DNA from: a virus
Lineage: Duplodnaviria > Caudoviricetes
Direction: 5' to 3' (one strand)
IMG/VR virus record: IMGVR_UViG_3300009514_000026
Coordinates: 1 to 61,112 of that record
Length of the DNA: 61,112 bases
Shown here: positions 1 through 61,112 of the stretch, piece by piece
Position numbering within the stretch: the stretch's first letter is position 1
How the letters are laid out: every line of letters begins with the position of its first letter
The notes under the pieces: model-generated
Told to the model about the DNA's origin: nothing
Seen by the model: the letters and a program-made list of their open reading frames with translations, nothing else
The model's database searches: none
Made by a program: the position numbers and the translations under genes

Positions 1-2
1 TA

Positions 3-116
3 GAAATAATAAATTATGGCAACATTTTCTTGGAAGACGTTTCCGCCACGGAATTGGGATTAAGTAACTCGGCGATAAATATTACTAGATTTGATCCAAC
101 AGGTATAGGAACTTAA
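3..116 (+). CDS. 3' end of an upstream gene (partial)
   Basis: Open frame from the window start to TAA at 114-116, immediately before the ATG at 119. Confidence 0.5.
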   Translation, partial: EIINYGNIFLEDVSATELGLSNSAINITRFDPTGIGT

Positions 117-118
117 TA

Positions 119-3100
119 ATGATAGTAAAAGGTATTGTAACGGGCGTTATTAGAAATGCAGAAACGGGCGAATTTAAGCGTTCATTTACGATTGAAAATA
201 ATGTAACCGATTATCAATTACAGCAAATGGCGAACTTTCCAACACTGGACGGTAGTTATAGATTTGGAACAAATATATTTATTTCTGGTGAAGTTGATAC
301 GATTAAATCATCTAGAGATTCTTATGTATACGATGTTTTTGAAGTAGGATTCGTGGAATCTGGTGTAACATCACCAACATATAATTATCCTACGTCTGAT
401 ACTGGATCGCCACAATTAGCAACTCCGCCTTTTATACAAATTCAACAGCGATTCAATCCTCCTACTGCTGATCGTACTATAACGATAATTGGTATAACTG
501 CTGATGCGCCAACAAGCACAAATATAGCAACATATAAACGTTCACTTGCACACGCATGGGTAACGTTAAGCCCTTATTGTATACAAACAACAACTGAAAC
601 GCTTGATGTTTTTTATCGTATACAATTTTTATATGAGTATGACATTGCTAATGGTGATATAAACCCATCAACTACTGCCATAGGTACAGAAAAATATTCT
701 GCGTATCTCGCAGCAATACGACTTATTCAAGGCTCTTATACTTATTTTTACAGAGCACATCATGTGTGGTCAGGAAGCAAATTAAATTATCGTAAAACGC
801 GATATAGTCATATAAGAGATCGTCATGATACATTTGGTAGATATGATGATTATCCAACTGCCAATCCATTTGCGCGTACTGCATATACGAGTATAATTAA
901 GGCTAAGTTACAGATGGATTATGATATTAGTTTCGAAATTGGTAAACTAGTAGGCGCTATTGCATATGGTCAAGATAATTCAGAATCAGCTAACACACTT
1001 GTCCATGATATTAGGAATATGATAGATTTGCCAGGTGGTGATTCGCCAATACAAAACGCATTTGGACACAGCACACTTGCTACAAGACCATTTTATGATT
1101 CTACACAAACACAATCAGGTACAGGAACATTTGCGCTTGATGGTTCGTCATGGACAAATCCAGATTGGCCCAAAATGTATCGTATTGAAATGATAACTGG
1201 TGGTGCTACTGGAACATCAACATATAGATTAAAAGTGCGTAATCATTTTGGATTCTATCAAAATTTCTATAAAGACCAAGAACGCATGATGATTCAAATG
1301 ACAACAGAGCATAGTACTACCAATTATGAAGGATTTGACATTGGTGCTGATGACGTTGTATGGCTAAATTATACATTTAATAATAAATGGGGATCGCTTG
1401 CAATAAATGCAAATGAAATTTGTGCCATAGATTTAACCACACAAACAGGAAAAAGAACACATGTTGATGTACAAACAAATTTTACAGCTACAAAGATTGG
1501 TGTAATTGCAATCAATCCAGATAATGGTGATTTATGGGTTCCTTGTAGAGAAACAGGTTTATACAAAGTTGTAGATCCAGAAAATGCACGCACAGTAACT
1601 AAGATAGCATTTCCAACAGGAACAGGTTCACCGACTGCCAGCCTTGATCGTTGTATAGCAGTTGCAATTACGCCAATTCCTGGCGGCTCGCCTATTACGC
1701 GCCGTATATGGGCAATATTTTCAGATATGGTCGGTGATCGTATCACTAATACAGCGGTTGGTTTATGGTATTCTGATAATGACGGTAGTACGTGGATACA
1801 AGATACAACATGGGACCCAACAGTTGCAACATATTGGTCAACGTATGTGGCTAATGGTAGAGTTAATGATATTTATTATATGATAGGCGATCCTTATCAT
1901 ATGGATGGTAGACTATTAATAGGATATAGTAGATACACTGTAGCCGCAAATGCCACATATGACCATATGTATGGTATGTGGCATGATGGTGTATCAGGGA
2001 CAACAGATGGACCACATCTTAATTATTTTTATCGTAATACACAATCTGGTGATTTCAATCGTGTTTCGCTTAATGATCCTAGAACTCTTGGACATCAATA
2101 TAGTGTTTCATCAAATCAAGGAAAATGGGGCGGAAAATATCTTTCTCAAAGTGCGAACAGCAGTCCTCAATACTTATATTATGGTTCTACAAGTGTTACG
2201 AAATATGCTTCTACCTGTCCAAATGCTTATCACCTGGGTTGGGCTGTCGATGATGTTGGCGATGATTCAATTATATACATTCGCGGCCACACGAATGGTG
2301 CTTATCTTGGTGTTTACAAAGATAATAATACTGTATATGAAGAACAGATTACAGATACACAAGAGGATTTTAGTGGTGAAGGTGGAACTATTAGAAGAAC
2401 CTTATTAAATTTAGGTGATGGTATTTTCTTTGGCCAAAAGGTTGCCAGTAGTGGTGGTTACTTTGGAATCGCAACATTATCAACACAACTTGCACCATTA
2501 GGACATGCGATTGATGATCTTAATGTCTGGACAGACTATGGTTGGAATGGTTCAAGTTGGGAAGAAGGACACGCAGGAAATAAATCTACACACACAACAG
2601 CACAAGAATTAGTTGATGGTGTCACTATTGAATTTGCAGACGCGGTAACAGATCCTGGTGGTGCAGGTAATTGGATTGCAACGGATTATTATACGTTTGG
2701 TGTAGTAGATGGTGTATGGTTAGATGGTTCAACAGAAGTTCACCATAAAACATCGTTATATTTTAAACCTGCTACAGAAGGCCAAACTGAAATAGAGGCT
2801 GCAACATTGCCTGCTATTACTAAATCGGTTGATCACACAGTAGGAAATACTGCATTTACTTATCAAAATACTTCTTCGAATTTCAATATAACAGATAATG
2901 GTAGATCTGCCTGGTATAGTGGTTCATGGGTTTTAAATGGTTTTAATGGTTATGCACAATCTAATGAATTTATTCCTGCTGCTAACATTGGAAATAATCC
3001 AAAGAATGATATTCATGCTGGAGTATATTGGTATTTCTCTAGTGAAAATGTTGTCAATATGCAGTTTATTGTAGGACTTAGTTCACAAACACGAATTGAC

Positions 3101-3754
3101 GATGTTGCGAGCTATGCTGGTATTAGAGAAGAATCACCAGAATATGCAATTCGTATTGATCCACCAACAAATGGTACTGCGGGTTATGTCGATATTAGCG
3201 CTGTTCATAGTGGTGTTGAACAAGCAAGAATTAATAATTTCTATTATAATGAAAACGGTTTATCGGGATCTACTTATTTTAGAATAATAATTAAGAAAGA
3301 TGGACATGTTAGATATACGTATTTCCAAGGTTCGCATGGTGAGATGGTTCTTTATGATACGTCATTGGGAAGTCCTGAACCAGCACCACCGATTACTTTG
3401 CCACATGAAAATTATTATGTGGATTATGCCACTTCTGGTAATAGTAGTTATGGGGGGTATGCAAATTTATATCTCTATGGTCTGACAGCGCCGGATTATT
3501 ATCTTGAATTGGGTACAGTAGGTAACTCAACAGGTTATTGGAATACGGATTTTTATGGTATTGATTATGAACAAGGGTTTGATATTAGTATTGCGGGTGT
3601 AGCAACACCTGTTAATGTTGGTAATAATGATACCACAGCAACATTAGCAACAGGCGAATATTCCATATTTCCGAATACGGGAATAATAAGATATAGTTCT
3701 GCTGACGTTGGTAAAGCGGTCTCAGTAACGTATACTGAATTAACAAATGAATAG
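119..3754 (+). CDS. Large virion structural / tail-associated protein
   Basis: 1211 aa, T/G/S/Y-rich beta-type composition, Asp-box-like SDNDGSTW motif; adjacent to a tail fibre-like gene. Confidence 0.6.
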   Translation: MIVKGIVTGVIRNAETGEFKRSFTIENNVTDYQLQQMANFPTLDGSYRFGTNIFISGEVDTIKSSRDSYVYDVFEVGFVESGVTSPTYNYPTSDTGSPQLATPPFIQIQQRFNPPTADRTITIIGITADAPTSTNIATYKRSLAHAWVTLSPYCIQTTTETLDVFYRIQFLYEYDIANGDINPSTTAIGTEKYSAYLAAIRLIQGSYTYFYRAHHVWSGSKLNYRKTRYSHIRDRHDTFGRYDDYPTANPFARTAYTSIIKAKLQMDYDISFEIGKLVGAIAYGQDNSESANTLVHDIRNMIDLPGGDSPIQNAFGHSTLATRPFYDSTQTQSGTGTFALDGSSWTNPDWPKMYRIEMITGGATGTSTYRLKVRNHFGFYQNFYKDQERMMIQMTTEHSTTNYEGFDIGADDVVWLNYTFNNKWGSLAINANEICAIDLTTQTGKRTHVDVQTNFTATKIGVIAINPDNGDLWVPCRETGLYKVVDPENARTVTKIAFPTGTGSPTASLDRCIAVAITPIPGGSPITRRIWAIFSDMVGDRITNTAVGLWYSDNDGSTWIQDTTWDPTVATYWSTYVANGRVNDIYYMIGDPYHMDGRLLIGYSRYTVAANATYDHMYGMWHDGVSGTTDGPHLNYFYRNTQSGDFNRVSLNDPRTLGHQYSVSSNQGKWGGKYLSQSANSSPQYLYYGSTSVTKYASTCPNAYHLGWAVDDVGDDSIIYIRGHTNGAYLGVYKDNNTVYEEQITDTQEDFSGEGGTIRRTLLNLGDGIFFGQKVASSGGYFGIATLSTQLAPLGHAIDDLNVWTDYGWNGSSWEEGHAGNKSTHTTAQELVDGVTIEFADAVTDPGGAGNWIATDYYTFGVVDGVWLDGSTEVHHKTSLYFKPATEGQTEIEAATLPAITKSVDHTVGNTAFTYQNTSSNFNITDNGRSAWYSGSWVLNGFNGYAQSNEFIPAANIGNNPKNDIHAGVYWYFSSENVVNMQFIVGLSSQTRIDDVASYAGIREESPEYAIRIDPPTNGTAGYVDISAVHSGVEQARINNFYYNENGLSGSTYFRIIIKKDGHVRYTYFQGSHGEMVLYDTSLGSPEPAPPITLPHENYYVDYATSGNSSYGGYANLYLYGLTAPDYYLELGTVGNSTGYWNTDFYGIDYEQGFDISIAGVATPVNVGNNDTTATLATGEYSIFPNTGIIRYSSADVGKAVSVTYTELTNE

Positions 3755-3765
3755 GGAAAATAAAA

Positions 3766-6700
3766 ATGGCACGTTTAACATTTAGACAAGGAATTATACG
3801 ACACGGAAGAAGCCCTGGCCAGTCATTCTTTTTACAACAGAATGGACAGTTTGTTGATCTCTTAATTTCGCCTGAGCAGACAATTATAGCTTTTGCTGAT
3901 GGCACAACAGATTACTTGTTTACAGAATCTGTTACCAACAATCAATTATGGGGACCATTTACTTTAACTGGACAAGATTATTGGTTGTATTGGGATATTG
4001 ACAGAATAACTGGTGTTCATACACATGGACATACTACACTTACGCCTGTCTATGGAACTACGGCACCAGCAACTCCTGTAAATGGACAAATGTGGTTTAA
4101 TACTAGTGCTATGAAAATGTACGAATATAATGGTGCATCATGGGTACAAGTTCTTCGTGTTTTTGCATGTAAGTACAGAAACAATCAATTCTTTTCGCCG
4201 GTTGATGGTGTTTCCATAGAAACAAATTTCACAGGAACACAAGTTGGATCTGCTGGTAATGTCACCAAGAATATTGGTTCATTAGTTTTTGATGCTTCAG
4301 GCAACCCAATTGTTAATCAATCTGGCCAGTTTTTCACTACAGAAGATGCATTTACAACAGGCATTCCAACCGGCGCATCATTAAAAGTTAATAATATTCT
4401 TATCCGTGCCCGAGCAACACAGAATATTGCAGCTTATCAAGTTGTTGTTTTTACTCAATATAATAAAATTAAGCGAGCCGCCCCATTTGATTTTCTTGAT
4501 AAGGTTTATGGTATAGTTGAAGAAGATATTTCAACTAATGCCAGTGGCAATGTTATCATGGAAGGTATAATATACAACCAATCATGGGACTTTTCTGATA
4601 GTATTAACTTTCCAGATATGAGTGGTAGTATCAATGACCCTATCTATATAACTTCATCCGGTACGCTTACTACAAATATTGCTTTGGCAATTCCTGGCCA
4701 AGTTCCGCTTGGCGCAATTATTGGACAACAATCTATTATATTTAATCCCGGCATATATGGCTATGGAACTGGTGGTGCCTCCGGAGATCATGGTTCGTTA
4801 ACAGGATTAGGTGACGATGATCATACACAATATCATAATGATACACGTGGCGACGCAAGATATTATACACAATCTATTGCTGATATATTATTTGCGCCAA
4901 TAGTACATGCGCACACAAAAGCAGATATTGCTGATTTTTCACATACACATATCGAAGCAGATATATCAAATTTAGATAAGTATACGCAGGCTCAAACCAA
5001 TGCATTATTAAATGCTAAAGTATCGAAATCTGGTGATACGATGACGGGGGCACTAACTTTACCAAGTGATCCTACTAGTGCATTACAGGCTGCTACGAAA
5101 CAATATGTTGATGCTATCGCAGCAGGCATTGCCGCCAAAGATTCAGTTGCTGTTGCAACAACTACCGACCTTAATGCTACGTATAGTGCCACTGGCGGCA
5201 CCGGCGGCACCGGTGAATTTACTGGTGTTGATATTACCAATCTTGATGGTGCGCTAGATGTTGCATATGATTTTATTTTAACATCGCGCGTTCTTGTTAA
5301 AAATCAAACAGATGCAAAACAAAATGGTATTTACATTATAACAGATCAAAGCAATCCATTATTGGCTACATTAGAACGTGCTCCAGATCATGACGGCGCA
5401 CCGGCCGCCGAAGTCTCGCCTGGTAACTTCACATTCATATCTGGTGGTACTGAACACGGTGGTTCAGGTTGGGTAATATTAGCAGGCACTGCAACAGGTC
5501 CAAGTGATATTATTATTCTTAATACAGATGATATGAATTGGGGACAGATATCTTCTGCTACTGCATATACAGCTGGAAACAATATTAATATTACTGGTGC
5601 TAATGTTATCAATGTTAAAGATGTTATTGATGGTGGTACGATAGATGCATTAACATGGAATGGGCATTCAGTAACTGTGTCTGGTTCTCCACTGCCGGCC
5701 GATAATCAAGTATTGTTGTTTAATTCTTCAACTACTGATTGGGAAAATGATTACTTACCACTTATTCGTAATTCAGATAACTCAAGCAATGTAACTATTA
5801 ATACCACGACTGGTGCCATTGGGGTTTTAACGCCAAGTACATTAAGTTTAAATAGTGCAGGTAATACTACTATTACTTCATCGCTTGCATTTAGTACGAA
5901 CAGTACAGGCAATACAACATTTACTGCTGGGACATCAAGTATACTTCTTAATAATACATCGGATATAACATTAACATCGGATAAAGTTATTATTAATCCA
6001 ACAGGAAATAACGGCATTGTTGTATTGAATAGTAATGGATTTACTTCTACTCTTACAACACCATTGCTTTCGGGAAATACTCAATTTGTATTGCCAGGAA
6101 ATACAGGTAGTTCAGGACAAGTTCTTTCTACTGATGGTACTGGTGTCACTTCTTGGATTACATCATCTGGAGGTGGTAGTGCATACTGTATTAAAGATGG
6201 TGATGGTGATACTTTTGTTTCTGTTGGTTTTGGTGCTTCACCAACATGTACTGATAGCGGTAGTAACCATATTCGTATTCAAGCAGGCGATCCACCAGCG
6301 TATGACACAGAAGGTGGTAACGTAGTAATACGATCTGGATTAGGAAATAATTTAGCATCTGGTACAATTACTTTAGAAGCTGCGCCAGGTGAAGGTGGTG
6401 CCTATCGAGGTGGTGATATTAATATACGTTCTGGTTCTGGCGATGGAAAAGACGGTGGGAGTATCCGAATAGAAAGTGGCGACGTTGTTGGTTATGGTAA
6501 TAGTGCAGGTCATGTATATGTCTATGCAGGCGACGGCGGTGGCGGCACGATGAACACAGCAGGCAATGTTATTATTCAAGGTGGTAGCCTGTACGCGCCC
6601 GACTATGGTTACAATGGTGGTAATGTTCATCTTCGAACCGCATATGGAAACATGATTACAGGTGATATTTATTTAGCACCTGGTGCGGCCGGCGGCGAAA

Positions 6701-7341
6701 CTTATGGAGGTCAAGGTTCTATCATAGTTCAAAGATTTGGTAGTGGTGGTTCTGAAAATCCAGATCTTAGATTTTATAATAAGACCTTGGATGGATTTGC
6801 TGCTATTATAGGACCAATAGGTCCTATTGATGATGGTAATTTTGAAGGATATCAATTAGAATTACCGAGATATTCTGCATTACTCAATGGACAAATATTA
6901 GCTGTTAATGATATAATTGAACGGATACCTGATGTATTTACTCACAAATTAGAATTTGTTGATGTACCATATGATCTTGCGGGACAAGGGTATGGTGCAC
7001 TTTCTGATGGTGATGTTATTTTGCGCTTTATTGCGAATAGATCTTTTGTTTTGCTTTCAGATTCTCATAGAGGTTATGCTGATACCGCGCCAACGGGCAC
7101 CGATGCAGTATTTACAGTAGAACGCAAAACTTGCGCAGCGTGTTCGCCCACTACATTAGGAACCATAACATTTACTGCTGGAAATCAAACACCAACGTTC
7201 TCGGGATTTTCAGATACTATAATCAGTGAAGCGCATATTGTTACTATAACTTGTACAACTGCAAGTGCAATTGAAGATGTGGCAATTACTTTAGGTGGAC
7301 GTATAGGTAATGATATATTGCCGCCACCACCAGAGTTATAA
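3766..7341 (+). CDS. Tail fibre / virion structural protein
   Basis: 1191 aa with phage fibre motifs (HGSLTGLGDDDHTQY, KSGDTMTGAL, AATKQYVD, RVLVKNQTDAKQNGIY) and Gly-rich GGNV/GGDI repeats. Confidence 0.7.
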   Translation: MARLTFRQGIIRHGRSPGQSFFLQQNGQFVDLLISPEQTIIAFADGTTDYLFTESVTNNQLWGPFTLTGQDYWLYWDIDRITGVHTHGHTTLTPVYGTTAPATPVNGQMWFNTSAMKMYEYNGASWVQVLRVFACKYRNNQFFSPVDGVSIETNFTGTQVGSAGNVTKNIGSLVFDASGNPIVNQSGQFFTTEDAFTTGIPTGASLKVNNILIRARATQNIAAYQVVVFTQYNKIKRAAPFDFLDKVYGIVEEDISTNASGNVIMEGIIYNQSWDFSDSINFPDMSGSINDPIYITSSGTLTTNIALAIPGQVPLGAIIGQQSIIFNPGIYGYGTGGASGDHGSLTGLGDDDHTQYHNDTRGDARYYTQSIADILFAPIVHAHTKADIADFSHTHIEADISNLDKYTQAQTNALLNAKVSKSGDTMTGALTLPSDPTSALQAATKQYVDAIAAGIAAKDSVAVATTTDLNATYSATGGTGGTGEFTGVDITNLDGALDVAYDFILTSRVLVKNQTDAKQNGIYIITDQSNPLLATLERAPDHDGAPAAEVSPGNFTFISGGTEHGGSGWVILAGTATGPSDIIILNTDDMNWGQISSATAYTAGNNINITGANVINVKDVIDGGTIDALTWNGHSVTVSGSPLPADNQVLLFNSSTTDWENDYLPLIRNSDNSSNVTINTTTGAIGVLTPSTLSLNSAGNTTITSSLAFSTNSTGNTTFTAGTSSILLNNTSDITLTSDKVIINPTGNNGIVVLNSNGFTSTLTTPLLSGNTQFVLPGNTGSSGQVLSTDGTGVTSWITSSGGGSAYCIKDGDGDTFVSVGFGASPTCTDSGSNHIRIQAGDPPAYDTEGGNVVIRSGLGNNLASGTITLEAAPGEGGAYRGGDINIRSGSGDGKDGGSIRIESGDVVGYGNSAGHVYVYAGDGGGGTMNTAGNVIIQGGSLYAPDYGYNGGNVHLRTAYGNMITGDIYLAPGAAGGETYGGQGSIIVQRFGSGGSENPDLRFYNKTLDGFAAIIGPIGPIDDGNFEGYQLELPRYSALLNGQILAVNDIIERIPDVFTHKLEFVDVPYDLAGQGYGALSDGDVILRFIANRSFVLLSDSHRGYADTAPTGTDAVFTVERKTCAACSPTTLGTITFTAGNQTPTFSGFSDTIISEAHIVTITCTTASAIEDVAITLGGRIGNDILPPPPEL

Positions 7342-7347
7342 ATATAG

Positions 7348-7376
7348 TTGACAAGAAGCATACAATAGTGTATGCT
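7348..7376 (+). promoter_or_regulatory. Sigma70-type promoter for the gp32-uvsX unit, overlapped by an inverted repeat
   Basis: TTGACA-17 nt-TATGCT; AAGAAGCATAC/GTATGCTTCTT arms at 7353-7380. Confidence 0.55.
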
Positions 7377-7467
7377 TCTTTCCATTGATGGGCAATGAAT
7401 AAAATAACCCATTATATAACCATTAGACGCGAAAGCATAATAATAAGAAATGAAGGAGATGTGAATA

Positions 7468-8328
7468 ATGGCACTTTCATTAGAGCAGCTTACCGCTGCA
7501 TTCAAAAAACAAGACACAACGGAATCTCGTCCAAACAACTACTACCGCTTTTGGGATATGAAAATCGGCGAACAAGCAATTGTACGCTTCCTACCTGATG
7601 CAAACAAAGAAAACCCACTTGGTTTTATGGTTGAAAAACTGATGCACACATTGGAAATCAATGGTGAAACTAAGTCTATTCCTTGCTTGAAAATGTATGG
7701 TGAAGAATGTCCTATTTGTAAGGTATCTTCAGCTTACTACAAAGATGAAGGTAAAGATAGTCCTAACGGTAAGAAATACTGGAGAAAGAAACAGCATATT
7801 GTTCAGGCTCTTATCGTAGAAGATCCACTTGCACCTGATTCTGAAACTGGTGAAAACAGTGAAGGTAAAGTTAAGTTCCTTAATATGGGTTACCAACTTT
7901 ACAGTGTAATCAAGGAAGCTTTCGAAAGTGGTGAACTTGATGACATTCCATACCTTTACGAAGGTGGTTGTGATTTTATTATCAAGAAAACTGACCTTGG
8001 TGGTCGTCCTAAGTATGACGTTGGTTCTAAATTTGCCCGTCGTTCTTCTGACCTTACACCAGATGAAGTAGAAGTAGCAGAAGACGAAATGGTAGACTTG
8101 TCTACGCTTCTTCCTGCAAATCCAGGTTTGGAAAAAGTAGAAACTATGCTTGAAGCAGCACTGACTGGTGCTAGTTATGAAGATGATTCAACTGGCGAAC
8201 CTGCGCCTGCGGCAACTGCATCAACATCAGTAGCTGAATCTAAATCAAAAGAATCCACCGAATTTGATGAAGAGTCTGACGACATTCTTGCGATTATCCG
8301 TAACCGTAAAAATAAATCTGCTGAATAA
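7468..8328 (+). CDS. Single-stranded DNA-binding protein (T4 gp32-like)
   Basis: AIVRFLP motif, zinc ligands (H...C...CPIC), acidic C-terminal tail, GGAG SD. Confidence 0.88.
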   Translation: MALSLEQLTAAFKKQDTTESRPNNYYRFWDMKIGEQAIVRFLPDANKENPLGFMVEKLMHTLEINGETKSIPCLKMYGEECPICKVSSAYYKDEGKDSPNGKKYWRKKQHIVQALIVEDPLAPDSETGENSEGKVKFLNMGYQLYSVIKEAFESGELDDIPYLYEGGCDFIIKKTDLGGRPKYDVGSKFARRSSDLTPDEVEVAEDEMVDLSTLLPANPGLEKVETMLEAALTGASYEDDSTGEPAPAATASTSVAESKSKESTEFDEESDDILAIIRNRKNKSAE

Positions 8329-8339
8329 GGTGGTGTACC

Positions 8340-9431
8340 ATGGCAGATTTTCTTAAAGGTGTTACTAAAGACCTTGAGAAAGCCGGGTTTGACGTGGGGG
8401 CTTCCGAGCCTCCACGCTACTGGTTTTCAACAGGTAACTACGTAGTTAACAAAACTCTTGGTGGTAGTTATATGCGCGGAATTCCACAAGGCCGCGTAAC
8501 TGGTCTCGTTGGTGCATCTGGTACAGGCAAATCTTTTCTCGTATGTAATGCAATTCGTGAAGCACAGAAAGAAGGCGCTATTTGCGTAGTACTTGATTCT
8601 GAACACGCATTGGATGATGATTTCGTTAAAAAGATTGGTGTCGATCCTGATGATCCAAATTACATTTACGTTGACATAAAAACTATTCCAGAATGTAAAA
8701 AAGTCGTCAGTAAGTTTACTACAGGCTATAGTAAAGAATATGGGCGTGCACACGATGCACCTCGTATTGTTATCTTTATTGATAGTCTTCACATGTTAGT
8801 AACGGAAACCGAAGAGGATAACTACGCGAAAGGTGTTTCAAAAGGTGATCAAGGTCAACGCAGTAAACAAATCAAAGCAATGTTACGCGAATTCGTACAA
8901 GCCGTCAAACACTTGAATGTTTCGATTGTTGTAACCAATGATGTTTACAAGAATCAGGATGTTCTAAATGGTGAAGGCGTATGGATTGTAAATGATGCTA
9001 CCAAATTTTCCTTGTCCCATATTGCTTTGTTAAATAAACTTAAACTGAAAGATAAGAATGATTCTAAACGCGTTCTTGGGATCAAAATGAAGGTTGAAGG
9101 TTACAAGACAAGGTTCACACAACCTTTCCAAAGTGTTACGATTGAAATTCCTTATGAAACAGGAATGGACCCGTACAATGGACTGATTGATGTTGCCAAA
9201 AACTTAGGTATTTTGACGCAAAAAGGCGCGTATTATTACCTTCCAGACCAAGACAAGGGCTGGCAGATAAAAGACGGCTGGGATGCAAATAAAGCCAAAA
9301 TTTTGGAACTTTGTGAAGCAAAATGTGATGAGTTCTTGGATGCTGGCATAAGTGATGTTGACATTGACACAAGTGGTGGAAAGACTGCAAAATCCATGCG
9401 AGATGCTAAATTCTTGACTGAAGTAGACTAA
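8340..9431 (+). CDS. uvsX: RecA-like recombinase UvsX
   Basis: Walker A GASGTGKS, LDSEHALD, IFIDSL; follows gp32. Confidence 0.9.
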   Translation: MADFLKGVTKDLEKAGFDVGASEPPRYWFSTGNYVVNKTLGGSYMRGIPQGRVTGLVGASGTGKSFLVCNAIREAQKEGAICVVLDSEHALDDDFVKKIGVDPDDPNYIYVDIKTIPECKKVVSKFTTGYSKEYGRAHDAPRIVIFIDSLHMLVTETEEDNYAKGVSKGDQGQRSKQIKAMLREFVQAVKHLNVSIVVTNDVYKNQDVLNGEGVWIVNDATKFSLSHIALLNKLKLKDKNDSKRVLGIKMKVEGYKTRFTQPFQSVTIEIPYETGMDPYNGLIDVAKNLGILTQKGAYYYLPDQDKGWQIKDGWDANKAKILELCEAKCDEFLDAGISDVDIDTSGGKTAKSMRDAKFLTEVD

Positions 9432-9449
9432 TACCAATTAATTAGGGTA

Positions 9450-9478
9450 TTGACACAAGTAGCCATATATTGTATAAT
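9450..9478 (+). promoter_or_regulatory. Sigma70 consensus promoter embedded in a terminator-like hairpin
   Basis: TTGACA-17 nt-TATAAT; TAGCCATAT/ATATGGCTA arms followed by a T run. Confidence 0.65.
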
Positions 9479-9510
9479 ACTTCATATGGCTATTTTTTTA
9501 TGGAAATTAA

Positions 9511-10092
9511 ATGTTTACACATCAAATTAAAAGTTTAAGGTCAGTCCAAGACCTAATGAAAGATAACATGCTGGTTAAACACTATGCAGGTTCCCTTGCG
9601 TATGGGACAAACCTCCCTACGTCTGATGTGGATTTTCGTGGTGTATTCTGTGCCGATCCTGTTAATGTTCGTACACCGTTTTTCACTGTGCGCGAATGTG
9701 AAGATGTGGCCGAAGAAGATACCAAATTGTATGAACTAGCACATTTTATGAAACTGTGTGTAGAATGCAATCCTAATATTGTAGAGACACTTTACGTAGA
9801 TGACAGTGATATTACATTTAGAACGCCAGCATATGATTTGCTTCGTGAACATCGCCATAAATTATTATCTTCTAAAATTGCATTTACTACATCTGGGTAT
9901 GCAATATCACAGCTTTCGCGAATGAAAAATGCTAAAAAGCATGTAAATTATTTGCCAGATTTGATTAAATTATGTGAAATATTATCTATATCTTTAAAAG
10001 ACGGCAATATTGATAAAGAATTTATAATTAACAATTGTGGTGATATGGTATTAAGTTTTATGGAAGAAAAAGGATATTGTGATAAATGTTAA
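9511..10092 (+). CDS. Pol-beta-superfamily nucleotidyltransferase, N-terminal part (T4 NrdC.11-like)
   Basis: GSLAYGTNLPTSDVDFRG catalytic motif, NPNIVE, GYAISQL. Confidence 0.8.
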   Translation: MFTHQIKSLRSVQDLMKDNMLVKHYAGSLAYGTNLPTSDVDFRGVFCADPVNVRTPFFTVRECEDVAEEDTKLYELAHFMKLCVECNPNIVETLYVDDSDITFRTPAYDLLREHRHKLLSSKIAFTTSGYAISQLSRMKNAKKHVNYLPDLIKLCEILSISLKDGNIDKEFIINNCGDMVLSFMEEKGYCDKC

Positions 10093-10156
10093 TACGCACA
10101 TAAAACGAATTGGTGGTCATTATCAGATAAACAATATGAAAGATTGAGGAATAATT

Positions 10157-10849
10157 ATGTTGACATCATTAGATCAACTTTTTGAACTACATTCATTAAA
10201 TGGTGATGAAAGAATACGAATGAAGAAGGTTTGTAAACCATTACAATATGTTTTTATATCCTTGATACAATATTTTGGTAGCGACAAAATGTTAAAGTTG
10301 GATATAAAACAGTGGAATGATAATCATCGGTTAATACCATATGGTAACAATATTTATGGTGTATATGCTGTACATGGATATAAGATATTTAATAGTAATG
10401 GTTCATTAAATACTACATTTGATGGTAATCGTGCAGATTTTAATAATCCTATAATGATTGTTAAATTTAATAAAGAAGAATATAATATAGCAAAAGAAGA
10501 ATATGATAAATTTTGGCAATGGCGCAATAATAGAAATCCGACAAGAATGGCAATGGAAGAATCTTTTAATTTTGATGGAAAGCACGCTATGCATCTTGTA
10601 AGACTGTTGCGTATGGGAGTGGAAGCGCTTCGGGATGAAGAAATTGTAGTTAAGCGTCCCGATGCACTTGAATTGCTTGAAATTCGTGGTGGTGCCTGGA
10701 CATATGAAGAAATTGTTGCATACGCAGAAAAGATGGATAAAGAAGTTCGTGAGGTTTGGTATAAGAAAACCAATCTTCCAAAACGCCCAGATCTTAAATT
10801 TGCTGCAGCCTTATTGATGGACGTGCAGGATTTAGTTTGGAATGGTTAG
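10157..10849 (+). CDS. Nucleotidyltransferase C-terminal part (separate ORF)
   Basis: FDGKHAMHLVRLLRMG and LLEIRGG motifs typical of the C-terminus of the same family; own GAGGA SD. Confidence 0.75.
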   Translation: MLTSLDQLFELHSLNGDERIRMKKVCKPLQYVFISLIQYFGSDKMLKLDIKQWNDNHRLIPYGNNIYGVYAVHGYKIFNSNGSLNTTFDGNRADFNNPIMIVKFNKEEYNIAKEEYDKFWQWRNNRNPTRMAMEESFNFDGKHAMHLVRLLRMGVEALRDEEIVVKRPDALELLEIRGGAWTYEEIVAYAEKMDKEVREVWYKKTNLPKRPDLKFAAALLMDVQDLVWNG

Positions 10850-11315
10850 GAAGAAACAAACAGATGATGGTATTCTGACTTTTGACGAAGACTCACCACT
10901 CTTTGTCAAAAAGAAGAAGACCAGCACTAAACGAAAACCACGGACAACTAAGACTAAACCTGTTGAAGATATTGTTCCAGTTGAAGAATCCAAGGCAGAA
11001 GAAACTAAACCTAAAAGAAAGCGCACCATACGGAAAAAGAAACAACCAGTAAATCCTAACGTACCTAAGTATGTTATTAAAGGTCCAGAAGACTGTAAAC
11101 ATATATTGCCTGCCTTTAAGAAGATGCTTATTGAAAAGTGGAAACTTCTTGAAAAAGGAAGTAATATGCAAGCTAGTGAAGTAGCAGGCTATATAAGAGG
11201 TGCAGCAATTCTCGCTAAAGAAAAGCGACCGAAAGAATATGCAGAATTTCAAGTACTAATTATGATTGCCAGAAGAATTGCAGAAGAAGAAAATAAGACA
11301 AAACAAAATGAATGA
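10842..11315 (+). CDS. Hypothetical Lys-rich protein
   Basis: 157-aa ORF tightly coupled to its neighbours. Confidence 0.55.
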   Translation: MVRKKQTDDGILTFDEDSPLFVKKKKTSTKRKPRTTKTKPVEDIVPVEESKAEETKPKRKRTIRKKKQPVNPNVPKYVIKGPEDCKHILPAFKKMLIEKWKLLEKGSNMQASEVAGYIRGAAILAKEKRPKEYAEFQVLIMIARRIAEEENKTKQNE

Positions 11316-12024
11316 ACAAAAAATCGCAGAACTAAAATGGTTACGTCAATTATATATTGAAGACCTTAGTAAAATTGTTACATATTATCATAATCCCCGC
11401 CCCCGGGTCGCGCACCCGGGAAAATGGGCAAAACTTGAAAGCGTTGTGGCATTAACAGAAGGAATTAATGAACCACTAATGATTCCACCGACAGACCCAA
11501 ATAGAAAAGTATGGGTATGGAGCGATCAACATTTTTTTCATAAAAATATTATTACTTTTAGTGAACGTCCTTATGACAGCGTTGAACAAATGAATGAATA
11601 CCTAATTGCCAACTATAATGATTATGTTGACGAAAATGATATTTGTATTTGGGTTGGTGATGTTGGTTTCAAAGGCAATAACATTATTAATGAACTTTTA
11701 GATCAATGTAATGGATACAAAATTTTAATTGTTGGTAATCATGATTTTAATGGTAAAAAATTACGTAATTTGAATTTTGATGAAACACATTTAATTTATA
11801 CTGTGGACCATCCAGATGCAAGTATGGTATTCACACATTATCCAATGTATAATATCCCATGGCCTTGGGTAAACATTCATGGGCATTTACATGCATATCC
11901 AAATCCAGATAGTGGACACACGTTACATATTAATGTAAATTGTGAAGTACAGGAATATAAACCAAGGTTATTGGACGACATTATTAAACAAGCAAAAATG
12001 CGAGTAATCGCAGCAGAAATGTGA
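11308..12024 (+). CDS. Calcineurin-like metallophosphoesterase
   Basis: SDQH, VGD, GNHD, FTHYP and HGHLH motifs. Confidence 0.88.
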   Translation: MNEQKIAELKWLRQLYIEDLSKIVTYYHNPRPRVAHPGKWAKLESVVALTEGINEPLMIPPTDPNRKVWVWSDQHFFHKNIITFSERPYDSVEQMNEYLIANYNDYVDENDICIWVGDVGFKGNNIINELLDQCNGYKILIVGNHDFNGKKLRNLNFDETHLIYTVDHPDASMVFTHYPMYNIPWPWVNIHGHLHAYPNPDSGHTLHINVNCEVQEYKPRLLDDIIKQAKMRVIAAEM

Positions 12025-12060
12025 AATTATAAATACTTCAAAACACAACAGAGAAATACA

Positions 12061-12303
12061 ATGAGCAAACACAACCATAGTGCAACTGCACAAGAAATTG
12101 CATATGTAGTAAGCGAAGTAAATAGGTTATCAGAAGAAGAAGTCCGTTCATTATACGGCATTGAATTACTTGAAGGGGGCAAGGTGTTTGACCCAACATA
12201 CAATCAAGAATTTGCAAGTATTGGTGAATGGGCAACATTTAATGTTGAACAAGATGATATAGAATACGAAGAACATTTTTATGGTAAGGAATATGCGGAA
12301 TAA
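12061..12303 (+). CDS. Hypothetical acidic protein
   Basis: 80-aa ORF in the operon. Confidence 0.55.
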   Translation: MSKHNHSATAQEIAYVVSEVNRLSEEEVRSLYGIELLEGGKVFDPTYNQEFASIGEWATFNVEQDDIEYEEHFYGKEYAE

Positions 12304-12842
12304 TGATGTTGTTGGAAGAAATTGAAAACAAAGAAGATAAACAACCTCAATACAAAATATTTTGTGATTTGGATGGTGTCCTTGCTGATTTTGTTAAGGG
12401 CGTAAAAGAAGTACTTAAACTTAATCATGATGAAGATAAGTATGAAATAGACCCAGCATACCGTAAAATTATGTGGAAGGCCGTAGGCGAATATTCACAA
12501 TCTGGTGGAAAGCTTTGGGGCGAACTTGACATGATGCCAGATGCTATGCTATTATGGAACTATATTAGCAAATATCCAGATACTGAAATTTTGACAGCCA
12601 CTGGTGATCCAAAATATGGAGCCGCAGAACAAAAGCGCGGATGGGTAGCAAAGTATCTTGGAAATAATAAAACCAACATTGTCCGCATGGCTAAATTAAA
12701 GGCACAATATGCGGCCCCGGACCATGTATTGATTGATGATAAAGAAAAGGCACTTAATCCATGGATTGAATCTGGTGGTATTGGTATATTGCATACAAGT
12801 GCCACCGATACGATTAACAAATTAAAGAAATTAGGATTATAA
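12303..12842 (+). CDS. HAD-family 5'(3')-deoxyribonucleotidase-like protein
   Basis: DLDGVLADF motif I, ILTA, LIDD motif. Confidence 0.85.
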   Translation: MMLLEEIENKEDKQPQYKIFCDLDGVLADFVKGVKEVLKLNHDEDKYEIDPAYRKIMWKAVGEYSQSGGKLWGELDMMPDAMLLWNYISKYPDTEILTATGDPKYGAAEQKRGWVAKYLGNNKTNIVRMAKLKAQYAAPDHVLIDDKEKALNPWIESGGIGILHTSATDTINKLKKLGL

Positions 12843-12843
12843 T

Positions 12844-13032
12844 ATGGGCATTTTGAGTATTAGTTTATTCGCGATTGTTTGTGCTATTGCCGTGGGTTAC
12901 TGGGCAAGTACATTGGGAAGAAGTTTTCTTGGATGGACAATTATAAGCATGGTTCCACTTATTGGGCCATTTTTAGCATCAATTATTTTATTAATTCTTG
13001 AACAGAAAGCAAAAAATAAAGGAACATTATAA
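12844..13032 (+). CDS. Small two-TM membrane protein
   Basis: Two hydrophobic segments separated by GRSFLGW. Confidence 0.55.
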   Translation: MGILSISLFAIVCAIAVGYWASTLGRSFLGWTIISMVPLIGPFLASIILLILEQKAKNKGTL

Positions 13033-13401
13033 ATGTATACAGCATACGTTCTTACAGATGAATCGCGCCGCCGCTTAGAGGAAAAGTACCCACCTAAATA
13101 TCCAAAGTTTATTGGACATCATATTACTGTTGATTTTGGCGTTCCTGCAGGTGCAGAAGCACCAGAAGAAGCAGAAGTAAAGGTTCTTGGAATCAATGAC
13201 TCTGGTGATGGTTTAGAAGCATTGGTTGTTTCTGTTAATGGTAAAACAAAACGTCCAGATGGTAGCAAATATCATATCACGTGGTCTTTAGATCCTGAAA
13301 GATATTCACCCAAGGATTCTAATGAACTGTTACAAAATTCTTATTGGTATACGATGTCTTTACCAAGAGTGATTGATACGATACCACAAGTATTAAAATA
13401 A
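13033..13401 (+). CDS. 2H phosphoesterase
   Basis: Two HxT motifs (HHITV, YHITW). Confidence 0.7.
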   Translation: MYTAYVLTDESRRRLEEKYPPKYPKFIGHHITVDFGVPAGAEAPEEAEVKVLGINDSGDGLEALVVSVNGKTKRPDGSKYHITWSLDPERYSPKDSNELLQNSYWYTMSLPRVIDTIPQVLK

Positions 13402-13424
13402 AAAGGGGCTAAGTGCCCCTTTTT
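13401..13424. terminator. Bidirectional intrinsic terminator between convergent units
   Basis: AAAAGGGGC-TAAGT-GCCCCTTTTT. Confidence 0.75.
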
Positions 13425-13657
13425 ATTTTATAAAAGTTTTTTAATAACGATTTAAGATATTGTTGATCATTTGCTGTTAATTTATCATGTGCGATATCCA
13501 ATATTTCTTGTGGTGACAAACAACAATTATCATATTGTGGTTCATCAAAAATAAAAGATATTTGTGCACACCAACAATGTATACCAGGGTTGCACTTTAA
13601 TTCGGGTTGTTTCAATTGTTGCTTTAGTGTGTTTAGAATTTCCATTCGTTCATTCAT
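13409..13657 (-). CDS. Cys-rich CWC-type small protein
   Basis: C-x5-CWC...CCLSP. Confidence 0.55.
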   Translation of the reverse strand: MNERMEILNTLKQQLKQPELKCNPGIHCWCAQISFIFDEPQYDNCCLSPQEILDIAHDKLTANDQQYLKSLLKNFYKIKRGT

Positions 13658-13931
13658 CAGGATACCACCCCTTGGGTTTAATTAACCATTTTTGTACTAT
13701 CTCCCAACCTTTTTTGCCGTGTGTAATAGTACAAGCAGAACAATCTTTTCTTTTAACATCAACAGGCGATTCAATAACTGTAAATTTACCAGGACATTTT
13801 AACCAAGCCAAAGGACAATAACACATCAAACAATTTTGGTTAGCGTCCTCATGGCATGGAAAAAATTCACATTCTTTATGTGAAAAGTATTTAAAATTTT
13901 CAGTTTTTACAGTATCTTTTGGTTCTGGCAT
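13650..13931 (-). CDS. Cysteine-rich small (zf-like) domain protein
   Basis: CEFFPCH, NCLMCYCPL, KDCSACTITH. Confidence 0.75.
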   Translation of the reverse strand: MPEPKDTVKTENFKYFSHKECEFFPCHEDANQNCLMCYCPLAWLKCPGKFTVIESPVDVKRKDCSACTITHGKKGWEIVQKWLIKPKGWYPDE

Positions 13932-13934
13932 TTA

Positions 13935-16526
13935 TTAACCACACTTACTTGAACCACAAGAAATACATTTCTTACATCCTTCTGAGAAAACGATTGATTT
14001 ACTTCCACATTCTTGACATGTTTCATCTTCAACCTTTTCACCATCTTTAATATATGATGCTAAGAATTTTTTAATTTGGAATACAAATGTACCAACATAA
14101 GCACTTTCAACTTTATCTAATACAGCCACGATATTTTTGATTAAAACACCATGTCGTAATAGAAAACTGATTAATCTTGCTACTTTGCTTGAGTTTGTAT
14201 CGGAACCAAGCTTTTCGTGTACTTCATCAATGTGTCGTTTAGGAATCTTTTTCTTTCGAGCAAGCTTAAATAAAAGTTCTACTGCTTCATCAGCAGTAAC
14301 ACCTTTTTCATATGCATTTGTTTTTACAAATAACGCAAACGGGCGATTCGGATTGTCTTCATGGTATACAACAGTTAAATACCATTTTCGATTTTCCGCA
14401 CGAATAGTTTTCATTGTTGCGTTAGCGGAATCTGGAAGTTTTACATTTTCCTTGATGATTTCTTCATCATCTGATGTTGCATTTTTTTCTTCTTTAGCAG
14501 AAAGAACGGTAGTCATAATTCCAGATCTATATGTAGTTACACCTTTAACGTAGCCGCTTCGATAAGAATCTAAATAGATATTTTGAAATTTTTCGAATGG
14601 ATAACTTTGTGGAACATTTACTGTTTTTGACATTGCACTGTCAATCCAACGGGCAAACCCTTTTAGATCATTAACATGATCTTCGACAGAAAGATTGGTA
14701 GTAGTCGCTGCCCAATCTGCATTTTCGTCCCATTCACCAAGGCGCTTAAGATATCGCACTCCATAATCTTCACACAGAACTTCTTTTGTTAAACCACGGT
14801 TTTTATCTATTTTATAGACTGTACCATCTTCGGTTGTTCCTTTAAGGATTTCTTCATCGCCTTCTTTTGCGAATTTGAACATTGAAGTAGTATGCCATTC
14901 ACCTTCATACCATTTAGGAGTAACATTCGCAATTTCATCTGGCATAGTATTTACGATTACGGTTCTAATATATTCTGGCATGAAAACAGGTTCAAGGCCA
15001 CCAGACACTACGTTTGCTTGAATTGATGTGTTTCCTGTAGGCTGGATGGATAATAATGAACTATTGCGTATTCCTGTGGTGGTAAGCTTATCCATATATT
15101 CTTTTGGTAGATTTAAACTCTTAACGAAATGTCCATCCGCGTGTTTTTCAGGAATGCATTCACTAAACATGCCTTTTTCTATTGCCAAGTCAATAGAAGA
15201 CATATATGCCTGGCGCGCGATTGTACTCATTACAGTATCACGTAACGCGGCCGCATTTTCAGAACCAAAACGAATCTTTAACATGAACAAAACAGAACCC
15301 CATCCGAGAATACCAATACCAATACGGCGCTTATTGCGCATGGAATTAACATATTCAGGTAATGGTGCATCAGATAGTTCGTTAATATTATCAAGAAAAC
15401 GAACCATAATATTAACATATTTTTTAATACGCGGAATATTAAATCCTGTTCTTGTTTTATTGACAAACTGTGTTAAATTTAATGAAGCAAGGTTACATAC
15501 ACCACCAGGAGCCAAAAATTGTTCTCCACATGGATTTGTAGCATAAATTGTTTCTTTATATGATAATGGACCAAAGTGATTTGCGCGATCCATAAACAGT
15601 ACACCGGGTTCGGCACGGTTATATGTAGATTCCATAATAAGATTCCATAACCATGAAGCCGAAACGGTTTGCGCAATAATAACAGGATATTCCTTTTCTT
15701 CCCACTTCTGTAGATTACCATCCCATTCTTCTTTATATTTTTTGAATGTAGTATCAGGAAATCGTAAGTCCCAAGCGTCGGCCTTTTCAATTTCCTCTTC
15801 TGATGCCTTTTCCTTTTTTAATTCGATAACGCTAAGGACCTTTTCCATAAAAGCATCAGTACAGTTTACAGATACATTAAACTTAGTTAAGCGTCCTGGT
15901 TGTTGTTTAGCAGTAATAAATTCAATGATATCAGGATGCCAGCAATCAAGAATACCCATCATTGCTCCCTTGCGTATTTTTCCTTTGGCTTTTTTATTTT
16001 GTGCTTTTTTACCAGCGCCAGCTGTGATGATTTCAGATGTCTTGTCGAAAATCTCCATATATTTTACTGCGCCCGGCGTTTCTACGCCAATACCATGAAT
16101 AAAAAATCCTCGTGGGCGAATATATGAAAAATTTTCACCCCATCCACCTTCTGATTTTAATGTGAAGGATTGATTACGAACATTATCAAGAATTCCATCT
16201 AAAGAATCAATATCGTGTTTACGTCTTGGTGATACAAAACAATTCATAAGTGTGGTACCTTTCCACTCAGTACCTGCGTTAGAATAAATTCTACCACCCG
16301 ATGTGGCTTTAAAGTCACTTAATAAATCATAAAATTTTAATGTCCATTCTTCTTGTAATTCTTTTGTTTTCTCTACACTAGCAGCCGCGCTGGCGACGCG
16401 AAATAAGGTATCATTGATTGATTGATCATTATGATCTTTATATGTTGAACTCCATACTTCTTCTGAAAATAAATCTTCAAATTTAGTATCAAACATATTG
16501 CGTAAATTGGTTTCAGGGGTTTCCAT
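13935..16526 (-). CDS. nrdJ: Class II (adenosylcobalamin-dependent) ribonucleotide reductase
   Basis: GGRI, NCF, TNPCGEQ, CNLAS, QPTG, SKTVN; C-terminal zinc ribbon ending SKCG; no small subunit gene nearby. Confidence 0.85.
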   Translation of the reverse strand: METPETNLRNMFDTKFEDLFSEEVWSSTYKDHNDQSINDTLFRVASAAASVEKTKELQEEWTLKFYDLLSDFKATSGGRIYSNAGTEWKGTTLMNCFVSPRRKHDIDSLDGILDNVRNQSFTLKSEGGWGENFSYIRPRGFFIHGIGVETPGAVKYMEIFDKTSEIITAGAGKKAQNKKAKGKIRKGAMMGILDCWHPDIIEFITAKQQPGRLTKFNVSVNCTDAFMEKVLSVIELKKEKASEEEIEKADAWDLRFPDTTFKKYKEEWDGNLQKWEEKEYPVIIAQTVSASWLWNLIMESTYNRAEPGVLFMDRANHFGPLSYKETIYATNPCGEQFLAPGGVCNLASLNLTQFVNKTRTGFNIPRIKKYVNIMVRFLDNINELSDAPLPEYVNSMRNKRRIGIGILGWGSVLFMLKIRFGSENAAALRDTVMSTIARQAYMSSIDLAIEKGMFSECIPEKHADGHFVKSLNLPKEYMDKLTTTGIRNSSLLSIQPTGNTSIQANVVSGGLEPVFMPEYIRTVIVNTMPDEIANVTPKWYEGEWHTTSMFKFAKEGDEEILKGTTEDGTVYKIDKNRGLTKEVLCEDYGVRYLKRLGEWDENADWAATTTNLSVEDHVNDLKGFARWIDSAMSKTVNVPQSYPFEKFQNIYLDSYRSGYVKGVTTYRSGIMTTVLSAKEEKNATSDDEEIIKENVKLPDSANATMKTIRAENRKWYLTVVYHEDNPNRPFALFVKTNAYEKGVTADEAVELLFKLARKKKIPKRHIDEVHEKLGSDTNSSKVARLISFLLRHGVLIKNIVAVLDKVESAYVGTFVFQIKKFLASYIKDGEKVEDETCQECGSKSIVFSEGCKKCISCGSSKCG

Positions 16527-16545
16527 CTATATCTCCGTTTTTTAA

Positions 16546-16968
16546 TTATTGTTCTTTTTCAATGGGAAGATGATGTACTTCAACATTGTGTTCTTTAAGA
16601 TACTGAATTCCGTCAGTATTTCGATATACTTCATCATAATATACCGCCGCTACACCTGCGTCTACTAAACGTCGCGCGCATCCAATACAAGGACATGTTG
16701 TTACAAAAACAACACTATCTGTAGCGTTGTTTGGACTACGGATTAATTTACGAAGAGCATTATCTTCTGCGTGTACGACATTGGGTTTTGATTTTCCATT
16801 TTCGTCCTCGCAGTTGTTTTCTTCACCAGGATTAGTTCCATTGTAGCCAATAGCTATGATACTATTGTCTTTGACTATAACACACCCAACTTGTCTACGT
16901 TTACAATAAGATAGGTTTGCGTATACATATGCGGCTTGCATGTGTGCCAATGCGTGTTTTTGTTTCAT
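16546..16968 (-). CDS. dCMP deaminase
   Basis: GYNG, HAE and PCxxC motifs. Confidence 0.9.
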   Translation of the reverse strand: MKQKHALAHMQAAYVYANLSYCKRRQVGCVIVKDNSIIAIGYNGTNPGEENNCEDENGKSKPNVVHAEDNALRKLIRSPNNATDSVVFVTTCPCIGCARRLVDAGVAAVYYDEVYRNTDGIQYLKEHNVEVHHLPIEKEQ

Positions 16969-17091
16969 AGTGAAAAGTATTTTTATTTATTGTTGCTATT
17001 ATTTTTGCCAATGATATCAAAAAATCCTAATATAGTCAACATGTTCAGTAGTAAAAAATTTCAATATTTTAATTTGCCCCTAAATAACTAT

Positions 17092-17295
17092 ATGACATTT
17101 AATGAAAAAGACGCATTGCTATTGTATTTAGAATCAAGACTTTTGGATTTGTGTACCCATATGGAACAGTTTCATGGCGCTTGTAATGTTGGTTTGCTTT
17201 ATGATGGGGTATATGATATTCTAGTTGATATGGAACAGACACTCGAAACACAGATTGAACTGGAACATGCCGAAAAATCTAAAAAAAGTACTTGA
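17092..17295 (+). CDS. Hypothetical protein
   Basis: ATG just after a TAAATA late-type motif. Confidence 0.45.
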   Translation: MTFNEKDALLLYLESRLLDLCTHMEQFHGACNVGLLYDGVYDILVDMEQTLETQIELEHAEKSKKST

Positions 17296-17392
17296 CATAC
17301 TGATAAATATCCTATAAAATCACTATGTGCTCAATGGGCATAGGGGCATTGGGATATCTCAATGTGAATATTCACTTTTCAAGGAGCATTCC

Positions 17393-17668
17393 ATGGAAAA
17401 AGAGATTAATATTGACGAAGTTGTCAAATATCTGTCTCGTGCTTTTTCAAAGGCCACCGTGAAAGCCGTCGATGCAATTGGTTTGCGCGCCCACCGCTTT
17501 AAAGATCAAAAAAGCGATAAGTGGGAATCCACGCCATTGTATGACTATCAGGTAGAATTTTGCTATCTGGTAGACAATATCCAGCGCGGACCACGGTATA
17601 TTGCTACTAAAAGCATCCAACGGGCAAATGAACTAATTGCTGAATTGGAAGCGGAAGGCAGTAAGTAA
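17393..17668 (+). CDS. Hypothetical protein
   Basis: AAGGAG SD before ATG 17393; followed by a terminator. Confidence 0.6.
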   Translation: MEKEINIDEVVKYLSRAFSKATVKAVDAIGLRAHRFKDQKSDKWESTPLYDYQVEFCYLVDNIQRGPRYIATKSIQRANELIAELEAEGSK

Positions 17669-17678
17669 TATATGCCGT

Positions 17679-17709
17679 AAAGAAGTGGGGAACAATTCCC
17701 CACTTCTTT
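17679..17709 (+). terminator. Intrinsic terminator
   Basis: AAAGAAGTGGGGAA-CAA-TTCCCCACTTCTTT hairpin. Confidence 0.65.
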
Positions 17710-17726
17710 CACGCATAAATAGATGT

Positions 17727-18302
17727 ATGCGTGTAAAAGATTTAATATATAATTACGAAACTGGCATAATAGAACCAATAAAACTCCAATGCTCCCAATT
17801 CCTTGAGGAATCTGGCGGCTTGCCCGTGCTTAAATGTTTACCAGAAATCTATGAAGATTTCCAAAAGGTTAAGGTTCGTAAAAGAAAACACACCAACACA
17901 TTTTCAAACATGTTCAATGGTGCTTTTAAGAACGAAATAAACAGTCTGCGGGAACGTTCAATATTTGTCAATGGTTTGGCTACATTTGAACATAATATCG
18001 TGGAAAATATCGAACCATTCTACATTTTCCCCATAAACGGATATAAGTTTCTTTATAGCAAGGAAGTGGAAAATTCAACTGAAAATTATAAACAGGTTCT
18101 TGAGTCAATCCTTGACCAATTAGGTGAAAAATCTGGAAAGGATGTTTTTGCCGATCTACTTAGGTTTACGTATATTTCAGAAAACCTATCTGTTGGTATC
18201 GAATCAGGGGCAGAAATTATAATATATGGGATACCATATTATTACGCTATTCGTGAATCGCGTATAGATAGCTACGATAACCTGTTGACAGCACTCGTAT
18301 AA
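17727..18302 (+). CDS. Hypothetical late protein
   Basis: TAAATA upstream; MRVKDLI start. Confidence 0.6.
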   Translation: MRVKDLIYNYETGIIEPIKLQCSQFLEESGGLPVLKCLPEIYEDFQKVKVRKRKHTNTFSNMFNGAFKNEINSLRERSIFVNGLATFEHNIVENIEPFYIFPINGYKFLYSKEVENSTENYKQVLESILDQLGEKSGKDVFADLLRFTYISENLSVGIESGAEIIIYGIPYYYAIRESRIDSYDNLLTALV

Positions 18303-18352
18303 TGTAGTACTATATACAGATACCAAAATAACAATAATCAAAGGTATGTATT

Positions 18353-18637
18353 ATGGATTCTTTTCTCTTCTCCGTACAATATGTATGGCTGCTCGTTAAT
18401 TACGATAAAAAGGCACAAGAAGTCGCCAAGTGGCTGGCCAATGCTTTTATGTATACAAGTGCCATTCTTTTATCAATTTCTGTGACCGCATCATTACTTC
18501 CGGTAACCTATATTGGATTCTTGTTGGCACACATTATTTGGGCATTCTTTGCATGGAAAATTAAAGATAAACCATTGTTTGCTCAATTTTTATTTTTCAT
18601 ACCCATAGATTTATATGCCATGTATATTAGGTTATAA
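18353..18637 (+). CDS. Small multi-TM membrane protein
   Basis: Three hydrophobic helices. Confidence 0.55.
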   Translation: MDSFLFSVQYVWLLVNYDKKAQEVAKWLANAFMYTSAILLSISVTASLLPVTYIGFLLAHIIWAFFAWKIKDKPLFAQFLFFIPIDLYAMYIRL

Positions 18638-18662
18638 AAACAATAATAAATAGGAGAATACC

Positions 18663-18965
18663 GTGTCAAAAGTTATAGCAGTAAAAACAGTAAGCACCGA
18701 AGAAGTTGTAGCAACAGTTATTAGTGAAGAAGATGAACATTTCATTCTTGAAAAGCCGCGTTCATTGGTAATGCAGCAACATCCAGATGGTAGTGTTTCA
18801 TTAGGCATGTTGCCATTTATGGCAAGCGCAAATAATCCAGAATTTGCAACAGAATCGAATGTGAAGCTGTATAAGAAAGATGTTATGGGTGAAGTGATAG
18901 AAGTACCAGAACCATTGGCGAAAGCATATTTACAGCAGGTTTCTGGTATACAGTTAGTACAGTAA
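18663..18965 (+). CDS. Sm-like fold hypothetical protein of T4-like phages
   Basis: GGAG SD with GTG start; VKTVSTEEVVA...YLQQVSGI pattern. Confidence 0.6.
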   Translation: MSKVIAVKTVSTEEVVATVISEEDEHFILEKPRSLVMQQHPDGSVSLGMLPFMASANNPEFATESNVKLYKKDVMGEVIEVPEPLAKAYLQQVSGIQLVQ

Positions 18966-18974
18966 GGATACAAA

Positions 18975-20006
18975 ATGGCAATCGTAGTTTATAAATGTGA
19001 CGTATGTAAGCGAGAAAAGGAATTTCAACGCAATATTAAAGGGCTTGAAAAAGTTCAACGTTGCACTATTACACATGGTTGTCGTGGAAAATTATTTCAA
19101 ACAGGGGTATTTTCTGATTATATTCGTGCAAGTGCACCTACCCGCGTATTTGGTTTAGATGAATGGAGACAAAGAAAAGTTTTACATAATCATACACAAT
19201 CAATCGCACGCAATGAATGGTTGATTGAACATAATCTTGGAACGTTTCCATCAATTTCTGTATTTGTTAATATTCCAATAGAGGGCAATCTTGAAAATGT
19301 TGAAGAAATTATACCTACTGATACAGTTGTAGTTGATGAAAATAATTTAATATTACGATTTGATCGTTCATGGTCCGGATTAGCACAGTTGGTTGCCCGT
19401 CAATCTGATCCAAATCTTTTGCGTCCATTCACGCGCCAGGTTGCGCCGCCCGTGGAATTACAACAAATTTCAAATAATGGTGAGATTGCCATTGCCTCCC
19501 GCATATCAACTGTTGGTGAAAGTTCAAATATTAGTCTCGTTGCTAGATATTTAACGACACAAAATACGATTGTTAATAAGACATATGATGAAGTAAGTGA
19601 TTCTTTATCTGCTTCGTCTTCGTCTTGGCGCGATTTTGAAAAGGTAGTAATACGAGGAAAAATATATACAATTCGAAGTTTTTCTGGTATTATTCCAGAA
19701 ATGTACGATGAAACAATTGGTTCAGGTTCAACATTTAGATTTACGGGAATTAACGCGTATAGTGATGTTCATCAATTTATCTTTACCCAAATTATGAATG
19801 TTGTTAGAGATATCCAACAAGACGAAGTATACATTCTATTTGCTAATGAACCATTTGATACGGTTGATAAGCTTACCAATCAATATATTGATGTATATGA
19901 CGTAACTGCCACAGAAAATACATTTTCACTTGTATATGATTCTGGTGAATTTTATGCACGCAAGGACATTATACAGACTATTTATCCAGCTATTCGTTCA
20001 GTATAA
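18975..20006 (+). CDS. Hypothetical (probable virion) protein with N-terminal Cys cluster
   Basis: CDVCKR...CTITHGC; WLIEHNLG motif. Confidence 0.55.
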   Translation: MAIVVYKCDVCKREKEFQRNIKGLEKVQRCTITHGCRGKLFQTGVFSDYIRASAPTRVFGLDEWRQRKVLHNHTQSIARNEWLIEHNLGTFPSISVFVNIPIEGNLENVEEIIPTDTVVVDENNLILRFDRSWSGLAQLVARQSDPNLLRPFTRQVAPPVELQQISNNGEIAIASRISTVGESSNISLVARYLTTQNTIVNKTYDEVSDSLSASSSSWRDFEKVVIRGKIYTIRSFSGIIPEMYDETIGSGSTFRFTGINAYSDVHQFIFTQIMNVVRDIQQDEVYILFANEPFDTVDKLTNQYIDVYDVTATENTFSLVYDSGEFYARKDIIQTIYPAIRSV

Positions 20007-20036
20007 TTATAACATATAAAAAAATAAAGAGAATAA

Positions 20037-21365
20037 ATGGAAAGCAAAAAACAAAAGTTGTTGATAGAATTTTTGATATCATCTTCCGATACATTTGCAT
20101 TATGTCAAAACATTGTTGATCCTTCTTATTTTGACCCCGAATTTCGTAATTCGGTGGAATTTATAAAGCAGTACTACAATGATTATAGTACTACACCTAA
20201 TCCACATCAGATAGAAGCAGAATCAAATCAAAAATTTGAAACATATGATATTCAACCAGATGAGATTAAATATTGCGCCAGAGAAATAGAAAAATTTTGT
20301 AAACATTCTGCTATGAAAAAAGCATCTTTAGCAATGCCTCAACTAATTAAAGAAGGCAAGTACGCTGAAGCCGAAGAATTAGTTAAAGGTGCTGTTCTTG
20401 TTTCATTAACGAATGAATTGGGATTGCGTTATTTTGATACCGTAGAAGAACGATTGGAAAGAATGCTTAAAGAAGATCCAACTTTTCCTACTGGTTGGAC
20501 AGGCGTTGATAATGCATTATTTGGTGGTATATCAAGAAAAGAACTATTATTGGTTTCTGCAAATTCAGGTGGCGGTAAGTCAATTACATTGGCGAACTTG
20601 GCATTTAATTTTGCTAATGCCGGCCAAAATGTACTTTATATTTCATTAGAATTGTCCGAAGATGTTGTAGCACAGCGCTTTGACACCATGTTTACTGGTA
20701 TTAGTAGGCGTAACTGGAAAGAACATACAGATGAAATTTCGAAAAGAGTAAAAACTGCAGCCAAAGACGCCGGTGTTATTGATATTATACAAATGCCATC
20801 GGGAACTACTTCTAATCAGATTAGGGCATATTTGAAAGAATTTTATTTGCACTATGATATGACACCAGATCTATTAATTCTTGATTATCTTGATAACATG
20901 TCACCTAATGAACATGTGTCTGCGGACAATGTTTTTGAAAAGGATAAGAGAAGTTCAGAACAATTACGTCAGATTGGCGTAGATTATAATATGTTTATTG
21001 CTACTGCATCGCAGCTAAATAGAAGTGCAGTAGGTGCTGTAGAACATAACCACAGCCAAATTGCTGGTGGTATTAGTAAAATTAACGTTGCTGACGTTTA
21101 CTGGTCAATTATTATGACCGAAGAAATGCGAGCAATGGGCAAAATTGTTTTCATCCTACAAAAGACACGAAATAGTGATGGACTTGGAATACAGGTACAT
21201 CTTAGGTGGGATGGAAAATACTTGAGGATTGTTGACGAAGATGGTGATGAACCAGCTCCATTGATCTTCAAGAAAAAAGAATCCAATGAATCATCTGATA
21301 TCGTTGATTCGGATAAACCTACAGGTGATAAGCTGACTAGTATGCTCAGTAGTTTCACCATGTGA
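20037..21365 (+). CDS. Replicative DnaB-family helicase (T4 gp41-like)
   Basis: ANSGGGKS, YISLELSE, ILDYLD, TASQLNR. Confidence 0.92.
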   Translation: MESKKQKLLIEFLISSSDTFALCQNIVDPSYFDPEFRNSVEFIKQYYNDYSTTPNPHQIEAESNQKFETYDIQPDEIKYCAREIEKFCKHSAMKKASLAMPQLIKEGKYAEAEELVKGAVLVSLTNELGLRYFDTVEERLERMLKEDPTFPTGWTGVDNALFGGISRKELLLVSANSGGGKSITLANLAFNFANAGQNVLYISLELSEDVVAQRFDTMFTGISRRNWKEHTDEISKRVKTAAKDAGVIDIIQMPSGTTSNQIRAYLKEFYLHYDMTPDLLILDYLDNMSPNEHVSADNVFEKDKRSSEQLRQIGVDYNMFIATASQLNRSAVGAVEHNHSQIAGGISKINVADVYWSIIMTEEMRAMGKIVFILQKTRNSDGLGIQVHLRWDGKYLRIVDEDGDEPAPLIFKKKESNESSDIVDSDKPTGDKLTSMLSSFTM

Positions 21366-21415
21366 TAAATAACAATATGCATGTATAAAAATTATAACCA
21401 TAGGAGAATATACAA

Positions 21416-21688
21416 ATGCCAAAAGTAACAGATATAACAGTACTAAATATCGACGATGTACCATATGCCGTTGACTCATGTTCTGAAGAAGTTCAAGCAT
21501 TGGTCGAAATCTATAATGATTGGAATCGTAAAGAAGCTGATGTTCGTGACGAACTGACACGTTTTCAGGCTGCGAAAGAAACCCTTTCGCGTCAGATTAT
21601 TACCAAAGTTCGTGAAGGTGTAGCAGCCGATGAAGCGGCAACAGCCACTGCGGCAGAGGCAGAAGCCCCAGCAGAAGCCGCAGAGTAA
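21416..21688 (+). CDS. Hypothetical coiled-coil protein
   Basis: AGGAG SD; 90 aa. Confidence 0.6.
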   Translation: MPKVTDITVLNIDDVPYAVDSCSEEVQALVEIYNDWNRKEADVRDELTRFQAAKETLSRQIITKVREGVAADEAATATAAEAEAPAEAAE

Positions 21689-21708
21689 TATTTCTACAAT
21701 CGCAATGT

Positions 21709-21734
21709 AAAAACCCGCCGCCGGCGGGTTTTTT
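21709..21734 (+). terminator. Intrinsic terminator
   Basis: AAAAACCCGCC-GCC-GGCGGGTTTTTT. Confidence 0.8.
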
Positions 21735-21811
21735 GCTTTTGTGGCATAAATCATACCTTCATTGTCCAATGTGTATAAATACATTAAAATATCTAAATTT
21801 AGGGAAATTTT

Positions 21812-22900
21812 ATGTCTTTATTAAGCGATCTCATACAAGAAATGGATGCAGCAGCCGCCACAGGTGCTGGTAATGTCGCAGCAACTCCAGGTTCTTTATT
21901 TTCTGGCGGCGTTGTCGATCCAAAAAGAGCCAAATTGAAGCACCGAAAAATGCTACGACGTGTCATGAATATGAAAACCGAAGGAGCTATGGCACGATTG
22001 AAAGAAGGTCTTGGTGTAGACCTTGGAGGCACCGATTTTGATTCGGCAGATGTTATTTCCAGAATAGATGCTGCTGCTAAAAAAGCTGACAAAAATGAAG
22101 ATACGGTTGCGTTTGGTTTGGAAGACGAAGATGGGAACATGGTTAAAGTATATGTAAGAAATGACCAAGCAGAAGAATTTGAACGTCAATTGGCAGCAAT
22201 GTTGGCTGGTGAAGACGAAGACGATAATGAAGAAAATTCTGCTCTTGAAATCGCCGAAGTTTTATTCAAAATGAAAGATCAATTTGATATCGTGGATGTA
22301 GAATGGCCAGGTATTAAAGGTGACGAAGAAGAAGAACAAGAAGTTGGTGGTGCAGAATTAGGTGCAGAATTAGGTGCAGAAGCTGGTGCAGAAGCTGGTG
22401 CAGAAGCTGGTGCAGAATTAGGTGCAGAAGGCGGCGATTTAGAAGGTCTTGAAGGCGGAGATGAACTTGGTGGCGAAGAAGGAATGGCAGCAGATGAAAC
22501 GGGTGCGGAATCTGCATTACAACAAGTTATTGATATGATGAAGGCCGATGCTGAAGCCAAAAAAGCCGAAGCAGATGCAAGAACAGCCGAAGCAAAAGCA
22601 AAAGAAGCTGAATTTGCAGCACAAGCATCTGCGACTCGCGTTCGTAAAGAAGAACAAATCTTTGATATGGAAGCCGAAGAAAAGGCGAAATCTGAGGCAG
22701 AAAAAGAAGCGAAACAATTGGCAAAACTTGCTAGATATCAACACCAAAAAGCTCAAGACGCTGAAACCAGACTGTCTATGGAAGGCGAAGAAAAAAATGA
22801 CGATGGCCAGCCATGGAAAGTAAATGATAATGATGATGACGATGAACTGACATTGAAGGAATTATCACAATTAATAATCCGCAACCTGAGACACAACTAA
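21812..22900 (+). CDS. Acidic late protein (scaffold / internal-head-like)
   Basis: TATAAATA upstream; E/A-rich coiled coil; GAEL/GAEA repeats. Confidence 0.6.
   Translation: MSLLSDLIQEMDAAAATGAGNVAATPGSLFSGGVVDPKRAKLKHRKMLRRVMNMKTEGAMARLKEGLGVDLGGTDFDSADVISRIDAAAKKADKNEDTVAFGLEDEDGNMVKVYVRNDQAEEFERQLAAMLAGEDEDDNEENSALEIAEVLFKMKDQFDIVDVEWPGIKGDEEEEQEVGGAELGAELGAEAGAEAGAEAGAELGAEGGDLEGLEGGDELGGEEGMAADETGAESALQQVIDMMKADAEAKKAEADARTAEAKAKEAEFAAQASATRVRKEEQIFDMEAEEKAKSEAEKEAKQLAKLARYQHQKAQDAETRLSMEGEEKNDDGQPWKVNDNDDDDELTLKELSQLIIRNLRHN
22349..22429 (+). repeat. 12-nt coding tandem repeat, about 7 units
   Basis: GGTGCAGAA(TTA/GCT) repeated. Confidence 0.9.
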
Positions 22901-23181
22901 TGACAAAGCAAACATTTAAAGAATTCTTGATTGAGTTGATGGTTAGCGACGATCCCATGCAAGCAATGAAAGACGTAAAACAGGCTTCCCGTAATCCCGA
23001 TAGATATAAAAAACAACAAATGGCAAAAACTGTTGATACTCAACGAGAAATTCAACAGTCCGAAGATGATCCACTTAAGTCGGAGAAATTGCGCCTTGCA
23101 AAAATGCGACAACAAGTAGCGGCACAAGAAAACCGATTGGCACAAAAAGAAAAACGCGAAGTAAAACGTGTTGGTGTATAG
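22900..23181 (+). CDS. Hypothetical late protein
   Basis: MTKQTFKEFLIE N-terminus. Confidence 0.6.
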   Translation: MTKQTFKEFLIELMVSDDPMQAMKDVKQASRNPDRYKKQQMAKTVDTQREIQQSEDDPLKSEKLRLAKMRQQVAAQENRLAQKEKREVKRVGV

Positions 23182-23207
23182 TCAGGGGCAGAAAAGGGAA
23201 TGGCATA

Positions 23208-23561
23208 ATGAAAGTAGAAGAAGTATTATTTAATGATGAATGTGAACTTGAAGAAGTTTGGGTTGATGAAAATGATGAGGTGCTTTCAGAAGCAGCAGTC
23301 CGCCAGTGGAAAAAGTCAGGACAGAAAATGGTAAAAAAATATCGTTGTTTGGCGGGGCCAAAAAAGAACAGATTGGTAAACAAACCTGGCGATTGTGCAC
23401 AGCGAAAAGATCCTGCAAAGGTTCGCCACGGTCGTAAAGTTATGCGCACAAAGAAAGGAGTGATTAAGCGTAAATCACAAATTTCTAAAAGAAAGTCCAT
23501 TAGTAAAATTTTACAAAAATTAAACGCAAGACTTATGGGCAAAATCCCTAAATCTTCTTAA
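23208..23561 (+). CDS. Basic prohead-core-like protein
   Basis: Acidic N-terminus ending LSE followed by a very basic body. Confidence 0.5.
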   Translation: MKVEEVLFNDECELEEVWVDENDEVLSEAAVRQWKKSGQKMVKKYRCLAGPKKNRLVNKPGDCAQRKDPAKVRHGRKVMRTKKGVIKRKSQISKRKSISKILQKLNARLMGKIPKSS

Positions 23562-23566
23562 ATTAT

Positions 23567-23998
23567 ATGAAAAGAAAAATTCTTATAATGGGACTGCCCG
23601 GTTCAGGTAAGACTACTCTTTCAAAGGCTATTAGAGATCTTATGGGTAATATCATTACTTGGAACGCAGATGAAGTCCGTAGCACAATAAACAAACACCT
23701 TACTTTTTCGTTAGAAGACAGAATAAAACAAGCAGAAACAATGAAGTGGCTTTCAGATAAAGTAATAGCAAATAATCACTATTGTATTGTCGATTTTATA
23801 TGTCCCACCCCGGAAACCCGCGCCGCATTTGATTATAAAAATGCCTATGTTATTTGGGTTGATAGGATTGATACAGGTAGATTTGATGACACAAACCAAA
23901 TATTCGTTCCACCAAAATATTATGATGTCAGAGTTATAGATGATGGACGATCTGCTGAAATGTGGGCGGCAGATATTGTCGAACCGTTTTATGGTTGA
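23567..23998 (+). CDS. P-loop kinase, adenylylsulfate kinase (CysC)-like
   Basis: MGLPGSGKTT, NADEVR, DFICP. Confidence 0.7.
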   Translation: MKRKILIMGLPGSGKTTLSKAIRDLMGNIITWNADEVRSTINKHLTFSLEDRIKQAETMKWLSDKVIANNHYCIVDFICPTPETRAAFDYKNAYVIWVDRIDTGRFDDTNQIFVPPKYYDVRVIDDGRSAEMWAADIVEPFYG

Positions 23999-24687
23999 TA
24001 ATCTTCTATCTTTGAATAATAATCTTCAAAGATTTGTTTACATTTAAGAACAGATTCCCATGGTAATGACCACGATAACCCTTCCATATTAAAGTCTTCA
24101 ACTAATTGGAGCATTTCAGAAGTTGAAAAATATGCTTGCATTTCATCAAAGATAACATTTTCAAAATATCCTTCATCTAAAAGACGTTCAGCCAAAAGAT
24201 TGCGTTCGTTATCTGAAATATTCATGATAACCTTTTCCATTTTTTCTTTGTATTCTTCATTAAGATAATACAGACCATGCGCTATTTCATGTTTAAGAAC
24301 ATCTTTTCCTTCCAAATCATCATCATATGATGCAATTAAATAAAATTTAGAATCCTTTATTCCTATATCTGCTTTTGCTTTGTTTATAGTATTTTTTAGA
24401 ATAGCTTCTTTTGCTAACAATTTTTCATCAAAAATTTTAAAGAATTTATTAACTACATTCCCTGGAATATTAAAACCAGACCAATCAATAGTATAAGTAA
24501 AATTTTCTTTATGCTTGGCATACGTATCCATATAATCTTCAAGGTCAAAATATTTGTCTCTGATATTTTCATACGGGGATTCGTAAAATTCTTGAAGGCG
24601 TAACATTGTTGATGTTACTTCATATTGAGTTTTGAAGTGTAGGTGGATTAAACCCGGAAAAATTTCTTGTATTTTTATGTTAAGCAT
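23989..24687 (-). CDS. Hypothetical protein with HExxH motif
   Basis: LKHEIAHGLY. Confidence 0.6.
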   Translation of the reverse strand: MLNIKIQEIFPGLIHLHFKTQYEVTSTMLRLQEFYESPYENIRDKYFDLEDYMDTYAKHKENFTYTIDWSGFNIPGNVVNKFFKIFDEKLLAKEAILKNTINKAKADIGIKDSKFYLIASYDDDLEGKDVLKHEIAHGLYYLNEEYKEKMEKVIMNISDNERNLLAERLLDEGYFENVIFDEMQAYFSTSEMLQLVEDFNMEGLSWSLPWESVLKCKQIFEDYYSKIEDYQP

Positions 24688-24706
24688 ATTTATCTTTATT
24701 ATTGTA

Positions 24707-24940
24707 ATAATTAACCGATAGCCAGGATTCTGTCGAGGGCAACCATTCGTCTATTGGCCACAACCCGTTCTCATAAAATGACACTTATCTTGAACTGTTT
24801 GTGTTGCACGCCCCCGAAGGTATCAGTAGTATAACGCGCTTTGTATGGTCATCATTAGTCAGACTGTACTAGCATTTCTCCTACAGGTGTCAGGCGTGTC
24901 CTGAGCTTCCTCACCGTAGTGCGGTTGCCTAGTTAATTAC
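24707..24940 (-). ncRNA. rnpB: Compact RNase P RNA
   Basis: P1 GUAAUUAAC/GUUAAUUAU; P2 GGCAACC/GGUUGCC; GAGGAAGCUCAGGA and ACAGAAUCCUGGCUAU forming P4 with a bulged U; AGACGAAUG element. Confidence 0.85.
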
Positions 24941-25122
24941 CAACCTTCACGCAGTTTGATTGCTGCAATCAATACTTCATTAAGCATTTTTTGCGTCCAA
25001 TGTGTTTTGCGATGTTTATTTAAACGAACCAATTCTTGTTCATCGTTTAAAAGTTTAAATAATGTTTTTGTCTCACAACTATCATGATAGCTTCCAACAA
25101 GACATTCTTGATCTTTTGTCAT
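24937..25122 (-). CDS. Hypothetical protein
   Basis: 61-aa ORF. Confidence 0.4.
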   Translation of the reverse strand: MTKDQECLVGSYHDSCETKTLFKLLNDEQELVRLNKHRKTHWTQKMLNEVLIAAIKLREGW

Positions 25123-25188
25123 CTTTTTATCTATTCAACCTCGTGACTGATTTTGTGTCTGTTTGTATATATTTTCGTTTCTGTGTTT

Positions 25189-25264
25189 TGGTTGCAGGGG
25201 CGGGACTTGAACCCGCGACCTTGGGATTATGAACCCCACGAGATACCAACTTCTCCACCCTGCT
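25189..25264 (-). tRNA. tRNA-Met(CAT), initiator-like
   Basis: Cloverleaf, 1:72 mismatch, G-rich anticodon stem, CCA. Confidence 0.85.
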
Positions 25265-25272
25265 ATTGAATT

Positions 25273-25348
25273 TGGAAGCGAGGGACGGATTCGAACCGCC
25301 GTCCACACAGGTTATGAGCCTGGTAATCTGCCACTGATATACCTCGCA
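25273..25348 (-). tRNA. tRNA-Met(CAT)
   Basis: Cloverleaf, loop CT-CAT-AA, CCA. Confidence 0.85.
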
Positions 25349-25359
25349 TTAATTTCCAA

Positions 25360-26121
25360 TTACTTCTTTTCGGAAGTAATATCTGGCGCAGTCCCATTAA
25401 TATCTGGTACAACATCACCAACATTGCCGACTTCTGATAATGCATCCAAATTTGCAGAAACGTAAGCCGATTTTGCAAACAATGCATCTTTTTTAGATGC
25501 ACTACGTAATGTGGTTGTATACGCTGTCGCTACATTGGTAGCATGATATACACCATGTCCACTATTGGCAAATGATACTGTTGAATCTTTGTCAAATCCA
25601 TAATTTTGACCAACACTAATTGCATTTTGTCCTGCTGCCAAGAACATAAATTCCCAACCAGCTTCTTTTCGTTCGTTGATTAAATTAAAGATTTTATCGC
25701 GCGTCCATTCCTTAGATGAATTTTCATCACCATCAGTCATCACCACAACGATTGTTTTACCATCTTTCGATGTGTATTTTTCAGCATCAGAAATTACTGT
25801 GCCAATTGCATCAAGTAACGATGTCATGCCCCGTGGTTTAAGAATATATGGCGCAGCTTCGTTTATTTTTACTTGATCACATACAACATCAACATAATTG
25901 TCAAACTCAACAATTGTTAGGTTAGCTTGACCGACCTTGCGCTGTTCTTCAATGAAGGCGTTAATCCCACCCTCTGCTTCTACTTGCATAGAACCCATCG
26001 AACCTGAACGATCAACGATACAAACAATTTCGTCCGTTCCATTAGATACAACCCCGGCATCATTAAGTTTATTTTTGACTTTATCTTTCAAAAGTTCATC
26101 TAGTACTTTATCATCTGACAC
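25360..26121 (-). CDS. von Willebrand factor A domain protein
   Basis: MIDAS DRSGSM, T-x-LLDA, MTDG. Confidence 0.85.
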   Translation of the reverse strand: MSDDKVLDELLKDKVKNKLNDAGVVSNGTDEIVCIVDRSGSMGSMQVEAEGGINAFIEEQRKVGQANLTIVEFDNYVDVVCDQVKINEAAPYILKPRGMTSLLDAIGTVISDAEKYTSKDGKTIVVVMTDGDENSSKEWTRDKIFNLINERKEAGWEFMFLAAGQNAISVGQNYGFDKDSTVSFANSGHGVYHATNVATAYTTTLRSASKKDALFAKSAYVSANLDALSEVGNVGDVVPDINGTAPDITSEKK

Positions 26122-26189
26122 TATTATTCTCCTCTTATCAATATTAATATATTACCATACTAATATATGTATTGTCAATAAAAGAAAAA

Positions 26190-26354
26190 TTACCAGTGAT
26201 GAATAGTATTTGCTACAATAAAGAAACAGGTTACAAACATTATAATAGCGTAGATTGTCCTTATCACGCACGCCCAGTCTGATTCTTTGTCACATTCAGA
26301 TACGCGTGTTCCAAGGGTCTTACACCATATTGTCCACTTACGATTTGTCTTCAT
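26190..26354 (-). CDS. Small membrane protein (not in the ORF track)
   Basis: MKTNRKWTIWCKTLG...VIRTIYAIIMFVTCFFIVANTIHHW, resembling a small protein family of T4-like phages. Confidence 0.6.
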   Translation of the reverse strand: MKTNRKWTIWCKTLGTRVSECDKESDWACVIRTIYAIIMFVTCFFIVANTIHHW

Positions 26355-26574
26355 CTGTACTTCTTGGACAGTCTAATTCACATTCGTCAATCATCAAACC
26401 AAGCATTTCTTTAAGAAATTCCTTGCTCATTAGTTCATTTGAACACATAAGTTTACCGTCTTTTTTGTAAAAATAAAACTGACCAAATCCAGAACCCTGT
26501 TTTGACCAATTATATCCACCTGCCCCATCTGGTTCACAATAGGTTTCACAACTATCAAAAAATCTTGTAGACAC
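26338..26574 (-). CDS. Hypothetical protein
   Basis: GTG start after AAGGG SD; GFGQFYFY...NELMSKEF. Confidence 0.55.
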   Translation of the reverse strand: MSTRFFDSCETYCEPDGAGGYNWSKQGSGFGQFYFYKKDGKLMCSNELMSKEFLKEMLGLMIDECELDCPRSTDEDKS

Positions 26575-26594
26575 ATTTGTTTCCCTTATTGAAT

Positions 26595-26671
26595 TGGTGG
26601 GCCGCCTTGGATTTGAACCAAGATAAAACGAATTATGAGTTCGCGGCATTCGCCAATTATGCTAACGGCCC
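26595..26671 (-). tRNA. tRNA(CAT), probably Ile2
   Basis: Cloverleaf, GGGCC acceptor, A73, CCA. Confidence 0.8.
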
Positions 26672-26762
26672 ATAGTTTATAAATATAAGATTATCTTATA
26701 TAAAAGGAAAAGTCAATTACTTAAATTCTCGTTCAAAGAAACTAAAGACTTAACCTAATATT

Positions 26763-26838
26763 TGGCACCCTTGGCAGGATTTGAACCTGCATTGTTAGGC
26801 TTAGAAGGCCGACCGTTATCCAGTTGACTTACAAGGGC
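26763..26838 (-). tRNA. tRNA-Arg(TCT)
   Basis: Loop CT-TCT-AA, CCA. Confidence 0.85.
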
Positions 26839-26844
26839 ATTGTT

Positions 26845-26920
26845 TGGCACCCCAGATAGGATTCGAACCTACATAATAACGGCTTAGAAGACCGTTGCCT
26901 TTCCATTAGACTACTGGGGC
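26845..26920 (-). tRNA. tRNA-Arg(TCT)
   Basis: Loop CT-TCT-AA, CCA. Confidence 0.85.
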
Positions 26921-26937
26921 ATTATTTAATTATAACA

Positions 26938-27294
26938 CTATTCTACTACTGGTGCAACTGGTTTAGTGCAACGCTTAGTCCACTTTTCAAGCTTCATTTT
27001 ATAATATTCAGATTTTGGATCTTCTTTTACTTTTTTCGTATAGCGTTCTATTTTATTTTTGCAAGTAGACTTTTCTTCTTCCTCTAAGATCGATTGTGTT
27101 TGAACTTCTTGAACGTTTTTCCACCAATCTTTAACCCATTTTCCAGCATCTTTTTGCTGTTGCATCTGTTCTTGCCGTTGCTGATTTTGATTCGTCTGTT
27201 CTTTAGTATGCACAGCAGATAGTTCTTGTTTCTGTGCATTTACTAAAACAGGAATTGTAAACATTAACAGAAATATAATTATCATTCTTCCCAT
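26938..27294 (-). CDS. Hypothetical secreted protein
   Basis: N-terminal signal peptide. Confidence 0.55.
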   Translation of the reverse strand: MGRMIIIFLLMFTIPVLVNAQKQELSAVHTKEQTNQNQQRQEQMQQQKDAGKWVKDWWKNVQEVQTQSILEEEEKSTCKNKIERYTKKVKEDPKSEYYKMKLEKWTKRCTKPVAPVVE

Positions 27295-27644
27295 TTTTCT
27301 TTTGCCTCTTCAAGTTGATCTTTCAATAATTCCAACTGTCTTTCTAAATATATAGGAACTGTTTGTCCCTTGCGCTTGTAAACAGCAATTTCGTCCTGAA
27401 CACCTATGATACGAAATTGGATATCATCGACCAAAAACCCACCAAGCGACCTTTCGGTTTTTTTAAGTTCCGTGGTTACTTGTAGCGCAGATTGTGTTAC
27501 TGAACCTTTGACTAACGTATCAACTTTATTCCAATAATAATCAGATAGTTGCGTTGCTGATACAGCAAGACCAGCAATTGATGCAAGTGCACCAATAAGT
27601 TTCCATACCCATGATGGGGTGTTTTTAAGTGATTCTATTGGCAT
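27282..27644 (-). CDS. Hypothetical membrane-anchored late protein
   Basis: GGAGG SD, TAAATA upstream, N-terminal TM segment plus coiled coil. Confidence 0.6.
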   Translation of the reverse strand: MPIESLKNTPSWVWKLIGALASIAGLAVSATQLSDYYWNKVDTLVKGSVTQSALQVTTELKKTERSLGGFLVDDIQFRIIGVQDEIAVYKRKGQTVPIYLERQLELLKDQLEEAKEKWEE

Positions 27645-27693
27645 ATAATACCTCCATGTAATATATTTTGTATTTATGGGGGTAGCTAGTATT

Positions 27694-27776
27694 TGGAACA
27701 GGCGGTGGACTCGAACCCATAATGTCTAAGACGGGAAGGTGGAAGCCTCCTGTGATACCATTCCCCTTACGCCTGC
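27694..27776 (-). tRNA. tRNA-Gly(TCC) with long variable arm and degenerate T-stem
   Basis: GCAGGCG acceptor, U73-CCA, loop CT-TCC-AC, GTC-TTA-GAC extra arm. Confidence 0.6.
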
Positions 27777-27777
27777 A

Positions 27778-28386
27778 TTAATTATGTAATTCTTTTTCTA
27801 GCGCTTTTATGGTTTTGACATGTTGCTTAACAACCTTCCAAATTTCAAAATCCTTTGAATTTTTTGGTGCGTGCTTGTTGAATGTCAAATAGAATTCATT
27901 GGTTGTATTATTCAGAAGTTTCCTGGTTATTTTACCATGTTGCTTTTTTGTCCCATGAATATATCCACCAAATTCATAGACCAGTTCTTGCATTTTTATT
28001 CGTGGTATTAAAAGGAAGTGGTTCATGACTTTTATATTATCATACAAAAGTACCAAGTATTGTTCTATGTGTGCATCGAATCTAATCTGGCGCAAGCCCC
28101 ATTTTCCGCTTTTGTGTCCAAGCGAAGTCTTAATTTCAATACCAGTGTTGTGAATGTTCGCATCACCATATGACAAATTTTTAGCATTATGAAGATTGAA
28201 TTTCTGCTTAACCACGCTTTCTAAGACTGCACCATATGTTGATGGTGTAAGATAGTTTCGACAAAGAACACATGAATCTAATATATTATATGCGCCGCCT
28301 TTTACGTCTTTTGCTATAGTTTTTGCTAATTCATCTCTGGTTCTGCTTTCATTTGCTATTTTTCTTATTTCGTCCTTAGAGAACAT
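27778..28386 (-). CDS. Putative PD-(D/E)xK nuclease
   Basis: E...GDA...IEIKTS, LRQIR pattern. Confidence 0.5.
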   Translation of the reverse strand: MFSKDEIRKIANESRTRDELAKTIAKDVKGGAYNILDSCVLCRNYLTPSTYGAVLESVVKQKFNLHNAKNLSYGDANIHNTGIEIKTSLGHKSGKWGLRQIRFDAHIEQYLVLLYDNIKVMNHFLLIPRIKMQELVYEFGGYIHGTKKQHGKITRKLLNNTTNEFYLTFNKHAPKNSKDFEIWKVVKQHVKTIKALEKELHN

Positions 28387-28462
28387 CCAGCATATCCTGA
28401 CTTTATTATAGTTATTATCTATTAAAATATATCATAAGAGAGAATATGCGTCAAGGTTATTT

Positions 28463-28554
28463 TGGTACTCGGGATGGGATTCGAACCCATACCACCGGAT
28501 TATCTGTCCGTTGCAGCTTATAAGACTGCCGTGCTGCCATTACACCACCCGAGC
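28463..28554 (-). tRNA. tRNA with TAT (Ile) anticodon and long variable arm
   Basis: Loop CT-TAT-AA; CGGA/TCCG variable stem; A73-CCA. Confidence 0.8.
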
Positions 28555-28614
28555 ATTTAAATCTAAATATTTTTCAACTACCTTCTGTCTTTATTTGTGA
28601 AGGTTCGATTAATT

Positions 28615-28691
28615 TGGTGGTCACAGCAGGGATCGAACCTGCATGTTCATCCTTATGAGGGATGCGGTATTTCCACTTCACCCATGTGACC
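28615..28691 (-). tRNA. tRNA(CAT), Met or Ile2
   Basis: Cloverleaf, CCA. Confidence 0.8.
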
Positions 28692-28763
28692 AAAACCGTC
28701 CCATAACGCTAATCTGGCAGGATTTTCACTACAGGACATTGTTTCGACAGCTGCCACTGTCTA

Positions 28764-28832
28764 ATTGTGATGGGACTTGAACCCATACTACCGGCTGCGT
28801 CAGCCGGCGTGCTACCATTACACTATCACAAT
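28764..28832 (-). ncRNA. tRNA-like RNA with non-canonical anticodon loop
   Basis: Good D and T arms; loop TGACGCA without U33; 11-bp acceptor+T helix; no CCA. Confidence 0.55.
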
Positions 28833-28836
28833 GTTT

Positions 28837-28911
28837 TGCAGGCCCGGAGGGATTCGAACCCCCAACCAAAAGTTTTGGAGACTCCTATGCTACCAATTAC
28901 ACCACGGGCCT
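28837..28911 (-). tRNA. tRNA-Trp(CCA)
   Basis: Loop CT-CCA-AA, G73, full CCA not encoded. Confidence 0.85.
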
Positions 28912-28917
28912 ATTTGT

Positions 28918-30057
28918 TTAAAACAATAACGAATAATCAGTAAATGATACTGGTACAACCTTAACCATAACTGTGAACTTTTCAGTTTTGTAAACTTCTT
29001 TTCCGTTTGATTCGAAAACCAAGTCTAATTCCCTGATAAAAAATTCTTCGCTGTTTTCATCATTACTACTACTATCGTGCCCAACAATTTCAGCAACTTC
29101 ACGCGAAGGCGGCACTTTATTACTACGCGAATCCGACTTCAACTTAATGTAAACATAGTCGTATCGTTCTGGTTTGACAATAAATGGAGATTCAAGTAAT
29201 TCACGCCGCACATCAGTAGCAGTTTCAACAACTTTTAAGATTTCTAATTTTGGTTTCGCTTCTTCGCGTACATCAATATTCAAATCTTGAATAATTTCTT
29301 CAACGCTGTTATCAAAGCGCAAATATTCTTCGACAATGGATTGAAGCATATCAAAACTGAAGATTCTTGAACGTCGCGATAAGTCAATAATATCTAACAT
29401 GGCTTCTTCATCAATACCATAATCATCACAATAATCTCTAATGCTTTTTTCATCTAACTTATGATAACGAAAGTGGTAATAAGCACGACTTGGACGATTT
29501 AAAATAAACTCATTAATGTCCAATTCGCGATTTTCAGTAATAATGATAAGACGTTTTGTTTTATCGACACCATCCATTAAAGAAAGAAGCGATTGTTGTG
29601 AAGCGCGTTCTTCTTCATAGTTATCTGTTGTATACATTTTACCAAATTCATCAAAGACTAAACAACATTCGCCAATGTTTTCAAGGAATGAAGTAAACTG
29701 CGTTCCAGTGAACGCTTCTTTAACTAAGATTACAGGTAAGTTCAATGCATCAATTGCTTTATTTGCAAGCAAAGACATTAGTAAAGTTTTTCCTGTTCCT
29801 TTATCACCAGTCAATAGAATACCAGTAGATGCAGGACGTTCCGTATACACTTTCAAACATTTATCAACCCGCGCCTTAACAGTGCCATAGATCTTGCTTG
29901 GAAGTTCCAATTTATCTTTGGTAATTTCCAAGTAAAATCCCCTGAGTTGATGAAAACGAATAGTGTATATTTTTGCAGGCAGCTCATCCAACGCAGTTTC
30001 TTCGTTTAATTTAAAAACGTCAACCGTTGAACCGTCTATCATATATTTTATTTTCAT
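28918..30057 (-). CDS. AAA+ ATPase
   Basis: GDKGTGKT, VFDEFGK, LLSLMDG, NRPSR. Confidence 0.85.
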   Translation of the reverse strand: MKIKYMIDGSTVDVFKLNEETALDELPAKIYTIRFHQLRGFYLEITKDKLELPSKIYGTVKARVDKCLKVYTERPASTGILLTGDKGTGKTLLMSLLANKAIDALNLPVILVKEAFTGTQFTSFLENIGECCLVFDEFGKMYTTDNYEEERASQQSLLSLMDGVDKTKRLIIITENRELDINEFILNRPSRAYYHFRYHKLDEKSIRDYCDDYGIDEEAMLDIIDLSRRSRIFSFDMLQSIVEEYLRFDNSVEEIIQDLNIDVREEAKPKLEILKVVETATDVRRELLESPFIVKPERYDYVYIKLKSDSRSNKVPPSREVAEIVGHDSSSNDENSEEFFIRELDLVFESNGKEVYKTEKFTVMVKVVPVSFTDYSLLF

Positions 30058-30059
30058 AA

Positions 30060-30488
30060 TTAGTACCAAGTTCTTCCAACTGTTAAATGTAGTTTCCAAT
30101 TAGATGGAAAGCCAAATTCTTCACGAATTTGTATCAGTAGTGGGCAATCAACTTCCACGAACCAATAATGGTCTGGACGATCACCACCTGTAGTGTCACC
30201 ACTTTGACGAACATGATGTTTGTATCTAAACTTAATTTTTTGTCCATCGTACTTTTTCCAAAGATGCATTTTATCTTTGAGTGGTCGTTCACCACGGATG
30301 ATTGAAATATGCGCATCCCAAGAAGGTTGACACAAATCAATCCATTTTTCTTTTTTCACCCACCAACGATAGTAGCGCGTGATTTCTTTATCAACTTTTA
30401 CGATAGCCCACCAATCTGTTTTATGTTTCATGCCAGGACGTGGTGGATCGTATTTTATAATTCCAGTACTTTCGTGCCACATCTTCAA
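30060..30488 (-). CDS. 2H phosphoesterase
   Basis: AHISII and LHLTVG motifs. Confidence 0.75.
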   Translation of the reverse strand: MKMWHESTGIIKYDPPRPGMKHKTDWWAIVKVDKEITRYYRWWVKKEKWIDLCQPSWDAHISIIRGERPLKDKMHLWKKYDGQKIKFRYKHHVRQSGDTTGGDRPDHYWFVEVDCPLLIQIREEFGFPSNWKLHLTVGRTWY

Positions 30489-30716
30489 TCACCATGGTGT
30501 TGTCTCGTCATAAAAATTTGCTAAGTCCTGCCAACTATCGTCGTCGTATGCAGCATCTTCACATTCATCCCTTAGTTTACGGGTGCAATGTTTTTTGTCA
30601 AGGTTGTCATACATCCAGACAATATATTGTCCGTCAATCCCAGCGACTTCGTTTGGTGTTTTGCCCTCATGTTTACCAAAGGTTAAAGGCGTATCGTCTA
30701 ATAGTTTTTTCATCAC
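30489..30716 (-). CDS. Hypothetical protein with FGKHxG motif
   Basis: LTFGKHEGK...YIVW. Confidence 0.6.
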   Translation of the reverse strand: MMKKLLDDTPLTFGKHEGKTPNEVAGIDGQYIVWMYDNLDKKHCTRKLRDECEDAAYDDDSWQDLANFYDETTPW

Positions 30717-30727
30717 TATTTCCTAAT

Positions 30728-30835
30728 TGGTGGAGCAGGATGGGATTCGAACCCACAAACGCTGTGATCAGCAGCGCACCCCATAACGTGGGGCTGAACT
30801 CGTCACGACCTATGGCGGCCTTGTTCGGCTACTCC
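30728..30835 (-). ncRNA. 108-nt tRNA-like RNA with expanded body
   Basis: GGAGTAG/CTGCTCC-ACCA acceptor and canonical T arm enclosing three non-standard hairpins. Confidence 0.65.
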
Positions 30836-30916
30836 AATGTTTTTAACAATATGTTCACATAATTCAATAAAGCGTTCTTCGGATAAATCTTGTTTCATTT
30901 TTATGAATGTGGTCTT

Positions 30917-32023
30917 TTATTTTTCCTCGTCGCCGAAAACCCGGTTATATTGATTGTTTACCTTTATAAATGTAGTTCTTTTAGGAAGTTCTTTGAGCGA
31001 CTTACTTCCGGTATATGTGCAGGTACTTCTTAAACCTCCCAATATTTCTTTGATCGTGTTTTCAACGCTTCCACGATAAGGTACTAGAACTTCTTTACCT
31101 TCACTTGTGCGGTATTCAGCAACACCACCAGAATATTTGTTCATAGCAGCTTCCGAACTCATACCATGGAATTTCATATGCGTAGGTTTTATAAGTTCTG
31201 CGTCGGCGCTTGTCATATTAAGACCTTCTGGTATTTCTGGGTAAACATACTCACCGCCTCCTTCTTCGTGACCAGAAAAGAGTCCGCCCAACATTACAAA
31301 GTCTGCACCACCACCAAATGCTTTGGCAACATCACCTGGCATCGTACAACCACCGTCAGAAACTATATGCCCTTTAAGACCGTGTGCAGCATCTGCACAT
31401 TCAATAACAGCACTTAATTGTGGATAACCAACGCCTGTTTTCTTTCGTGTTGTACAAACACTACCAGAACCAATACCAATGCGAACAATGTCTGCACCAG
31501 AAATAAGTAATTGTTCAGTCATTTCGCCTGTTACAACCGTTCCTGCCATGATAACAATATCAGGGAATTCGTTTCGCATTTCTGAAACGAACTGCACGAA
31601 TTGTTCCGAATACCCATTAGCAACATCAATATTGATATATTTTATTTTCGGCAAGTCACCAAATGATGGCATCAATTCCGCGTAAACTTTTTTGAATTTT
31701 GTATAATCATGATCAAGGATGCCCATAGAATAAAAGTTAATGGCGTCTTGGTTTTCTTTAAAGAATTTAACCAACTCATTTACTTCATAGTGCTTATGAA
31801 GTGCAGTTGATAGACCATGTGCATTTAGCGCCTTTGCCATTTCAAATGTTCCAGTATGGCTCATATTTGAAGAAATAATTGGTATTCCTTTATAACCATA
31901 CTGTGAATGTAAAAAATTATATTCTTTTTCAAGCACCACATTCTTTCTTGAAATCAACGAAGAACGTTTTGGAATAATTAACAAATCTGAAAAATCGTAT
32001 TTGGTATCTTCTATAATTCTCAT
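30917..32023 (-). CDS. guaC: GMP reductase
   Basis: [44 protein letters not shown]. Confidence 0.92.
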
Positions 32024-32044
32024 ATGGCTTCGCCTATTTTAATT

Positions 32045-32123
32045 TGGAACACAGGGTCGGATTCGAACCGACGAAATTTCGGGTTGCAACCGAACGCAAT
32101 AGGCCAAGCTCTGCCACCTGTGC
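32045..32123 (-). tRNA. tRNA-Cys(GCA)
   Basis: Loop TT-GCA-AC, U73-CCA. Confidence 0.88.
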
Positions 32124-32124
32124 A

Positions 32125-33150
32125 TTATTTCAGTTTGTTTACTTTTATGGGTTTGCCATGCAGCCAATGCGGGGTTGTCATTACATGATCTTTGCGCACA
32201 AACTTTCCAACTTTAAACCTAAATTGGCTCATGGGAAAAAAATCTGCTACGCGCATGACGTATCCCTCACAAGTATCATACATGGAACCATTCCATAAAT
32301 CAACAATAATTTTCTTGTCAAATATTCCATCATAAAGAATTGGAACATGGACTAGGTTAGGATGCAACATTTTGAACCATTCTAGTGTTTCATCCCATGA
32401 TAAACATTCATTTCTGTCATTCCAGATTGAGAAACCATAGAAGTAACTTAATAGTTCATCGTAGGGTATAGAATGTTCTGCGTACATGTTTTCACCACAC
32501 ACGCGCCAATCTTTTGGAATTTCATAATTAAACTGCGACCAGAAATTTTTAACCCAATCTCGACTAAGATGAGCACCACTATCCACAGATCGCGCATGGT
32601 TGTGATCGTTGTAAAAGGTTGTGTTTTCGCCGTCAAGTTTTTCGGTTACAATAACACGTTGACCAACAAAAGAATCAATGCTATCCATCATACGGTCATC
32701 GTCATTCATGCCTTCTGACCATGGCAAATGGTAAGTTCTTGGGTATTTAACATATCCCGTGAACAGATCCAGAACACCCCCCATACCAAGTATCTTTTGT
32801 ACACTTTTGTCAAAAAACAATTCACCTTTCAGACGTTGTGTATTTGGTAATACAATGTTACCCCACTTGTCGTAGATTTGATCGCCGTACAAATGTGGTG
32901 GAATGATTGGCTTTTCTATTCCAACTGCCTCGCGAACTTCTTCAACTGATATAGTTGTCATTTCACAAGCAAGGTGATGAAACTCGCAAAGGCTTGCACC
33001 ATTTGAAATGTAATAACCACCATCAGGCCATAAGCGCCTTTCTATAATGTGGTGTGCATCAACAGCAGGCTTATCACAAAAGACACAAGTATGATTATCG
33101 CGTTCAAAAACACCATTGTGAAAATTATCACGTGTTAATAACTTGTCCAT
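32125..33150 (-). CDS. HNH nuclease-like domain fused to RNA ligase (Rnl2-type)
   Basis: N-term CVFC...DAHH...NGASLC..HH; C-term KYPRT, TEKLDGEN, GEN, EGYV, KFVR. Confidence 0.85.
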   Translation of the reverse strand: MDKLLTRDNFHNGVFERDNHTCVFCDKPAVDAHHIIERRLWPDGGYYISNGASLCEFHHLACEMTTISVEEVREAVGIEKPIIPPHLYGDQIYDKWGNIVLPNTQRLKGELFFDKSVQKILGMGGVLDLFTGYVKYPRTYHLPWSEGMNDDDRMMDSIDSFVGQRVIVTEKLDGENTTFYNDHNHARSVDSGAHLSRDWVKNFWSQFNYEIPKDWRVCGENMYAEHSIPYDELLSYFYGFSIWNDRNECLSWDETLEWFKMLHPNLVHVPILYDGIFDKKIIVDLWNGSMYDTCEGYVMRVADFFPMSQFRFKVGKFVRKDHVMTTPHWLHGKPIKVNKLK

Positions 33151-33164
33151 CTTATCAGATTGCC

Positions 33165-34193
33165 TTATCTGTTTGTTAAGAATTGGCCGCAGGCGGCTTT
33201 GACTTCTGAACCAGCGGATATTTGTACTTTAACATGTGGATGTATTTTTATCAACCTTTTAATAATATCTTTAATTTGGTTACTTTCATGTATAAATGTT
33301 GATACTTCACATGTGTTATAACGAAGGATACGCAATTCGTAATTCTGTAAACCATGTCGTTCAATCAGATTAATCAACGCTGCAATTTCTTTGTCGGTAT
33401 CATTGAATCCGTCGATGAACATATGGTGGAAAATAACATTGTATTTGTTATTTTCAGAATATTCAATCAGTGTTCGAATAGCCATATCAATAGGCATTGC
33501 ATTAGGAATTAACTGATCGCGTGTTTCTTGTATCGCCGAATGCAACGAATAAAATAATCTGAAGCGACTTCTGTTCGGGTAAGTCATTTCAGTATTACTA
33601 AACTCACTATTGCGATGAACAAGCACATCATTGTGTGGGTTTAAAGGATACTTCTGTAAAACCTCTTCCAACGCTTTAAGATTGTTTAAAGCATCTTCAA
33701 TGTAATGGATATTTGGAATCACGGTTGAAAGGTCAACACCATCTAAACCTTTAGTAAGTCCATTAGTTATTGCATAATCAAGCATAAACTCTGTTGATTC
33801 TTTAACCCTGAGCGTATTAATAAATGCATCGCCCATTCCCATCCAACACAGTTTCATAAACTTATCACAAATCTGTGGAATATCACCACCAATAGACGCG
33901 AATACTCTTTTACCTATTGCTTCAATAAAGTTATCATGAAGTTTTGGTGTGTGAACACGCCTGTATTTCATGTCCTTTAATGTTAAATAGCAGAAGTTAC
34001 ATTTCATATAACAACCTACTGAATCGGAAATAAAAACACTATACTTATTTCTGTCAGTTTCGTTTAATTCAAAAGTACCATCTTCTGTTATGCAAGTATC
34101 ACAACTTGAAACCGTTTTAATTGCTGTTTCACTATTGTCATCATGAACAATCTTAGTGACGGTTTTGTCGTCTGAAATTAATAGTTTTTTCAT
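33165..34193 (-). CDS. RlmN/Cfr-like radical SAM RNA methyltransferase
   Basis: SVGCYMKCNFC, MGMGD, SLHSA, C-terminal AACGQF. Confidence 0.8.
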   Translation of the reverse strand: MKKLLISDDKTVTKIVHDDNSETAIKTVSSCDTCITEDGTFELNETDRNKYSVFISDSVGCYMKCNFCYLTLKDMKYRRVHTPKLHDNFIEAIGKRVFASIGGDIPQICDKFMKLCWMGMGDAFINTLRVKESTEFMLDYAITNGLTKGLDGVDLSTVIPNIHYIEDALNNLKALEEVLQKYPLNPHNDVLVHRNSEFSNTEMTYPNRSRFRLFYSLHSAIQETRDQLIPNAMPIDMAIRTLIEYSENNKYNVIFHHMFIDGFNDTDKEIAALINLIERHGLQNYELRILRYNTCEVSTFIHESNQIKDIIKRLIKIHPHVKVQISAGSEVKAACGQFLTNR

Positions 34194-34207
34194 AGCCTTC
34201 TCTTATT

Positions 34208-34286
34208 TGGTACCCACCCCCGGAGTCGAACCGGGAAAATCACTGAAGTTTGAATCCAGCCGCTTTGCCAAATTGCGTAGGTGGGC
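34208..34286 (-). tRNA. tRNA-Leu(CAA), short variable loop
   Basis: Loop TT-CAA-AC, CCA. Confidence 0.8.
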
Positions 34287-34314
34287 ATAATTGTAGAAAT
34301 TGGTTAGACTATAT

Positions 34315-34405
34315 AATACCGCTGCTCTGCCAGACTGAGCTACACCCCAAAAGAAAATTTTTGGTTGGGGCGGTAGGAATCGAACCCACGACACGCGGTT
34401 CCTGA
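34315..34405 (-). tRNA. Circularly permuted tRNA gene (3' half precedes 5' half); anticodon probably NAG
   Basis: 3' half 34405-34362 (ACCGC, T arm, CGCCCCA-ACCA), 12-nt linker, 5' half 34349-34315 (TGGGGTG, D arm, GCGGT); halves complementary. Confidence 0.75.
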
Positions 34406-34446
34406 TTTAATTAGAAGGAAGTCAGAAACCATAGCTACAATATATT

Positions 34447-34797
34447 TTAACGGTTCATTTTTGCTGCTGTCCATGTCGCATCTTCAAATAAGATAGACAT
34501 CATGTAAGCTACGCCAGCTTCTTTATCTTCGTGCTTGGGTTCCCATGAACCCATATGAGCTTTAACACATTTAAGAGCGGCATTAACATCAACACCTTCT
34601 TTAGGTGTAATATCGAGTTCTTCAAGACCACAGAAAAACATATCGGTGAATAGTTTGTTCCAAATAGAACCACCCCTGTAATCAAATTCTTCTGGAACTT
34701 CTGAACGTTTTGGTAGTAATTTGGTTGTACCAAAAACAAGTTCAGGATCTGAAATATCTTGATAGTTATTAAGAATGTTTTGTGTAATATTAGACAT
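34447..34797 (-). CDS. Hypothetical protein
   Basis: GAGGG SD; SWEPKHEDKEAGVAY motif. Confidence 0.6.
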   Translation of the reverse strand: MSNITQNILNNYQDISDPELVFGTTKLLPKRSEVPEEFDYRGGSIWNKLFTDMFFCGLEELDITPKEGVDVNAALKCVKAHMGSWEPKHEDKEAGVAYMMSILFEDATWTAAKMNR

Positions 34798-34867
34798 TGT
34801 TAATATTTCCCTCGATTGATTTGGGTTAACATTATTACACACGTTAACCCAAAAGTCAAGGAGATTT

Positions 34868-34954
34868 TGGTGCCGAGAGTGGGACTTGAACCCACACAAC
34901 GTTCCCGCCACTAGATTCTTAGTCTAGCATGTCTAGCAATTCCATCACCCCGGC
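34868..34954 (-). tRNA. tRNA-Leu(AAG)
   Basis: Leu-type body with variable arm; loop CT-AAG-AA. Confidence 0.85.
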
Positions 34955-34959
34955 ATATT

Positions 34960-35421
34960 TTATTCAATTGGTACGAATGTCCCATTCTTTTCAACCATTT
35001 TTTTGATAGTATTATACACGTAATCCAAAATTAGCATAGCCCTATCAGTACAATCTTTGTTCATTGTCATGTAAATTTCATCTGGTGTCAGATGCTTATT
35101 GCTGTAAACCCACATAATAATTGTTATTTGATATAATACTTCTTCTGTTCTTAACGGCGGATTAGCGCGCTTCTCTTTTTGGGATTTTTCAGCAGACCTG
35201 ATTACCCATTCAGTCATACCTCTAAATGGTACACCAGCATCTCGCTGTCTTGTCATCTTCCTTACTACTTCTCCATCCAAGGAACATTCTTTTATAATTC
35301 TGGCTTTTGATTCTTCATACTTTTTATCAATTGCTGTAAAGTCAATTTCCGCCGCAGTTGCACCTAATGTATATCCCATCATGAAAATTACTATTGTGAA
35401 TAATATTATTAAATGTTTCAT
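34960..35421 (-). CDS. Hypothetical secreted protein
   Basis: Signal peptide; TAAATA upstream. Confidence 0.55.
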   Translation of the reverse strand: MKHLIILFTIVIFMMGYTLGATAAEIDFTAIDKKYEESKARIIKECSLDGEVVRKMTRQRDAGVPFRGMTEWVIRSAEKSQKEKRANPPLRTEEVLYQITIIMWVYSNKHLTPDEIYMTMNKDCTDRAMLILDYVYNTIKKMVEKNGTFVPIE

Positions 35422-35483
35422 AATAGTATTTATTAATTTGGCTGATCTGGTATGTAATGACAGTTAACATGCGAATATTTCAG

Positions 35484-35570
35484 CGGAAGATGTGGGATTT
35501 GAACCCACGTGCCGTTTTAATGACCACCTCATTTCCAATGAGGGACGATTAGCCTCTCTGTCAATCTTCC
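35484..35570 (-). tRNA. tRNA-Ser(GGA)
   Basis: Loop TT-GGA-AA, long variable arm, G73, no encoded CCA. Confidence 0.85.
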
Positions 35571-35574
35571 AATA

Positions 35575-35648
35575 TGGCTGGCCTACCACGATTTGAACGT
35601 GGAGTACAGAAGTCAGAGTTCCGCGTGTTGCCATTACACTATAGGCCA
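35575..35648 (-). tRNA. tRNA-Gln(CTG)
   Basis: U1-A72, loop CT-CTG-AC, CCA. Confidence 0.85.
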
Positions 35649-35664
35649 ATTATTTATTTAATTT

Positions 35665-36414
35665 TTAATCCAAAAATCTATTTGTGTGATACGCACTTTC
35701 AATACGCTCTTTCGCTACATTAAAATACCTATCATCCAGTTCAATACCAATAAAAGTCCGTCCAGTATTTGCTGCCGCGACTCCTGTACTGCCACTGCCA
35801 CAAGTATTATCTAACACAGTATCGCCTGCATTAGTATATGTCAAGATAAGATATTCTAATAAGGCTACTGGTTTTTGTGTAGGATGTAAGCTACTTTTTT
35901 GTTTGTCTGTGGGGAACATTTGTACACTTCTTGGATATCTTAGTGTAGACCCACCACCACTGATTCCTTGCTTAGTTTTCCCATAAATTTCACCATCAGA
36001 CTGGTGTTTGGTATAACTATTCACTGGCTTGTGCCCAGTGGTCATTTGTGGATTATACGTCGGCAATTTGTCATAAAAGACCAATATATTTTCATGGGCT
36101 TTCATGGGCATCTTTTTGGCATTTAGGTGGCCAGTAGATGTCGTCTTTTCCCAAATCCATTCATAACGAAGCCATTTCAGGTTACTTGAACCTAAAACTT
36201 TATCAAATGGTGTTTGTGAAAATAAAAGAATAGCGCCAGCAGGTTTTGTAACCCTTTTATACTGTTTCCATAGTTCTTCAAGGCTTATTACAGAATCCCA
36301 TGCGCAATTGGTCGTGCCATACGGAAGATCGCAACATACCATATCGACAGAATTATCTGCGATTTTGTCCATTTCGGATAGGCAGTCACCATGTAATAGG
36401 ATTAAATTTTTCAT
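35665..36414 (-). CDS. DNA methyltransferase (N6A/N4C, beta class)
   Basis: DLPY, HPTQKP, LDNTCGSGST. Confidence 0.9.
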   Translation of the reverse strand: MKNLILLHGDCLSEMDKIADNSVDMVCCDLPYGTTNCAWDSVISLEELWKQYKRVTKPAGAILLFSQTPFDKVLGSSNLKWLRYEWIWEKTTSTGHLNAKKMPMKAHENILVFYDKLPTYNPQMTTGHKPVNSYTKHQSDGEIYGKTKQGISGGGSTLRYPRSVQMFPTDKQKSSLHPTQKPVALLEYLILTYTNAGDTVLDNTCGSGSTGVAAANTGRTFIGIELDDRYFNVAKERIESAYHTNRFLD

Positions 36415-36450
36415 CAAGAAAGCCTAACATAAAGCCGATGAAAAATCAAT

Positions 36451-36481
36451 AAAAAGGGTTACATTATTGTAACCCTTTTTT
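36451..36481 (-). terminator. Intrinsic terminator
   Basis: AAAAAGGGTTACA-TTAT-TGTAACCCTTTTT. Confidence 0.75.
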
Positions 36482-36491
36482 AAGACAGATA

Positions 36492-36725
36492 TTAAGCTAC
36501 AGTTGTGCCAGTGATTAAGTCGATCCAGTTTACACCGTTGCTAACTACAAGCGAACCTGCTGTTACAGGACTCCCAGCTGCGTTAACTGCGTCTGTTGCA
36601 AAGGCTACATGGCCTGTGTGTGAAGCAGCTGCTGGTAAAGTAGCAATTGTGTAATCTGCCACTGTAAGTGGTGCTGATTCGCCTCCATAGCGTGCGTCGC
36701 CGCGTGCATTGTTTAATAAAGCCAT
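36492..36725 (-). CDS. Small late virion protein (decoration-like)
   Basis: TATAAATA and AGGAG upstream; YTIATLPAA...SNGVNW. Confidence 0.6.
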   Translation of the reverse strand: MALLNNARGDARYGGESAPLTVADYTIATLPAAASHTGHVAFATDAVNAAGSPVTAGSLVVSNGVNWIDLITGTTVA

Positions 36726-36791
36726 TTTATTTCTCCTAAATAGTAATTACTGTATATATTTATAACATACAGCATTTTCTTCCATAAAAAT

Positions 36792-36883
36792 TGGCGGAAG
36801 GCAGAGGGCACGATCCCCAAACCATATTTCAGGTTCCACTTGTTTTCAAGACAAGGTGCCGACCAACTCGACAATTACCTTCC
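36792..36883 (-). tRNA. tRNA-Ser(TGA) with 8/4 fold
   Basis: 8-bp acceptor GGAAGGTA/TGCCTTCC, 4-bp T stem, 6-bp D stem, variable arm, G73-CCA. Confidence 0.75.
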
Positions 36884-36891
36884 AGTATTTC

Positions 36892-37287
36892 TTATTCCAT
36901 TCCCGCAAGCATTTTTTCAATGCGACGAAGATTGCCACGAATTCTATTCATATTCCCCATAACACGGCTTCTGTTTTTCGTGCGTGAAGGACTATCTGCT
37001 AATTTGTTTACTAAACCTAAACCACGTCGCGCAGCATCCATCTGTTTCATTACAGTGTCCATAGCATCCATAACTTCTTCCATGCTACCATCCGCTTCAA
37101 CACTACCTGGAGGTGGTACATCACTAGCAGGTGCACCACCGGCTAATCTGTCAGCAGCCATATCCATTGGTGCTTCAGTGATAATTTTCATTTGATCAAG
37201 AAGTTTGTTTACTTCTTCTGTAAGTGCATCAAATTCTGCTTCTAATTCAGCATCTGGTGTGATGCCCTTAACATGTTCTAGTAACAT
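36892..37287 (-). CDS. Hypothetical late protein
   Basis: TAAATA and GGAG upstream. Confidence 0.6.
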   Translation of the reverse strand: MLLEHVKGITPDAELEAEFDALTEEVNKLLDQMKIITEAPMDMAADRLAGGAPASDVPPPGSVEADGSMEEVMDAMDTVMKQMDAARRGLGLVNKLADSPSRTKNRSRVMGNMNRIRGNLRRIEKMLAGME

Positions 37288-37341
37288 TGTAAATTCTCCA
37301 TAAATTGCAATTTATTAAAGTATTTATTAATGTTAATTATT

Positions 37342-37416
37342 TGGCACCCTCGGCAGGACTCGAACCCGCACAATTTTCGTTCGAAGCGAAAGACTCTTCC
37401 ATTAAGCTACGAGGGC
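37342..37416 (-). tRNA. tRNA-Arg(TCG)
   Basis: Loop CT-TCG-AA, CCA. Confidence 0.85.
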
Positions 37417-37556
37417 ATAACAAGGCTATAAAAATATAATCTTTAACATAATTTTATTAAAAGCACATATTATTCGTTAAAAACAATATTTTGTATTTCA
37501 TAATCAGGATATGGATTGCCGACCATCGAAATTTGGGCTATATCAATTATAATACT

Positions 37557-37646
37557 TGGCGGAAGTGGTGGGATTCGAACCCACGGACCGCTTTCGCGGC
37601 CAACACCTTAGCAGGGTGCCCCAATCAGCCACTCTGGCACACTTCC
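37557..37646 (-). tRNA. tRNA-Ser(GCT)
   Basis: Loop CT-GCT-AA, variable arm, CCA. Confidence 0.9.
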
Positions 37647-37661
37647 AATATTTTTAATGTT

Positions 37662-37736
37662 TGGAGCGGATAGCGGGAATCGAACCCGCATCTGAACGTT
37701 GGCAACGTTCCATAATAACCGTTATACTATATCCGC
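37662..37736 (-). tRNA. tRNA-Gly(GCC)
   Basis: Loop TT-GCC-AA, U73-CCA. Confidence 0.9.
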
Positions 37737-37866
37737 ATTTTGCAACTTTAAAAATGCCATCTTTTTATCAATGACTTACCACCAGTTTTATTGCAGCGGG
37801 GACATTCAACAATTGGGGGATTACCTTTATTCTGTTAGTTACTTCATAAATCGTAAAAAACATATT

Positions 37867-38397
37867 TTAATAAAAGTCGCTACGCTTTAAACCGCGTCTT
37901 GCATATTCATCGCCTGAATCATATTCTGCTTGCGCAGCAGAGCTTATGCCTTGTGCTTCTTCTGAATCCATCCATGCTTCTTTTGTTGTCATATGTTTAC
38001 CTATCAATGCGAAAAATTCTTGAATAGCTTTCATGGCAATAGTTGGATTCATGTCTTCTTTGTTTATTATTTCCCATAGTTGGTCAAGTCTTGGTTCGAT
38101 GTTTTTGGGAACATATACATTAACGTTTTTGTCGAATGCAGCATTAAGTTCACCTATGACTTTTTCCGCTTCACGAAAGTCAGCATCGCGCTTTTTAGCA
38201 AGAACTTCTTTCATTACATATTCGGCGTCTTCGTAGCCACCTGCTGTTGAACCACCCAATTCTTCATAATTATTATGAAATTCTTCTTTTGCTGCTTCTT
38301 TACCAGAATCTATGGTACGTTGTTCGGCATCTGAAGGATAATATTCACCACGGTCTTCATCCCATGTGCCTTCATTTAAAATATCACTAACTTTCAT
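37867..38397 (-). CDS. Hypothetical late / internal head protein
   Basis: TAAATA, GGAGG, MKVSDILNE start. Confidence 0.6.
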   Translation of the reverse strand: MKVSDILNEGTWDEDRGEYYPSDAEQRTIDSGKEAAKEEFHNNYEELGGSTAGGYEDAEYVMKEVLAKKRDADFREAEKVIGELNAAFDKNVNVYVPKNIEPRLDQLWEIINKEDMNPTIAMKAIQEFFALIGKHMTTKEAWMDSEEAQGISSAAQAEYDSGDEYARRGLKRSDFY

Positions 38398-38415
38398 ATA
38401 AACCTCCAGAAGTAT

Positions 38416-38802
38416 TTAAGTATTTATTAGTGATTTGATTAATCTATATAAATCTTTATGTTTTCGTTTTAGTATTCTTAAAAGAAGAACATAAGAATAT
38501 GCTTCACTTCGTCTAATATTGGAAGAATCTCCATATCCATATCCTTCATATTGAATTGTAATTCTGATTTCGTTCCAAGATTTCACTATATTGGCTAATT
38601 GATTATGATAACCAAAAGTAGGTAAATTTTCAAGTTTTTTTAATGCTTTACCGAGTATTACTGCAATAGTGCTTCCATCAAGCATTCTGAAATCAAATGT
38701 TCCCATTATATCATTGTATTGAAGTTCATTATGCGGTACAGATGTCTGCAATCTGAACTTTACAGATTCTATTCTTACGTCTTTGATAAAGTCTTCTAAC
38801 AT
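38416..38802 (-). CDS. Hypothetical protein
   Basis: ORF downstream of tRNA-Leu. Confidence 0.45.
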   Translation of the reverse strand: MLEDFIKDVRIESVKFRLQTSVPHNELQYNDIMGTFDFRMLDGSTIAVILGKALKKLENLPTFGYHNQLANIVKSWNEIRITIQYEGYGYGDSSNIRRSEAYSYVLLLRILKRKHKDLYRLIKSLINT

Positions 38803-38815
38803 AAGAATATTTATT

Positions 38816-38893
38816 TGGTACTCTCGGTCGGATTCGAACCGACACATCAACTGGGTCTAAGCCAGCTCCCTCTGCCAATTGGGGTACGAGAGC
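38816..38893 (-). tRNA. tRNA-Leu(TAG), short variable loop
   Basis: Loop CT-TAG-AC, CCA. Confidence 0.85.
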
Positions 38894-38944
38894 ATTATTT
38901 GGAGCCTGCACGTGGATTCACACGCGGATCATCAGGCATAGATT

Positions 38945-39020
38945 TGGCGGACACAACGAGGATCGAACTCGTCGCTTCTTCCGTGACAGGGAAGCCCATT
39001 CACCAGCTTGGTCTGTGTCC
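38945..39020 (-). tRNA. tRNA-Asp(GTC)
   Basis: Loop CT-GTC-AC, G73-CCA. Confidence 0.85.
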
Positions 39021-39045
39021 AGATTTTTAACTAAAATATACATTA

Positions 39046-39236
39046 TTGAGCTGCAACTCTAGAATTGTGCCGCACATTTATCAGACCTACGAGTTGTGTA
39101 GGTCACCTGTTCTAAGACAGGCGGTTTGCAGCCACCGAAAACTCAAGTCAGACTGGACACCCCATCCAGCTTCGCCCACGGGTGATGGACTATGGTACTT
39201 ACTACCACTCAAGGCAGCAGTAATCACTACTTGAAG
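39046..39236 (-). ncRNA. Unassigned structured RNA with pseudoknots
   Basis: Several hairpins; loops GCUGCAA and CAACUC match the 3' tail GAGUUGCAGC. Confidence 0.55.
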
Positions 39237-39248
39237 AATTTTTGAAAT

Positions 39249-39326
39249 TGGTACCCCACCTCGGATTCGAACCGAGAACCACAAGATTTTAAATCTTGCC
39301 GCAGCTGCCAATTAGCGTAGCGGGGC
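39249..39326 (-). tRNA. tRNA-Leu(TAA), short variable loop
   Basis: Loop TT-TAA-AA, CCA. Confidence 0.85.
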
Positions 39327-39356
39327 AAAGCGACCAAGTTTCCTTGGTCGTAATAG

Positions 39357-40145
39357 TTAGACTATTGTTAGTGAAGTTCCACATTCGGTACAGAATTTAG
39401 CTACTGCTTTATTCGTGCGGCCGCATGTAGTACATTTTGGTTTTGCCTTAACTGTAACAGGCTTTGTAACTTGTTGGTTGTCTTCTGTTTGTCCAAGCAT
39501 TTGAAGCACAATGACATGTGTTTCTGTTTCCGTTGGGAACCAGTCTGCATCTTTGAACGTTTGATCTGAAACAGAACCCGGTACAGTGATACCAGCATCG
39601 TTTAGATTAGCATCTGCACAAACATGATTAACATTAACAGAACCAGAGATATTGTTACTAATGCCGCCGGTATTGGCGCTATAATTAGCGTTATTTCCGA
39701 TGATACCGCGCCTTGCGTCGCTACCCGAAGTAAAAGTAAATTGATCGTTAGTCCATGGGTTATTCCAATATGTTGGATAAACATTTATTGGTTGTTGTTC
39801 AAAATTAAATTCAATACGAACTAAACCATCTTCAACACCAACACCACGGTTCTTTTCAATATTAGCAGTGCGTTCGATAAATTTGAACCGATTGCCTTTG
39901 TTAAGATTGCCATTTTTAATAAAACGTTCAAGTTCTACATTGCTATTTGCATTAACAACAAATTTTGTACCATCACCAACGTCAACACCATCAATTTCTA
40001 TCTTGACAAGTGCGCGAACGCCGTTAAGGTTTTTGATTAGAACTGAATATTCACTTCCGAAAGGAAGTCTTACTATTTCGCCAGATTCACGAAGAACCTG
40101 ACCGGCAGATTTGAGAGCTACTGCAAGCTTATTATTATACATCAT
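39357..40145 (-). CDS. Hypothetical protein with C-terminal zinc ribbon
   Basis: AAGGAG SD; CTTCG...FCTECG. Confidence 0.7.
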   Translation of the reverse strand: MMYNNKLAVALKSAGQVLRESGEIVRLPFGSEYSVLIKNLNGVRALVKIEIDGVDVGDGTKFVVNANSNVELERFIKNGNLNKGNRFKFIERTANIEKNRGVGVEDGLVRIEFNFEQQPINVYPTYWNNPWTNDQFTFTSGSDARRGIIGNNANYSANTGGISNNISGSVNVNHVCADANLNDAGITVPGSVSDQTFKDADWFPTETETHVIVLQMLGQTEDNQQVTKPVTVKAKPKCTTCGRTNKAVAKFCTECGTSLTIV

Positions 40146-40234
40146 GATTACTCCTTTTACAGTGCACAGACTAAGCACTCAAATGTTTAAAAGTCTGTTG
40201 GTCATGCGAAAGATGTGATTTCGCATAATTCTAT

Positions 40235-40804
40235 TTATACCTGTTTCATGGCGATGGACAATCGTGGTTCAGCAAGTCCTGTACCATATATCCAATCTAT
40301 ATTCTCATGGTGTCTTATACCATAAGAACCTAATTCTATTCCGTTTGTTTCGATGTCATAACTTTCATCGTCACGGTTATCAACAGTTTCCACAACAGTT
40401 GTCGAAACAAACTGTTCAAAGAACTGTCTTGCATCGTAAATCATCGTTTCCATGCTTGATGACCATTTCCACCATTTTCTTGTATAGTGAATAAGTTCAA
40501 CTTTCATAAAATATTTTTGATGAATTTCATCTTCATCATCGTTACGGAAACATGGTGTGATAGCGCAATATTTTCCTTCTTTTAGTTGACCAGTTCGAAT
40601 AAGATAAAGAAAAGATTGTTCCGCGCTTCCTACTAAGTACTTGTTAAGGTACATGTTATTAGTGAAATCAAAATTTGATGGCGTAGTGATCTTTAAGGCA
40701 TCTTTAGGAACTGTCCAAGGCACATCAATCAGTTTGTATCCTTGGTCTTGATAATATTCAAGTGCATCTACAAGCAATGCGTAATTAATCACTTCTAGTA
40801 CCAT
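40235..40804 (-). CDS. Stand-alone class II aminoacyl-tRNA synthetase-like catalytic domain
   Basis: GSAEQS, motif 2 TPCFR...FMKVEL, ELGS, motif 3 GTGLAEPRL. Confidence 0.7.
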   Translation of the reverse strand: MVLEVINYALLVDALEYYQDQGYKLIDVPWTVPKDALKITTPSNFDFTNNMYLNKYLVGSAEQSFLYLIRTGQLKEGKYCAITPCFRNDDEDEIHQKYFMKVELIHYTRKWWKWSSSMETMIYDARQFFEQFVSTTVVETVDNRDDESYDIETNGIELGSYGIRHHENIDWIYGTGLAEPRLSIAMKQV

Positions 40805-41036
40805 CGTCAAATGCACGTCTTGTTGCATCGGACATTATTTTTAAATCTTCCATGGTTAAGTCTGGAAAATGTTTTTCAAGATAACCACGAATGGCACCAT
40901 AGATATCTGATAATTCACACATTGCCATTATCTTGTTGTTTTGTTCAAGTGATTCTTTTAGTTCATCTAATTCTTCTTCAATCTTGGATATTTCACCAAA
41001 TTTACCACGCTTGATTTCTCTTAAATGATAAGCCAT
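40785..41036 (-). CDS. MazG-like nucleotide pyrophosphohydrolase
   Basis: KIEEELDE...ELSD. Confidence 0.55.
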   Translation of the reverse strand: MAYHLREIKRGKFGEISKIEEELDELKESLEQNNKIMAMCELSDIYGAIRGYLEKHFPDLTMEDLKIMSDATRRAFDDGTRSD

Positions 41037-41050
41037 TAATCACCTATAAT

Positions 41051-41134
41051 TGGTTGCGAGTGTGGGATTCGAACCCACGATGGGGGAGCTGCCCCTACTG
41101 CGGCCCATGGTGCCGCCATCAGCCAATCCTCGCG
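41051..41134 (-). ncRNA. D-armless initiator-like tRNA mimic
   Basis: C1xA72 acceptor, A-CCA, T arm, loop AC-CAT-GG, GATG/CATC helix instead of a D arm. Confidence 0.6.
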
Positions 41135-41143
41135 CTTGTTTAA

Positions 41144-41271
41144 AACGACGGCCAGCAACTCTCTTTTGGTTCCCAACTAGTGCACTTACAACTAAGAGTA
41201 TCGCGAATCGGTCTTGTTGTGACTGTTGATATGCTCATCGCCCCTGCTGGTGGGTATGTAATCGCGTCGTT
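41144..41271 (-). ncRNA. Unassigned structured RNA
   Basis: Closing helices AACGACG/CGUCGUU and CCAGCA/UGCUGG between tRNA genes. Confidence 0.45.
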
Positions 41272-41281
41272 AAATTTTATT

Positions 41282-41399
41282 TGGTACCGGCGGCGGGATT
41301 CGAACCCGCATGACGTTACCGTCGCTGGATTTTTTTAAGCATCCTTCTAAAAAGATGCTTCGTAAAAGTCCAGTGTGTATACCATTCCACCACACCGGC
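41282..41399 (-). tRNA. tRNA-Leu (probably TAA) with a 32-nt anticodon-loop intron
   Basis: Leu body with variable arm; hairpin insert about 41334-41365. Confidence 0.75.
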
Positions 41400-41432
41400 A
41401 TTAAACAATTGTCAATTGTGTACATTCGCCTT

Positions 41433-41642
41433 TTAGGCAGTTATACCCCGCATGGCTAATACTGTACGTGCTTTTGCATGATAGCGTTTTTGATCAACAC
41501 GTCCAAGAACAGTTTTCAGTGCTTCAGTTGTCATTTGAAGTGCAGATGTGCCAGTTTTGCGCGAACCAATACGAAACTTGCGCCTTACGTTAAATCTATG
41601 AATGGTATTTCCGTTTTTTATTACTTTGCGACCCTTTGGCAT
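41433..41642 (-). CDS. Small basic hypothetical protein
   Basis: 69 aa, AAGGG SD. Confidence 0.55.
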   Translation of the reverse strand: MPKGRKVIKNGNTIHRFNVRRKFRIGSRKTGTSALQMTTEALKTVLGRVDQKRYHAKARTVLAMRGITA

Positions 41643-41677
41643 TTTTATAACCCTTTAATTAGTTAATAAGAACATTA

Positions 41678-41917
41678 TTATTGAGATATTATATAGTCCT
41701 TTGACATAATTGTCAATAGTTGTTGTTTAGTTCGTTCGCGCTTAATCTTAATTGCCCAACAATTATACTTTTTATTAAAGTAAATTGAATTAACACTCTT
41801 GTTAATTTGATTACATATTGTAACCAATTTTTCTTTAGTATCACAAATTACATAATAATTTCCCCCTAAGCCTATTTTAAGTCTGGGTATTTCAAATGAC
41901 ATTAGCATTAAAGACAT
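41678..41917 (-). CDS. Hypothetical protein
   Basis: 79-aa ORF. Confidence 0.4.
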   Translation of the reverse strand: MSLMLMSFEIPRLKIGLGGNYYVICDTKEKLVTICNQINKSVNSIYFNKKYNCWAIKIKRERTKQQLLTIMSKDYIISQ

Positions 41918-41934
41918 ATATTTAATTTCCTATT

Positions 41935-42008
41935 TGGCGGACCGCCAGGGATTCGAACCCCGCACGCTGTAGTTTGGAGCCACGGCTGCTTACCCATGAG
42001 CGCGATCC
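41935..42008 (-). tRNA. Atypical tRNA with CCA (Trp) anticodon
   Basis: Loop CT-CCA-AA, G73-CCA, shrunken D arm, extended anticodon stem. Confidence 0.6.
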
Positions 42009-42222
42009 ATAAATAGTGACTTGACATTTCTGTACTAATAGCATGGTGTGAGAGGTCACCGAAAATTGTTATCGGGCTGACACAGTAAACCAACTAACTT
42101 GTTTAATTTCTTCCAACGTCATATCTTCTAACGCGGAATAGATAGCATCGTAAAGTGCTTTTGTTAGTTTTTCTTTGTTGTCTAAATAGAATTGATATGA
42201 CATGTTGTTGTCCTTATTAAAT

Positions 42223-42313
42223 TGGTAGCGGATGCAGGAGTCGAACCTGCTATCTTCAGCTTATGAGACTGAAATGATTCTGCTGTTAGGCATCTCCGTT
42301 TCACTCCCCCGCT
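42223..42313 (-). tRNA. tRNA-Met(CAT) with D-loop insertion
   Basis: Cloverleaf with 23-nt D loop containing TGC-CTAACA-GCA. Confidence 0.7.
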
Positions 42314-42319
42314 ATTGTT

Positions 42320-42394
42320 TGGCACCCACCACAGGATTCGAACCTGCATCCCTTTCGTTCGTAGCGAAAGACTCGTCCATTAAGCTAAGTGGGC
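42320..42394 (-). tRNA. tRNA-Arg(ACG)
   Basis: Loop CT-ACG-AA, CCA. Confidence 0.85.
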
Positions 42395-42433
42395 ATTGTT
42401 TAACACAATAAAAAAAATTTATTATGTTATGTT

Positions 42434-42508
42434 TGGTGGAACCTATCCGATTCGAACGGATGTCTCCTCCTCTTCAGGGAGGCGCTATGCCTACTCAGCT
42501 AAGGTTCC
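42434..42508 (-). tRNA. tRNA-Phe(GAA)
   Basis: Loop CT-GAA-GA, CCA. Confidence 0.85.
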
Positions 42509-43394
42509 ATTGTTTTAGAATTTCGTAGAATGTATTATATCCAGTTTTAGAACGAATTATATTACAAGCATTAAATGCTTTGCATAGTGTACCATGTTCA
42601 AGGTATGCTTCGTAGAGTTTTTGGAAATTATCTCTAACTTTATTAGGTCTTGAAAGTTGCTTACATGCATTTGAACAATAACGAACATTATGTTTTTTTG
42701 CGTTGAAAGACGTATGACATTTTTCACAAATATTAATGATTGGAGTTTTTTCTGTAGTACCACAATTCCAACCTTTATTCAAGTAGTCTAGTAAATCATC
42801 GCGTTTTATTTTCTTTGTATTGGTATCTTTATTTACCCATGCCCACTTTGTGCCATATTGAGAATTATTCTCACCAACACACTTTCCTTTTTTAGATTCT
42901 GATATTTTTCTCTTGGATTCTTCAGAATGTTTTTTGCCTGTCCAATCTGGAGGAGTACTTGTATTGCGTCCTTCTGCATAGGCAAGTTTACCAGATTTGC
43001 TTAATTTTTCAGATTTTCTTTTAACCCATTCTGCGTCATTTTCAAGCAACCGCTTTTGTGTTTCTTGACTTTTCTTGTTATTCTCTCTTTGTTGCTGTGA
43101 TGTCCATCCACCACCACCTTCACCACCTAATCTAATATTCATTGAAAATGGATCTTTTAATAAATTTTCATTAACTATGTTCCTTTCCATGTGAACCAAT
43201 TCTTCTCGCGTAGAAGCAATATGTGTTATTTCTTTTACATGGTTATCCTTCCCATACTTTTTCACAGAACGTTTGAGTATTAAACCAGAACCAAAATAGT
43301 CATCGTTTAAGTCATATGTAGTATGCATACCAATATAATACTTGTTAGTAATAATATTAGTTATTTTATAAATGTAATGATGTTGTTTCCGCAT
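42495..43394 (-). mobile_element. Free-standing GIY-YIG homing endonuclease (Seg-like) with NUMOD3
   Basis: YIYKITN...YYIG, YFGSG, GKKHSEESKRKIS. Confidence 0.85.
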
Positions 43395-43397
43395 CGT

Positions 43398-43455
43398 GTC
43401 GTACACCTTTGTATTCTATAAGTGTATTTATCACTAGAATACAAAGGTGTACGAC
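43398..43455 (-). promoter_or_regulatory. 21-bp perfect inverted repeat with a late promoter in the loop
   Basis: GTCGTACACCTTTGTATTCTA at 43398-43418 and its complement at 43435-43455; ATAAATA in the loop. Confidence 0.75.
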
Positions 43456-43520
43456 CAGATTCGAACTGGCATCTTTCTGATTCACAGTCAGAGACTTTAA
43501 CCAATTAAGCTACATACACC
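43446..43520 (-). tRNA. tRNA-His(GTG)
   Basis: G-1:C73, loop CT-GTG-AA, no encoded CCA. Confidence 0.88.
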
Positions 43521-43598
43521 ATAACGGGAAGTCTGGACCACGCTATAACGGTATCGGTCATCCCCCGCAAGCTAATCACTTCCCATATTTAAATTCGT

Positions 43599-43770
43599 TG
43601 CGACTTATGACCACCGAAGTGTATCTGCGCCCCGTTTAATCATCTATGGGCTTCAACTCCACAGCCCAAGACAGTAACCCAATACTTGCCCGAGGCAGTC
43701 GCATAGGTTTCCCAAGTTATGAGCAAGGTACTATTCCCAATTGATGCTACACTTGCGTGCTTAGATGATT
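43599..43770 (-). ncRNA. Unassigned multi-pseudoknot RNA
   Basis: AAUCAUCUA/UAGAUGAUU, AAGUGUA/UACACUU, UGCGACU/AGUCGCA, UGGGCU/AGCCCA pairings. Confidence 0.6.
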
Positions 43771-43774
43771 TACT

Positions 43775-43850
43775 TGGCACCGGCGAGGGGAATCGAACCC
43801 CCCTATATCTCGCAGACAACGAGTTGCAATGCCCAGATTGCTACGCCGGT
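43775..43850 (-). tRNA. tRNA-Asp(GTC)
   Basis: Loop TT-GTC-TG, G73-CCA. Confidence 0.75.
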
Positions 43851-43857
43851 AAAATTT

Positions 43858-43996
43858 AAAAGAACAGTTACGAGGTGTTAAGGCGTATCAGCTATGTGAC
43901 CACATGGGTAGCGTGGCGCGATGGCAACCCACCGTTTGTGAATTGTTATTCCACCGCCATTCCCTTAATCTTTCTTCAGCGTGTACCCTGTTCTTT
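43858..43996 (-). ncRNA. Unassigned structured RNA
   Basis: Closing helix AAAGAACAG/CUGUUCUUU, inner UUAAGG/CCUUAA. Confidence 0.45.
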
Positions 43997-44001
43997 GTTT
44001 T

Positions 44002-44086
44002 TGGAGCAGGCGACGCGACTCGAACGCGCAGTGTCTTTCGACGGCAGCTTGGAAGGCTGCTAGGTTACCATTACCGATACGCCTGC
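44002..44086 (-). tRNA. tRNA-Gly(TCC) with long variable arm
   Basis: Loop CT-TCC-AA, GTC-GAAA-GAC arm, U73-CCA. Confidence 0.8.
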
Positions 44087-44154
44087 TTTTCATTCCAATG
44101 TTCCTTTTTATGACAATTACTACAAAGCACTATACACTTATTCATTTCATTGTT

Positions 44155-44232
44155 TGGTACCACAGACGAGACTCGAACTCGCATCTTCAAGCTTGAAAGG
44201 CTTGCGTTCTATTCCATTTAAACTACTGTGGT
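44155..44232 (-). tRNA. tRNA-Glu(TTC)
   Basis: Loop CT-TTC-AA, CCA. Confidence 0.85.
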
Positions 44233-44245
44233 ATTTGTTTGAATT

Positions 44246-45310
44246 TTACGCAGGAACACGGCGTTGTATTTGTGAAACAACAAAGGCTAATTCTTGAGAG
44301 TTAAGGGACTTTGCTATTTTAGTAATTTGTTTAACAGCTTTTGATGCTGTTCCTTCAGCTTTGGTTGCTGCAGCACCGCCAGCGATTGCAGTTACACCTG
44401 TGCTTAATGCTTTTGTTATATCTTTTAGATTTTCACCAGAAGCCTTTGCTTCTTGGAATGCAGTTTGAAGCGCTTTTTGATCATTAGTAAACTGGTCGAA
44501 GAAAGCACGAATCTGGTATCCTACTTCCTTTTTAGCATCTATACTGCCCGCATCCCCCCAAGCATTTAATAATTTTTGAGCTTCATCCACTTGGTCAGCT
44601 GGAATATAGTGATCCCATGTAACAGAGGACATATTAAATACTGATTGGCTGGTGCTGGTGGCTTCAAACTTGCCCGACAGATGCATTACTTCATCCCCCA
44701 AAATAGCTTCTTTAATGTCTAATGCTAGTCGTCCTGCCCCCTCAAAAAAATCTGCCAGCGCCGATGCGCCCATACCAACAAGAGAACCAACAACACCAAC
44801 AGTAGCGGCTTTACCAAGTGCAGTACTTGCTCGCTCGCCTTTGGCTAAACCAATAGCTGTTCTTAACGCGCCACCTACGGCCATACCAAGCGCCGGAGTC
44901 CCTAATACAGATGTTAAGCCTGATAGGACACCAATAATAAATGCTGTTTTCTTTGGATGTTCTTGACCAATTTTACCCAGCCCGCGCGCCATTTGAACTG
45001 CTTTGTGATTGTCACCAAGTTTGGCTTTATAATTGTCAATTATTTTATCAATTTTGGTATCAAAGTTTTGTACTGGTTGAGTATCTTGTAATTTTTTAGC
45101 AGCGGTTTTAACAAAAGCAGCAATTTTTCCAGCGCCAGTAGCCGCCACCTTTGCACCTTTAGCAGCCATACCAACAGCTTTCTTTGCACCAGCAAACATA
45201 CCAGCTTCATTCATTCGGTACATTTCGAGGATTACTTCATTGATATCATCGCGGCCTTCAACGAGAACAATTTCGTTATTGTTGAAGCTATTGAGTTCTT
45301 GTAGTTTCAT
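44246..45310 (-). CDS. Late Ala/Gly-rich protein with hydrophobic segments (possible ejected protein)
   Basis: MKLQEL start, ...MNEAG site, two hydrophobic stretches. Confidence 0.55.
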   Translation of the reverse strand: MKLQELNSFNNNEIVLVEGRDDINEVILEMYRMNEAGMFAGAKKAVGMAAKGAKVAATGAGKIAAFVKTAAKKLQDTQPVQNFDTKIDKIIDNYKAKLGDNHKAVQMARGLGKIGQEHPKKTAFIIGVLSGLTSVLGTPALGMAVGGALRTAIGLAKGERASTALGKAATVGVVGSLVGMGASALADFFEGAGRLALDIKEAILGDEVMHLSGKFEATSTSQSVFNMSSVTWDHYIPADQVDEAQKLLNAWGDAGSIDAKKEVGYQIRAFFDQFTNDQKALQTAFQEAKASGENLKDITKALSTGVTAIAGGAAATKAEGTASKAVKQITKIAKSLNSQELAFVVSQIQRRVPA

Positions 45311-45473
45311 TCTGCTTACCAGTTGTGGCTTTTTCACGATGTGCATTAACTAAAGGACGTAAAATACTACTACGTTCTTTTGGATTTTTTTTTAGATAAG
45401 CCACGATCTTCTGTACAAGTTGTGTTAATTGGGCTTTTCTATCTGCTTCTATTAATAGTTCACAAACTTTCAT
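45288..45473 (-). CDS. Small late protein
   Basis: TAAATA; MKVCELLIE. Confidence 0.5.
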   Translation of the reverse strand: MKVCELLIEADRKAQLTQLVQKIVAYLKKNPKERSSILRPLVNAHREKATTGKQNETTRTQ

Positions 45474-45502
45474 AATATTATTTATGGTTTGGTAATTTAA
45501 TT

Positions 45503-45586
45503 TGGTACAGCGGACGGGATTCGAACCCGCGAACCGTTAGGACTAGATTGAAAGTCTAGCTTCTTTAGCCACTTGAATACCACTGT
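45503..45586 (-). tRNA. tRNA-Glu(TTC) with enlarged variable region
   Basis: Loop CT-TTC-AA; 12-nt variable region. Confidence 0.75.
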
Positions 45587-45669
45587 ATAATATTTTGGGG
45601 ACTGACAAAGGGATTAGCCTTTTATTTCACTGTGTCGCGACATTCTCAGACAGACCAGTCCATCGTATT

Positions 45670-45762
45670 TGGTGGTTTCCCGAGGATTTGAACCTCACGC
45701 CCAACCGCCCCCACTTCTTTTGGAAGGCAACGGTTTTACAGACCGCCGTGGGGAAAGGAAAC
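45670..45762 (-). tRNA. D-armless, rearranged tRNA-Tyr(GTA)-like RNA
   Basis: GGTTCCT acceptor, loop CT-GTA-AA, only 9 nt in place of the D arm, CCCCAC/GTGGGG helix, A73-CCA. Confidence 0.65.
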
Positions 45763-45833
45763 CTTTTAATGGTCAACACACCGTTTCGGACTATAAATAC
45801 ATTAAAGTAACCTGAATGTTAACCTATGAATAA

Positions 45834-46298
45834 TTTGTCAAATCGTCCACAAAATTTGCATCAAGATACCACAAAAAATACTGTGATTCTTGTTCTCCGA
45901 ACATTAGACATTATAGAACACGTGCTAAATTTGAATTTAATGTGTATGAATATCCGAACGAATTTGATCTGACGCTTATTGAAAAACACGGTTGGTATTC
46001 ACCGAATGGATATAAGCGTCGCAATAAATCACCAAATTTAACTGGTATTTCACGTGATCATCTGTATACCGTTCATGATGGTTTTCACAATAATGTAGAT
46101 CCCATGCTTTTGTCACACCCTACTAATTGTAAACTTATTCCACACAATGGCAAAAATGGTAACAATAGTAAAAACAATAAAAGTTCTATATCATTGGATG
46201 AACTTAAAAAACGAATATCTTTATGGGATAAAAATATTTTTAATTGGAAGCCCTGCCTGGAATTGAACCAGAATCTCAACATTCAAAGTGTTGCGTGA
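45834..46298 (+). pseudogene. HNH-type homing endonuclease, N-terminally disrupted
   Basis: SRDH...HPTNC...HN..N motif; frame open back to a TAA near 45831, with the nearby ATG out of frame. Confidence 0.55.
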
Positions 46299-46320
46299 TA
46301 AGCCATTACACCACAAGGCC
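46245..46320 (-). tRNA. tRNA-Gln(TTG)
   Basis: Loop CT-TTG-AA, CCA. Confidence 0.8.
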
Positions 46321-46326
46321 ATTGTT

Positions 46327-46404
46327 TGGTCAGGATGACAGTACTCGAAACTGCATGATATCTTCGCCCCAAACGAAGTGGCTTGCCTCTTAGCCCACAC
46401 CCTG
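46327..46404 (-). tRNA. tRNA-Pro(TGG)
   Basis: C1-G72, A73, loop TT-TGG-GG. Confidence 0.85.
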
Positions 46405-46456
46405 TTTATTTTAGTCTGTATTGGTTCGTTTGGATTTCAAATCCATAAATACAGAC

Positions 46457-47017
46457 ATGTCTAAAAAAGAAAATTTAATTAATATAAACCATAGCAAATT
46501 CAAAGAACTTACTGGATCATGTACCACAAAAGCAGAACTTCATGCTAAGTTAGAAGTTCCCGTAAATGGAACATATACGAGAATCGTCAATAAACTTATG
46601 GTTGATACAAACGCCAAGTTAAGACCCAAAAAATTAAAATATAATTTAATTATAAAAACTTGTCCAGTTTGTGGTGATGAATTTGTGCATTACGAAAATC
46701 ATCCAAGACCTAAAACTACTTGTTCATATGCATGTTCTAATAAACATTTTCGTTCTGGTACAAATAACGGTAACTATGATCCAACCAAATATAGAAATGT
46801 TTGTTTTGAACATCATGAAAAAGAATGCATCATATGTAAAGAAAATAGAATCGTTGATGTTCACCACCATGATGGTAACCATGATAACAATGAACCATCA
46901 AATTTAATACCGCTGTGTCCTACGCATCACACTTTATATCATAGTAGATTTCGTGATGACGTATTACCATATATCGAACAATATCGTAAGACCTTTATAA
47001 AATCTTACGACAATTAA
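46457..47017 (+). mobile_element. HNH homing endonuclease, antisense to the tRNA array
   Basis: CPVC...CSYAC, CIIC, VHHHDGNHDNN...NLIPLCPTHH; TAAATA upstream. Confidence 0.85.
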
Positions 47018-47018
47018 T

Positions 47019-47093
47019 TGGTCACCGTACTTGGATTCGAACCAAGACCGCTACGCTCCAGACGTACTATGCTGCCATTAACACCATGCGGAG
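47019..47093 (-). tRNA. tRNA-Pro(TGG), atypical (C33)
   Basis: Loop TC-TGG-AG, CCA. Confidence 0.6.
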
Positions 47094-47097
47094 ATAA

Positions 47098-47173
47098 TGT
47101 GGGCAGTTGGATTTCATACCAACAATTTCTTTCGTAGAGAAATGCTGTCCTATGAAGGTTAGACTATACCCAC
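47098..47173 (-). pseudogene. Degenerate tRNA-like sequence (ACG loop)
   Basis: GTGGGTA/TGCCCAC acceptor, loop CT-ACG-AA, aberrant D and T loops. Confidence 0.45.
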
Positions 47174-47177
47174 TAAG

Positions 47178-47278
47178 TCGGGATGGTAGGATTTGAACCT
47201 ACAACTTCACCGCCCCTTTAAATGCCCTCATTGAAGACACTTAAAACGGCGCACTCTACCAGATTGAGCTACACCCCG
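47178..47278 (-). tRNA. tRNA-Pro(TGG) with a 27-nt anticodon-loop intron
   Basis: CGGGGTG Pro body; removing 47217-47243 restores TT-TGG-GG. Confidence 0.75.
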
Positions 47279-47319
47279 AAATTGTTTACTAAATTTTATA
47301 CCTTTCCTTCCTATCTTTC

Positions 47320-47480
47320 CAGCGGGACCGACTTTACGGTTCATTCCGCGTGGCTGGCACCATCCCGCGCTACCGGTAGGTGAGTTCCGTTGTAGGTGTT
47401 CGGACAGGAATTTCAACCTGTCAACATTCTACAACCCGTGTTTCTTCGAAATAATTAGTATCTAAGCGTACCGCTAATTA
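47320..47480 (-). ncRNA. Unassigned structured RNA at the head of the array
   Basis: Hairpins including GUUGUAG..GACAGG-UUGAAAUU-CCUGUC..CUACAAC with a T-loop-like cap. Confidence 0.5.
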
Positions 47481-47523
47481 CTTCTGCTTTTCAATTCTAA
47501 GTCGCTTTTCGCGGCTTTCCAAA

Positions 47524-47552
47524 ATTATAACTCGTTTCTGTAAAGGTGTCAA
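47524..47552 (-). promoter_or_regulatory. Sigma70 consensus promoter
   Basis: TTGACA-17 nt-TATAAT. Confidence 0.8.
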
Positions 47553-47637
47553 GCGTTTTCTTTCACTTTTTTCAACTTTTTTCGGTGATTGGAACACCAT
47601 TACTAATCTTTTAAACATTTTTCCAATCTCCAGAACT

Positions 47638-47671
47638 AAAAAAGGCCACCTTTTTGGGGTAGCCTTTTGTG
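47638..47671 (-). terminator. Intrinsic terminator of a putative attenuator
   Basis: AAAAGGCTACC-CCAAAAA-GGTGGCCTTTTTT; 5' arm complementary to 47720-47730. Confidence 0.75.
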
Positions 47672-47695
47672 TTTCTTTCTTTTGGATTCTACTTG

Positions 47696-47839
47696 TTATA
47701 TTGTTTCGGTAGAGTCCCCCACAAAAGGCTGTGAACATTCATAACTACGTGGATCGAGTTCAAAAAAGCCTAGACGCAATGATCCCATCCCACATAATTC
47801 GGGCCGGCGTATATGCCATTGTTGTCTAAAGTCTTGCAT
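47696..47839 (-). CDS. Putative 47-aa attenuator leader peptide (not in the ORF track)
   Basis: MQDFRQQWHIRRPELCGMGSLRLGFFELDPRSYECSQPFVGDSTETI; AAGG SD; lies between tandem promoters and the terminator. Confidence 0.65.
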   Translation of the reverse strand: MQDFRQQWHIRRPELCGMGSLRLGFFELDPRSYECSQPFVGDSTETI

Positions 47840-47883
47840 TTCTTTAACCTTTTGTGTTGCCCTTCGGCGTTAAATTTAAGTGT

Positions 47884-47975
47884 ATCTTAATACTATATAT
47901 GGGTGATGTCAATAAATTTTTTCGCTTATATTTGATTGTGGTCTAAATTATATATCATTCAGAACCAGATGTCAA
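47884..47975 (-). promoter_or_regulatory. Tandem sigma70 promoters
   Basis: TTGACA-17-TATAAT (47975-47947) and TTGACA-17-TAAGAT (47912-47884). Confidence 0.8.
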
Positions 47976-47978
47976 CCA

Positions 47979-48857
47979 TTATTCTTCAAATTTTACAGTA
48001 ATTTTTCTGTACTTGTCTTTTACTTCATGTTGGTGGACGTATTTTCCGTATCGTGTTTGAAATCCTGTAAACCAATTTTTGGTGTCTGAATTCTGTTTTC
48101 TGTCACCAGATAGTATCATAGTTTCTGGTGCATACACAATAGGAGTATCTTCACTATCAGGATCTTTGCTACCGATAAGCACCGTATCGCCAGTAGACCA
48201 CAGACTACAGTAAACTGCAACAGCATCATCATCTAACCATCCAACAAGTTGAATATCGCCCATGGTTCCATGTCCTTCTGAATCAAGTTTGAGATGGCTG
48301 TTTTTATCAGCTTGAAGTACAGCAAGTATTAATGGTGAAACTACAATCCAATTTGCTTTAACTTCTTTAATTGCGGTCTTTATCGCGCCAGTTATAGTAC
48401 AGCCGCTCCCCACTGGTGCTATAAGATTTATTTCAGGGGCGTTAGTGGAAATAAGATGTAAAAATTCATTTACAAGTTCCATTTCTATTTCTGCGGCACA
48501 TGCTTGATTTATTTCACATTCAAAATCTATTCCATTGTGAATTTTTATATCGGCTTTTGGCATATCAGGATAGCCACATTGTAGTGGTCTTGTGACAACA
48601 TCAATATCGTATGTAAGACCGCCAGAAACAACAGTGGGATTTTTTTTGTCTGTAACTGGTTGTATACCAATAATTTTACTCAGCGCAAATCTGCTTAATA
48701 TACGACGTACTATAACAGCAGCGTTATCCATTACATTCTTATTTTCTTTATTTTTGTTTGTGAAATGGTATTCGAGTTCGTTTTTTAGAATTTGTTCTTT
48801 GATATTGTTGTGATCGTTGATGTCTTCCATCAAGATATCGAGGGTTTCTTTGTACAT
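47979..48857 (-). CDS. Major capsid protein paralog (gp23/gp24-like)
   Basis: IIGIQP, AEIEMELVNE, ANWIVVSP, VYAP, GFQTRYG. Confidence 0.7.
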   Translation of the reverse strand: MYKETLDILMEDINDHNNIKEQILKNELEYHFTNKNKENKNVMDNAAVIVRRILSRFALSKIIGIQPVTDKKNPTVVSGGLTYDIDVVTRPLQCGYPDMPKADIKIHNGIDFECEINQACAAEIEMELVNEFLHLISTNAPEINLIAPVGSGCTITGAIKTAIKEVKANWIVVSPLILAVLQADKNSHLKLDSEGHGTMGDIQLVGWLDDDAVAVYCSLWSTGDTVLIGSKDPDSEDTPIVYAPETMILSGDRKQNSDTKNWFTGFQTRYGKYVHQHEVKDKYRKITVKFEE

Positions 48858-48953
48858 TATAATTATCCTTTATGGTTTTATTCTAATAATATTTATCTCC
48901 TTTAATATATCCAGTTTCTTGCATCACTGTTAAAATATCAGAAATCTTTATTT

Positions 48954-49379
48954 TTAACGTGACATTTTATCTTCACGTCTTGCAGTATAATAATCGTCTT
49001 CGGCAGCATCATATTCATCTTGTTCTTTCTCGCGTTGTTGTTGCGCTGCTTGTATACCTGCATATTCTGCCCAATTTGTGTCACCTGTAAACGGTGCCAG
49101 TTCTTCTTGACTAATATATTCCCCTGGTTGAAATTGTCTACCAGATATGACAAAAGGCTCTGCTACCTCAATATAATCTAATTCCCAGCCTGCCATATGT
49201 GGATCTCTTCCTATACCGACATTGCCACTATCGTAATCTATCTTAATACGGAATTTTGCATCTGTATATTCGCCAGAGTTTGGATCTTCCAATCCAACAT
49301 CAATAATACCTTCAAAACCACGATTTTGTGATTTTCTTTGATTCATTATTTCGTTTAATAGCATCTTACTTATCCTCAA
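48954..49379 (-). CDS. Hypothetical late protein
   Basis: MRISKMLLNE start. Confidence 0.55.
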   Translation of the reverse strand: MRISKMLLNEIMNQRKSQNRGFEGIIDVGLEDPNSGEYTDAKFRIKIDYDSGNVGIGRDPHMAGWELDYIEVAEPFVISGRQFQPGEYISQEELAPFTGDTNWAEYAGIQAAQQQREKEQDEYDAAEDDYYTARREDKMSR

Positions 49380-49689
49380 TTTTCTTTAACTTAGTGCTAT
49401 TTTTGGTCACATGTGATAAGTTTCTTGCCTTTTCAAAAGATACACCTTGATAATCTTTTTTATTTTTAGACCATTTGCCATAAGATTCTTTACAAGCAGG
49501 ACATGCCGCGACGATTTCTTCATTTTCTTCGTCATAAAATGCAGTCGCATCAGGAAATCGGGTTTTGATATCCGCTACCCAATTATCATAGTTGTTATAC
49601 CACAGAGTCTTTTTAGGACGAGACTTTGGTGTTTTGGGCACCGGCTTGTAGTACTTATTTTTATATTCTAAAAGTTCAACTACTTTCAT
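49366..49689 (-). CDS. Hypothetical late protein
   Basis: MKVVELLE start. Confidence 0.55.
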   Translation of the reverse strand: MKVVELLEYKNKYYKPVPKTPKSRPKKTLWYNNYDNWVADIKTRFPDATAFYDEENEEIVAACPACKESYGKWSKNKKDYQGVSFEKARNLSHVTKNSTKLKKIEDK

Positions 49690-49886
49690 ATCCTTTCCAA
49701 TGCATCCAGCATTACTGACATTGCCTTTTTTATTCCTTCAAACTTAACGTTTGCGCTAAGTGAACTAATGTCTACTATTTTTCCTGGTATACCAGAATAT
49801 TTAGAATCTTTGCCTTTCATTTGAACCATATCGCCGTATCGTAGCGGTATGTCCGGGTCAGGGTCTGATACTTCTTTTGTTTTCAT
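49686..49886 (-). CDS. Small KOW/SH3-like protein
   Basis: GDMVQMKG...GKIVDI. Confidence 0.45.
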   Translation of the reverse strand: MKTKEVSDPDPDIPLRYGDMVQMKGKDSKYSGIPGKIVDISSLSANVKFEGIKKAMSVMLDALERI

Positions 49887-49895
49887 AAATTAGGA

Positions 49896-50687
49896 TTAAG
49901 GTGTAGCATCAGAATATACTAATAACCATGTACCAGTACCATGGTTCAAATAAACGTCAGTCGTTTCTTTTCCTGGTCTTAGTGTTTGATTTGGTACTAA
50001 ACGAAGCGTTCCAATAAGCAATTCCCGGTATGTTTGATATTCATTCCTATAATTCAAATCAAAGACATCACCAATAGTACTAACGCCAACACGCTTTTCT
50101 GCTAAATTCTTAAATCCGGTTATTGATTTGAAGAGCGTACCATCAATCACTTCTACATCTTGACCGGAACCAGTTGCTATAGATGCAATATCAATATTGC
50201 CACCAAATATGCTTGCACTTAAAGTTGTTGGTGAACCCGCAGCCGCGAACGCTGTATTAATGGCCGACACTAAATTAACAAATGTATCAGCATCGGCACC
50301 TGCTATACTATACGAAGTCGTAGTTCCATTCAATATAACTGAGAAAGTATAATTCGTACCAGATACTAGTCCTGTTAAAGCGCTGGGGGAACCGCCAACA
50401 TTAAGACTATACTTAATAGTATGATATGCAGCAGATGCTGGGAAATTTGTTACAGCAATGGCTTCTGTTAATGTCGGCGAACCTGCGGGAGCACGATTGA
50501 TGTAGCCCATGATTAAATCATGTACACGCGCCCTGTCGTAGCTATCAAGGCAATCCCATCTAATAATTCGTTTATTTCCTGTACTAATAGGCGATCCTGA
50601 ATTGTCTGCTAACAAGACTGCAGGAAATTGTCTTCCATCCCAATAGAAGTATTCATTAGTTAGGTAATCTGGGTTTGGTAATGGCAT
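49896..50687 (-). CDS. Virion structural protein
   Basis: AGGAG SD; T/S/G/A-rich; repeated GSP. Confidence 0.6.
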   Translation of the reverse strand: MPLPNPDYLTNEYFYWDGRQFPAVLLADNSGSPISTGNKRIIRWDCLDSYDRARVHDLIMGYINRAPAGSPTLTEAIAVTNFPASAAYHTIKYSLNVGGSPSALTGLVSGTNYTFSVILNGTTTSYSIAGADADTFVNLVSAINTAFAAAGSPTTLSASIFGGNIDIASIATGSGQDVEVIDGTLFKSITGFKNLAEKRVGVSTIGDVFDLNYRNEYQTYRELLIGTLRLVPNQTLRPGKETTDVYLNHGTGTWLLVYSDATP

Positions 50688-50700
50688 TTGTTTCTCCTAA

Positions 50701-51918
50701 TTATTTTAATGTGTTACGTGGCCCAGTAATTGGATACTTTTTACCAACTTCTTGCATATAACTTTTCAAAGAACGAGTTTCACCACCATTAGTTAAGAAT
50801 TTCCAAACATTGGTAGGGATCTTATGCAACATCGGTCCCATAAATGATTGTGCGTAAACTTGCGCCTGTTTAATATCGTAGCGCGTCCCCTTTTCAAGAT
50901 GACCAAGCAGGTCACTGAACGCTTTAGCTAAATCTTTATAAAAGTATGCAGCGTCCTTGTCTCTTACGTCAACCTTATCTGCTTCTTTTTTAGCTTTTTC
51001 AATTTCAGTACGCAGTGCCTGCTTGATACCATTTGGCACTTTGATCTTAGTACTAAGATCATCACCAGACTTATCTTGCGGGGAATTATCTTGTTGATCC
51101 ATGGTTTTTAATTGTGTAGGACTTTCATTTTTTTCTTCTTCGTCGTCCCAAACCTGTTCATCGTTAGAAGAACCATCAGCAACATTAATAGGTTTTTCTT
51201 TATCACTATCATGGCTATCATACTGAACATCATAGTAGTGCATGGCTTCTTCAAGCCTATCACCCATTAATTCAATAACCGTTTTATAAGCGTTCTCACG
51301 TATCATGGCTTCTGTATCTACTAACTTTAATGCACTTATGGCAACCATTAGTTGATCGCGCTGAATATCTGACAGATTTTTAATGAAGTCACCAATTTCT
51401 TCATCTTCTGACATTTTATATTCTTCATCGGCTGCTGCTTGTTTAGATTGATCGTTTGCAACTTCTTTATTGAAATTTTCTTGATCTATTGCAGCTTCTA
51501 ATTCAGCATATGCTTCCTCTTCCTCTTCCTTACGCTTTTCTTTATTTTCTTTGCCATCGGCTTTGCGGAACTCGGAATTAATTCTTTCGAGGTAATCTTC
51601 CATGCCATCGTCGGTGTCAACCCCCAATAGATCTTCTAATTCGCCTATAAAGCGTGGAATTTCGCCAGAAAAGTCAGTAGCGGGGATCTTTTCAAGGATT
51701 GTGACTGCTTGACGGACATGATTTACGGCCTGTTCCATGCCGCGTTTTTTGGCTTTAAGAGACTTGGAATCGTTTGCACGTAGGTCTGCCTTCCTGCGCG
51801 GTGTTTCTCTTGCTTCATTGACTTGCTTAGTTTCAGTGATTTCTTTCTTTTCAGTTACTTCAATGCTTGCATCTATTGGGATACCAGCAGCAAGGCGTAA
51901 TTTATTCAATTCTTTCAT
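50701..51918 (-). CDS. Acidic late / internal head protein
   Basis: TATAAATA, GGAG; MKELNKLRLAAGI start. Confidence 0.6.
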   Translation of the reverse strand: MKELNKLRLAAGIPIDASIEVTEKKEITETKQVNEARETPRRKADLRANDSKSLKAKKRGMEQAVNHVRQAVTILEKIPATDFSGEIPRFIGELEDLLGVDTDDGMEDYLERINSEFRKADGKENKEKRKEEEEEAYAELEAAIDQENFNKEVANDQSKQAAADEEYKMSEDEEIGDFIKNLSDIQRDQLMVAISALKLVDTEAMIRENAYKTVIELMGDRLEEAMHYYDVQYDSHDSDKEKPINVADGSSNDEQVWDDEEEKNESPTQLKTMDQQDNSPQDKSGDDLSTKIKVPNGIKQALRTEIEKAKKEADKVDVRDKDAAYFYKDLAKAFSDLLGHLEKGTRYDIKQAQVYAQSFMGPMLHKIPTNVWKFLTNGGETRSLKSYMQEVGKKYPITGPRNTLK

Positions 51919-51983
51919 TGGTGAACTCCATGATAAACTTATATTCTGTTGTATTTATACATGTTAACCATGGAACATCAAAA

Positions 51984-52697
51984 TTAGCCCCAATATCCAT
52001 ATATCATGGGTCGAAGTTGGTAAATACACTTATCATCTACGAAAATTTTGAGGTATTTTATCATTTCTATCAGTTCATTTGGAATAAGGGGGACTATGCA
52101 AGTCTTTAATTCTTTTACAGAATCTACGCCAATTTCATCCAGAGCTTGCTCGGGTTTAGTGAGATTTTCATAGCCCAAATTTCGTACAGCGTTAAAAAGT
52201 TGGTTTTGCATTCCAGTCAGCTGTACAGGAGGAAATGTTTTGATATTAATCCAACTTTCCCAAGGCCACAATGGTCTGTCTATCTTTATTACACTTTCAA
52301 TGATTCCACCATCTTCCGAACGATTGCCAGGATCATAGTAGTCAATCATATCATCGTATCGTGTCCATGACTTAACAGACGATGGAGGTATGAAAAGTAT
52401 TACATTTGAACTACCAAATTCCATATCATAAATTACGGCACGATAAAGTTCTTCAACCCCGCCGTCTTCTATTTGATTTTTTAGTAACTGCAAATCAAAC
52501 GGACGTTCATCACCTTCTACTAATTCTTCAATTCTTTTATCAATATATTTAGAAAATCCTTCTAAATTGAAATTCTCTTCTTTAAAAAGGTAACCTTCTG
52601 GATTAAATCGTGGATCGGTTCTTAAATCCCAGTTTTCTTTATCGGCTATGACATTTGTTAAACCATAACCGATTGCTTTATGAATTCTAATTCCCAT
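51984..52697 (-). CDS. Hypothetical protein
   Basis: 237-aa ORF. Confidence 0.6.
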   Translation of the reverse strand: MGIRIHKAIGYGLTNVIADKENWDLRTDPRFNPEGYLFKEENFNLEGFSKYIDKRIEELVEGDERPFDLQLLKNQIEDGGVEELYRAVIYDMEFGSSNVILFIPPSSVKSWTRYDDMIDYYDPGNRSEDGGIIESVIKIDRPLWPWESWINIKTFPPVQLTGMQNQLFNAVRNLGYENLTKPEQALDEIGVDSVKELKTCIVPLIPNELIEMIKYLKIFVDDKCIYQLRPMIYGYWG

Positions 52698-53689
52698 TAT
52701 TCCTCCAAATTTGAAAGATCTGCCAATGCTTCATCGGTCATAATAACTTTCATCTTCTTTTTTAGTTTTACCACATTGGGCGACGTTTTTTTAATTTCTT
52801 CAAAAGCACTTTCTAGTGCGCCTTGTAATTCTATCAACGCAGATTCTTTGTATGCCATAAGTTCACTAACATCTCCCTTAACCTTGTTACAATCATTTAC
52901 AAAGTTTTTGAATGTTAAGTGTTTGAGAACTTCCATAGAACCAAAAATATAATCTAATGATGGATCATCTTTAAAATTTGGGTCATCACTGCTGTTAGTA
53001 GTATCAATAATGAATACTTTATCCCAGTCGCTTTTGGTTTCGTCATATTTTTTATTCAACCATTCTCTACTGAAATCATTAATTTGTTCGTACCAGCCTT
53101 CTAATCCATGAGCATCTAAGCGCATATCCCACAAATATCCGCCTTTGGTTTTTTTCCCATTATCTTTGCCGTCAACGTATTTATGTGGTATCTGTTCTTC
53201 AATCCAGGCAATTGCGAATTCTTCCAATTTCCAATACAGCCATATTTGAGTACTTAAAAGATTCAAATATTTAAAATTGCCATCTATGAACACCCGCGCC
53301 CAACTACTGAATCTGTTATACAATTCTTTTGGTTTATATTTAGGAAAATTTTCATCTTCAGCGAATGCATTTTCTTGATATTCATGATAACTTTTATTAT
53401 AATCGTAAAGTGTTTCAAATGTAAGAATTTCTTCATTCCAGTCAAATTCATTCAACATGAAGCTATCTTTACCAATTCCACGATATGGAAGCATAGTAGA
53501 ATTGTACAATAGACAATCAGCAGATTTATTTGAATCTTTATCAATGCCCAATTCTTTGTAAACAAAAGCACTTACTTTTTCATCAAGATCATCATGGTCT
53601 TGTAGTTTAAACACATCTTGTTCTTCTTCTGTCATTTTGAAGAAATCATTATAATATTTCATCAATGCTTTTGTTAAAATTCTATTCAT
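52697..53689 (-). CDS. Hypothetical protein
   Basis: 330-aa ORF. Confidence 0.6.
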   Translation of the reverse strand: MNRILTKALMKYYNDFFKMTEEEQDVFKLQDHDDLDEKVSAFVYKELGIDKDSNKSADCLLYNSTMLPYRGIGKDSFMLNEFDWNEEILTFETLYDYNKSYHEYQENAFAEDENFPKYKPKELYNRFSSWARVFIDGNFKYLNLLSTQIWLYWKLEEFAIAWIEEQIPHKYVDGKDNGKKTKGGYLWDMRLDAHGLEGWYEQINDFSREWLNKKYDETKSDWDKVFIIDTTNSSDDPNFKDDPSLDYIFGSMEVLKHLTFKNFVNDCNKVKGDVSELMAYKESALIELQGALESAFEEIKKTSPNVVKLKKKMKVIMTDEALADLSNLEE

Positions 53690-54014
53690 CGTTTTTTGTC
53701 CTTAGTGTGTCGTTTTGGTATATCATAAAGTCGCCTCGAATAACAATACCATTGTTAAATTTTATGTATCCTTTATCTGTACCATGTCCACAACATGCGT
53801 ATTCGACACCAGGCAAGCCCGCTATGCACGGGTCGTGGCCTTCTTCTGTTGGATAATGGCTACATTTTGGGCATCTTCTTTTCATACTAATAGGTGTTTT
53901 ATTATCAGCGAATCGAACATCCCCAATTATATGGCCTTTTCCATCTTGGATGGAAAAGACATCATATCCAAAATGTTTAGACCTTACAATCATTGTTATG
54001 TAAAATATGCCCAA
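53682..54014 (-). CDS. Cys/His-rich hypothetical protein
   Basis: CPKC...GHDPC...ACCGHG. Confidence 0.55.
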   Translation of the reverse strand: MGIFYITMIVRSKHFGYDVFSIQDGKGHIIGDVRFADNKTPISMKRRCPKCSHYPTEEGHDPCIAGLPGVEYACCGHGTDKGYIKFNNGIVIRGDFMIYQNDTLRTKNDE

Positions 54015-54238
54015 ACGCCGACTTCTGAATCATAATACCAACCAAGTTCACATAGTCGTTGACCATCTTCTGAATCCTCTGGAATAGTTTCATCGTCAAT
54101 ATGTGAATAAATCACATCGTGCTCAGCTTCCAAGAAATATTTAGTTTGCATTCCTTTTTCCATGTACTTTGCCATGATTTCAAATGTTTCCACCCAACCT
54201 TCTGGTGAATTAGCAATGTCTTTGTAATATGTTGTCAT
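53996..54238 (-). CDS. Hypothetical protein
   Basis: AEHDVIY...LCELGW motif. Confidence 0.55.
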   Translation of the reverse strand: MTTYYKDIANSPEGWVETFEIMAKYMEKGMQTKYFLEAEHDVIYSHIDDETIPEDSEDGQRLCELGWYYDSEVGVWAYFT

Positions 54239-54242
54239 AATA

Positions 54243-54494
54243 TTATTCCACGTAAATAATAACTTCTTCTTCGATTGTGCCAGTAAATGGCATTTTTTCA
54301 AACGAAGCATTAGTTGCTTCCATGCCAGCTTCGGCTATTCCTATTAATCGTTTTTCTGGATCGTTTATTGCGCGATCAATAGCATCAAATAATGCTTGTT
54401 CATTCTCTGATTCAGCTATACGATCAATATCTATTACACCACCCCAAGGATCGCGTTCAGTAATAACAACACCAAGCACTAAAATGTATTTCAT
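54243..54494 (-). CDS. Hypothetical protein
   Basis: Coupled ORF. Confidence 0.5.
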   Translation of the reverse strand: MKYILVLGVVITERDPWGGVIDIDRIAESENEQALFDAIDRAINDPEKRLIGIAEAGMEATNASFEKMPFTGTIEEEVIIYVE

Positions 54495-54835
54495 TTTAAG
54501 AACTCCTTACATTCTTTGGCATTATCAAAGATTTGTAAGAACTTGTTACCGTCAACATGTGTGTCAACACTAATCATTGTGAAGTCATCTGTGCGATATA
54601 CATATTTTGGAAGAAATCGTTGGGTATAAATTTCATTTTCATAATATTCGCCGGTTTCATCTTTCAAAGTTTCTTTGGCTTCCGCAAAACGAACAAACCC
54701 TGCTTCTTCATCAACGAACCAGAAGTAACTGCGCGCGTCATCTAATGGAATAACTACCCAATCTTCAACGTATCCAAAGTAGTCATGTATTGCTTGTTGT
54801 GCATTAAAATATGCATCAATCGTTTTTTTGCTCAT
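54491..54835 (-). CDS. Hypothetical protein
   Basis: GGGAG SD; 114 aa. Confidence 0.55.
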   Translation of the reverse strand: MSKKTIDAYFNAQQAIHDYFGYVEDWVVIPLDDARSYFWFVDEEAGFVRFAEAKETLKDETGEYYENEIYTQRFLPKYVYRTDDFTMISVDTHVDGNKFLQIFDNAKECKEFLK

Positions 54836-54839
54836 TGTC

Positions 54840-55019
54840 TTACTCCCAATCGTCAAACTGTTTTTTAATGATTTCTGCTGACGACAATGTTAAGTTAGCA
54901 CACAACTCTTGATAACTTGTATTATAGTCTTGTAAACCTATTAGTAGTATAACTTCAACTTCTTCGCCTTCACATATTGGCAAATTGGTAATTGCACATG
55001 TATGATTCCAACATCCCAT
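54840..55019 (-). CDS. Short hypothetical protein (possibly truncated)
   Basis: MGCWNHTCAITNLPI start, only 59 aa. Confidence 0.4.
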   Translation of the reverse strand: MGCWNHTCAITNLPICEGEEVEVILLIGLQDYNTSYQELCANLTLSSAEIIKKQFDDWE

Positions 55020-55020
55020 T

Positions 55021-55359
55021 TTATTCACCCATTTCCACGGCAACGCCTGTGCTACTTATTCCTGCACAACGTAACCAAATACGTTTAGTTTCTTTCAATG
55101 ATTCAATTGCATTAGGTAACCTAACCATAACTTTTCTCTGTTCCCTTGTTACTATAGCTAAGTGACAAAGCCTATTACCTATTTCGCAAATGATAGCTTT
55201 ACACATCATTCCAGGCACGTGATATTGTTCGCCACCATGTGGAATAACAATTATACTATCATCAGTAACTTCATCACCACGATCAGGAAAACATAACTTA
55301 CCTATTACTTCTTGTCCACTCCCTGCTATGATTTCTACATCATATACGTTATGGTTCAT
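55021..55359 (-). CDS. Hypothetical protein
   Basis: Coupled ORF. Confidence 0.5.
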   Translation of the reverse strand: MNHNVYDVEIIAGSGQEVIGKLCFPDRGDEVTDDSIIVIPHGGEQYHVPGMMCKAIICEIGNRLCHLAIVTREQRKVMVRLPNAIESLKETKRIWLRCAGISSTGVAVEMGE

Positions 55360-55994
55360 ATTCCTATCCTTTTAAGATACTGTTCATGGTGATCAGGATT
55401 ACAAAAATGTATCTTGTGTTCCACCAATGTTTTTTTAATAAATTTCCCACAACATAAACATTTCGGATGTTTATGTTGTGTTACAGATGATTCCAATTGT
55501 GGAACATCTTGCGGTATATCGTCGCCGTCTTGTTCGGCCGCTTTAAATATAAGCCAATTAATGAAGATTTCTATTGGTACATTTAATACTTCGTCTTGCT
55601 TGACACCTAAGACACCTAAGTCTCCAATAAAAGATTCCAATAAGTCACTTGCATTAATAAACTTGTTAAATTCTCGTACATTATTTCCCTTGTACGTAAC
55701 AATTGCGTCGTCATCCAATATTGTGAAATTACCATTTGCATCAACTTCAATTACATGACCATCTGGTAATATTAGCCTTGAATTGGGGCGAACTTGGATA
55801 TCGCCATCAAGAAATCTATCAACGGCATCTATTACTATACTATTACCTCCAGATACTACTAACCCTGTTGTTGTAGCGGTACCGGCGGCCGATGTATTAA
55901 CCCAAGTAGAAGATGTTGATGAACTTCCAGTACTGGTGCCTGTAACATAATAACTTGAGCCGTTGCTTGTTATGTTTATGTAACTAGCTGTCAT
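55356..55994 (-). CDS. Hypothetical protein with C-terminal zinc finger
   Basis: CLCCG...FCNPDH. Confidence 0.6.
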   Translation of the reverse strand: MTASYINITSNGSSYYVTGTSTGSSSTSSTWVNTSAAGTATTTGLVVSGGNSIVIDAVDRFLDGDIQVRPNSRLILPDGHVIEVDANGNFTILDDDAIVTYKGNNVREFNKFINASDLLESFIGDLGVLGVKQDEVLNVPIEIFINWLIFKAAEQDGDDIPQDVPQLESSVTQHKHPKCLCCGKFIKKTLVEHKIHFCNPDHHEQYLKRIGI

Positions 55995-56303
55995 TTATTT
56001 TATCCATTTATTTCTTAAATAGTTAGCAGCCGATGTTGTTTTCATTTTCAAAGATTGGTGACTCCAAACACGTTCAGTTCTGTCTATAGTTTCTCCCCAT
56101 TTACTGTCCCATCGTTCACTGGTAACTTGACCATTTTCGATAACACGACAATGGTTGTGTCCACAATAAGGACAAATGATAGTGTGATTACCATCAATAT
56201 CAAAATCAATGGATGCGTAAAACGTTTTACTACAGTCATGGCAATACATGTCTGTACGTACTATACCTTCCGCTTTTCCATCTTCTGATATCACTTCTGA
56301 CAT
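55995..56303 (-). CDS. Zinc-ribbon hypothetical protein
   Basis: CHDC...CPYCGHNH. Confidence 0.6.
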   Translation of the reverse strand: MSEVISEDGKAEGIVRTDMYCHDCSKTFYASIDFDIDGNHTIICPYCGHNHCRVIENGQVTSERWDSKWGETIDRTERVWSHQSLKMKTTSAANYLRNKWIK

Positions 56304-56304
56304 A

Positions 56305-56793
56305 TTAACTTCTCAATTCATTGACTGCGCGTTGAATTTTATCAATAATCATACGACCTTTCTTACCAACCTGTTCACTTAGGTGTGCCCATTTGTTTTC
56401 ATCAAACACACTGCGCCGCAATTTCATTGATTCAGCAACTTTTTGTGCAGCGTTCAATTGATCATTGGCAGATGCATAGCGCATACCATCTTTACCACCT
56501 GCCGCCATAATCTTATCCCATGGGAAAGGTGTTTTGTCATGGAACTTCCAGCCAGCATCGACTTTTGAATTTTTGCTACCAAAAGAAAAAGTTTCTTTGA
56601 AACCCTTTTCCGGCATAGCATCACGATATTCTACTATGGGACTTTGTGCCATATCAAATATCGAATAGATCACCTTTCCACCTTCTGTGGATTCAACAAA
56701 CAGCAAACTGCCATCATTGTGTTCACCCCATACGCCCATAGCAAGTGTATCATTTGATGCACTACCATGTCCGGGTACGTCTTGTGTACTCAT
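56305..56793 (-). CDS. Hypothetical protein
   Basis: AGGAG SD. Confidence 0.6.
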   Translation of the reverse strand: MSTQDVPGHGSASNDTLAMGVWGEHNDGSLLFVESTEGGKVIYSIFDMAQSPIVEYRDAMPEKGFKETFSFGSKNSKVDAGWKFHDKTPFPWDKIMAAGGKDGMRYASANDQLNAAQKVAESMKLRRSVFDENKWAHLSEQVGKKGRMIIDKIQRAVNELRS

Positions 56794-56852
56794 GTTATTT
56801 TCTCCTGTTAAATGATTATCGGTTTTGCCGATAATTTTCTTTAAATATGAAC

Positions 56853-56884
56853 ATAATTGCGGCTATATAAGTAGCCGCAATTAT
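56853..56884 (-). terminator. Hairpin / terminator after rnl1
   Basis: ATAATTGCGGCTA-TATAAG-TAGCCGCAATTAT. Confidence 0.55.
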
Positions 56885-56887
56885 TGG

Positions 56888-58015
56888 TTACTCTTCTATT
56901 ACCTTTTCATCTTTAAGACCAAAGGACTTCCATGCTTTCTTCATGACCTCCTTATAAGAAAAGTCTTTACCAAGATACTTGTTCATAGCCAAACCAAACT
57001 GCATTCTATTCAATTCTTCTTGACCAAGAATAGCATAGTCTTTACGTTCCAGTTCTTTGTTACGTTCATAGAAACGTTCAACGGTATCAACCAAGTGGTT
57101 GTATCGTACTTCAACGAATGCTTCCATTTCACTAATCAACTTGATAGCAAGTGGATCATCGTGGAATAAAGAACGCATATCGTCAGTAGCTTCTTCCAAT
57201 ACAGCTTCATACAATCGACGTGGTGTGTTGATTGAATCCTTTGTATGGTGCAAAGCCAAGTACCAAGTACACTTTTTCTTTACGCGCTGACCAGATGCAA
57301 GTTGGAACACGACACCTTCAACGCCTTGCATGTCATCAACAGAATTAATGTATGCTTCTGGATCTTCTGGACGCATCAATAATGTCCAACGTGCCAATGT
57401 TTCTGGAAAGTGATCAGCATCAATATCATAGAAGTCATAGTACGAACCATCTTCACGGTTACGCACGCCAAGAACTTTCAAGTGTGGTTCCATGTAAGGT
57501 AATACGATACGGTTGTCAGGCGCACACCATTCCATAATGACAGTGCAACCTGCACGATCCATCAAATACAGTTCTTCACGGAACGAAACGTTTTCGCCTT
57601 TATGCAACCACAACTTAGCAGCAATGGCCTGATCGGAAGTCAAAGAACCCTTCGTCTTCACGCGAAGAATATCATTGTGCATGTATGTAGTGATTAAAGA
57701 ACCATCAGCCTTATCAGCAACTTCTACAACCGTAGACAAATCCAAGTCCATAGTAAATGGATTTTCATATAAGTTGAAAAACTTTGGAAATGGTAAGGAT
57801 GCCAAACGAATTGGTTCACCATCTTCTGTGATTTCAAACATTATACCACGGCACTCCAAAGCATTTGGCTTACAGAAATCCGTATAAGAAGCCAAACGAT
57901 AATTGAACAGGCGATAAGTAGCACCATCCAATTCAACATCATTGAAAAAGAATGCTTCGTTGTCAGCAACCAGCCGAATCAAGTCTTCAAATATTTTTGT
58001 CTGGTATTCATTCAT
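56888..58015 (-). CDS. rnlA: RNA ligase 1 (T4 Rnl1/gp63-like)
   Basis: ECRG, KFFN, KADGSL, NRIV, EGVV, WY..LH..K. Confidence 0.9.
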   Translation of the reverse strand: MNEYQTKIFEDLIRLVADNEAFFFNDVELDGATYRLFNYRLASYTDFCKPNALECRGIMFEITEDGEPIRLASLPFPKFFNLYENPFTMDLDLSTVVEVADKADGSLITTYMHNDILRVKTKGSLTSDQAIAAKLWLHKGENVSFREELYLMDRAGCTVIMEWCAPDNRIVLPYMEPHLKVLGVRNREDGSYYDFYDIDADHFPETLARWTLLMRPEDPEAYINSVDDMQGVEGVVFQLASGQRVKKKCTWYLALHHTKDSINTPRRLYEAVLEEATDDMRSLFHDDPLAIKLISEMEAFVEVRYNHLVDTVERFYERNKELERKDYAILGQEELNRMQFGLAMNKYLGKDFSYKEVMKKAWKSFGLKDEKVIEE

Positions 58016-58049
58016 AGTAGAACCATTATAGGTTATTTTTCTAAATGAG

Positions 58050-58304
58050 TCAAGGGTTTCTTGGTTTAAACTTGTACCATAAAATGACGCAAATAAGCAC
58101 GATATTGAACATATAATTAAGGATTAAAGGCCACAAAAATTGTGGAAGAATATAAATTAAAACAAGGACTTCGCCGACAAGCCATAGCCAAAGGAACCCC
58201 CATGCTATGCCTTTACTGTGTCCATTTTTATAACTCTGCCATGCCAAAGGCGCACCGCAGATAGCAAGCAAAAGGCCACCTAACCATCCGACAGCTTCTA
58301 ACAT
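58050..58304 (-). CDS. PQ-loop / SemiSWEET-like membrane protein
   Basis: Three TM helices; GW.GG.LLAICGAP, SKGI, LNY. Confidence 0.65.
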   Translation of the reverse strand: MLEAVGWLGGLLLAICGAPLAWQSYKNGHSKGIAWGFLWLWLVGEVLVLIYILPQFLWPLILNYMFNIVLICVILWYKFKPRNP

Positions 58305-59215
58305 TAATTTTCTTTTCGCTTATAGACGATAGTTCTCATGTTTTTGGACATTATGTTGTCTTGGTTTCTATTATAAGTGAAATCGTCAACAATTTCATAG
58401 TTTGTCATGGGTTCGGTATACAAATACATTAGGGTAGGATTATCATACCTTCCATATTTTTCTTTCAGATAATTTGCAAACTTTCCATGGTTTCTAATAT
58501 TTTTAAGATTTTGAAGCGTCAGACAAACATATTTTGCCGCACGTTTTCTGTTAATAATCTTTAATGTTTTCGCCATTTCATCTGAAAGATACCCATCACT
58601 ATCGTAATTAATGATATCATAATATTCTTCTGGCATATTTTCTACTAAGGATGAAATACTACCAAAGTAATTTAACATTGGTAGTTTAAGTTTCATACTA
58701 GCTTCTAAAACGGCAGGATTATTATCTACGTTATGGATAATAGTAGTTGGTTTTATTTTTAATAAGCTTTTTACATCGAGTGCTTTTGGTCCTGCCATTG
58801 TTAAAACTATTGGATTCGATTTTTTAAATTTTTTGAGATATTTTTCAACGCCATTTTTTCTAGCTTCGCGTTTCCCTTCCGTATCATACGATAGAATAAC
58901 ATGTTCTTTAGGTTTATTTTTCTTTGAAGTTTTTCTAACAAACCGTATTTGACCAGTGGAGCTTTTACAAGTAACCCAATTTTTCTTGAATTCTTCACTA
59001 CCCATTAATTTGTGTGGCATTGGAGTGATGTTACCACCATATAATGATCCATTTACAGAAGCAGGACTTATCTTCTTTTTCTTTGCTATTAATTCTGTTA
59101 ATTTTGCTCTTGGAATTTCATCATTAATAGCATGTTTTAAAATAGCAATACCACAGTCAACAGTTGACATCTTGCCTAATTTTCTGGCATCGAAAGATGA
59201 ATTTAATTTAATCAT
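58304..59215 (-). CDS. Hypothetical protein with methyltransferase-like C-terminus
   Basis: VLTMAG...NVDN...YDIINYDSDG. Confidence 0.45.
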   Translation of the reverse strand: MIKLNSSFDARKLGKMSTVDCGIAILKHAINDEIPRAKLTELIAKKKKISPASVNGSLYGGNITPMPHKLMGSEEFKKNWVTCKSSTGQIRFVRKTSKKNKPKEHVILSYDTEGKREARKNGVEKYLKKFKKSNPIVLTMAGPKALDVKSLLKIKPTTIIHNVDNNPAVLEASMKLKLPMLNYFGSISSLVENMPEEYYDIINYDSDGYLSDEMAKTLKIINRKRAAKYVCLTLQNLKNIRNHGKFANYLKEKYGRYDNPTLMYLYTEPMTNYEIVDDFTYNRNQDNIMSKNMRTIVYKRKEN

Positions 59216-59343
59216 GATACTTGACCGTCGCTTCTTCTTTAAGGTGAATAGGGTCAAGCATATAATGCTTTGTTCGCAATTTTCTTGACATCATCTGGCG
59301 TCATTTCTTTTGTGCTTCTAATTAGGTTATTCATCTGCGCATT

Positions 59344-59913
59344 TTACCCTAATTTTCGGATTGTGTCAAGTGGTATATAATGCCCCTTATTTTCCATACT
59401 TTTCAATATCTTAGTGTTATTTTCGCCCCACGATATTAACATAGAACCACTACCAGCACCACTACCTTTGGTTATACCAAGCCCATCCACGAATTTGACC
59501 CGCCCTTTAAGGAACAGCAAGCCATCTGCATTAACAACATAATCATGATACCATCTACAGTCTGTTCTGGCAAAAACTAGTGCAATACCATTTCTATAAT
59601 CGTGCATCTTTTTTAACCAGTCTGTTGTTTCCCTGCCATATGGTGGATTTAACCAGACGTTACCAAACCATGGTGATCTAAGTCCATTGTCTTCAAGGCT
59701 ATAATATTTTTTGACTGGAATCCATGGTATTCTTTCTTTTGGATGACATGGATCTAAATCAAATTCAATTCCCAAGTCATCAAATATCCATTTGGGGGTA
59801 TACCAATCCACGGATTGATTATCTGCGCTGTCATGGGTGAATCCCATGGCTTTAGTCATTTCGCTTTCAGTTATCGCAGCATCGTCGATATCAATTAAAT
59901 CGTGTATGCTCAT
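59344..59913 (-). CDS. Phage N6-adenine DNA methyltransferase
   Basis: WYTP, FDLDPC, NPPY, ARTD, GRVKF. Confidence 0.88.
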   Translation of the reverse strand: MSIHDLIDIDDAAITESEMTKAMGFTHDSADNQSVDWYTPKWIFDDLGIEFDLDPCHPKERIPWIPVKKYYSLEDNGLRSPWFGNVWLNPPYGRETTDWLKKMHDYRNGIALVFARTDCRWYHDYVVNADGLLFLKGRVKFVDGLGITKGSGAGSGSMLISWGENNTKILKSMENKGHYIPLDTIRKLG

Positions 59914-59932
59914 CCCATTTCCTACCCATTTC

Positions 59933-60769
59933 CTACATTCTTAAAAGGTTATGCATCTTTTGAAATCTTGCCAACCTTTCTTCTGCAATCTTAAAGTATT
60001 CTGGTACTACTTCTGTACCTATAAAATTTCTATTATTTTTCAGTGCCATTTTCCCTGTTGTACCGCTACCCATAAATGGATCAAACACAACATCTCCTTC
60101 GTTACTCCATGATAAGATATGGTCTTCTGCAAGCTTTTCAGGAAATGTAGCAGGATGTTCCCAAATATCATCTGTACTTCCTTTATGCTTTCCAGTATCA
60201 TATGACCAAATGTTGCCACGATACTTATGCGTTTTTGTTATTTTATTTTCATTGCGCTTTCGCATCGCTGCGGATTTTTCTCGTGTTGAACCAGAAGTTC
60301 GGCCGTTATAATTGTATATTGCACCCGCTGTTTTACATTCTATCAATAAAGGATTAAAAGTTTTGGGTTTACCTTTTGAAAATATGAACATATACTCAAA
60401 GCAAGGATCATATCTATTGTGATTTAGTGGCATGTAGTTGTTTTTTTGGTATATCATTGTATCATGAAGATTAAATCCTAGTTTCATGAAATATAATGAT
60501 TGCTTAAAACTGGTGCCAGTTTCACAACCATTTTTTGTAGCATCATTAACTATCCAAACAACAATACCACCTTCTTTGGTTATATTATATAGATCGGAAG
60601 CTACACATGTAAATGTATCCCAATCCCAAATAAGGGTATTTTGGTAATTTCTTATGTCATCATAGGGAGGTGATGTTACCGTTAGGTCAATGGAATTGGG
60701 TTCCATTTGGCACATGTAATCAATACAATCACCTAAATGTAATGTGAGATTTATAGCAGTATTATCCAT
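59933..60769 (-). CDS. DNA methyltransferase (N4C/N6A, beta class)
   Basis: TSPPY, HPATFP, DPFMGSGTT. Confidence 0.9.
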   Translation of the reverse strand: MDNTAINLTLHLGDCIDYMCQMEPNSIDLTVTSPPYDDIRNYQNTLIWDWDTFTCVASDLYNITKEGGIVVWIVNDATKNGCETGTSFKQSLYFMKLGFNLHDTMIYQKNNYMPLNHNRYDPCFEYMFIFSKGKPKTFNPLLIECKTAGAIYNYNGRTSGSTREKSAAMRKRNENKITKTHKYRGNIWSYDTGKHKGSTDDIWEHPATFPEKLAEDHILSWSNEGDVVFDPFMGSGTTGKMALKNNRNFIGTEVVPEYFKIAEERLARFQKMHNLLRM

Positions 60770-60804
60770 TGCGGAATTATACTATTAGTGGGGATTTTTG
60801 TCAA

Positions 60805-61098
60805 TTACAATCTTTGTAATTTTACATGGTAGGGGCGTTTAATTCCTTGATAAGAAAATCTACAAGTGCAATTACTTGGATCATGTTCTTCTACATCCAT
60901 ATCAAAAGATTTTTCGCCTGCTTGTTTTCTTATCATTTCAATAACTTCTTCCATGTTTCTGGCTTCTACTGTATGCCCTTTAGCGGACTTATTACCAACT
61001 TCAAAAACTCTAACCTTAATTCGTTTTTCCATAGCTTCACGAAAAACAGTGGAAGACATTCTCCAACTTGAATCAAAATCTTTACGTGCATCTGCCAA
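60805..61098 (-). CDS. Hypothetical protein (start may lie beyond the window)
   Basis: ORF at the window edge. Confidence 0.45.
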   Translation of the reverse strand: MADARKDFDSSWRMSSTVFREAMEKRIKVRVFEVGNKSAKGHTVEARNMEEVIEMIRKQAGEKSFDMDVEEHDPSNCTCRFSYQGIKRPYHVKLQRL

Positions 61099-61112
61099 TT
61101 CTTCAACACCCA

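What the first reader, a model, noticed from the sequence alone, without database searches (positions are those of the whole stretch)
41282..41399. tRNA-Leu with a 32-nt hairpin intron of the same design
The body is a classical Leu tRNA whose anticodon loop holds AAGCAUCUUU/AAGGAUGCUU. A 34/35 junction gives CU-UAA-AA, and the insert again ends in UUAAA, matching the Pro case. The homopolymer runs make the junction ambiguous: shifted cuts would give UUA (ochre suppressor) or UUU on a Leu body. With the permuted gene, this points to one anticodon-splicing system with three substrates (inference).
Basis: partly seen in the sequence, partly recalled or inferred. Interest (0 to 1): 0.7.

Follow-up and report, generated by a model that had tools for sequence, protein, structure and literature searches.

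The report
Hairpin mini-intron in phage leucine tRNA
A leucine tRNA gene of a large T4-like phage is split exactly inside its anticodon by a 32-base hairpin that cannot splice itself; the same kind of insert sits at the same spot in other phage tRNA genes, which points to an undescribed and still unproven cut-and-rejoin way of splicing tRNA in bacterial viruses.

Summary
On the minus strand, 41399 to 41282, lies a well-formed class II leucine-type tRNA gene (Rfam 48.6 bits). It carries 32 extra bases in the anticodon loop, and these form a 10-bp hairpin.

Intronless relatives place the insert exactly between U34 and A35, so removing it gives anticodon UAA, which reads TTA, the phage's commonest Leu codon. 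ARAGORN's Lys(UUU) call assumes the 37/38 position. It fails the family test: three more Leu-type genes with the same build (two IMG/VR contigs, one metagenome contig) would become Arg, stop or Phe under ARAGORN's intron placements, whereas the 34/35 cut gives UAA in 4 of 4.

The window's proline gene (47278-47178) has a 27-base hairpin at the same site. In all 5 genes the 3' junction lies 13 nt after the hairpin loop, and the stems differ by compensatory changes.

The insert is neither a group I intron nor a bulge-helix-bulge intron. My best reading is a protein-spliced mini-intron resealed by the phage's T4-type RNA ligase 1. The nuclease is unknown; host RNase III fits only partly. No RNA data were available, so splicing is not shown.

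The "permuted gene" looks more like a Y-RNA-like or permuted tRNA-like RNA than a third substrate. Earlier notes of this scan describe the same class on other DNA.

The parts
41282..41399 (-). Whole tRNA gene: class II Leu-type body, A73, encoded CCA, 32-nt insert in the anticodon
   Evidence: Rfam tRNA 48.6 bits; ARAGORN with introns allowed; cloverleaf plus hairpin in the fold
41366..41399 (-). Exon 1: tRNA positions 1-34, ending C32 U33 U34 (41368-41366)
   Evidence: Alignment with intronless Leu(UAA/UAG) genes
41334..41365 (-). 32-nt hairpin insert (mini-intron). 5' flank TTACG 41365-41361; stem 41360-41351 pairs with 41346-41337; loop TTAG 41350-41347; 3' flank AAA 41336-41334
   Evidence: Sequence; folds; boundaries from the homolog alignment. 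Runs of T and A make the cut register ambiguous in this gene alone.
41282..41333 (-). Exon 2: A35 A36 A37 A38, the anticodon-stem 3' strand, a 15-nt variable arm with a 4-bp stem, the T arm, the acceptor 3' strand, A73 and CCA
47178..47278 (-). Second substrate: Pro-type tRNA gene (C1-G72, A73). Exon 1 is 47278-47244, the 27-nt hairpin insert is 47243-47217, exon 2 is 47216-47178. The cut between U34 and G35 gives anticodon UGG.
   Evidence: Rfam 53.6 bits with a 28-nt local insertion; 14-bp continuous helix; alignment with 5 intronless Pro(UGG) genes; its three nearest tRNAs are all Pro
56888..58015 (-). T4 RNA ligase 1 (gp63) homolog, the candidate sealing enzyme
   Evidence: Pfam RNA_lig_T4_1 (2.9e-19) plus T4_Rnl1_C (3.7e-19); PHROG 562, 5.7e-106; PDB 2c5u and 9do4 at E about 1e-65 over the full length, with the KxDG lysine aligned
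32125..33150 (-). Second ATP-dependent RNA ligase (PF09414) with an N-terminal HNH-like region, lying inside the tRNA array
   Evidence: The fusion type is described for jumbo phages in PMC7824862 (passages read). No PDB sequence match.
30060..30488 (-). 2H phosphoesterase, a possible healer of 2',3'-cyclic phosphate ends
   Evidence: Pfam 2H-SAK 7.5e-6, just under its cut-off; PHROG 12204
9511..10849 (+). RlaP-type nucleotidyltransferase of RNA-repair systems, in two adjacent ORFs (9511-10092 and 10157-10849)
   Evidence: Pfam RlaP 1.4e-8; PHROG 388 matches the N and C halves on the two ORFs
34287..34440 (-).
   Evidence: Rfam YrlA 38.2 bits (gathering score 69), model positions 23-85; a weak hit to permuted tmRNA; fold

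Best explanation
The gene encodes a precursor of tRNA-Leu(UAA) that carries a 32-nt hairpin mini-intron exactly between the wobble base U34 and A35. It belongs to a small family of 27-36-nt hairpin inserts at this site in phage tRNA genes.

The insert is far too small to be a ribozyme intron. I infer that proteins remove it. An endonuclease makes two cuts at the base of the hairpin, one after U34 and one 13 nt past the hairpin loop. The two tRNA halves, held together by the cloverleaf, are then sealed across the anticodon loop by the phage's T4-type RNA ligase 1 (56888-58015).

If the nuclease leaves cyclic-phosphate ends, the phage's kinase and 2H/phosphoesterase genes could heal them first. 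The nuclease is not identified. A double-strand-specific enzyme of the RNase III type from the host is the leading candidate, but only a candidate.

Shown: the gene, the hairpin, its exact site, the family and its covariation, and the ligase gene.
Inferred: excision, the cut chemistry, the enzymes, and the mature anticodon UAA.
For: 1. The tRNA body is intact and of Leu type. Rfam gives 48.6 bits. There is a 15-nt variable arm with a stem, and A73. The D arm is identical to that of a Vibrio phage tRNA-Leu. 49 of the 50 nearest tRNAs are Leu.

2. Intronless homologs, including tRNA-Leu(UAA) of the 363-kb relative G002, align with a single gap at CTT|AAAA.

3. Three further Leu-type genes have a hairpin insert at the same site:
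- L285: 1 clean case among the 46 stretches of a metagenome scan that asked only for the D arm, a gap and the T arm.
- G007 and G008: 2 of the 9 stretches of an IMG/VR scan that asked only for exon motifs and gaps.
The cut at 34/35 gives UAA in 4 of 4. ARAGORN's own intron placements give Lys, Arg, stop and Phe.

4. All 5 genes (4 Leu and the window's Pro) share one architecture:
- a 10-12-bp uninterrupted stem;
- 13 nt from the loop end to the 3' junction in 5 of 5, while the 5' distance varies from 11 to 16 nt;
- a conserved 5' flank YTACG in 3 of the 4 Leu genes.

5. Covariation. Indexed from the 3' junction, 50 of 50 stem cells are standard pairs, and 9 of 10 positions show two-sided changes. 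0 of 20,000 partner shuffles reach 50 (mean 36.8, maximum 47). Because each hairpin was folded on its own, pairing is partly by construction. The shared register is the real result.

6. Demand. TTA is the commonest Leu codon (321 of 938) and CCA the commonest Pro codon (240 of 437). This is the only class II gene in the window that can give UAA. G007's 20-kb array has no other Leu(UAA) gene.

7. A sealing enzyme is on board. The Rnl1 homolog is full length, has the tRNA-specific C-terminal domain, and keeps the KxDG lysine.

8. Geometry. In the Pro gene the two junctions lie in a continuous 14-bp helix, staggered by 2 bp, so the excised piece is 11 bp with a 2-nt 3' overhang. That is the RNase III product form (the form itself is established knowledge). 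In 4 of 5 genes U33 and U34 can pair with the last two intron bases.

9. Phage specificity. The exon-motif scan found 0 such genes among 87 stretches from 185,579 cellular species genomes.
Against: - No RNA evidence. No sequencing run could be listed.
- The insert is sporadic. The nearest relatives have no ortholog with it. Among 173 Rfam tRNA matches in G001-G006 only two exceed 100 nt, and both have another build. Such a distribution also fits a selfish or recent insertion.
- The window has a second gene with anticodon UAA (39249-39326, on a class I body) and two intronless Pro(UGG) genes, so the split genes may be dispensable.
- No nuclease was identified.
  - RNase III (PF14622) is absent from the window, from G001 and G007, and from two complete relatives (0 of 5), so the enzyme would have to be the host's.
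  - The RNase III register needed in this gene costs 5.4 kcal/mol against the best fold (-12.1 against -17.5).
  - G008 has a U-U mismatch there.
  - In the Leu genes a 3-5-nt unpaired flank lies at the 5' cut.
- Rnl1 is found in 4 of 5 relatives, including three without such inserts. It has an accepted role in repairing tRNAs cut by host nucleases (PMC7824862, passages). Its presence is therefore not specific evidence.
Confidence: 0.55

Rival explanations
1. The insert is never removed. The hairpin-bearing molecule works as it is, for example as a decoy or sponge for host anticodon nucleases, or as a chargeable but non-decoding Leu-tRNA. LeuRS does not read the anticodon (established knowledge).
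For: - The body and hairpin are conserved with covariation. That shows selection on the RNA but does not prove excision.
- The exon end plus the 5' flank imitates other anticodon loops: CTTTTAC (Lys-like) in the window and G008, and CTTCTAC (Arg-UCU-like) in G007. This is why ARAGORN names them so.
- Intronless genes with the same anticodons exist in the window.
- The phage invests heavily in tRNA repair.
Against: - In all 5 genes the bases either side of the insert rebuild exactly the cognate 7-nt loop of the body's own isotype: UAA in four Leu genes and UGG with G37 in the Pro gene. A decoy has no need for that.
- ProRS needs G35 and G36 in place (established knowledge).
- G007 has no other Leu(UAA) gene in its array.
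Confidence: 0.18
2. A small palindromic DNA element inserted into the anticodon and inactivated the gene. The two split genes are young pseudogenes tolerated because intronless copies exist.
For: - Sporadic distribution among relatives.
- Redundant UAA and UGG genes in the window.
- Homing-endonuclease genes lie in the array (42495-43406 and 46421-47017).
Against: - Four Leu genes from four different contigs keep perfect cloverleaves, although their hairpin stems have diverged at 8 of 10 positions by two-sided changes with none broken. That amount of time should have degraded a dead tRNA.
- The Rfam scores of the split genes (48.6 and 53.6 bits) lie within the range of the intact genes of the window.
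- The insertion site is identical to the base in two isotypes.
Confidence: 0.12
3. The intron sits at the canonical 37/38 position (ARAGORN's call). The product is a UUU-anticodon tRNA on a Leu body, either a Lys tRNA with an extra arm or a Lys-to-Leu miscoding tRNA. With a one-base shift it would be a UUA ochre suppressor.
For: - ARAGORN calls tRNA-Lys(ttt) with a 32-nt intron.
- No other Lys tRNA is in the window, and AAA is the commonest codon counted (657 of 12,520).
- In the lowest-energy register an RNase III-like stagger would give the loop CTTTTAA (my derivation).
Against: - The same reading turns the homologous genes into Arg(UCU), a stop reader and Phe. UUU and UUA are impossible in L285 and G007.
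- The body is of Leu type, and none of the 19 Lys tRNAs appears among its 50 nearest.
- TAA ends 27 of 34 checked ORFs, and reading stops through does not merge ORFs in a way that suggests recoding. An ochre suppressor would be harmful.
Confidence: 0.06
4. It is a known intron type: a degenerate group I intron, or an archaeal-type bulge-helix-bulge intron cut by an EndA-like enzyme and joined by RtcB.
For: - The site U34/A35 is the site of the cyanobacterial and plastid tRNA-Leu(UAA) group I intron (recalled).
- One suboptimal register of this gene (-14.9 kcal/mol) draws a 3-nt bulge, a 4-bp helix and a 3-nt bulge.
Against: - It is 32 nt long and ends in A, and there is no Rfam group I hit in the window.
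- The BHB-like register, cut by the BHB rule, would leave an 8-nt loop.
- The Pro, L285 and G007 arms show no BHB.
- No EndA or RtcB domain appears among the 87 ORFs scanned. The window is only a fragment.
Confidence: 0.02

Closest known systems
'Enigmatic' introns in tRNA genes of Lak megaphages (Devoto et al. 2019, PMC6784885; passages read, Table S6 positions)
   Same: Inserts in the anticodon loop of tRNA genes of very large phages. They are too short for self-splicing introns, are conserved between genomes, and have no known removal mechanism.
   Different: - The 14 numbered intron ranges in Table S6 are 23-141 nt long, and 12 of them are 76 nt or more. A 15th entry gives no range.
- They were placed by tRNAscan's eukaryote mode; that this means about position 37/38 is my inference.
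- At least one may itself encode a tRNA, according to the paper.
- The inserts here are plain 27-36-nt hairpins, placed by homolog alignment between 34 and 35, with a fixed 13-nt distance from the loop to the 3' junction.
Group I intron of tRNA-Leu(UAA) in cyanobacteria and plastids (recalled; review PMC3984707 seen only in a search listing)
   Same: The same tRNA species and the same insertion point, after the wobble U34.
   Different: That intron is a self-splicing ribozyme of about 200 nt or more with a terminal G. Here there are 32 nt, no catalytic core, the last base is A, and Rfam gives no hit.
Archaeal and eukaryal protein-spliced tRNA introns (bulge-helix-bulge; EndA/Sen plus RtcB or Trl1). 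Definitions recalled; PMC4090602 seen only in a search listing.
   Same: Short introns without catalytic activity. An endonuclease removes them, a ligase joins the halves, and the tRNA body holds the halves together. The phage's set of Rnl1-type ligase, kinase and 2H esterase parallels the three activities of fungal Trl1.
   Different: There is no BHB motif and the position is not 37/38. No splicing endonuclease is known in bacteria or found here. The host is presumably bacterial, since the phage is T4-like.
T4 anticodon-loop repair: the host nuclease PrrC cuts tRNA-Lys 5' of the wobble base, and T4 Pnkp and Rnl1 heal and seal the break (established knowledge; jumbo-phage repair sets in PMC7824862, passages read)
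   Same: The same ligase family with the same tRNA-specific domain. The nick to be sealed lies in the anticodon loop, one base away from the T4 case.
   Different: Repair restores a broken tRNA. Here two programmed cuts would have to remove 32 nt first.
YrlA, the bacterial Y-RNA-like RNAs with a tRNA-like module, and permuted (two-piece) tmRNA genes.
   Same: The order stem, T arm, acceptor hairpin, D arm, stem matches YrlA model positions 23-85. The segment from the T arm through ACCA and the spacer to the acceptor 5' strand resembles a permuted tmRNA gene.
   Different: The score of 38.2 bits is below the gathering score of 69. No Ro/TROVE gene was seen in the window. The acceptor loop carries ACCA like a true tRNA end.

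Membership tests
Bacterial class II tRNA-Leu | Cloverleaf with a long variable arm that forms a stem, and discriminator A73 | tested here: met
   15-nt variable arm with a 4-bp stem; A73 followed by CCA
Bacterial class II tRNA-Leu | The body resembles known Leu tRNAs more than other isotypes | tested here: met
   With the anticodon masked, 49 of the 50 nearest among 404 ARAGORN-called tRNAs are Leu, and 0 of the 19 Lys appear. The set is biased: 136 of the 404 are Leu. BLAST hits in named phages are annotated tRNA-Leu.
Bacterial class II tRNA-Leu | A Leu anticodon in a 7-nt loop with U33 and a purine at 37 | tested here: inconclusive
   Present only if the 32 nt between U34 and A35 are removed, which gives the loop CTTAAAA. 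Removal is not shown.
Group I intron | Catalytic core (P3-P9, roughly 200 nt or more) and a terminal G | tested here: not met
   32 nt long, ends in A, and no Rfam group I match in the window at either threshold
Bulge-helix-bulge (archaeal-type) tRNA intron | Two 3-nt bulges separated by a 4-bp helix, with cuts that leave a 7-nt loop | tested here: not met
   The lowest-energy folds of all five arms lack it. The only BHB-like register, in this gene at -14.9 kcal/mol, would give an 8-nt loop under the recalled cutting rule.
Bulge-helix-bulge (archaeal-type) tRNA intron | A splicing endonuclease (EndA) and an RtcB ligase available | tested here: inconclusive
   Neither domain appears among the 87 ORFs of the window, but the record is estimated to be 18% complete.
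Lak-type 'enigmatic' phage tRNA introns | A non-ribozyme insert in the anticodon loop of a tRNA gene of a large phage, conserved between genomes | tested here: met
   the definition comes from PMC6784885.
Lak-type 'enigmatic' phage tRNA introns | Size and content as listed in Table S6: mostly 76-141 nt, at least one with a tRNA-like part | tested here: not met
   The inserts here are 27-36-nt plain hairpins.
Hairpin mini-introns at U34|N35 (a working class; described in this scan's notes, not in print as far as I searched) | A 10-12-bp hairpin inserted directly after U34. The flanks rebuild the cognate loop. The 3' junction lies 13 nt after the hairpin loop. | tested here: met
   5 of 5 genes
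RNase III substrate | The two cuts lie across a helix with a 2-bp stagger, giving a 2-nt 3' overhang | tested here: inconclusive
   Clean in the Pro gene. Possible in the window's Leu gene, in G007 and in L285 if U33 and U34 pair with the last two intron bases. Mismatched in G008. The register needed here is 5.4 kcal/mol above the optimum.
T4 RNA ligase 1 (for ORF 56888-58015) | Adenylyltransferase domain with the KxDG lysine, plus the tRNA-specific C-terminal domain | tested here: met
   Both Pfam domains; aligned along its full length to PDB 9do4 and 2c5u at E about 1e-65, with the lysine in KADG opposite KEDG. That this lysine is the adenylylation site is recalled.

The most novel reading that the evidence does not exclude
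Bacterial viruses have their own protein-based tRNA splicing pathway. Hairpin mini-introns placed after the wobble U34 are measured from their loop and cut out by a double-strand-specific nuclease, probably the host's RNase III. The anticodon loop is then resealed by phage RNA ligase 1.

If so, the 'repair' ligase of T4-like phages is also a splicing enzyme. The phage could tie the maturation of its tRNAs for its commonest Leu and Pro codons to the expression of its own ligase, or keep the precursors out of reach of host anticodon nucleases.
Probability: 0.3. Interest if true: 0.85.

Novelty: new variant of a known kind. Interest (0 to 1): 0.68.

Why it matters
Protein-dependent tRNA splicing is regarded as a trait of archaea and eukaryotes. 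In bacteria and phages only self-splicing introns are established, and the short phage tRNA introns reported in 2019 were left as "enigmatic".

This window, with three homologs found here, gives an exact and testable rule for one class of them: the insert follows U34, the 3' junction lies 13 nt after the hairpin loop, and the flanks rebuild the cognate anticodon. It also names a ligase candidate.

If splicing is confirmed, three things follow:
- tRNA gene finders are misnaming these genes as Lys, Arg, Phe or suppressor tRNAs.
- Phage Rnl1 gains a second biological role.
- A new route of tRNA maturation in bacteria can be studied with ordinary laboratory strains.

If the inserts are never removed, they mark a family of structured tRNA-derived RNAs of unknown use.

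Tried and rejected
- **Expression data.** No sequencing run could be listed for 40000-48000, and no RNA holder was listed.
- **Exact exon strings in IMG/VR.** 0 stretches for the 24-nt 5' string and 0 for the 28-nt 3' string.
- **BLAST of the gene against G001-G004 and G006.** Only T-arm and 3'-end matches, and no ortholog with the insert. BLAST against the loci then held (L001-L031) gave the same result.
- **A motif built from what the Leu and Pro hairpins share.** This is inconclusive because the scan was cut off.
- **The same motif tied to a T arm.** The calls were dominated by ordinary tRNA-Leu(taa) (95 ARAGORN calls). ARAGORN called 4 introns, none of this design.
- **D-arm, gap and T-arm scan of IMG/VR.** 7 stretches, none a hairpin insert at 34/35. 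They are Leu-like genes with other odd middle parts.
- **The same scan of metagenomes.** 46 stretches and one clean case (L285). Several other Leu-like genes carry inserts of another or unclear build (L277, L292, L298, L297/L310, L304). I did not resolve these and left them out of the five-gene table.
- **RNase III as a phage gene.** 0 of 5 records.
- **Co-occurrence with Rnl1.** 4 of 5 relatives have it whether or not they have inserts, so there is no signal.
- **The idea that the window's Leu and Pro hairpins are closer to each other than to hairpins of other phages.** Rejected: 5 identical pairs against 3, 5 and 5.
- **Recoding of stop codons.** Rejected.
- **Bulge-helix-bulge and group I.** Rejected; see the membership tests.
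- **Literature.** Five searches found no paper on short hairpin introns at 34/35 in phage tRNAs, or on RNase III plus Rnl1 splicing. Only listings were seen, apart from PMC6784885 and PMC7824862. Subscription journals are not covered.
- **Not run.** Structure prediction of the HNH-ligase protein, because the fusion is already described.
Full report
**What is there.** The finding lies on the minus strand. Read from 41399 down to 41282, it is a 118-nt tRNA gene with an encoded CCA.
- Rfam's tRNA model matches 41285-41399 at 48.6 bits (gathering score 29) over all 71 positions, with one local insertion of 33 nt in the anticodon loop.
- Default ARAGORN does not see the gene (30 genes). With introns allowed it reports c[41282,41399] with a 32-nt intron.
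- 39 nt lie between the anticodon-stem strands (CTGGA and TCCAG).
- The arm folds at -17.5 kcal/mol against -5.8 +/- 2.3 for shuffles (0 of 200 fold as well). The whole gene folds as a cloverleaf with the hairpin on top of the anticodon stem.

**Context.** The window is the whole record held (61,112 bases). CheckV estimates it at 18% of a genome.
- It is a fragment of a large T4-like phage. It encodes a gp32-like protein, a RecA/UvsX-like protein, a gp23-like capsid protein, ribonucleotide reductase and a DnaB-like helicase. G+C is about 37%.
- It uses the standard code: 27 of 34 checked ORFs end in TAA, and reading stop codons through does not merge ORFs in a telling way.
- About 22 kb (25.2-47.3 kb) hold more than 30 tRNA genes on the minus strand.
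- Related contigs of 100-600 kb exist in IMG/VR.

**Identity of the tRNA.**
- The body has a 15-nt variable arm with a 4-bp stem, A73, and a D arm identical to that of a Vibrio phage tRNA-Leu(UAG).
- BLAST hits in named phages are annotated tRNA-Leu.
- With the anticodon masked, 49 of its 50 nearest neighbours among 404 ARAGORN-called tRNAs from all sequence held are Leu, and none of the 19 Lys tRNAs appears. The set is rich in Leu (136 of 404).

**Where the insert sits.**
- Five intronless relatives were aligned with this gene. They include the tRNA-Leu(UAA) of G002, the complete 363-kb relative. The alignment has a single gap between CTT and AAAA, that is between U34 and A35.
- In this gene alone the T and A runs allow other registers. 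Loops giving UUA or UUU are equally possible on sequence grounds.
- ARAGORN chooses the canonical place and calls the gene tRNA-Lys(UUU).

**Homologs decide the register.**
- A metagenome scan asked only for the D-arm 3' end, a gap of 40-70 nt and a T arm. It returned 46 stretches. One of them (L285) is a Leu-type gene with the same D arm and a 33-nt hairpin at the same place.
- An IMG/VR scan asked only for exon motifs and gaps. It returned 9 stretches. Two are further cases: G007 (a 20-kb contig with about 30 tRNA genes) and G008.
- In L285 and G007 the base after CTT is C, so UUA and UUU cannot arise.
- The cut at 34/35 gives UAA in 4 of 4 genes. ARAGORN's own intron placements name them Lys, Arg, stop and Phe.
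- The same holds for the window's proline-type gene (47278-47178, 53.6 bits). Five intronless Pro(UGG) genes align with one 27-nt gap at TTT|GGGG. The product loop has anticodon UGG and G37. The three nearest tRNAs are all Pro.
- I conclude that the inserts lie between 34 and 35, and that the intended products are tRNA-Leu(UAA) and tRNA-Pro(UGG).
- These would read TTA (321 of 938 Leu codons) and CCA (240 of 437 Pro codons), the commonest codons of their boxes in 36 ORFs of the window.

**A family with a rule.** The five inserts are 32, 32, 36, 33 and 27 nt long.
- Each is one uninterrupted stem of 10-12 bp.
- The loop has 3-4 nt (10 nt in G008).
- The unpaired 5' flank has 0-5 nt.
- The 3' flank has 1-3 nt.
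- The distance from the 5' junction to the loop varies (15, 15, 13, 16 and 11 nt). The distance from the loop end to the 3' junction is 13 nt in 5 of 5.
- Three of the four Leu inserts begin with the motif YTACG.
- Indexed from the 3' junction, positions 4-13 are paired in all five genes (50 of 50 cells). Nine of the ten positions show two-sided changes.
- No shuffle of partners reaches 50 (0 of 20,000; mean 36.8, maximum 47).
- Because each hairpin was folded on its own, pairing as such is partly by construction. What is not by construction is that one register fits all five genes, and that the stems have diverged almost completely while the cloverleaves stayed perfect.
- The exon-motif scan over one genome for each of 185,579 cellular species gave 87 stretches and no such gene.

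**What it is not.**
- It is not a group I intron. It has 32 nt, its last base is A, and Rfam gives no such hit at either threshold. The site U34/A35 is, however, the site of the classical tRNA-Leu(UAA) group I intron (recalled).
- It is not a bulge-helix-bulge intron. The best folds of the five arms lack the motif. The one BHB-like register of this gene (-14.9 kcal/mol) would leave an 8-nt loop under the recalled cutting rule.
- No EndA or RtcB domain is among the 87 ORFs scanned.

**How it might work (inferred).** A 32-nt hairpin cannot catalyse its own removal by any known ribozyme fold, so proteins must cut and rejoin.

*Joining.*
- ORF 56888-58015 is a full-length homolog of T4 RNA ligase 1. 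It has both Pfam domains, including the tRNA-specific C-terminal one. It matches PDB 2c5u and 9do4 at E about 1e-65, and the KxDG lysine is aligned.
- The T4 enzyme seals anticodon-loop nicks one base away from this site (established knowledge).
- The window also holds a second ligase (PF09414) with an HNH-like head inside the tRNA array, a 2H phosphoesterase, a small P-loop kinase, a metallophosphoesterase and an RlaP nucleotidyltransferase.
- Ends with a cyclic phosphate could therefore be healed, as well as 5'-phosphate/3'-OH ends.
- This is the known jumbo-phage RNA-repair set (PMC7824862, passages). Rnl1 is found in 4 of 5 relatives whether or not they have such inserts. Its presence is permissive evidence, not specific evidence.

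*Cutting.*
- In the Pro gene the loop and insert form a continuous 14-bp helix. The two junctions lie across it with a 2-bp stagger, so the excised piece is 11 bp with a 2-nt 3' overhang. That is the RNase III product form.
- In 4 of 5 genes U33 and U34 can pair with the last two intron bases, which puts the two cuts on either side of a 2-bp helix. G008 has a U-U mismatch there.
- In the Leu genes a 3-5-nt unpaired flank sits at the 5' cut.
- In this gene the required register is 5.4 kcal/mol above the optimum.
- No RNase III gene is in the window, G001, G007, or the complete relatives G002 and G003 (0 of 5). The enzyme would have to be the host's.
- The constant 13 nt suggests a nuclease that measures from the hairpin loop, but common descent of the inserts could also explain it.
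- I put about 0.55 on "spliced by cut and ligation to give tRNA-Leu(UAA)", and about 0.3 on RNase III plus Rnl1 specifically.

**Against splicing.**
- There are no RNA data.
- The inserts are sporadic. Among 173 Rfam tRNA matches in six related records only two exceed 100 nt, and both have a different build.
- G002 has an intronless tRNA-Leu(UAA) and Pro(UGG) where this phage has split ones.
- The window has another gene with anticodon UAA and two intronless Pro(UGG) genes.
- The rivals are an unspliced functional RNA (decoy or non-decoding tRNA), a young pseudogene made by a palindromic insertion, and the Lys or suppressor readings. They are weighed in their own sections.

**The "three substrates" inference.** The permuted gene (about 34440-34287, minus strand) has this order: T arm, acceptor 3' strand with ACCA, a 12-nt spacer, acceptor 5' strand, D arm.
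- It matches the tRNA-like module of Rfam YrlA (38.2 bits, E 2.9e-7 locally, below the gathering score of 69), and weakly a permuted tmRNA.
- Its 5' and 3' flanks pair into a long interrupted stem, as in Y RNAs.
- Its anticodon-side ends do not show the hairpin geometry. The leader helix lies about 20 nt from the would-be 3' junction.
- I therefore count two substrates of one design in this window, not three.

**Literature and earlier notes.**
- Short phage tRNA introns were reported as "enigmatic" in Lak megaphages (PMC6784885; passages, Table S6). Those are mostly 76-141 nt long.
- Five full-text searches gave no paper on hairpin inserts at 34/35 in phage tRNAs, or on an RNase III plus ligase route. 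Subscription journals are not covered.
- Earlier notes of this scan describe the same class in other phage genomes: Thr(UGU) genes with 32- and 28-nt hairpins, and a pair with 21-nt hairpins. They propose the same enzymes.
- I had reached the RNase III idea on my own and noted it. Either way those notes are unchecked leads and not independent evidence.

**Verdict.**
- Splicing, its enzymes and the third substrate are not shown.
- The finding is a new variant of the poorly understood phage tRNA introns. It comes with an exact rule that makes the question testable at the bench.

Noticed in passing
window 39249-39326, 38816-38893, 34208-34286 (minus strand): Three tRNA genes with Leu anticodons (UAA, UAG, CAA) have class I bodies of 78-79 nt with a short variable loop, unlike bacterial tRNA-Leu. 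Whether LeuRS charges them is open.
   Followed up: partly
window about 41050-41135 (minus strand), just downstream of the Leu gene: A T-arm hairpin followed by a 5-bp acceptor-like stem and AACCA, with a long GC-rich insert upstream. It is a tRNA-like or minihelix-like element that neither tRNA finder calls.
   Followed up: no
window 45674-45763, 41940-42035, 42226-42284, 30728-30782, 27697-27776, 47098-47173 (minus strand): Further odd tRNA-like genes that score below or near the Rfam cut-off. One has a GUA (Tyr) anticodon arm enclosed by a CCCCAC/GUGGGG helix in place of a D arm. One is CAU-anticodon tRNA-like with a 31-nt D region. One is Trp-like and only 59 nt long. One is a GAU-anticodon piece whose acceptor 5' strand I could not find.
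   Followed up: partly
window 28463-28554 (minus strand): A tRNA-Ile(UAU) of 92 nt with a long, stem-forming variable arm, which is unusual for Ile.
   Followed up: no
window 40235-40828 (minus strand): A small (197 aa) class II aminoacyl-tRNA-synthetase-like protein lies 450 nt downstream of the Leu gene. PHROG 4806 ('histidyl tRNA synthetase') matches at 1.4e-52; Pfam tRNA-synt_2 matches weakly. G001 has it at 71% identity, where an intronless tRNA-Pro lies upstream.
   Followed up: partly
L001:3986-4059 (G001) and L331:12513-12587 (G007): Relatives carry a tRNA with anticodon CUA (an amber-suppressor type, which ARAGORN labels 'Pyl'). None was found in the window.
   Followed up: no
L025:3383-3495 (G001); L029, G002 positions 22999-23109 and about 21090-21170: Other long or degenerate tRNA genes in relatives. 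One is a Thr-like gene with a 37-39-nt insert that contains a T-arm-like hairpin. One is a 111-nt gene with a very long variable region. One is a decayed Leu-like gene whose 3' 31 nt are 90% identical to this one.
   Followed up: partly
metagenome and IMG/VR loci L273-L310 and L315-L321: Many genes have a Leu-type D arm and T arm but an abnormal middle part: extended anticodon stems, 4-nt 'anticodon' loops, or inserts without a hairpin. This is a wider set of Leu-derived tRNA-like RNAs in environmental sequence.
   Followed up: partly
window 9511-10092 and 10157-10849 (plus strand): The RlaP-type nucleotidyltransferase is split over two adjacent ORFs that match the N and C halves of one PHROG family. 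This may be a frameshift, an intervening element or a true two-gene form.
   Followed up: no
L331:17147-17281 (G007): ARAGORN calls a 135-nt tRNA gene with a 59-nt insert here. Part of the stretch is masked (N), so I could not analyse it.
   Followed up: partly

What the first reader, a model, noticed from the sequence alone, without database searches (positions are those of the whole stretch)
47638..47975. Candidate pan-codon attenuator controlling the phage tRNA array
Seen: two sigma70 promoters, an SD, a 47-codon ORF absent from the ORF track (47839-47696) and an intrinsic terminator, all directly upstream of the tRNA array. Leader codons 37-40 contain AGCCUUUUGUG (47730-47720), an 11-nt perfect complement of the terminator's 5' arm CACAAAAGGCU (47671-47661), so the two folds are mutually exclusive. 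The 36 codons before that arm use M,Q,D,F,R,W,H,I,P,E,L,C,G,S,Y. These are exactly the 15 amino acids for which I find tRNAs in the array. A,K,N,T,V are absent from those codons and from the array, although they are very common in this genome's proteins. Synonymous codons are deliberately varied (Arg AGA/CGC/CGG/CGT, Leu TTA/TTG/CTA/CTC, Gly GGG/GGA/GGC, Ile ATA). Established: this is trp/his attenuator logic. Inference: stalling at any depleted tRNA, for example after cleavage by a host anticodon nuclease, frees the antiterminator and switches on replacement tRNAs. I know of no described phage example. Caveat: a consensus promoter at 47524-47552 lies downstream of the terminator, so the attenuator may only boost expression.
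Basis: partly seen in the sequence, partly recalled or inferred. Interest (0 to 1): 0.92.

Follow-up and report, generated by a model that had tools for sequence, protein, structure and literature searches.

The report
Phage tRNA-array leader-peptide attenuator candidate
A small conserved gene with a built-in RNA switch sits in front of a giant phage's tRNA genes and looks like a sensor that reads how well those same tRNAs decode and adjusts their transcription, which has not been described for a phage.

Summary
These are two promoters, the 47-codon ORF, the intrinsic terminator, the 11-nt arm complementary to the terminator's 5' arm (6 of 20000 shuffles match it) and the downstream consensus promoter. 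I add a fourth segment: the Shine-Dalgarno region pairs with the same ORF arm. This gives a full 1:2 / 2:3 / 3:4 attenuator layout.

The layout is kept in two related jumbo-phage contigs (G001, G002), with one compensatory change in helix 2:3. The ORF has 9 further homologues.

The claim of an exact match to the tRNA set fails. The window has no tRNA-Tyr. Nine of the 10 leaders, all but the window's own, carry some A/K/N/T/V. Codon variety is not beyond chance.

The depletion is still real and frame-specific (0 of 3003 to 6189 shuffles). In G001 the A/K/N/T/V/Ile(GAU) tRNAs form a second array. It is headed by its own promoter, 33-codon ORF and terminator, and that ORF is the most A/K/N/T/V/I-rich of 1646 small ORFs in the genome.

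Best reading, at about 0.45: a ribosome-mediated attenuator that senses decoding by the tRNAs it precedes. There are no expression data and only three DNA homologues. The downstream promoter means it can only add to array transcription.

The parts
47947..47975 (-). Promoter P1, sigma-70-like, 12 of 12 consensus positions
   Evidence: A counterpart is present in L001 and L011.
47884..47912 (-). Promoter P2, sigma-70-like, 10 of 12; the likely start of the roughly 245-nt leader transcript near 47877
   Evidence: A counterpart is present in L001 and L011. The start site is inferred, not measured.
47859..47868 (-). Small 3-bp hairpin with a 4-nt loop in the 5' UTR, kept in all three DNA homologues
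   Evidence: The off-frame upstream extensions of P0001 and P0005 imply the same letters in those genomes.
47846..47856 (-). Region 1: 5' UTR segment that includes the Shine-Dalgarno-like purines and pairs with the ORF arm (helix 1:2)
   Evidence: Found in the minimum-free-energy folds of the window and L001 and in the RNAalifold consensus. It forms 11, 10 and 10 pairs in the window, L001 and L011.
47696..47839 (-). Leader ORF, 47 codons plus stop
   Evidence: Homologues come and are aligned. A related contig shows in-frame 3-nt indels.
47720..47730 (-). Region 2: arm inside codons 37-40, complementary to region 1 and to region 3
   Evidence: In P0005 the arm is kept in a shifted reading frame.
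47684..47717 (-). Hairpin spanning the stop codon, lying between regions 2 and 3; conserved
47661..47671 (-). Region 3: 5' flank and 5' arm of the terminator, complementary to region 2 (antiterminator helix 2:3)
   Evidence: A U-A to C-G compensatory change is seen in L011.
47634..47668 (-). Intrinsic terminator (regions 3 and 4) with its T run
   Evidence: The upper stem differs but still pairs in L001 and L011.
47524..47552 (-). Promoter P3, 12 of 12, downstream of the terminator and preceded by an A-rich stretch
   Evidence: It is kept in L001 (11 of 12) and L011 (12 of 12).
47322..47435 (-). Conserved structured RNA of unknown kind between P3 and the first tRNA
   Evidence: 31 predicted pairs, 6 with compensatory changes among 3 sequences. 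There is no Rfam match at E up to 1.
47178..47278 (-). First tRNA gene of the array: a tRNA-Pro(UGG) homologue carrying a 27-nt insert between anticodon positions 34 and 35
   Evidence: Rfam score of 53.6 bits.

Best explanation
This is a ribosome-mediated (leader-peptide) transcription attenuator at the head of one of the phage's tRNA arrays. Host RNA polymerase starts at P1 or P2 and makes a leader of about 245 nt.

Four segments can pair in two exclusive ways:
- Region 1 (the Shine-Dalgarno region) pairs with region 2 (inside codons 37-40), and region 3 pairs with region 4. This gives a terminator and a closed ribosome-binding site.
- Alternatively, region 2 pairs with region 3. This gives an antiterminator.

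The inferred mechanism has three cases:
- No ribosome on the leader: helix 1:2 forms first, the terminator forms and transcription stops.
- A ribosome has run to the end of the ORF: it sits between regions 2 and 3, or on region 2. This blocks 2:3 and again allows termination.
- A ribosome is held up anywhere in about the first 32 codons: it sits between regions 1 and 2, so region 2 is free to pair with region 3 as soon as region 3 is made. Polymerase then reads through into P3, a structured RNA and the tRNA genes.

The leader is built almost only from the 15 amino-acid types whose tRNAs lie in the downstream array of this phage clade. Slow decoding by exactly those tRNAs would therefore raise their own transcription, a negative feedback on tRNA supply.

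Shown: the segments, their complementarity, their conservation and the composition bias. Inferred: translation of the ORF, the coupling of ribosome position to folding, and any effect on tRNA levels.
For: Architecture:
- All parts are at the stated places.
- An 11-nt complement arose in 6 of 20000 shuffles, and the motif is unique to this locus in 61 kb.
- The fold z-score is -3.87, with 0 of 200 shuffles folding as well.
- The nascent RNA up to region 3 folds into helix 2:3 (-21.5 kcal/mol in the window, -24.1 in L001). The full 3' part has the terminator conformer at -28.3 against the antiterminator at -25.7 (window), and -31.7 against -30.0 (L001). The two states are close in energy, and the antiterminator is the one that can form first.

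Conservation:
- The same order is found in L001/G001 and L011/G002: P1, P2, UTR hairpin, ORF, arms, terminator, P3, structured RNA, tRNA-Pro. The neighbouring capsid-like protein is only 59% and 49% identical.
- Helix 2:3 has 11, 12 and 11 pairs with one U-A to C-G double change. Helix 1:2 has 11, 10 and 10 pairs.
- The consensus fold keeps 1:2, the stop-codon hairpin and the terminator.
- The tail of P0005 equals the off-frame reading of the window's region 2. The arm is therefore kept as RNA there.

Translation:
- Ten homologous ORFs of 45-49 codons share the start and end region.
- Indels are in frame in the one relative whose DNA could be laid on the window (a 3-nt deletion and a 3-nt insertion in the same contig), and the peptide alignment needs only whole-residue gaps.
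- The A/K/N/T/V depletion exists only in the ORF's frame. 0 of 3003, 0 of 6189 and 0 of 4894 stop-free dinucleotide shuffles reach it, and the other two frames carry 9-14 such residues.

Link to tRNAs:
- 31 of 35, 31 of 36 and 27 of 35 leader codons are readable by the downstream array, against a background of 0.55-0.58.
- The leader reads 20 of 22, 20 of 22 and 19 of 22 anticodon species of the array.
- All 15 types are present in 9 of 10 homologues. A/K/N/T/V make up 16 of 366 residues, against 0.32 in the window's long ORFs.
- In G001 the array behind the leader holds 14 amino-acid types and none of V, A, T, K or N. These, plus Ile(GAU), form a second array of 13 genes.
- The second array is headed by a promoter, a 33-codon ORF with 24 of 32 residues from A, K, N, T, V and I (18 of the first 19), a terminator and an ORF-internal arm that pairs with the terminator's 5' arm.
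- Genome-wide in G001, that ORF ranks 1 of 1646 small ORFs for this composition. The homologue of the window's leader ranks 1 of 1509 for lack of A/K/N/T/V.
- Ile codons are ATA in the leaders before the array that holds or probably holds an ATA reader (2 of 2 in the window, 3 of 3 in L001). They are ATC or ATT, 4 of 4, in the second leader, before the array that holds Ile(GAU).
Against: - A consensus promoter (P3) lies between the terminator and the tRNAs in 3 of 3 genomes. Read-through can only add to array transcription.
- The array spans 22 kb with protein genes. It has at least one more 12-of-12 promoter (41716-41688) and a strong terminator (36480-36451) on the same strand. Any effect would therefore reach only its first part.
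- The match is not exact. There is no tRNA-Tyr and no Ser(UGA) in the window although the leader has TAT and two TCA codons.
- 9 of 10 homologous leaders hold 1-4 A/K/N/T/V residues.
- G002's leader has two Ala codons, yet its downstream array has no tRNA-Ala among 30 default ARAGORN calls. G002's array also holds a Thr(GGU) gene.
- The peptide core is conserved (7 invariant and 7 nearly invariant columns). A pure codon counter does not need this.
- Codon variety is not beyond chance (P = 0.30-0.42).
- Region 1 lies in the UTR, not in the ORF as in the classical cases.
- The second leader is known from one genome only and could not be tested for conservation.
- There are only three DNA homologues, so covariation rests on one or two events.
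The homologues share ancestry and are not independent.
- There is no expression, termination or ribosome-occupancy data of any kind.
Confidence: 0.45

Rival explanations
1. It is an attenuator, but not a tRNA-set sensor. The conserved nascent peptide, or overall translation capacity, sets the ribosome's progress, as with arrest peptides that respond to a ligand or a factor. The composition bias would be a by-product of that peptide's requirements.
For: - The peptide core is conserved: 7 invariant and 7 nearly invariant columns, including an acidic-Pro-Arg stretch and an aromatic residue.
- The same four-segment architecture and conservation apply as for the best explanation.
- Homologues tolerate some A/K/N/T/V residues.
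- Codon choice is not special.
Against: - It does not explain why the missing residue types are just those whose tRNAs lie in the other array.
- It does not explain why a second cassette with the opposite composition heads that array.
- Within each chemical class the leader uses the member served by the downstream array: R not K, Q not N, S not T, L/F/M not V, G not A. A peptide-level constraint would not predict this.
- His and Ile are kept in 10 of 10 homologues but at shifting positions.
- Synonymous sites in the core are far more conserved than the neighbouring gene's divergence allows. This points to RNA or codon identity rather than to the peptide alone.
Confidence: 0.25
2. It is simply a small, strongly expressed early gene, or a dual-function small RNA, with its own promoters and terminator. 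The 5'-3' pairing (1:2) limits translation or stabilises the RNA. The 2:3 complementarity follows from regions 1 and 3 being near-copies. Nothing downstream is regulated.
For: - There are two strong promoters and an efficient-looking terminator, and an independent promoter for the tRNAs.
- The ground-state fold closes the transcript end to end, with a z-score of -3.87.
- The peptide is conserved.
- Released attenuator RNAs can act in trans in bacteria (PMC6614838; I saw only the search listing and the start of the abstract).
Against: - The Shine-Dalgarno region is sequestered in the finished transcript. This suits a leader that is read only during transcription, not a protein made in quantity.
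- The compensatory change falls in 2:3.
- The cassette lies directly before the array in 3 of 3 genomes.
- The frame-specific composition and the mirror-image cassette before the second array have no reason under this reading.
- Pfam gives no family for the peptide.
Confidence: 0.25
3. It is a chance arrangement: an unannotated short ORF near an ordinary terminator, with a coincidental complement and composition.
For: - The composition pattern in the window was found post hoc.
- AT-rich genomes hold many short ORFs: 1646 of 25-60 codons in G001.
Against: - 6 of 20000 shuffles give the complement.
- The whole layout is conserved in two distant relatives.
- There are nine further ORF homologues.
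- 0 of 3003 to 6189 shuffles reach the depletion.
Confidence: 0.03

Closest known systems
Multivalent leader-peptide attenuators of enterobacterial amino-acid operons (thr, ilvGMEDA, ilvBN; also trp, his, leu, pheA). Named from my own knowledge; general descriptions were seen only as listing abstracts of PMC1183508 and PMC3082878.
   Same: - A short translated leader.
- An intrinsic terminator, with an antiterminator that shares the terminator's 5' arm.
- A further upstream partner for the antiterminator arm.
- Near-equal energies of the two states.
- In the thr and ilv cases, sensing of more than one amino acid. The second cassette in G001 looks much like such a leader, with repeated Thr, Ile, Lys, Asn, Ala and Val codons.
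   Different: - It is in a phage.
- The downstream genes are tRNA genes (plus an RNA ligase in the second cassette), not biosynthetic enzymes.
- The window's leader has no run of one codon. It has one to six codons for each of 15 amino acids.
- Region 1 is the ribosome-binding site itself.
- The peptide sequence is conserved.
- A separate promoter follows the terminator.
- No Rfam leader family matches.
T-box riboswitches (tRNA-sensing antitermination before aminoacyl-tRNA synthetase and amino-acid genes; from my own knowledge)
   Same: They give a terminator or antiterminator choice that reports on the state of tRNAs.
   Different: T-boxes bind one uncharged tRNA directly and need no translation. 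Here there is a translated ORF and no T-box match in Rfam at E up to 1 over 47100-48000.
Attenuator-derived small RNAs such as rnTrpL of Sinorhizobium (PMC6614838; listing and start of abstract only)
   Same: The terminated leader is a stable, structured small RNA that also encodes a peptide. It could act in trans.
   Different: No target is known or predicted here, and I did not test this.
Phage tRNA sets and tRNA repair as counter-measures to host anticodon nucleases (T4 RNA ligase and polynucleotide kinase against PrrC; T5-type tRNA sets). Recalled from my own knowledge; the listing shows only that jumbo-phage papers discuss tRNAs and anticodon nucleases.
   Same: The phages carry large tRNA complements (32 genes in the window, 44 Rfam matches in G001). 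An RNA ligase family gene lies directly before a tRNA-Lys(UUU) gene in G001.
   Different: No regulatory sensor upstream of phage tRNA genes is described in what I could search.

Membership tests
Ribosome-mediated (leader-peptide) transcription attenuators | Short ORF with a ribosome-binding site in the leader transcript | tested here: met
   A 47-codon ATG ORF with purine-rich stretch 8 nt upstream. It is kept in 10 homologues. Translation itself is not shown.
Ribosome-mediated (leader-peptide) transcription attenuators | Intrinsic terminator between the leader ORF and the downstream genes | tested here: met
   An 11-pair stem plus T run at 47668-47640. The counterparts pair in L001 and L011.
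Ribosome-mediated (leader-peptide) transcription attenuators | Antiterminator that is mutually exclusive with the terminator | tested here: met
   11, 12 and 11 pairs in three genomes, with one compensatory change. 6 of 20000 shuffles match it.
Ribosome-mediated (leader-peptide) transcription attenuators | Upstream segment (region 1) that captures the antiterminator arm when no ribosome stalls, normally inside the ORF at the control codons | tested here: inconclusive
   A partner exists with 11, 10 and 10 pairs. It lies in the 5' UTR over the ribosome-binding site, not in the ORF.
Ribosome-mediated (leader-peptide) transcription attenuators | Control codons enriched for the amino acid(s) related to the regulated genes | tested here: inconclusive
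   There are no tandem runs. However, 31 of 35 codons are readable by the downstream tRNAs, and A/K/N/T/V are absent in a frame-specific way. Exceptions occur in 9 of 10 homologues. Codon variety is not significant.
Ribosome-mediated (leader-peptide) transcription attenuators | Downstream genes depend on read-through (no promoter of their own) | tested here: not met
   A 12-of-12 promoter lies at 47552-47524 and is kept in L001 and L011. The feature is met for the second cassette in G001, where no strong same-strand promoter lies between the terminator and the ligase and tRNA genes.
Ribosome-mediated (leader-peptide) transcription attenuators | Read-through changes with translation of the leader | not testable with these tools
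   No RNA run holds the locus.
Rfam leader families (Trp, His, Leu, Thr leaders) and T-box | Match to the covariance model | tested here: not met
   Only tRNA matches are found at gathering score in the window. Nothing relevant is found at E up to 1 in 47100-48000.
Ribosome arrest peptides | Conserved peptide that stalls its own ribosome | not testable with these tools
   There is no Pfam family. Stalling cannot be computed.

The most novel reading that the evidence does not exclude
This phage clade splits its near-complete tRNA complement into two regulons. Each is gated by its own multi-amino-acid leader-peptide attenuator, written only in the codons that the tRNAs behind it read. The leader in the window covers 15 amino-acid types. 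A second leader, seen in G001, covers A, K, N, T, V and I(AUY) and also gates an RNA ligase placed before tRNA-Lys. Each gate would be a direct sensor of decoding failure for its own tRNA set, for example after attack by a host anticodon nuclease. It would answer with more replacement tRNA and repair enzyme.
Probability: 0.3. Interest if true: 0.93.

Novelty: new variant of a known kind. Interest (0 to 1): 0.8.

Why it matters
- Why large phages carry dozens of tRNA genes, and how they are controlled, is an open question. No regulatory sensor for phage tRNA genes turned up in the literature I could search.
- A leader whose codon content mirrors the tRNA genes behind it would be the first feedback device of this kind.
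- It would extend classical attenuation from one to three amino acids up to fifteen.
- It would tie tRNA supply and RNA repair to a direct read-out of decoding. This is the quantity that host tRNA-cleaving defences attack.
- The hypothesis can be tested with a cell-free coupled system and needs no host.
- The conserved four-segment switch is also a compact natural part for translation-sensing gene control.

Tried and rejected
- DNA searches for relatives gave only G001 and G002. The searches were: blastn of 47100-48100 against phage records (no match); tblastn of both leader peptides against phage records (no match); four pattern scans; and four protein-guided scans. The 8 extra hits were random, since no ORF profile match was found.
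- No leader-like cassette was seen before the upstream tRNA cluster of G002. Its contig starts inside that array, so this is not a test.
- Small ORFs seen upstream of RNA-ligase homologues in 20 other jumbo-phage loci turned out to be off-frame readings of a longer conserved gene. They were dropped.
- The 41.7 kb promoter region of the window is not a copy of the structured RNA behind P3.
- The terminator at 36480-36451 follows an ordinary 77-codon ORF, not a leader.
- Relaxed ARAGORN settings gave mostly false positives. I used them only where Rfam agreed.
- Sequencing runs: no RNA holder was listed. The four DNA runs that I laid gave only short contigs of relatives. They show one P0001-like variant with in-frame indels, say nothing on expression, and tell nothing reliable about habitat.
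- The structured region before G001's third tRNA cluster is a GOLLD RNA, not a leader.
- I read no paper beyond search listings and abstract starts, and opened no supplements.
Full report
**What the window is.**
The held record is only the 61112-base window, with 37% G+C. The ORF directly upstream of the finding (47979-48857, - strand) is a short relative of the Gp23 major capsid family: Pfam PF07068, E = 9.4e-15. It gives distant tblastn matches, all below 60% identity, to 85 jumbo-phage records of about 350 kb. So this is a fragment of a jumbo phage.

ARAGORN finds 30 tRNA genes, all on the - strand between 25189 and 47093. Rfam adds two more at 47178-47278 and 41285-41399, each with an insert in the anticodon loop.

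The region is a mosaic. It holds tRNA genes, protein genes such as a DNA methylase, at least one further 12-of-12 promoter (41716-41688) and a strong terminator (36480-36451) on the same strand.

**The observation.**
- two promoter-like sites;
- the 47-codon ORF;
- the purine-rich ribosome-binding stretch;
- the terminator;
- the downstream 12-of-12 promoter.

The 11-nt arm in codons 37-40 is the exact complement of the terminator's 5' flank and arm. A complement of 11 nt or more arose in 6 of 20000 dinucleotide shuffles of the upstream 202 nt. The motif occurs in the whole window only at this locus.

A near-copy of the terminator's 5' arm lies in the 5' UTR over the ribosome-binding site (47856-47846). 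It pairs with the same ORF arm in the minimum-free-energy fold (z = -3.87, 0 of 200 shuffles as stable). The leader therefore has the full four-segment logic of a classical attenuator: 1:2 plus 3:4, or 2:3.

Energies support a kinetic switch:
- The nascent RNA up to region 3 folds into 2:3 at -21.5 kcal/mol.
- Once region 4 exists, the terminator state (-28.3) is only slightly better than the antiterminator state (-25.7).

**The tRNA-set claim in the window.**
The array holds 14 amino-acid types, not 15. No tRNA-Tyr is found by ARAGORN, by Rfam, or by BLAST with the relatives' Tyr genes.
- By strict wobble, 31 of leader codons 2-36 (35 codons) are readable by the array. CCC, TAT and two TCA are not.
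- No Ala, Lys, Asn, Thr or Val tRNA is called by default.
- The gene at 41285-41399 is ambiguous.
- The claim that synonymous codons are deliberately varied fails. With the peptide held fixed and codons redrawn from genome usage, coverage of anticodon species as high as observed (20 of 22) occurs with P = 0.30.

**Relatives.**
Two IMG/VR contigs carry the same locus:
- G001 (363531 bases, rated complete; loci L001 and others);
- G002 (100960 bases, a fragment; L011 and others).

The capsid-like neighbour is only 59% and 49% identical in protein. The leader region aligns at 83% mean column identity in DNA.

Both relatives have the same order of parts: P1, P2, UTR hairpin, ORF, arm, stop-codon hairpin, terminator, A-rich spacer, P3, a conserved structured RNA, then tRNA-Pro.

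Helix counts across the window, L001 and L011:
- Helix 2:3 has 11, 12 and 11 pairs. In L011 one position changed on both sides (U-A to C-G), and on the ORF side this also changes Val to Ala.
- Helix 1:2 has 11, 10 and 10 pairs.

RNAalifold's consensus keeps 1:2, the stop-codon hairpin and the terminator, whose upper stem differs between genomes but still pairs.

Protein searches found nine further ORF homologues of 45-49 codons (P0001; P0002, P0003, P0005, P0006, P0007, P0008 and P0010; the L001 ORF; P0003 equals the L011 ORF). Two long eukaryote-like repeat proteins were dropped as spurious.

A Logan contig of run X3 is a P0001-like variant with a 3-nt deletion and a 3-nt insertion, both in frame. 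P0005 ends with six residues identical to the off-frame reading of the window's region 2. There the arm is conserved as nucleotides while the frame has moved. The upstream extensions of P0001 and P0005 likewise match the off-frame reading of the window's UTR hairpin.

**Is the composition real?**
In the window's long ORFs, A, K, N, T and V make up 0.32 of residues.
- The depletion in the leader is specific to its reading frame. 0 of 3003 (window), 0 of 6189 (L001) and 0 of 4894 (L011) stop-free dinucleotide shuffles have as few such residues. The other two frames of the same nucleotides carry 9-14.
- Over the ten homologues, A/K/N/T/V are 16 of 366 residues up to the arm. Asn never occurs. All four Lys-containing leaders have Lys at position 2.
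- All 15 other types are present in 9 of 10 leaders (one lacks Trp).
- His and Ile are present in 10 of 10, but at shifting positions.
- The rule is not strict, though. 9 of 10 homologues have one to four exceptions.
- The homologues share ancestry, so these are not ten independent trials.

**The independent test.**
In the complete relative G001 the tRNA genes fall into three groups:
- an array directly behind the leader: 27 default ARAGORN calls, 14 amino-acid types, none of V, A, T, K or N;
- a second array 32-48 kb away with 13 genes, only for Val, Ala, Thr, Lys, Asn and Ile(GAU);
- a small third cluster.

G002 shows the same split as far as its contig reaches, with one Thr(GGU) gene inside the first array.

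I then looked upstream of G001's second array for a counterpart, and found one. It has an 11-of-12 promoter, a ribosome-binding site and a 33-codon ORF (G001 72723-72824, - strand). A G+C-rich terminator with a seven-T run follows, then an RNA ligase family gene (PF09414, E = 1.7e-8) ending 8 nt before tRNA-Lys(UUU).
- 24 of the ORF's 32 residues after Met, and 18 of the first 19, are A, K, N, T, V or I. Its four Ile codons are ATC or ATT.
- An arm in codons 24-26 pairs with the terminator's 5' arm in the nascent RNA (-15.7 kcal/mol). The terminator state is -23.5 against -19.0 for the forced antiterminator. A hairpin again spans the stop codon.
- Across all six frames of G001, this ORF ranks 1 of 1646 ATG ORFs of 25-60 codons for A/K/N/T/V/I content in residues 2-20 (18; the next has 16).
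- The homologue of the window's leader ranks 1 of 1509 ORFs of at least 37 codons for the fewest A/K/N/T/V in residues 2-37 (1; the next have 2).

The residue windows were chosen after seeing the ORFs, so these ranks overstate the significance somewhat. The second cassette is known from one genome only.

**Mechanism.**
Shown: four segments with two exclusive pairings, conserved; an ORF kept open with in-frame indels; a frame-specific composition.

Inferred:
- Ribosomes load while the leader is being made, because the ribosome-binding site is closed by helix 1:2 once region 2 exists.
- A ribosome delayed within about the first 32 codons stands between regions 1 and 2. It prevents 1:2 and leaves region 2 free to pair with region 3, which gives read-through.
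- A ribosome that reaches the end covers region 2, or stands between regions 2 and 3 (the stop codon is 22 nt after region 2 and 24 nt before region 3). It prevents 2:3 and gives termination.
- With no ribosome, 1:2 and 3:4 form and transcription terminates.

Because the leader contains nearly only codons read by the tRNAs of the downstream array, the natural signal would be slow decoding by those tRNAs. The weak points are listed under evidence against. Chief among them are the conserved promoter P3, the imperfect match in every genome, the conserved peptide core and the total lack of expression data.

**Comparison with the known.**
In operation it resembles the multivalent leader-peptide attenuators of the thr and ilv operons (my own knowledge; general accounts seen only as listing abstracts). 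As a family member it meets four structural criteria, is inconclusive on two and fails one (dependence of the downstream genes on read-through). No Rfam leader or T-box model matches.

Four literature searches gave no report of an attenuator or leader peptide before phage tRNA genes. These cover only the held open-access library, and I read only titles and abstract starts.

**Verdict.**
It is sharpened in two ways: a complete four-segment switch, and a mirror-image cassette before the second array in a relative. It is weakened in three ways: the match is not exact, the codon choice is not deliberate, and the array has its own promoter.

Noticed in passing
window 47178-47278 (-) and 41285-41399 (-); also G001 22999-23109 and G002 3383-3494: These are tRNA genes with inserts of 27 to about 36 nt in the anticodon loop. 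The first is a tRNA-Pro(UGG) homologue. Compared with the uninterrupted L001 gene, its 27-nt insert lies between anticodon positions 34 and 35. The second has a long variable arm, and its identity is ambiguous: Leu(UAA) if the insert sits at the same place, Lys(UUU) by relaxed ARAGORN. The inserts are too short for group I introns and their nature is unknown.
   Followed up: partly
window 47322-47435 (-); L001 about 7400-7530; L011 about 4400-4520: A conserved structured RNA lies between promoter P3 and the first tRNA. It has 31 predicted pairs, 6 with compensatory changes among three sequences, and includes a hairpin with a T-loop-like loop. There is no Rfam match at E up to 1.
   Followed up: partly
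G001 72723-72824 (-) = L009 1224-1325; ligase gene at L009 529-1143: A second leader-like cassette (promoter, 33-codon A/K/N/T/V/I-rich ORF, terminator, internal arm) lies before an RNA ligase family gene and a tRNA array for Lys, Ala, Ile(GAU), Thr, Asn and Val in the complete relative.
   Followed up: yes
G001 (L004-L007) and G002 (L013-L015): The tRNA complement is split by amino acid into two arrays about 30 kb apart, and the split is conserved between the two relatives. G002 has one exception, a Thr(GGU) gene in the first array. I found no rule based on codon box, synthetase class or modification that explains the split. That comparison was my own reasoning and came from no call.
   Followed up: partly
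G001 249448-253023 (L007) and G002 (L014 1795-1868): There are tRNA genes with anticodon CUA (amber readers, labelled Pyl by ARAGORN): two in G001 and one in G002. In G001 one of them lies inside a GOLLD RNA (Rfam RF02032, 199 bits). I did not test whether these phages read TAG as sense. The window shows neither feature.
   Followed up: no
window 46421-47017 (+) and 45942-46298 (+): Two ORFs lie on the opposite strand inside the first part of the array. The first has a weak HNH endonuclease match below Pfam's cut-off (19.7 against 21 bits). The second lies where the relatives have tRNA-Tyr, next to tRNA-Gln(UUG). This may explain why the window lacks tRNA-Tyr.
   Followed up: partly
window 41688-41716 (-) and 36451-36480 (-): There is a further 12-of-12 promoter and a strong 13-pair terminator inside the tRNA region, so the array is not one transcription unit. 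The terminator follows a 77-codon Ala/Thr/Val/Gly-rich ORF.
   Followed up: partly
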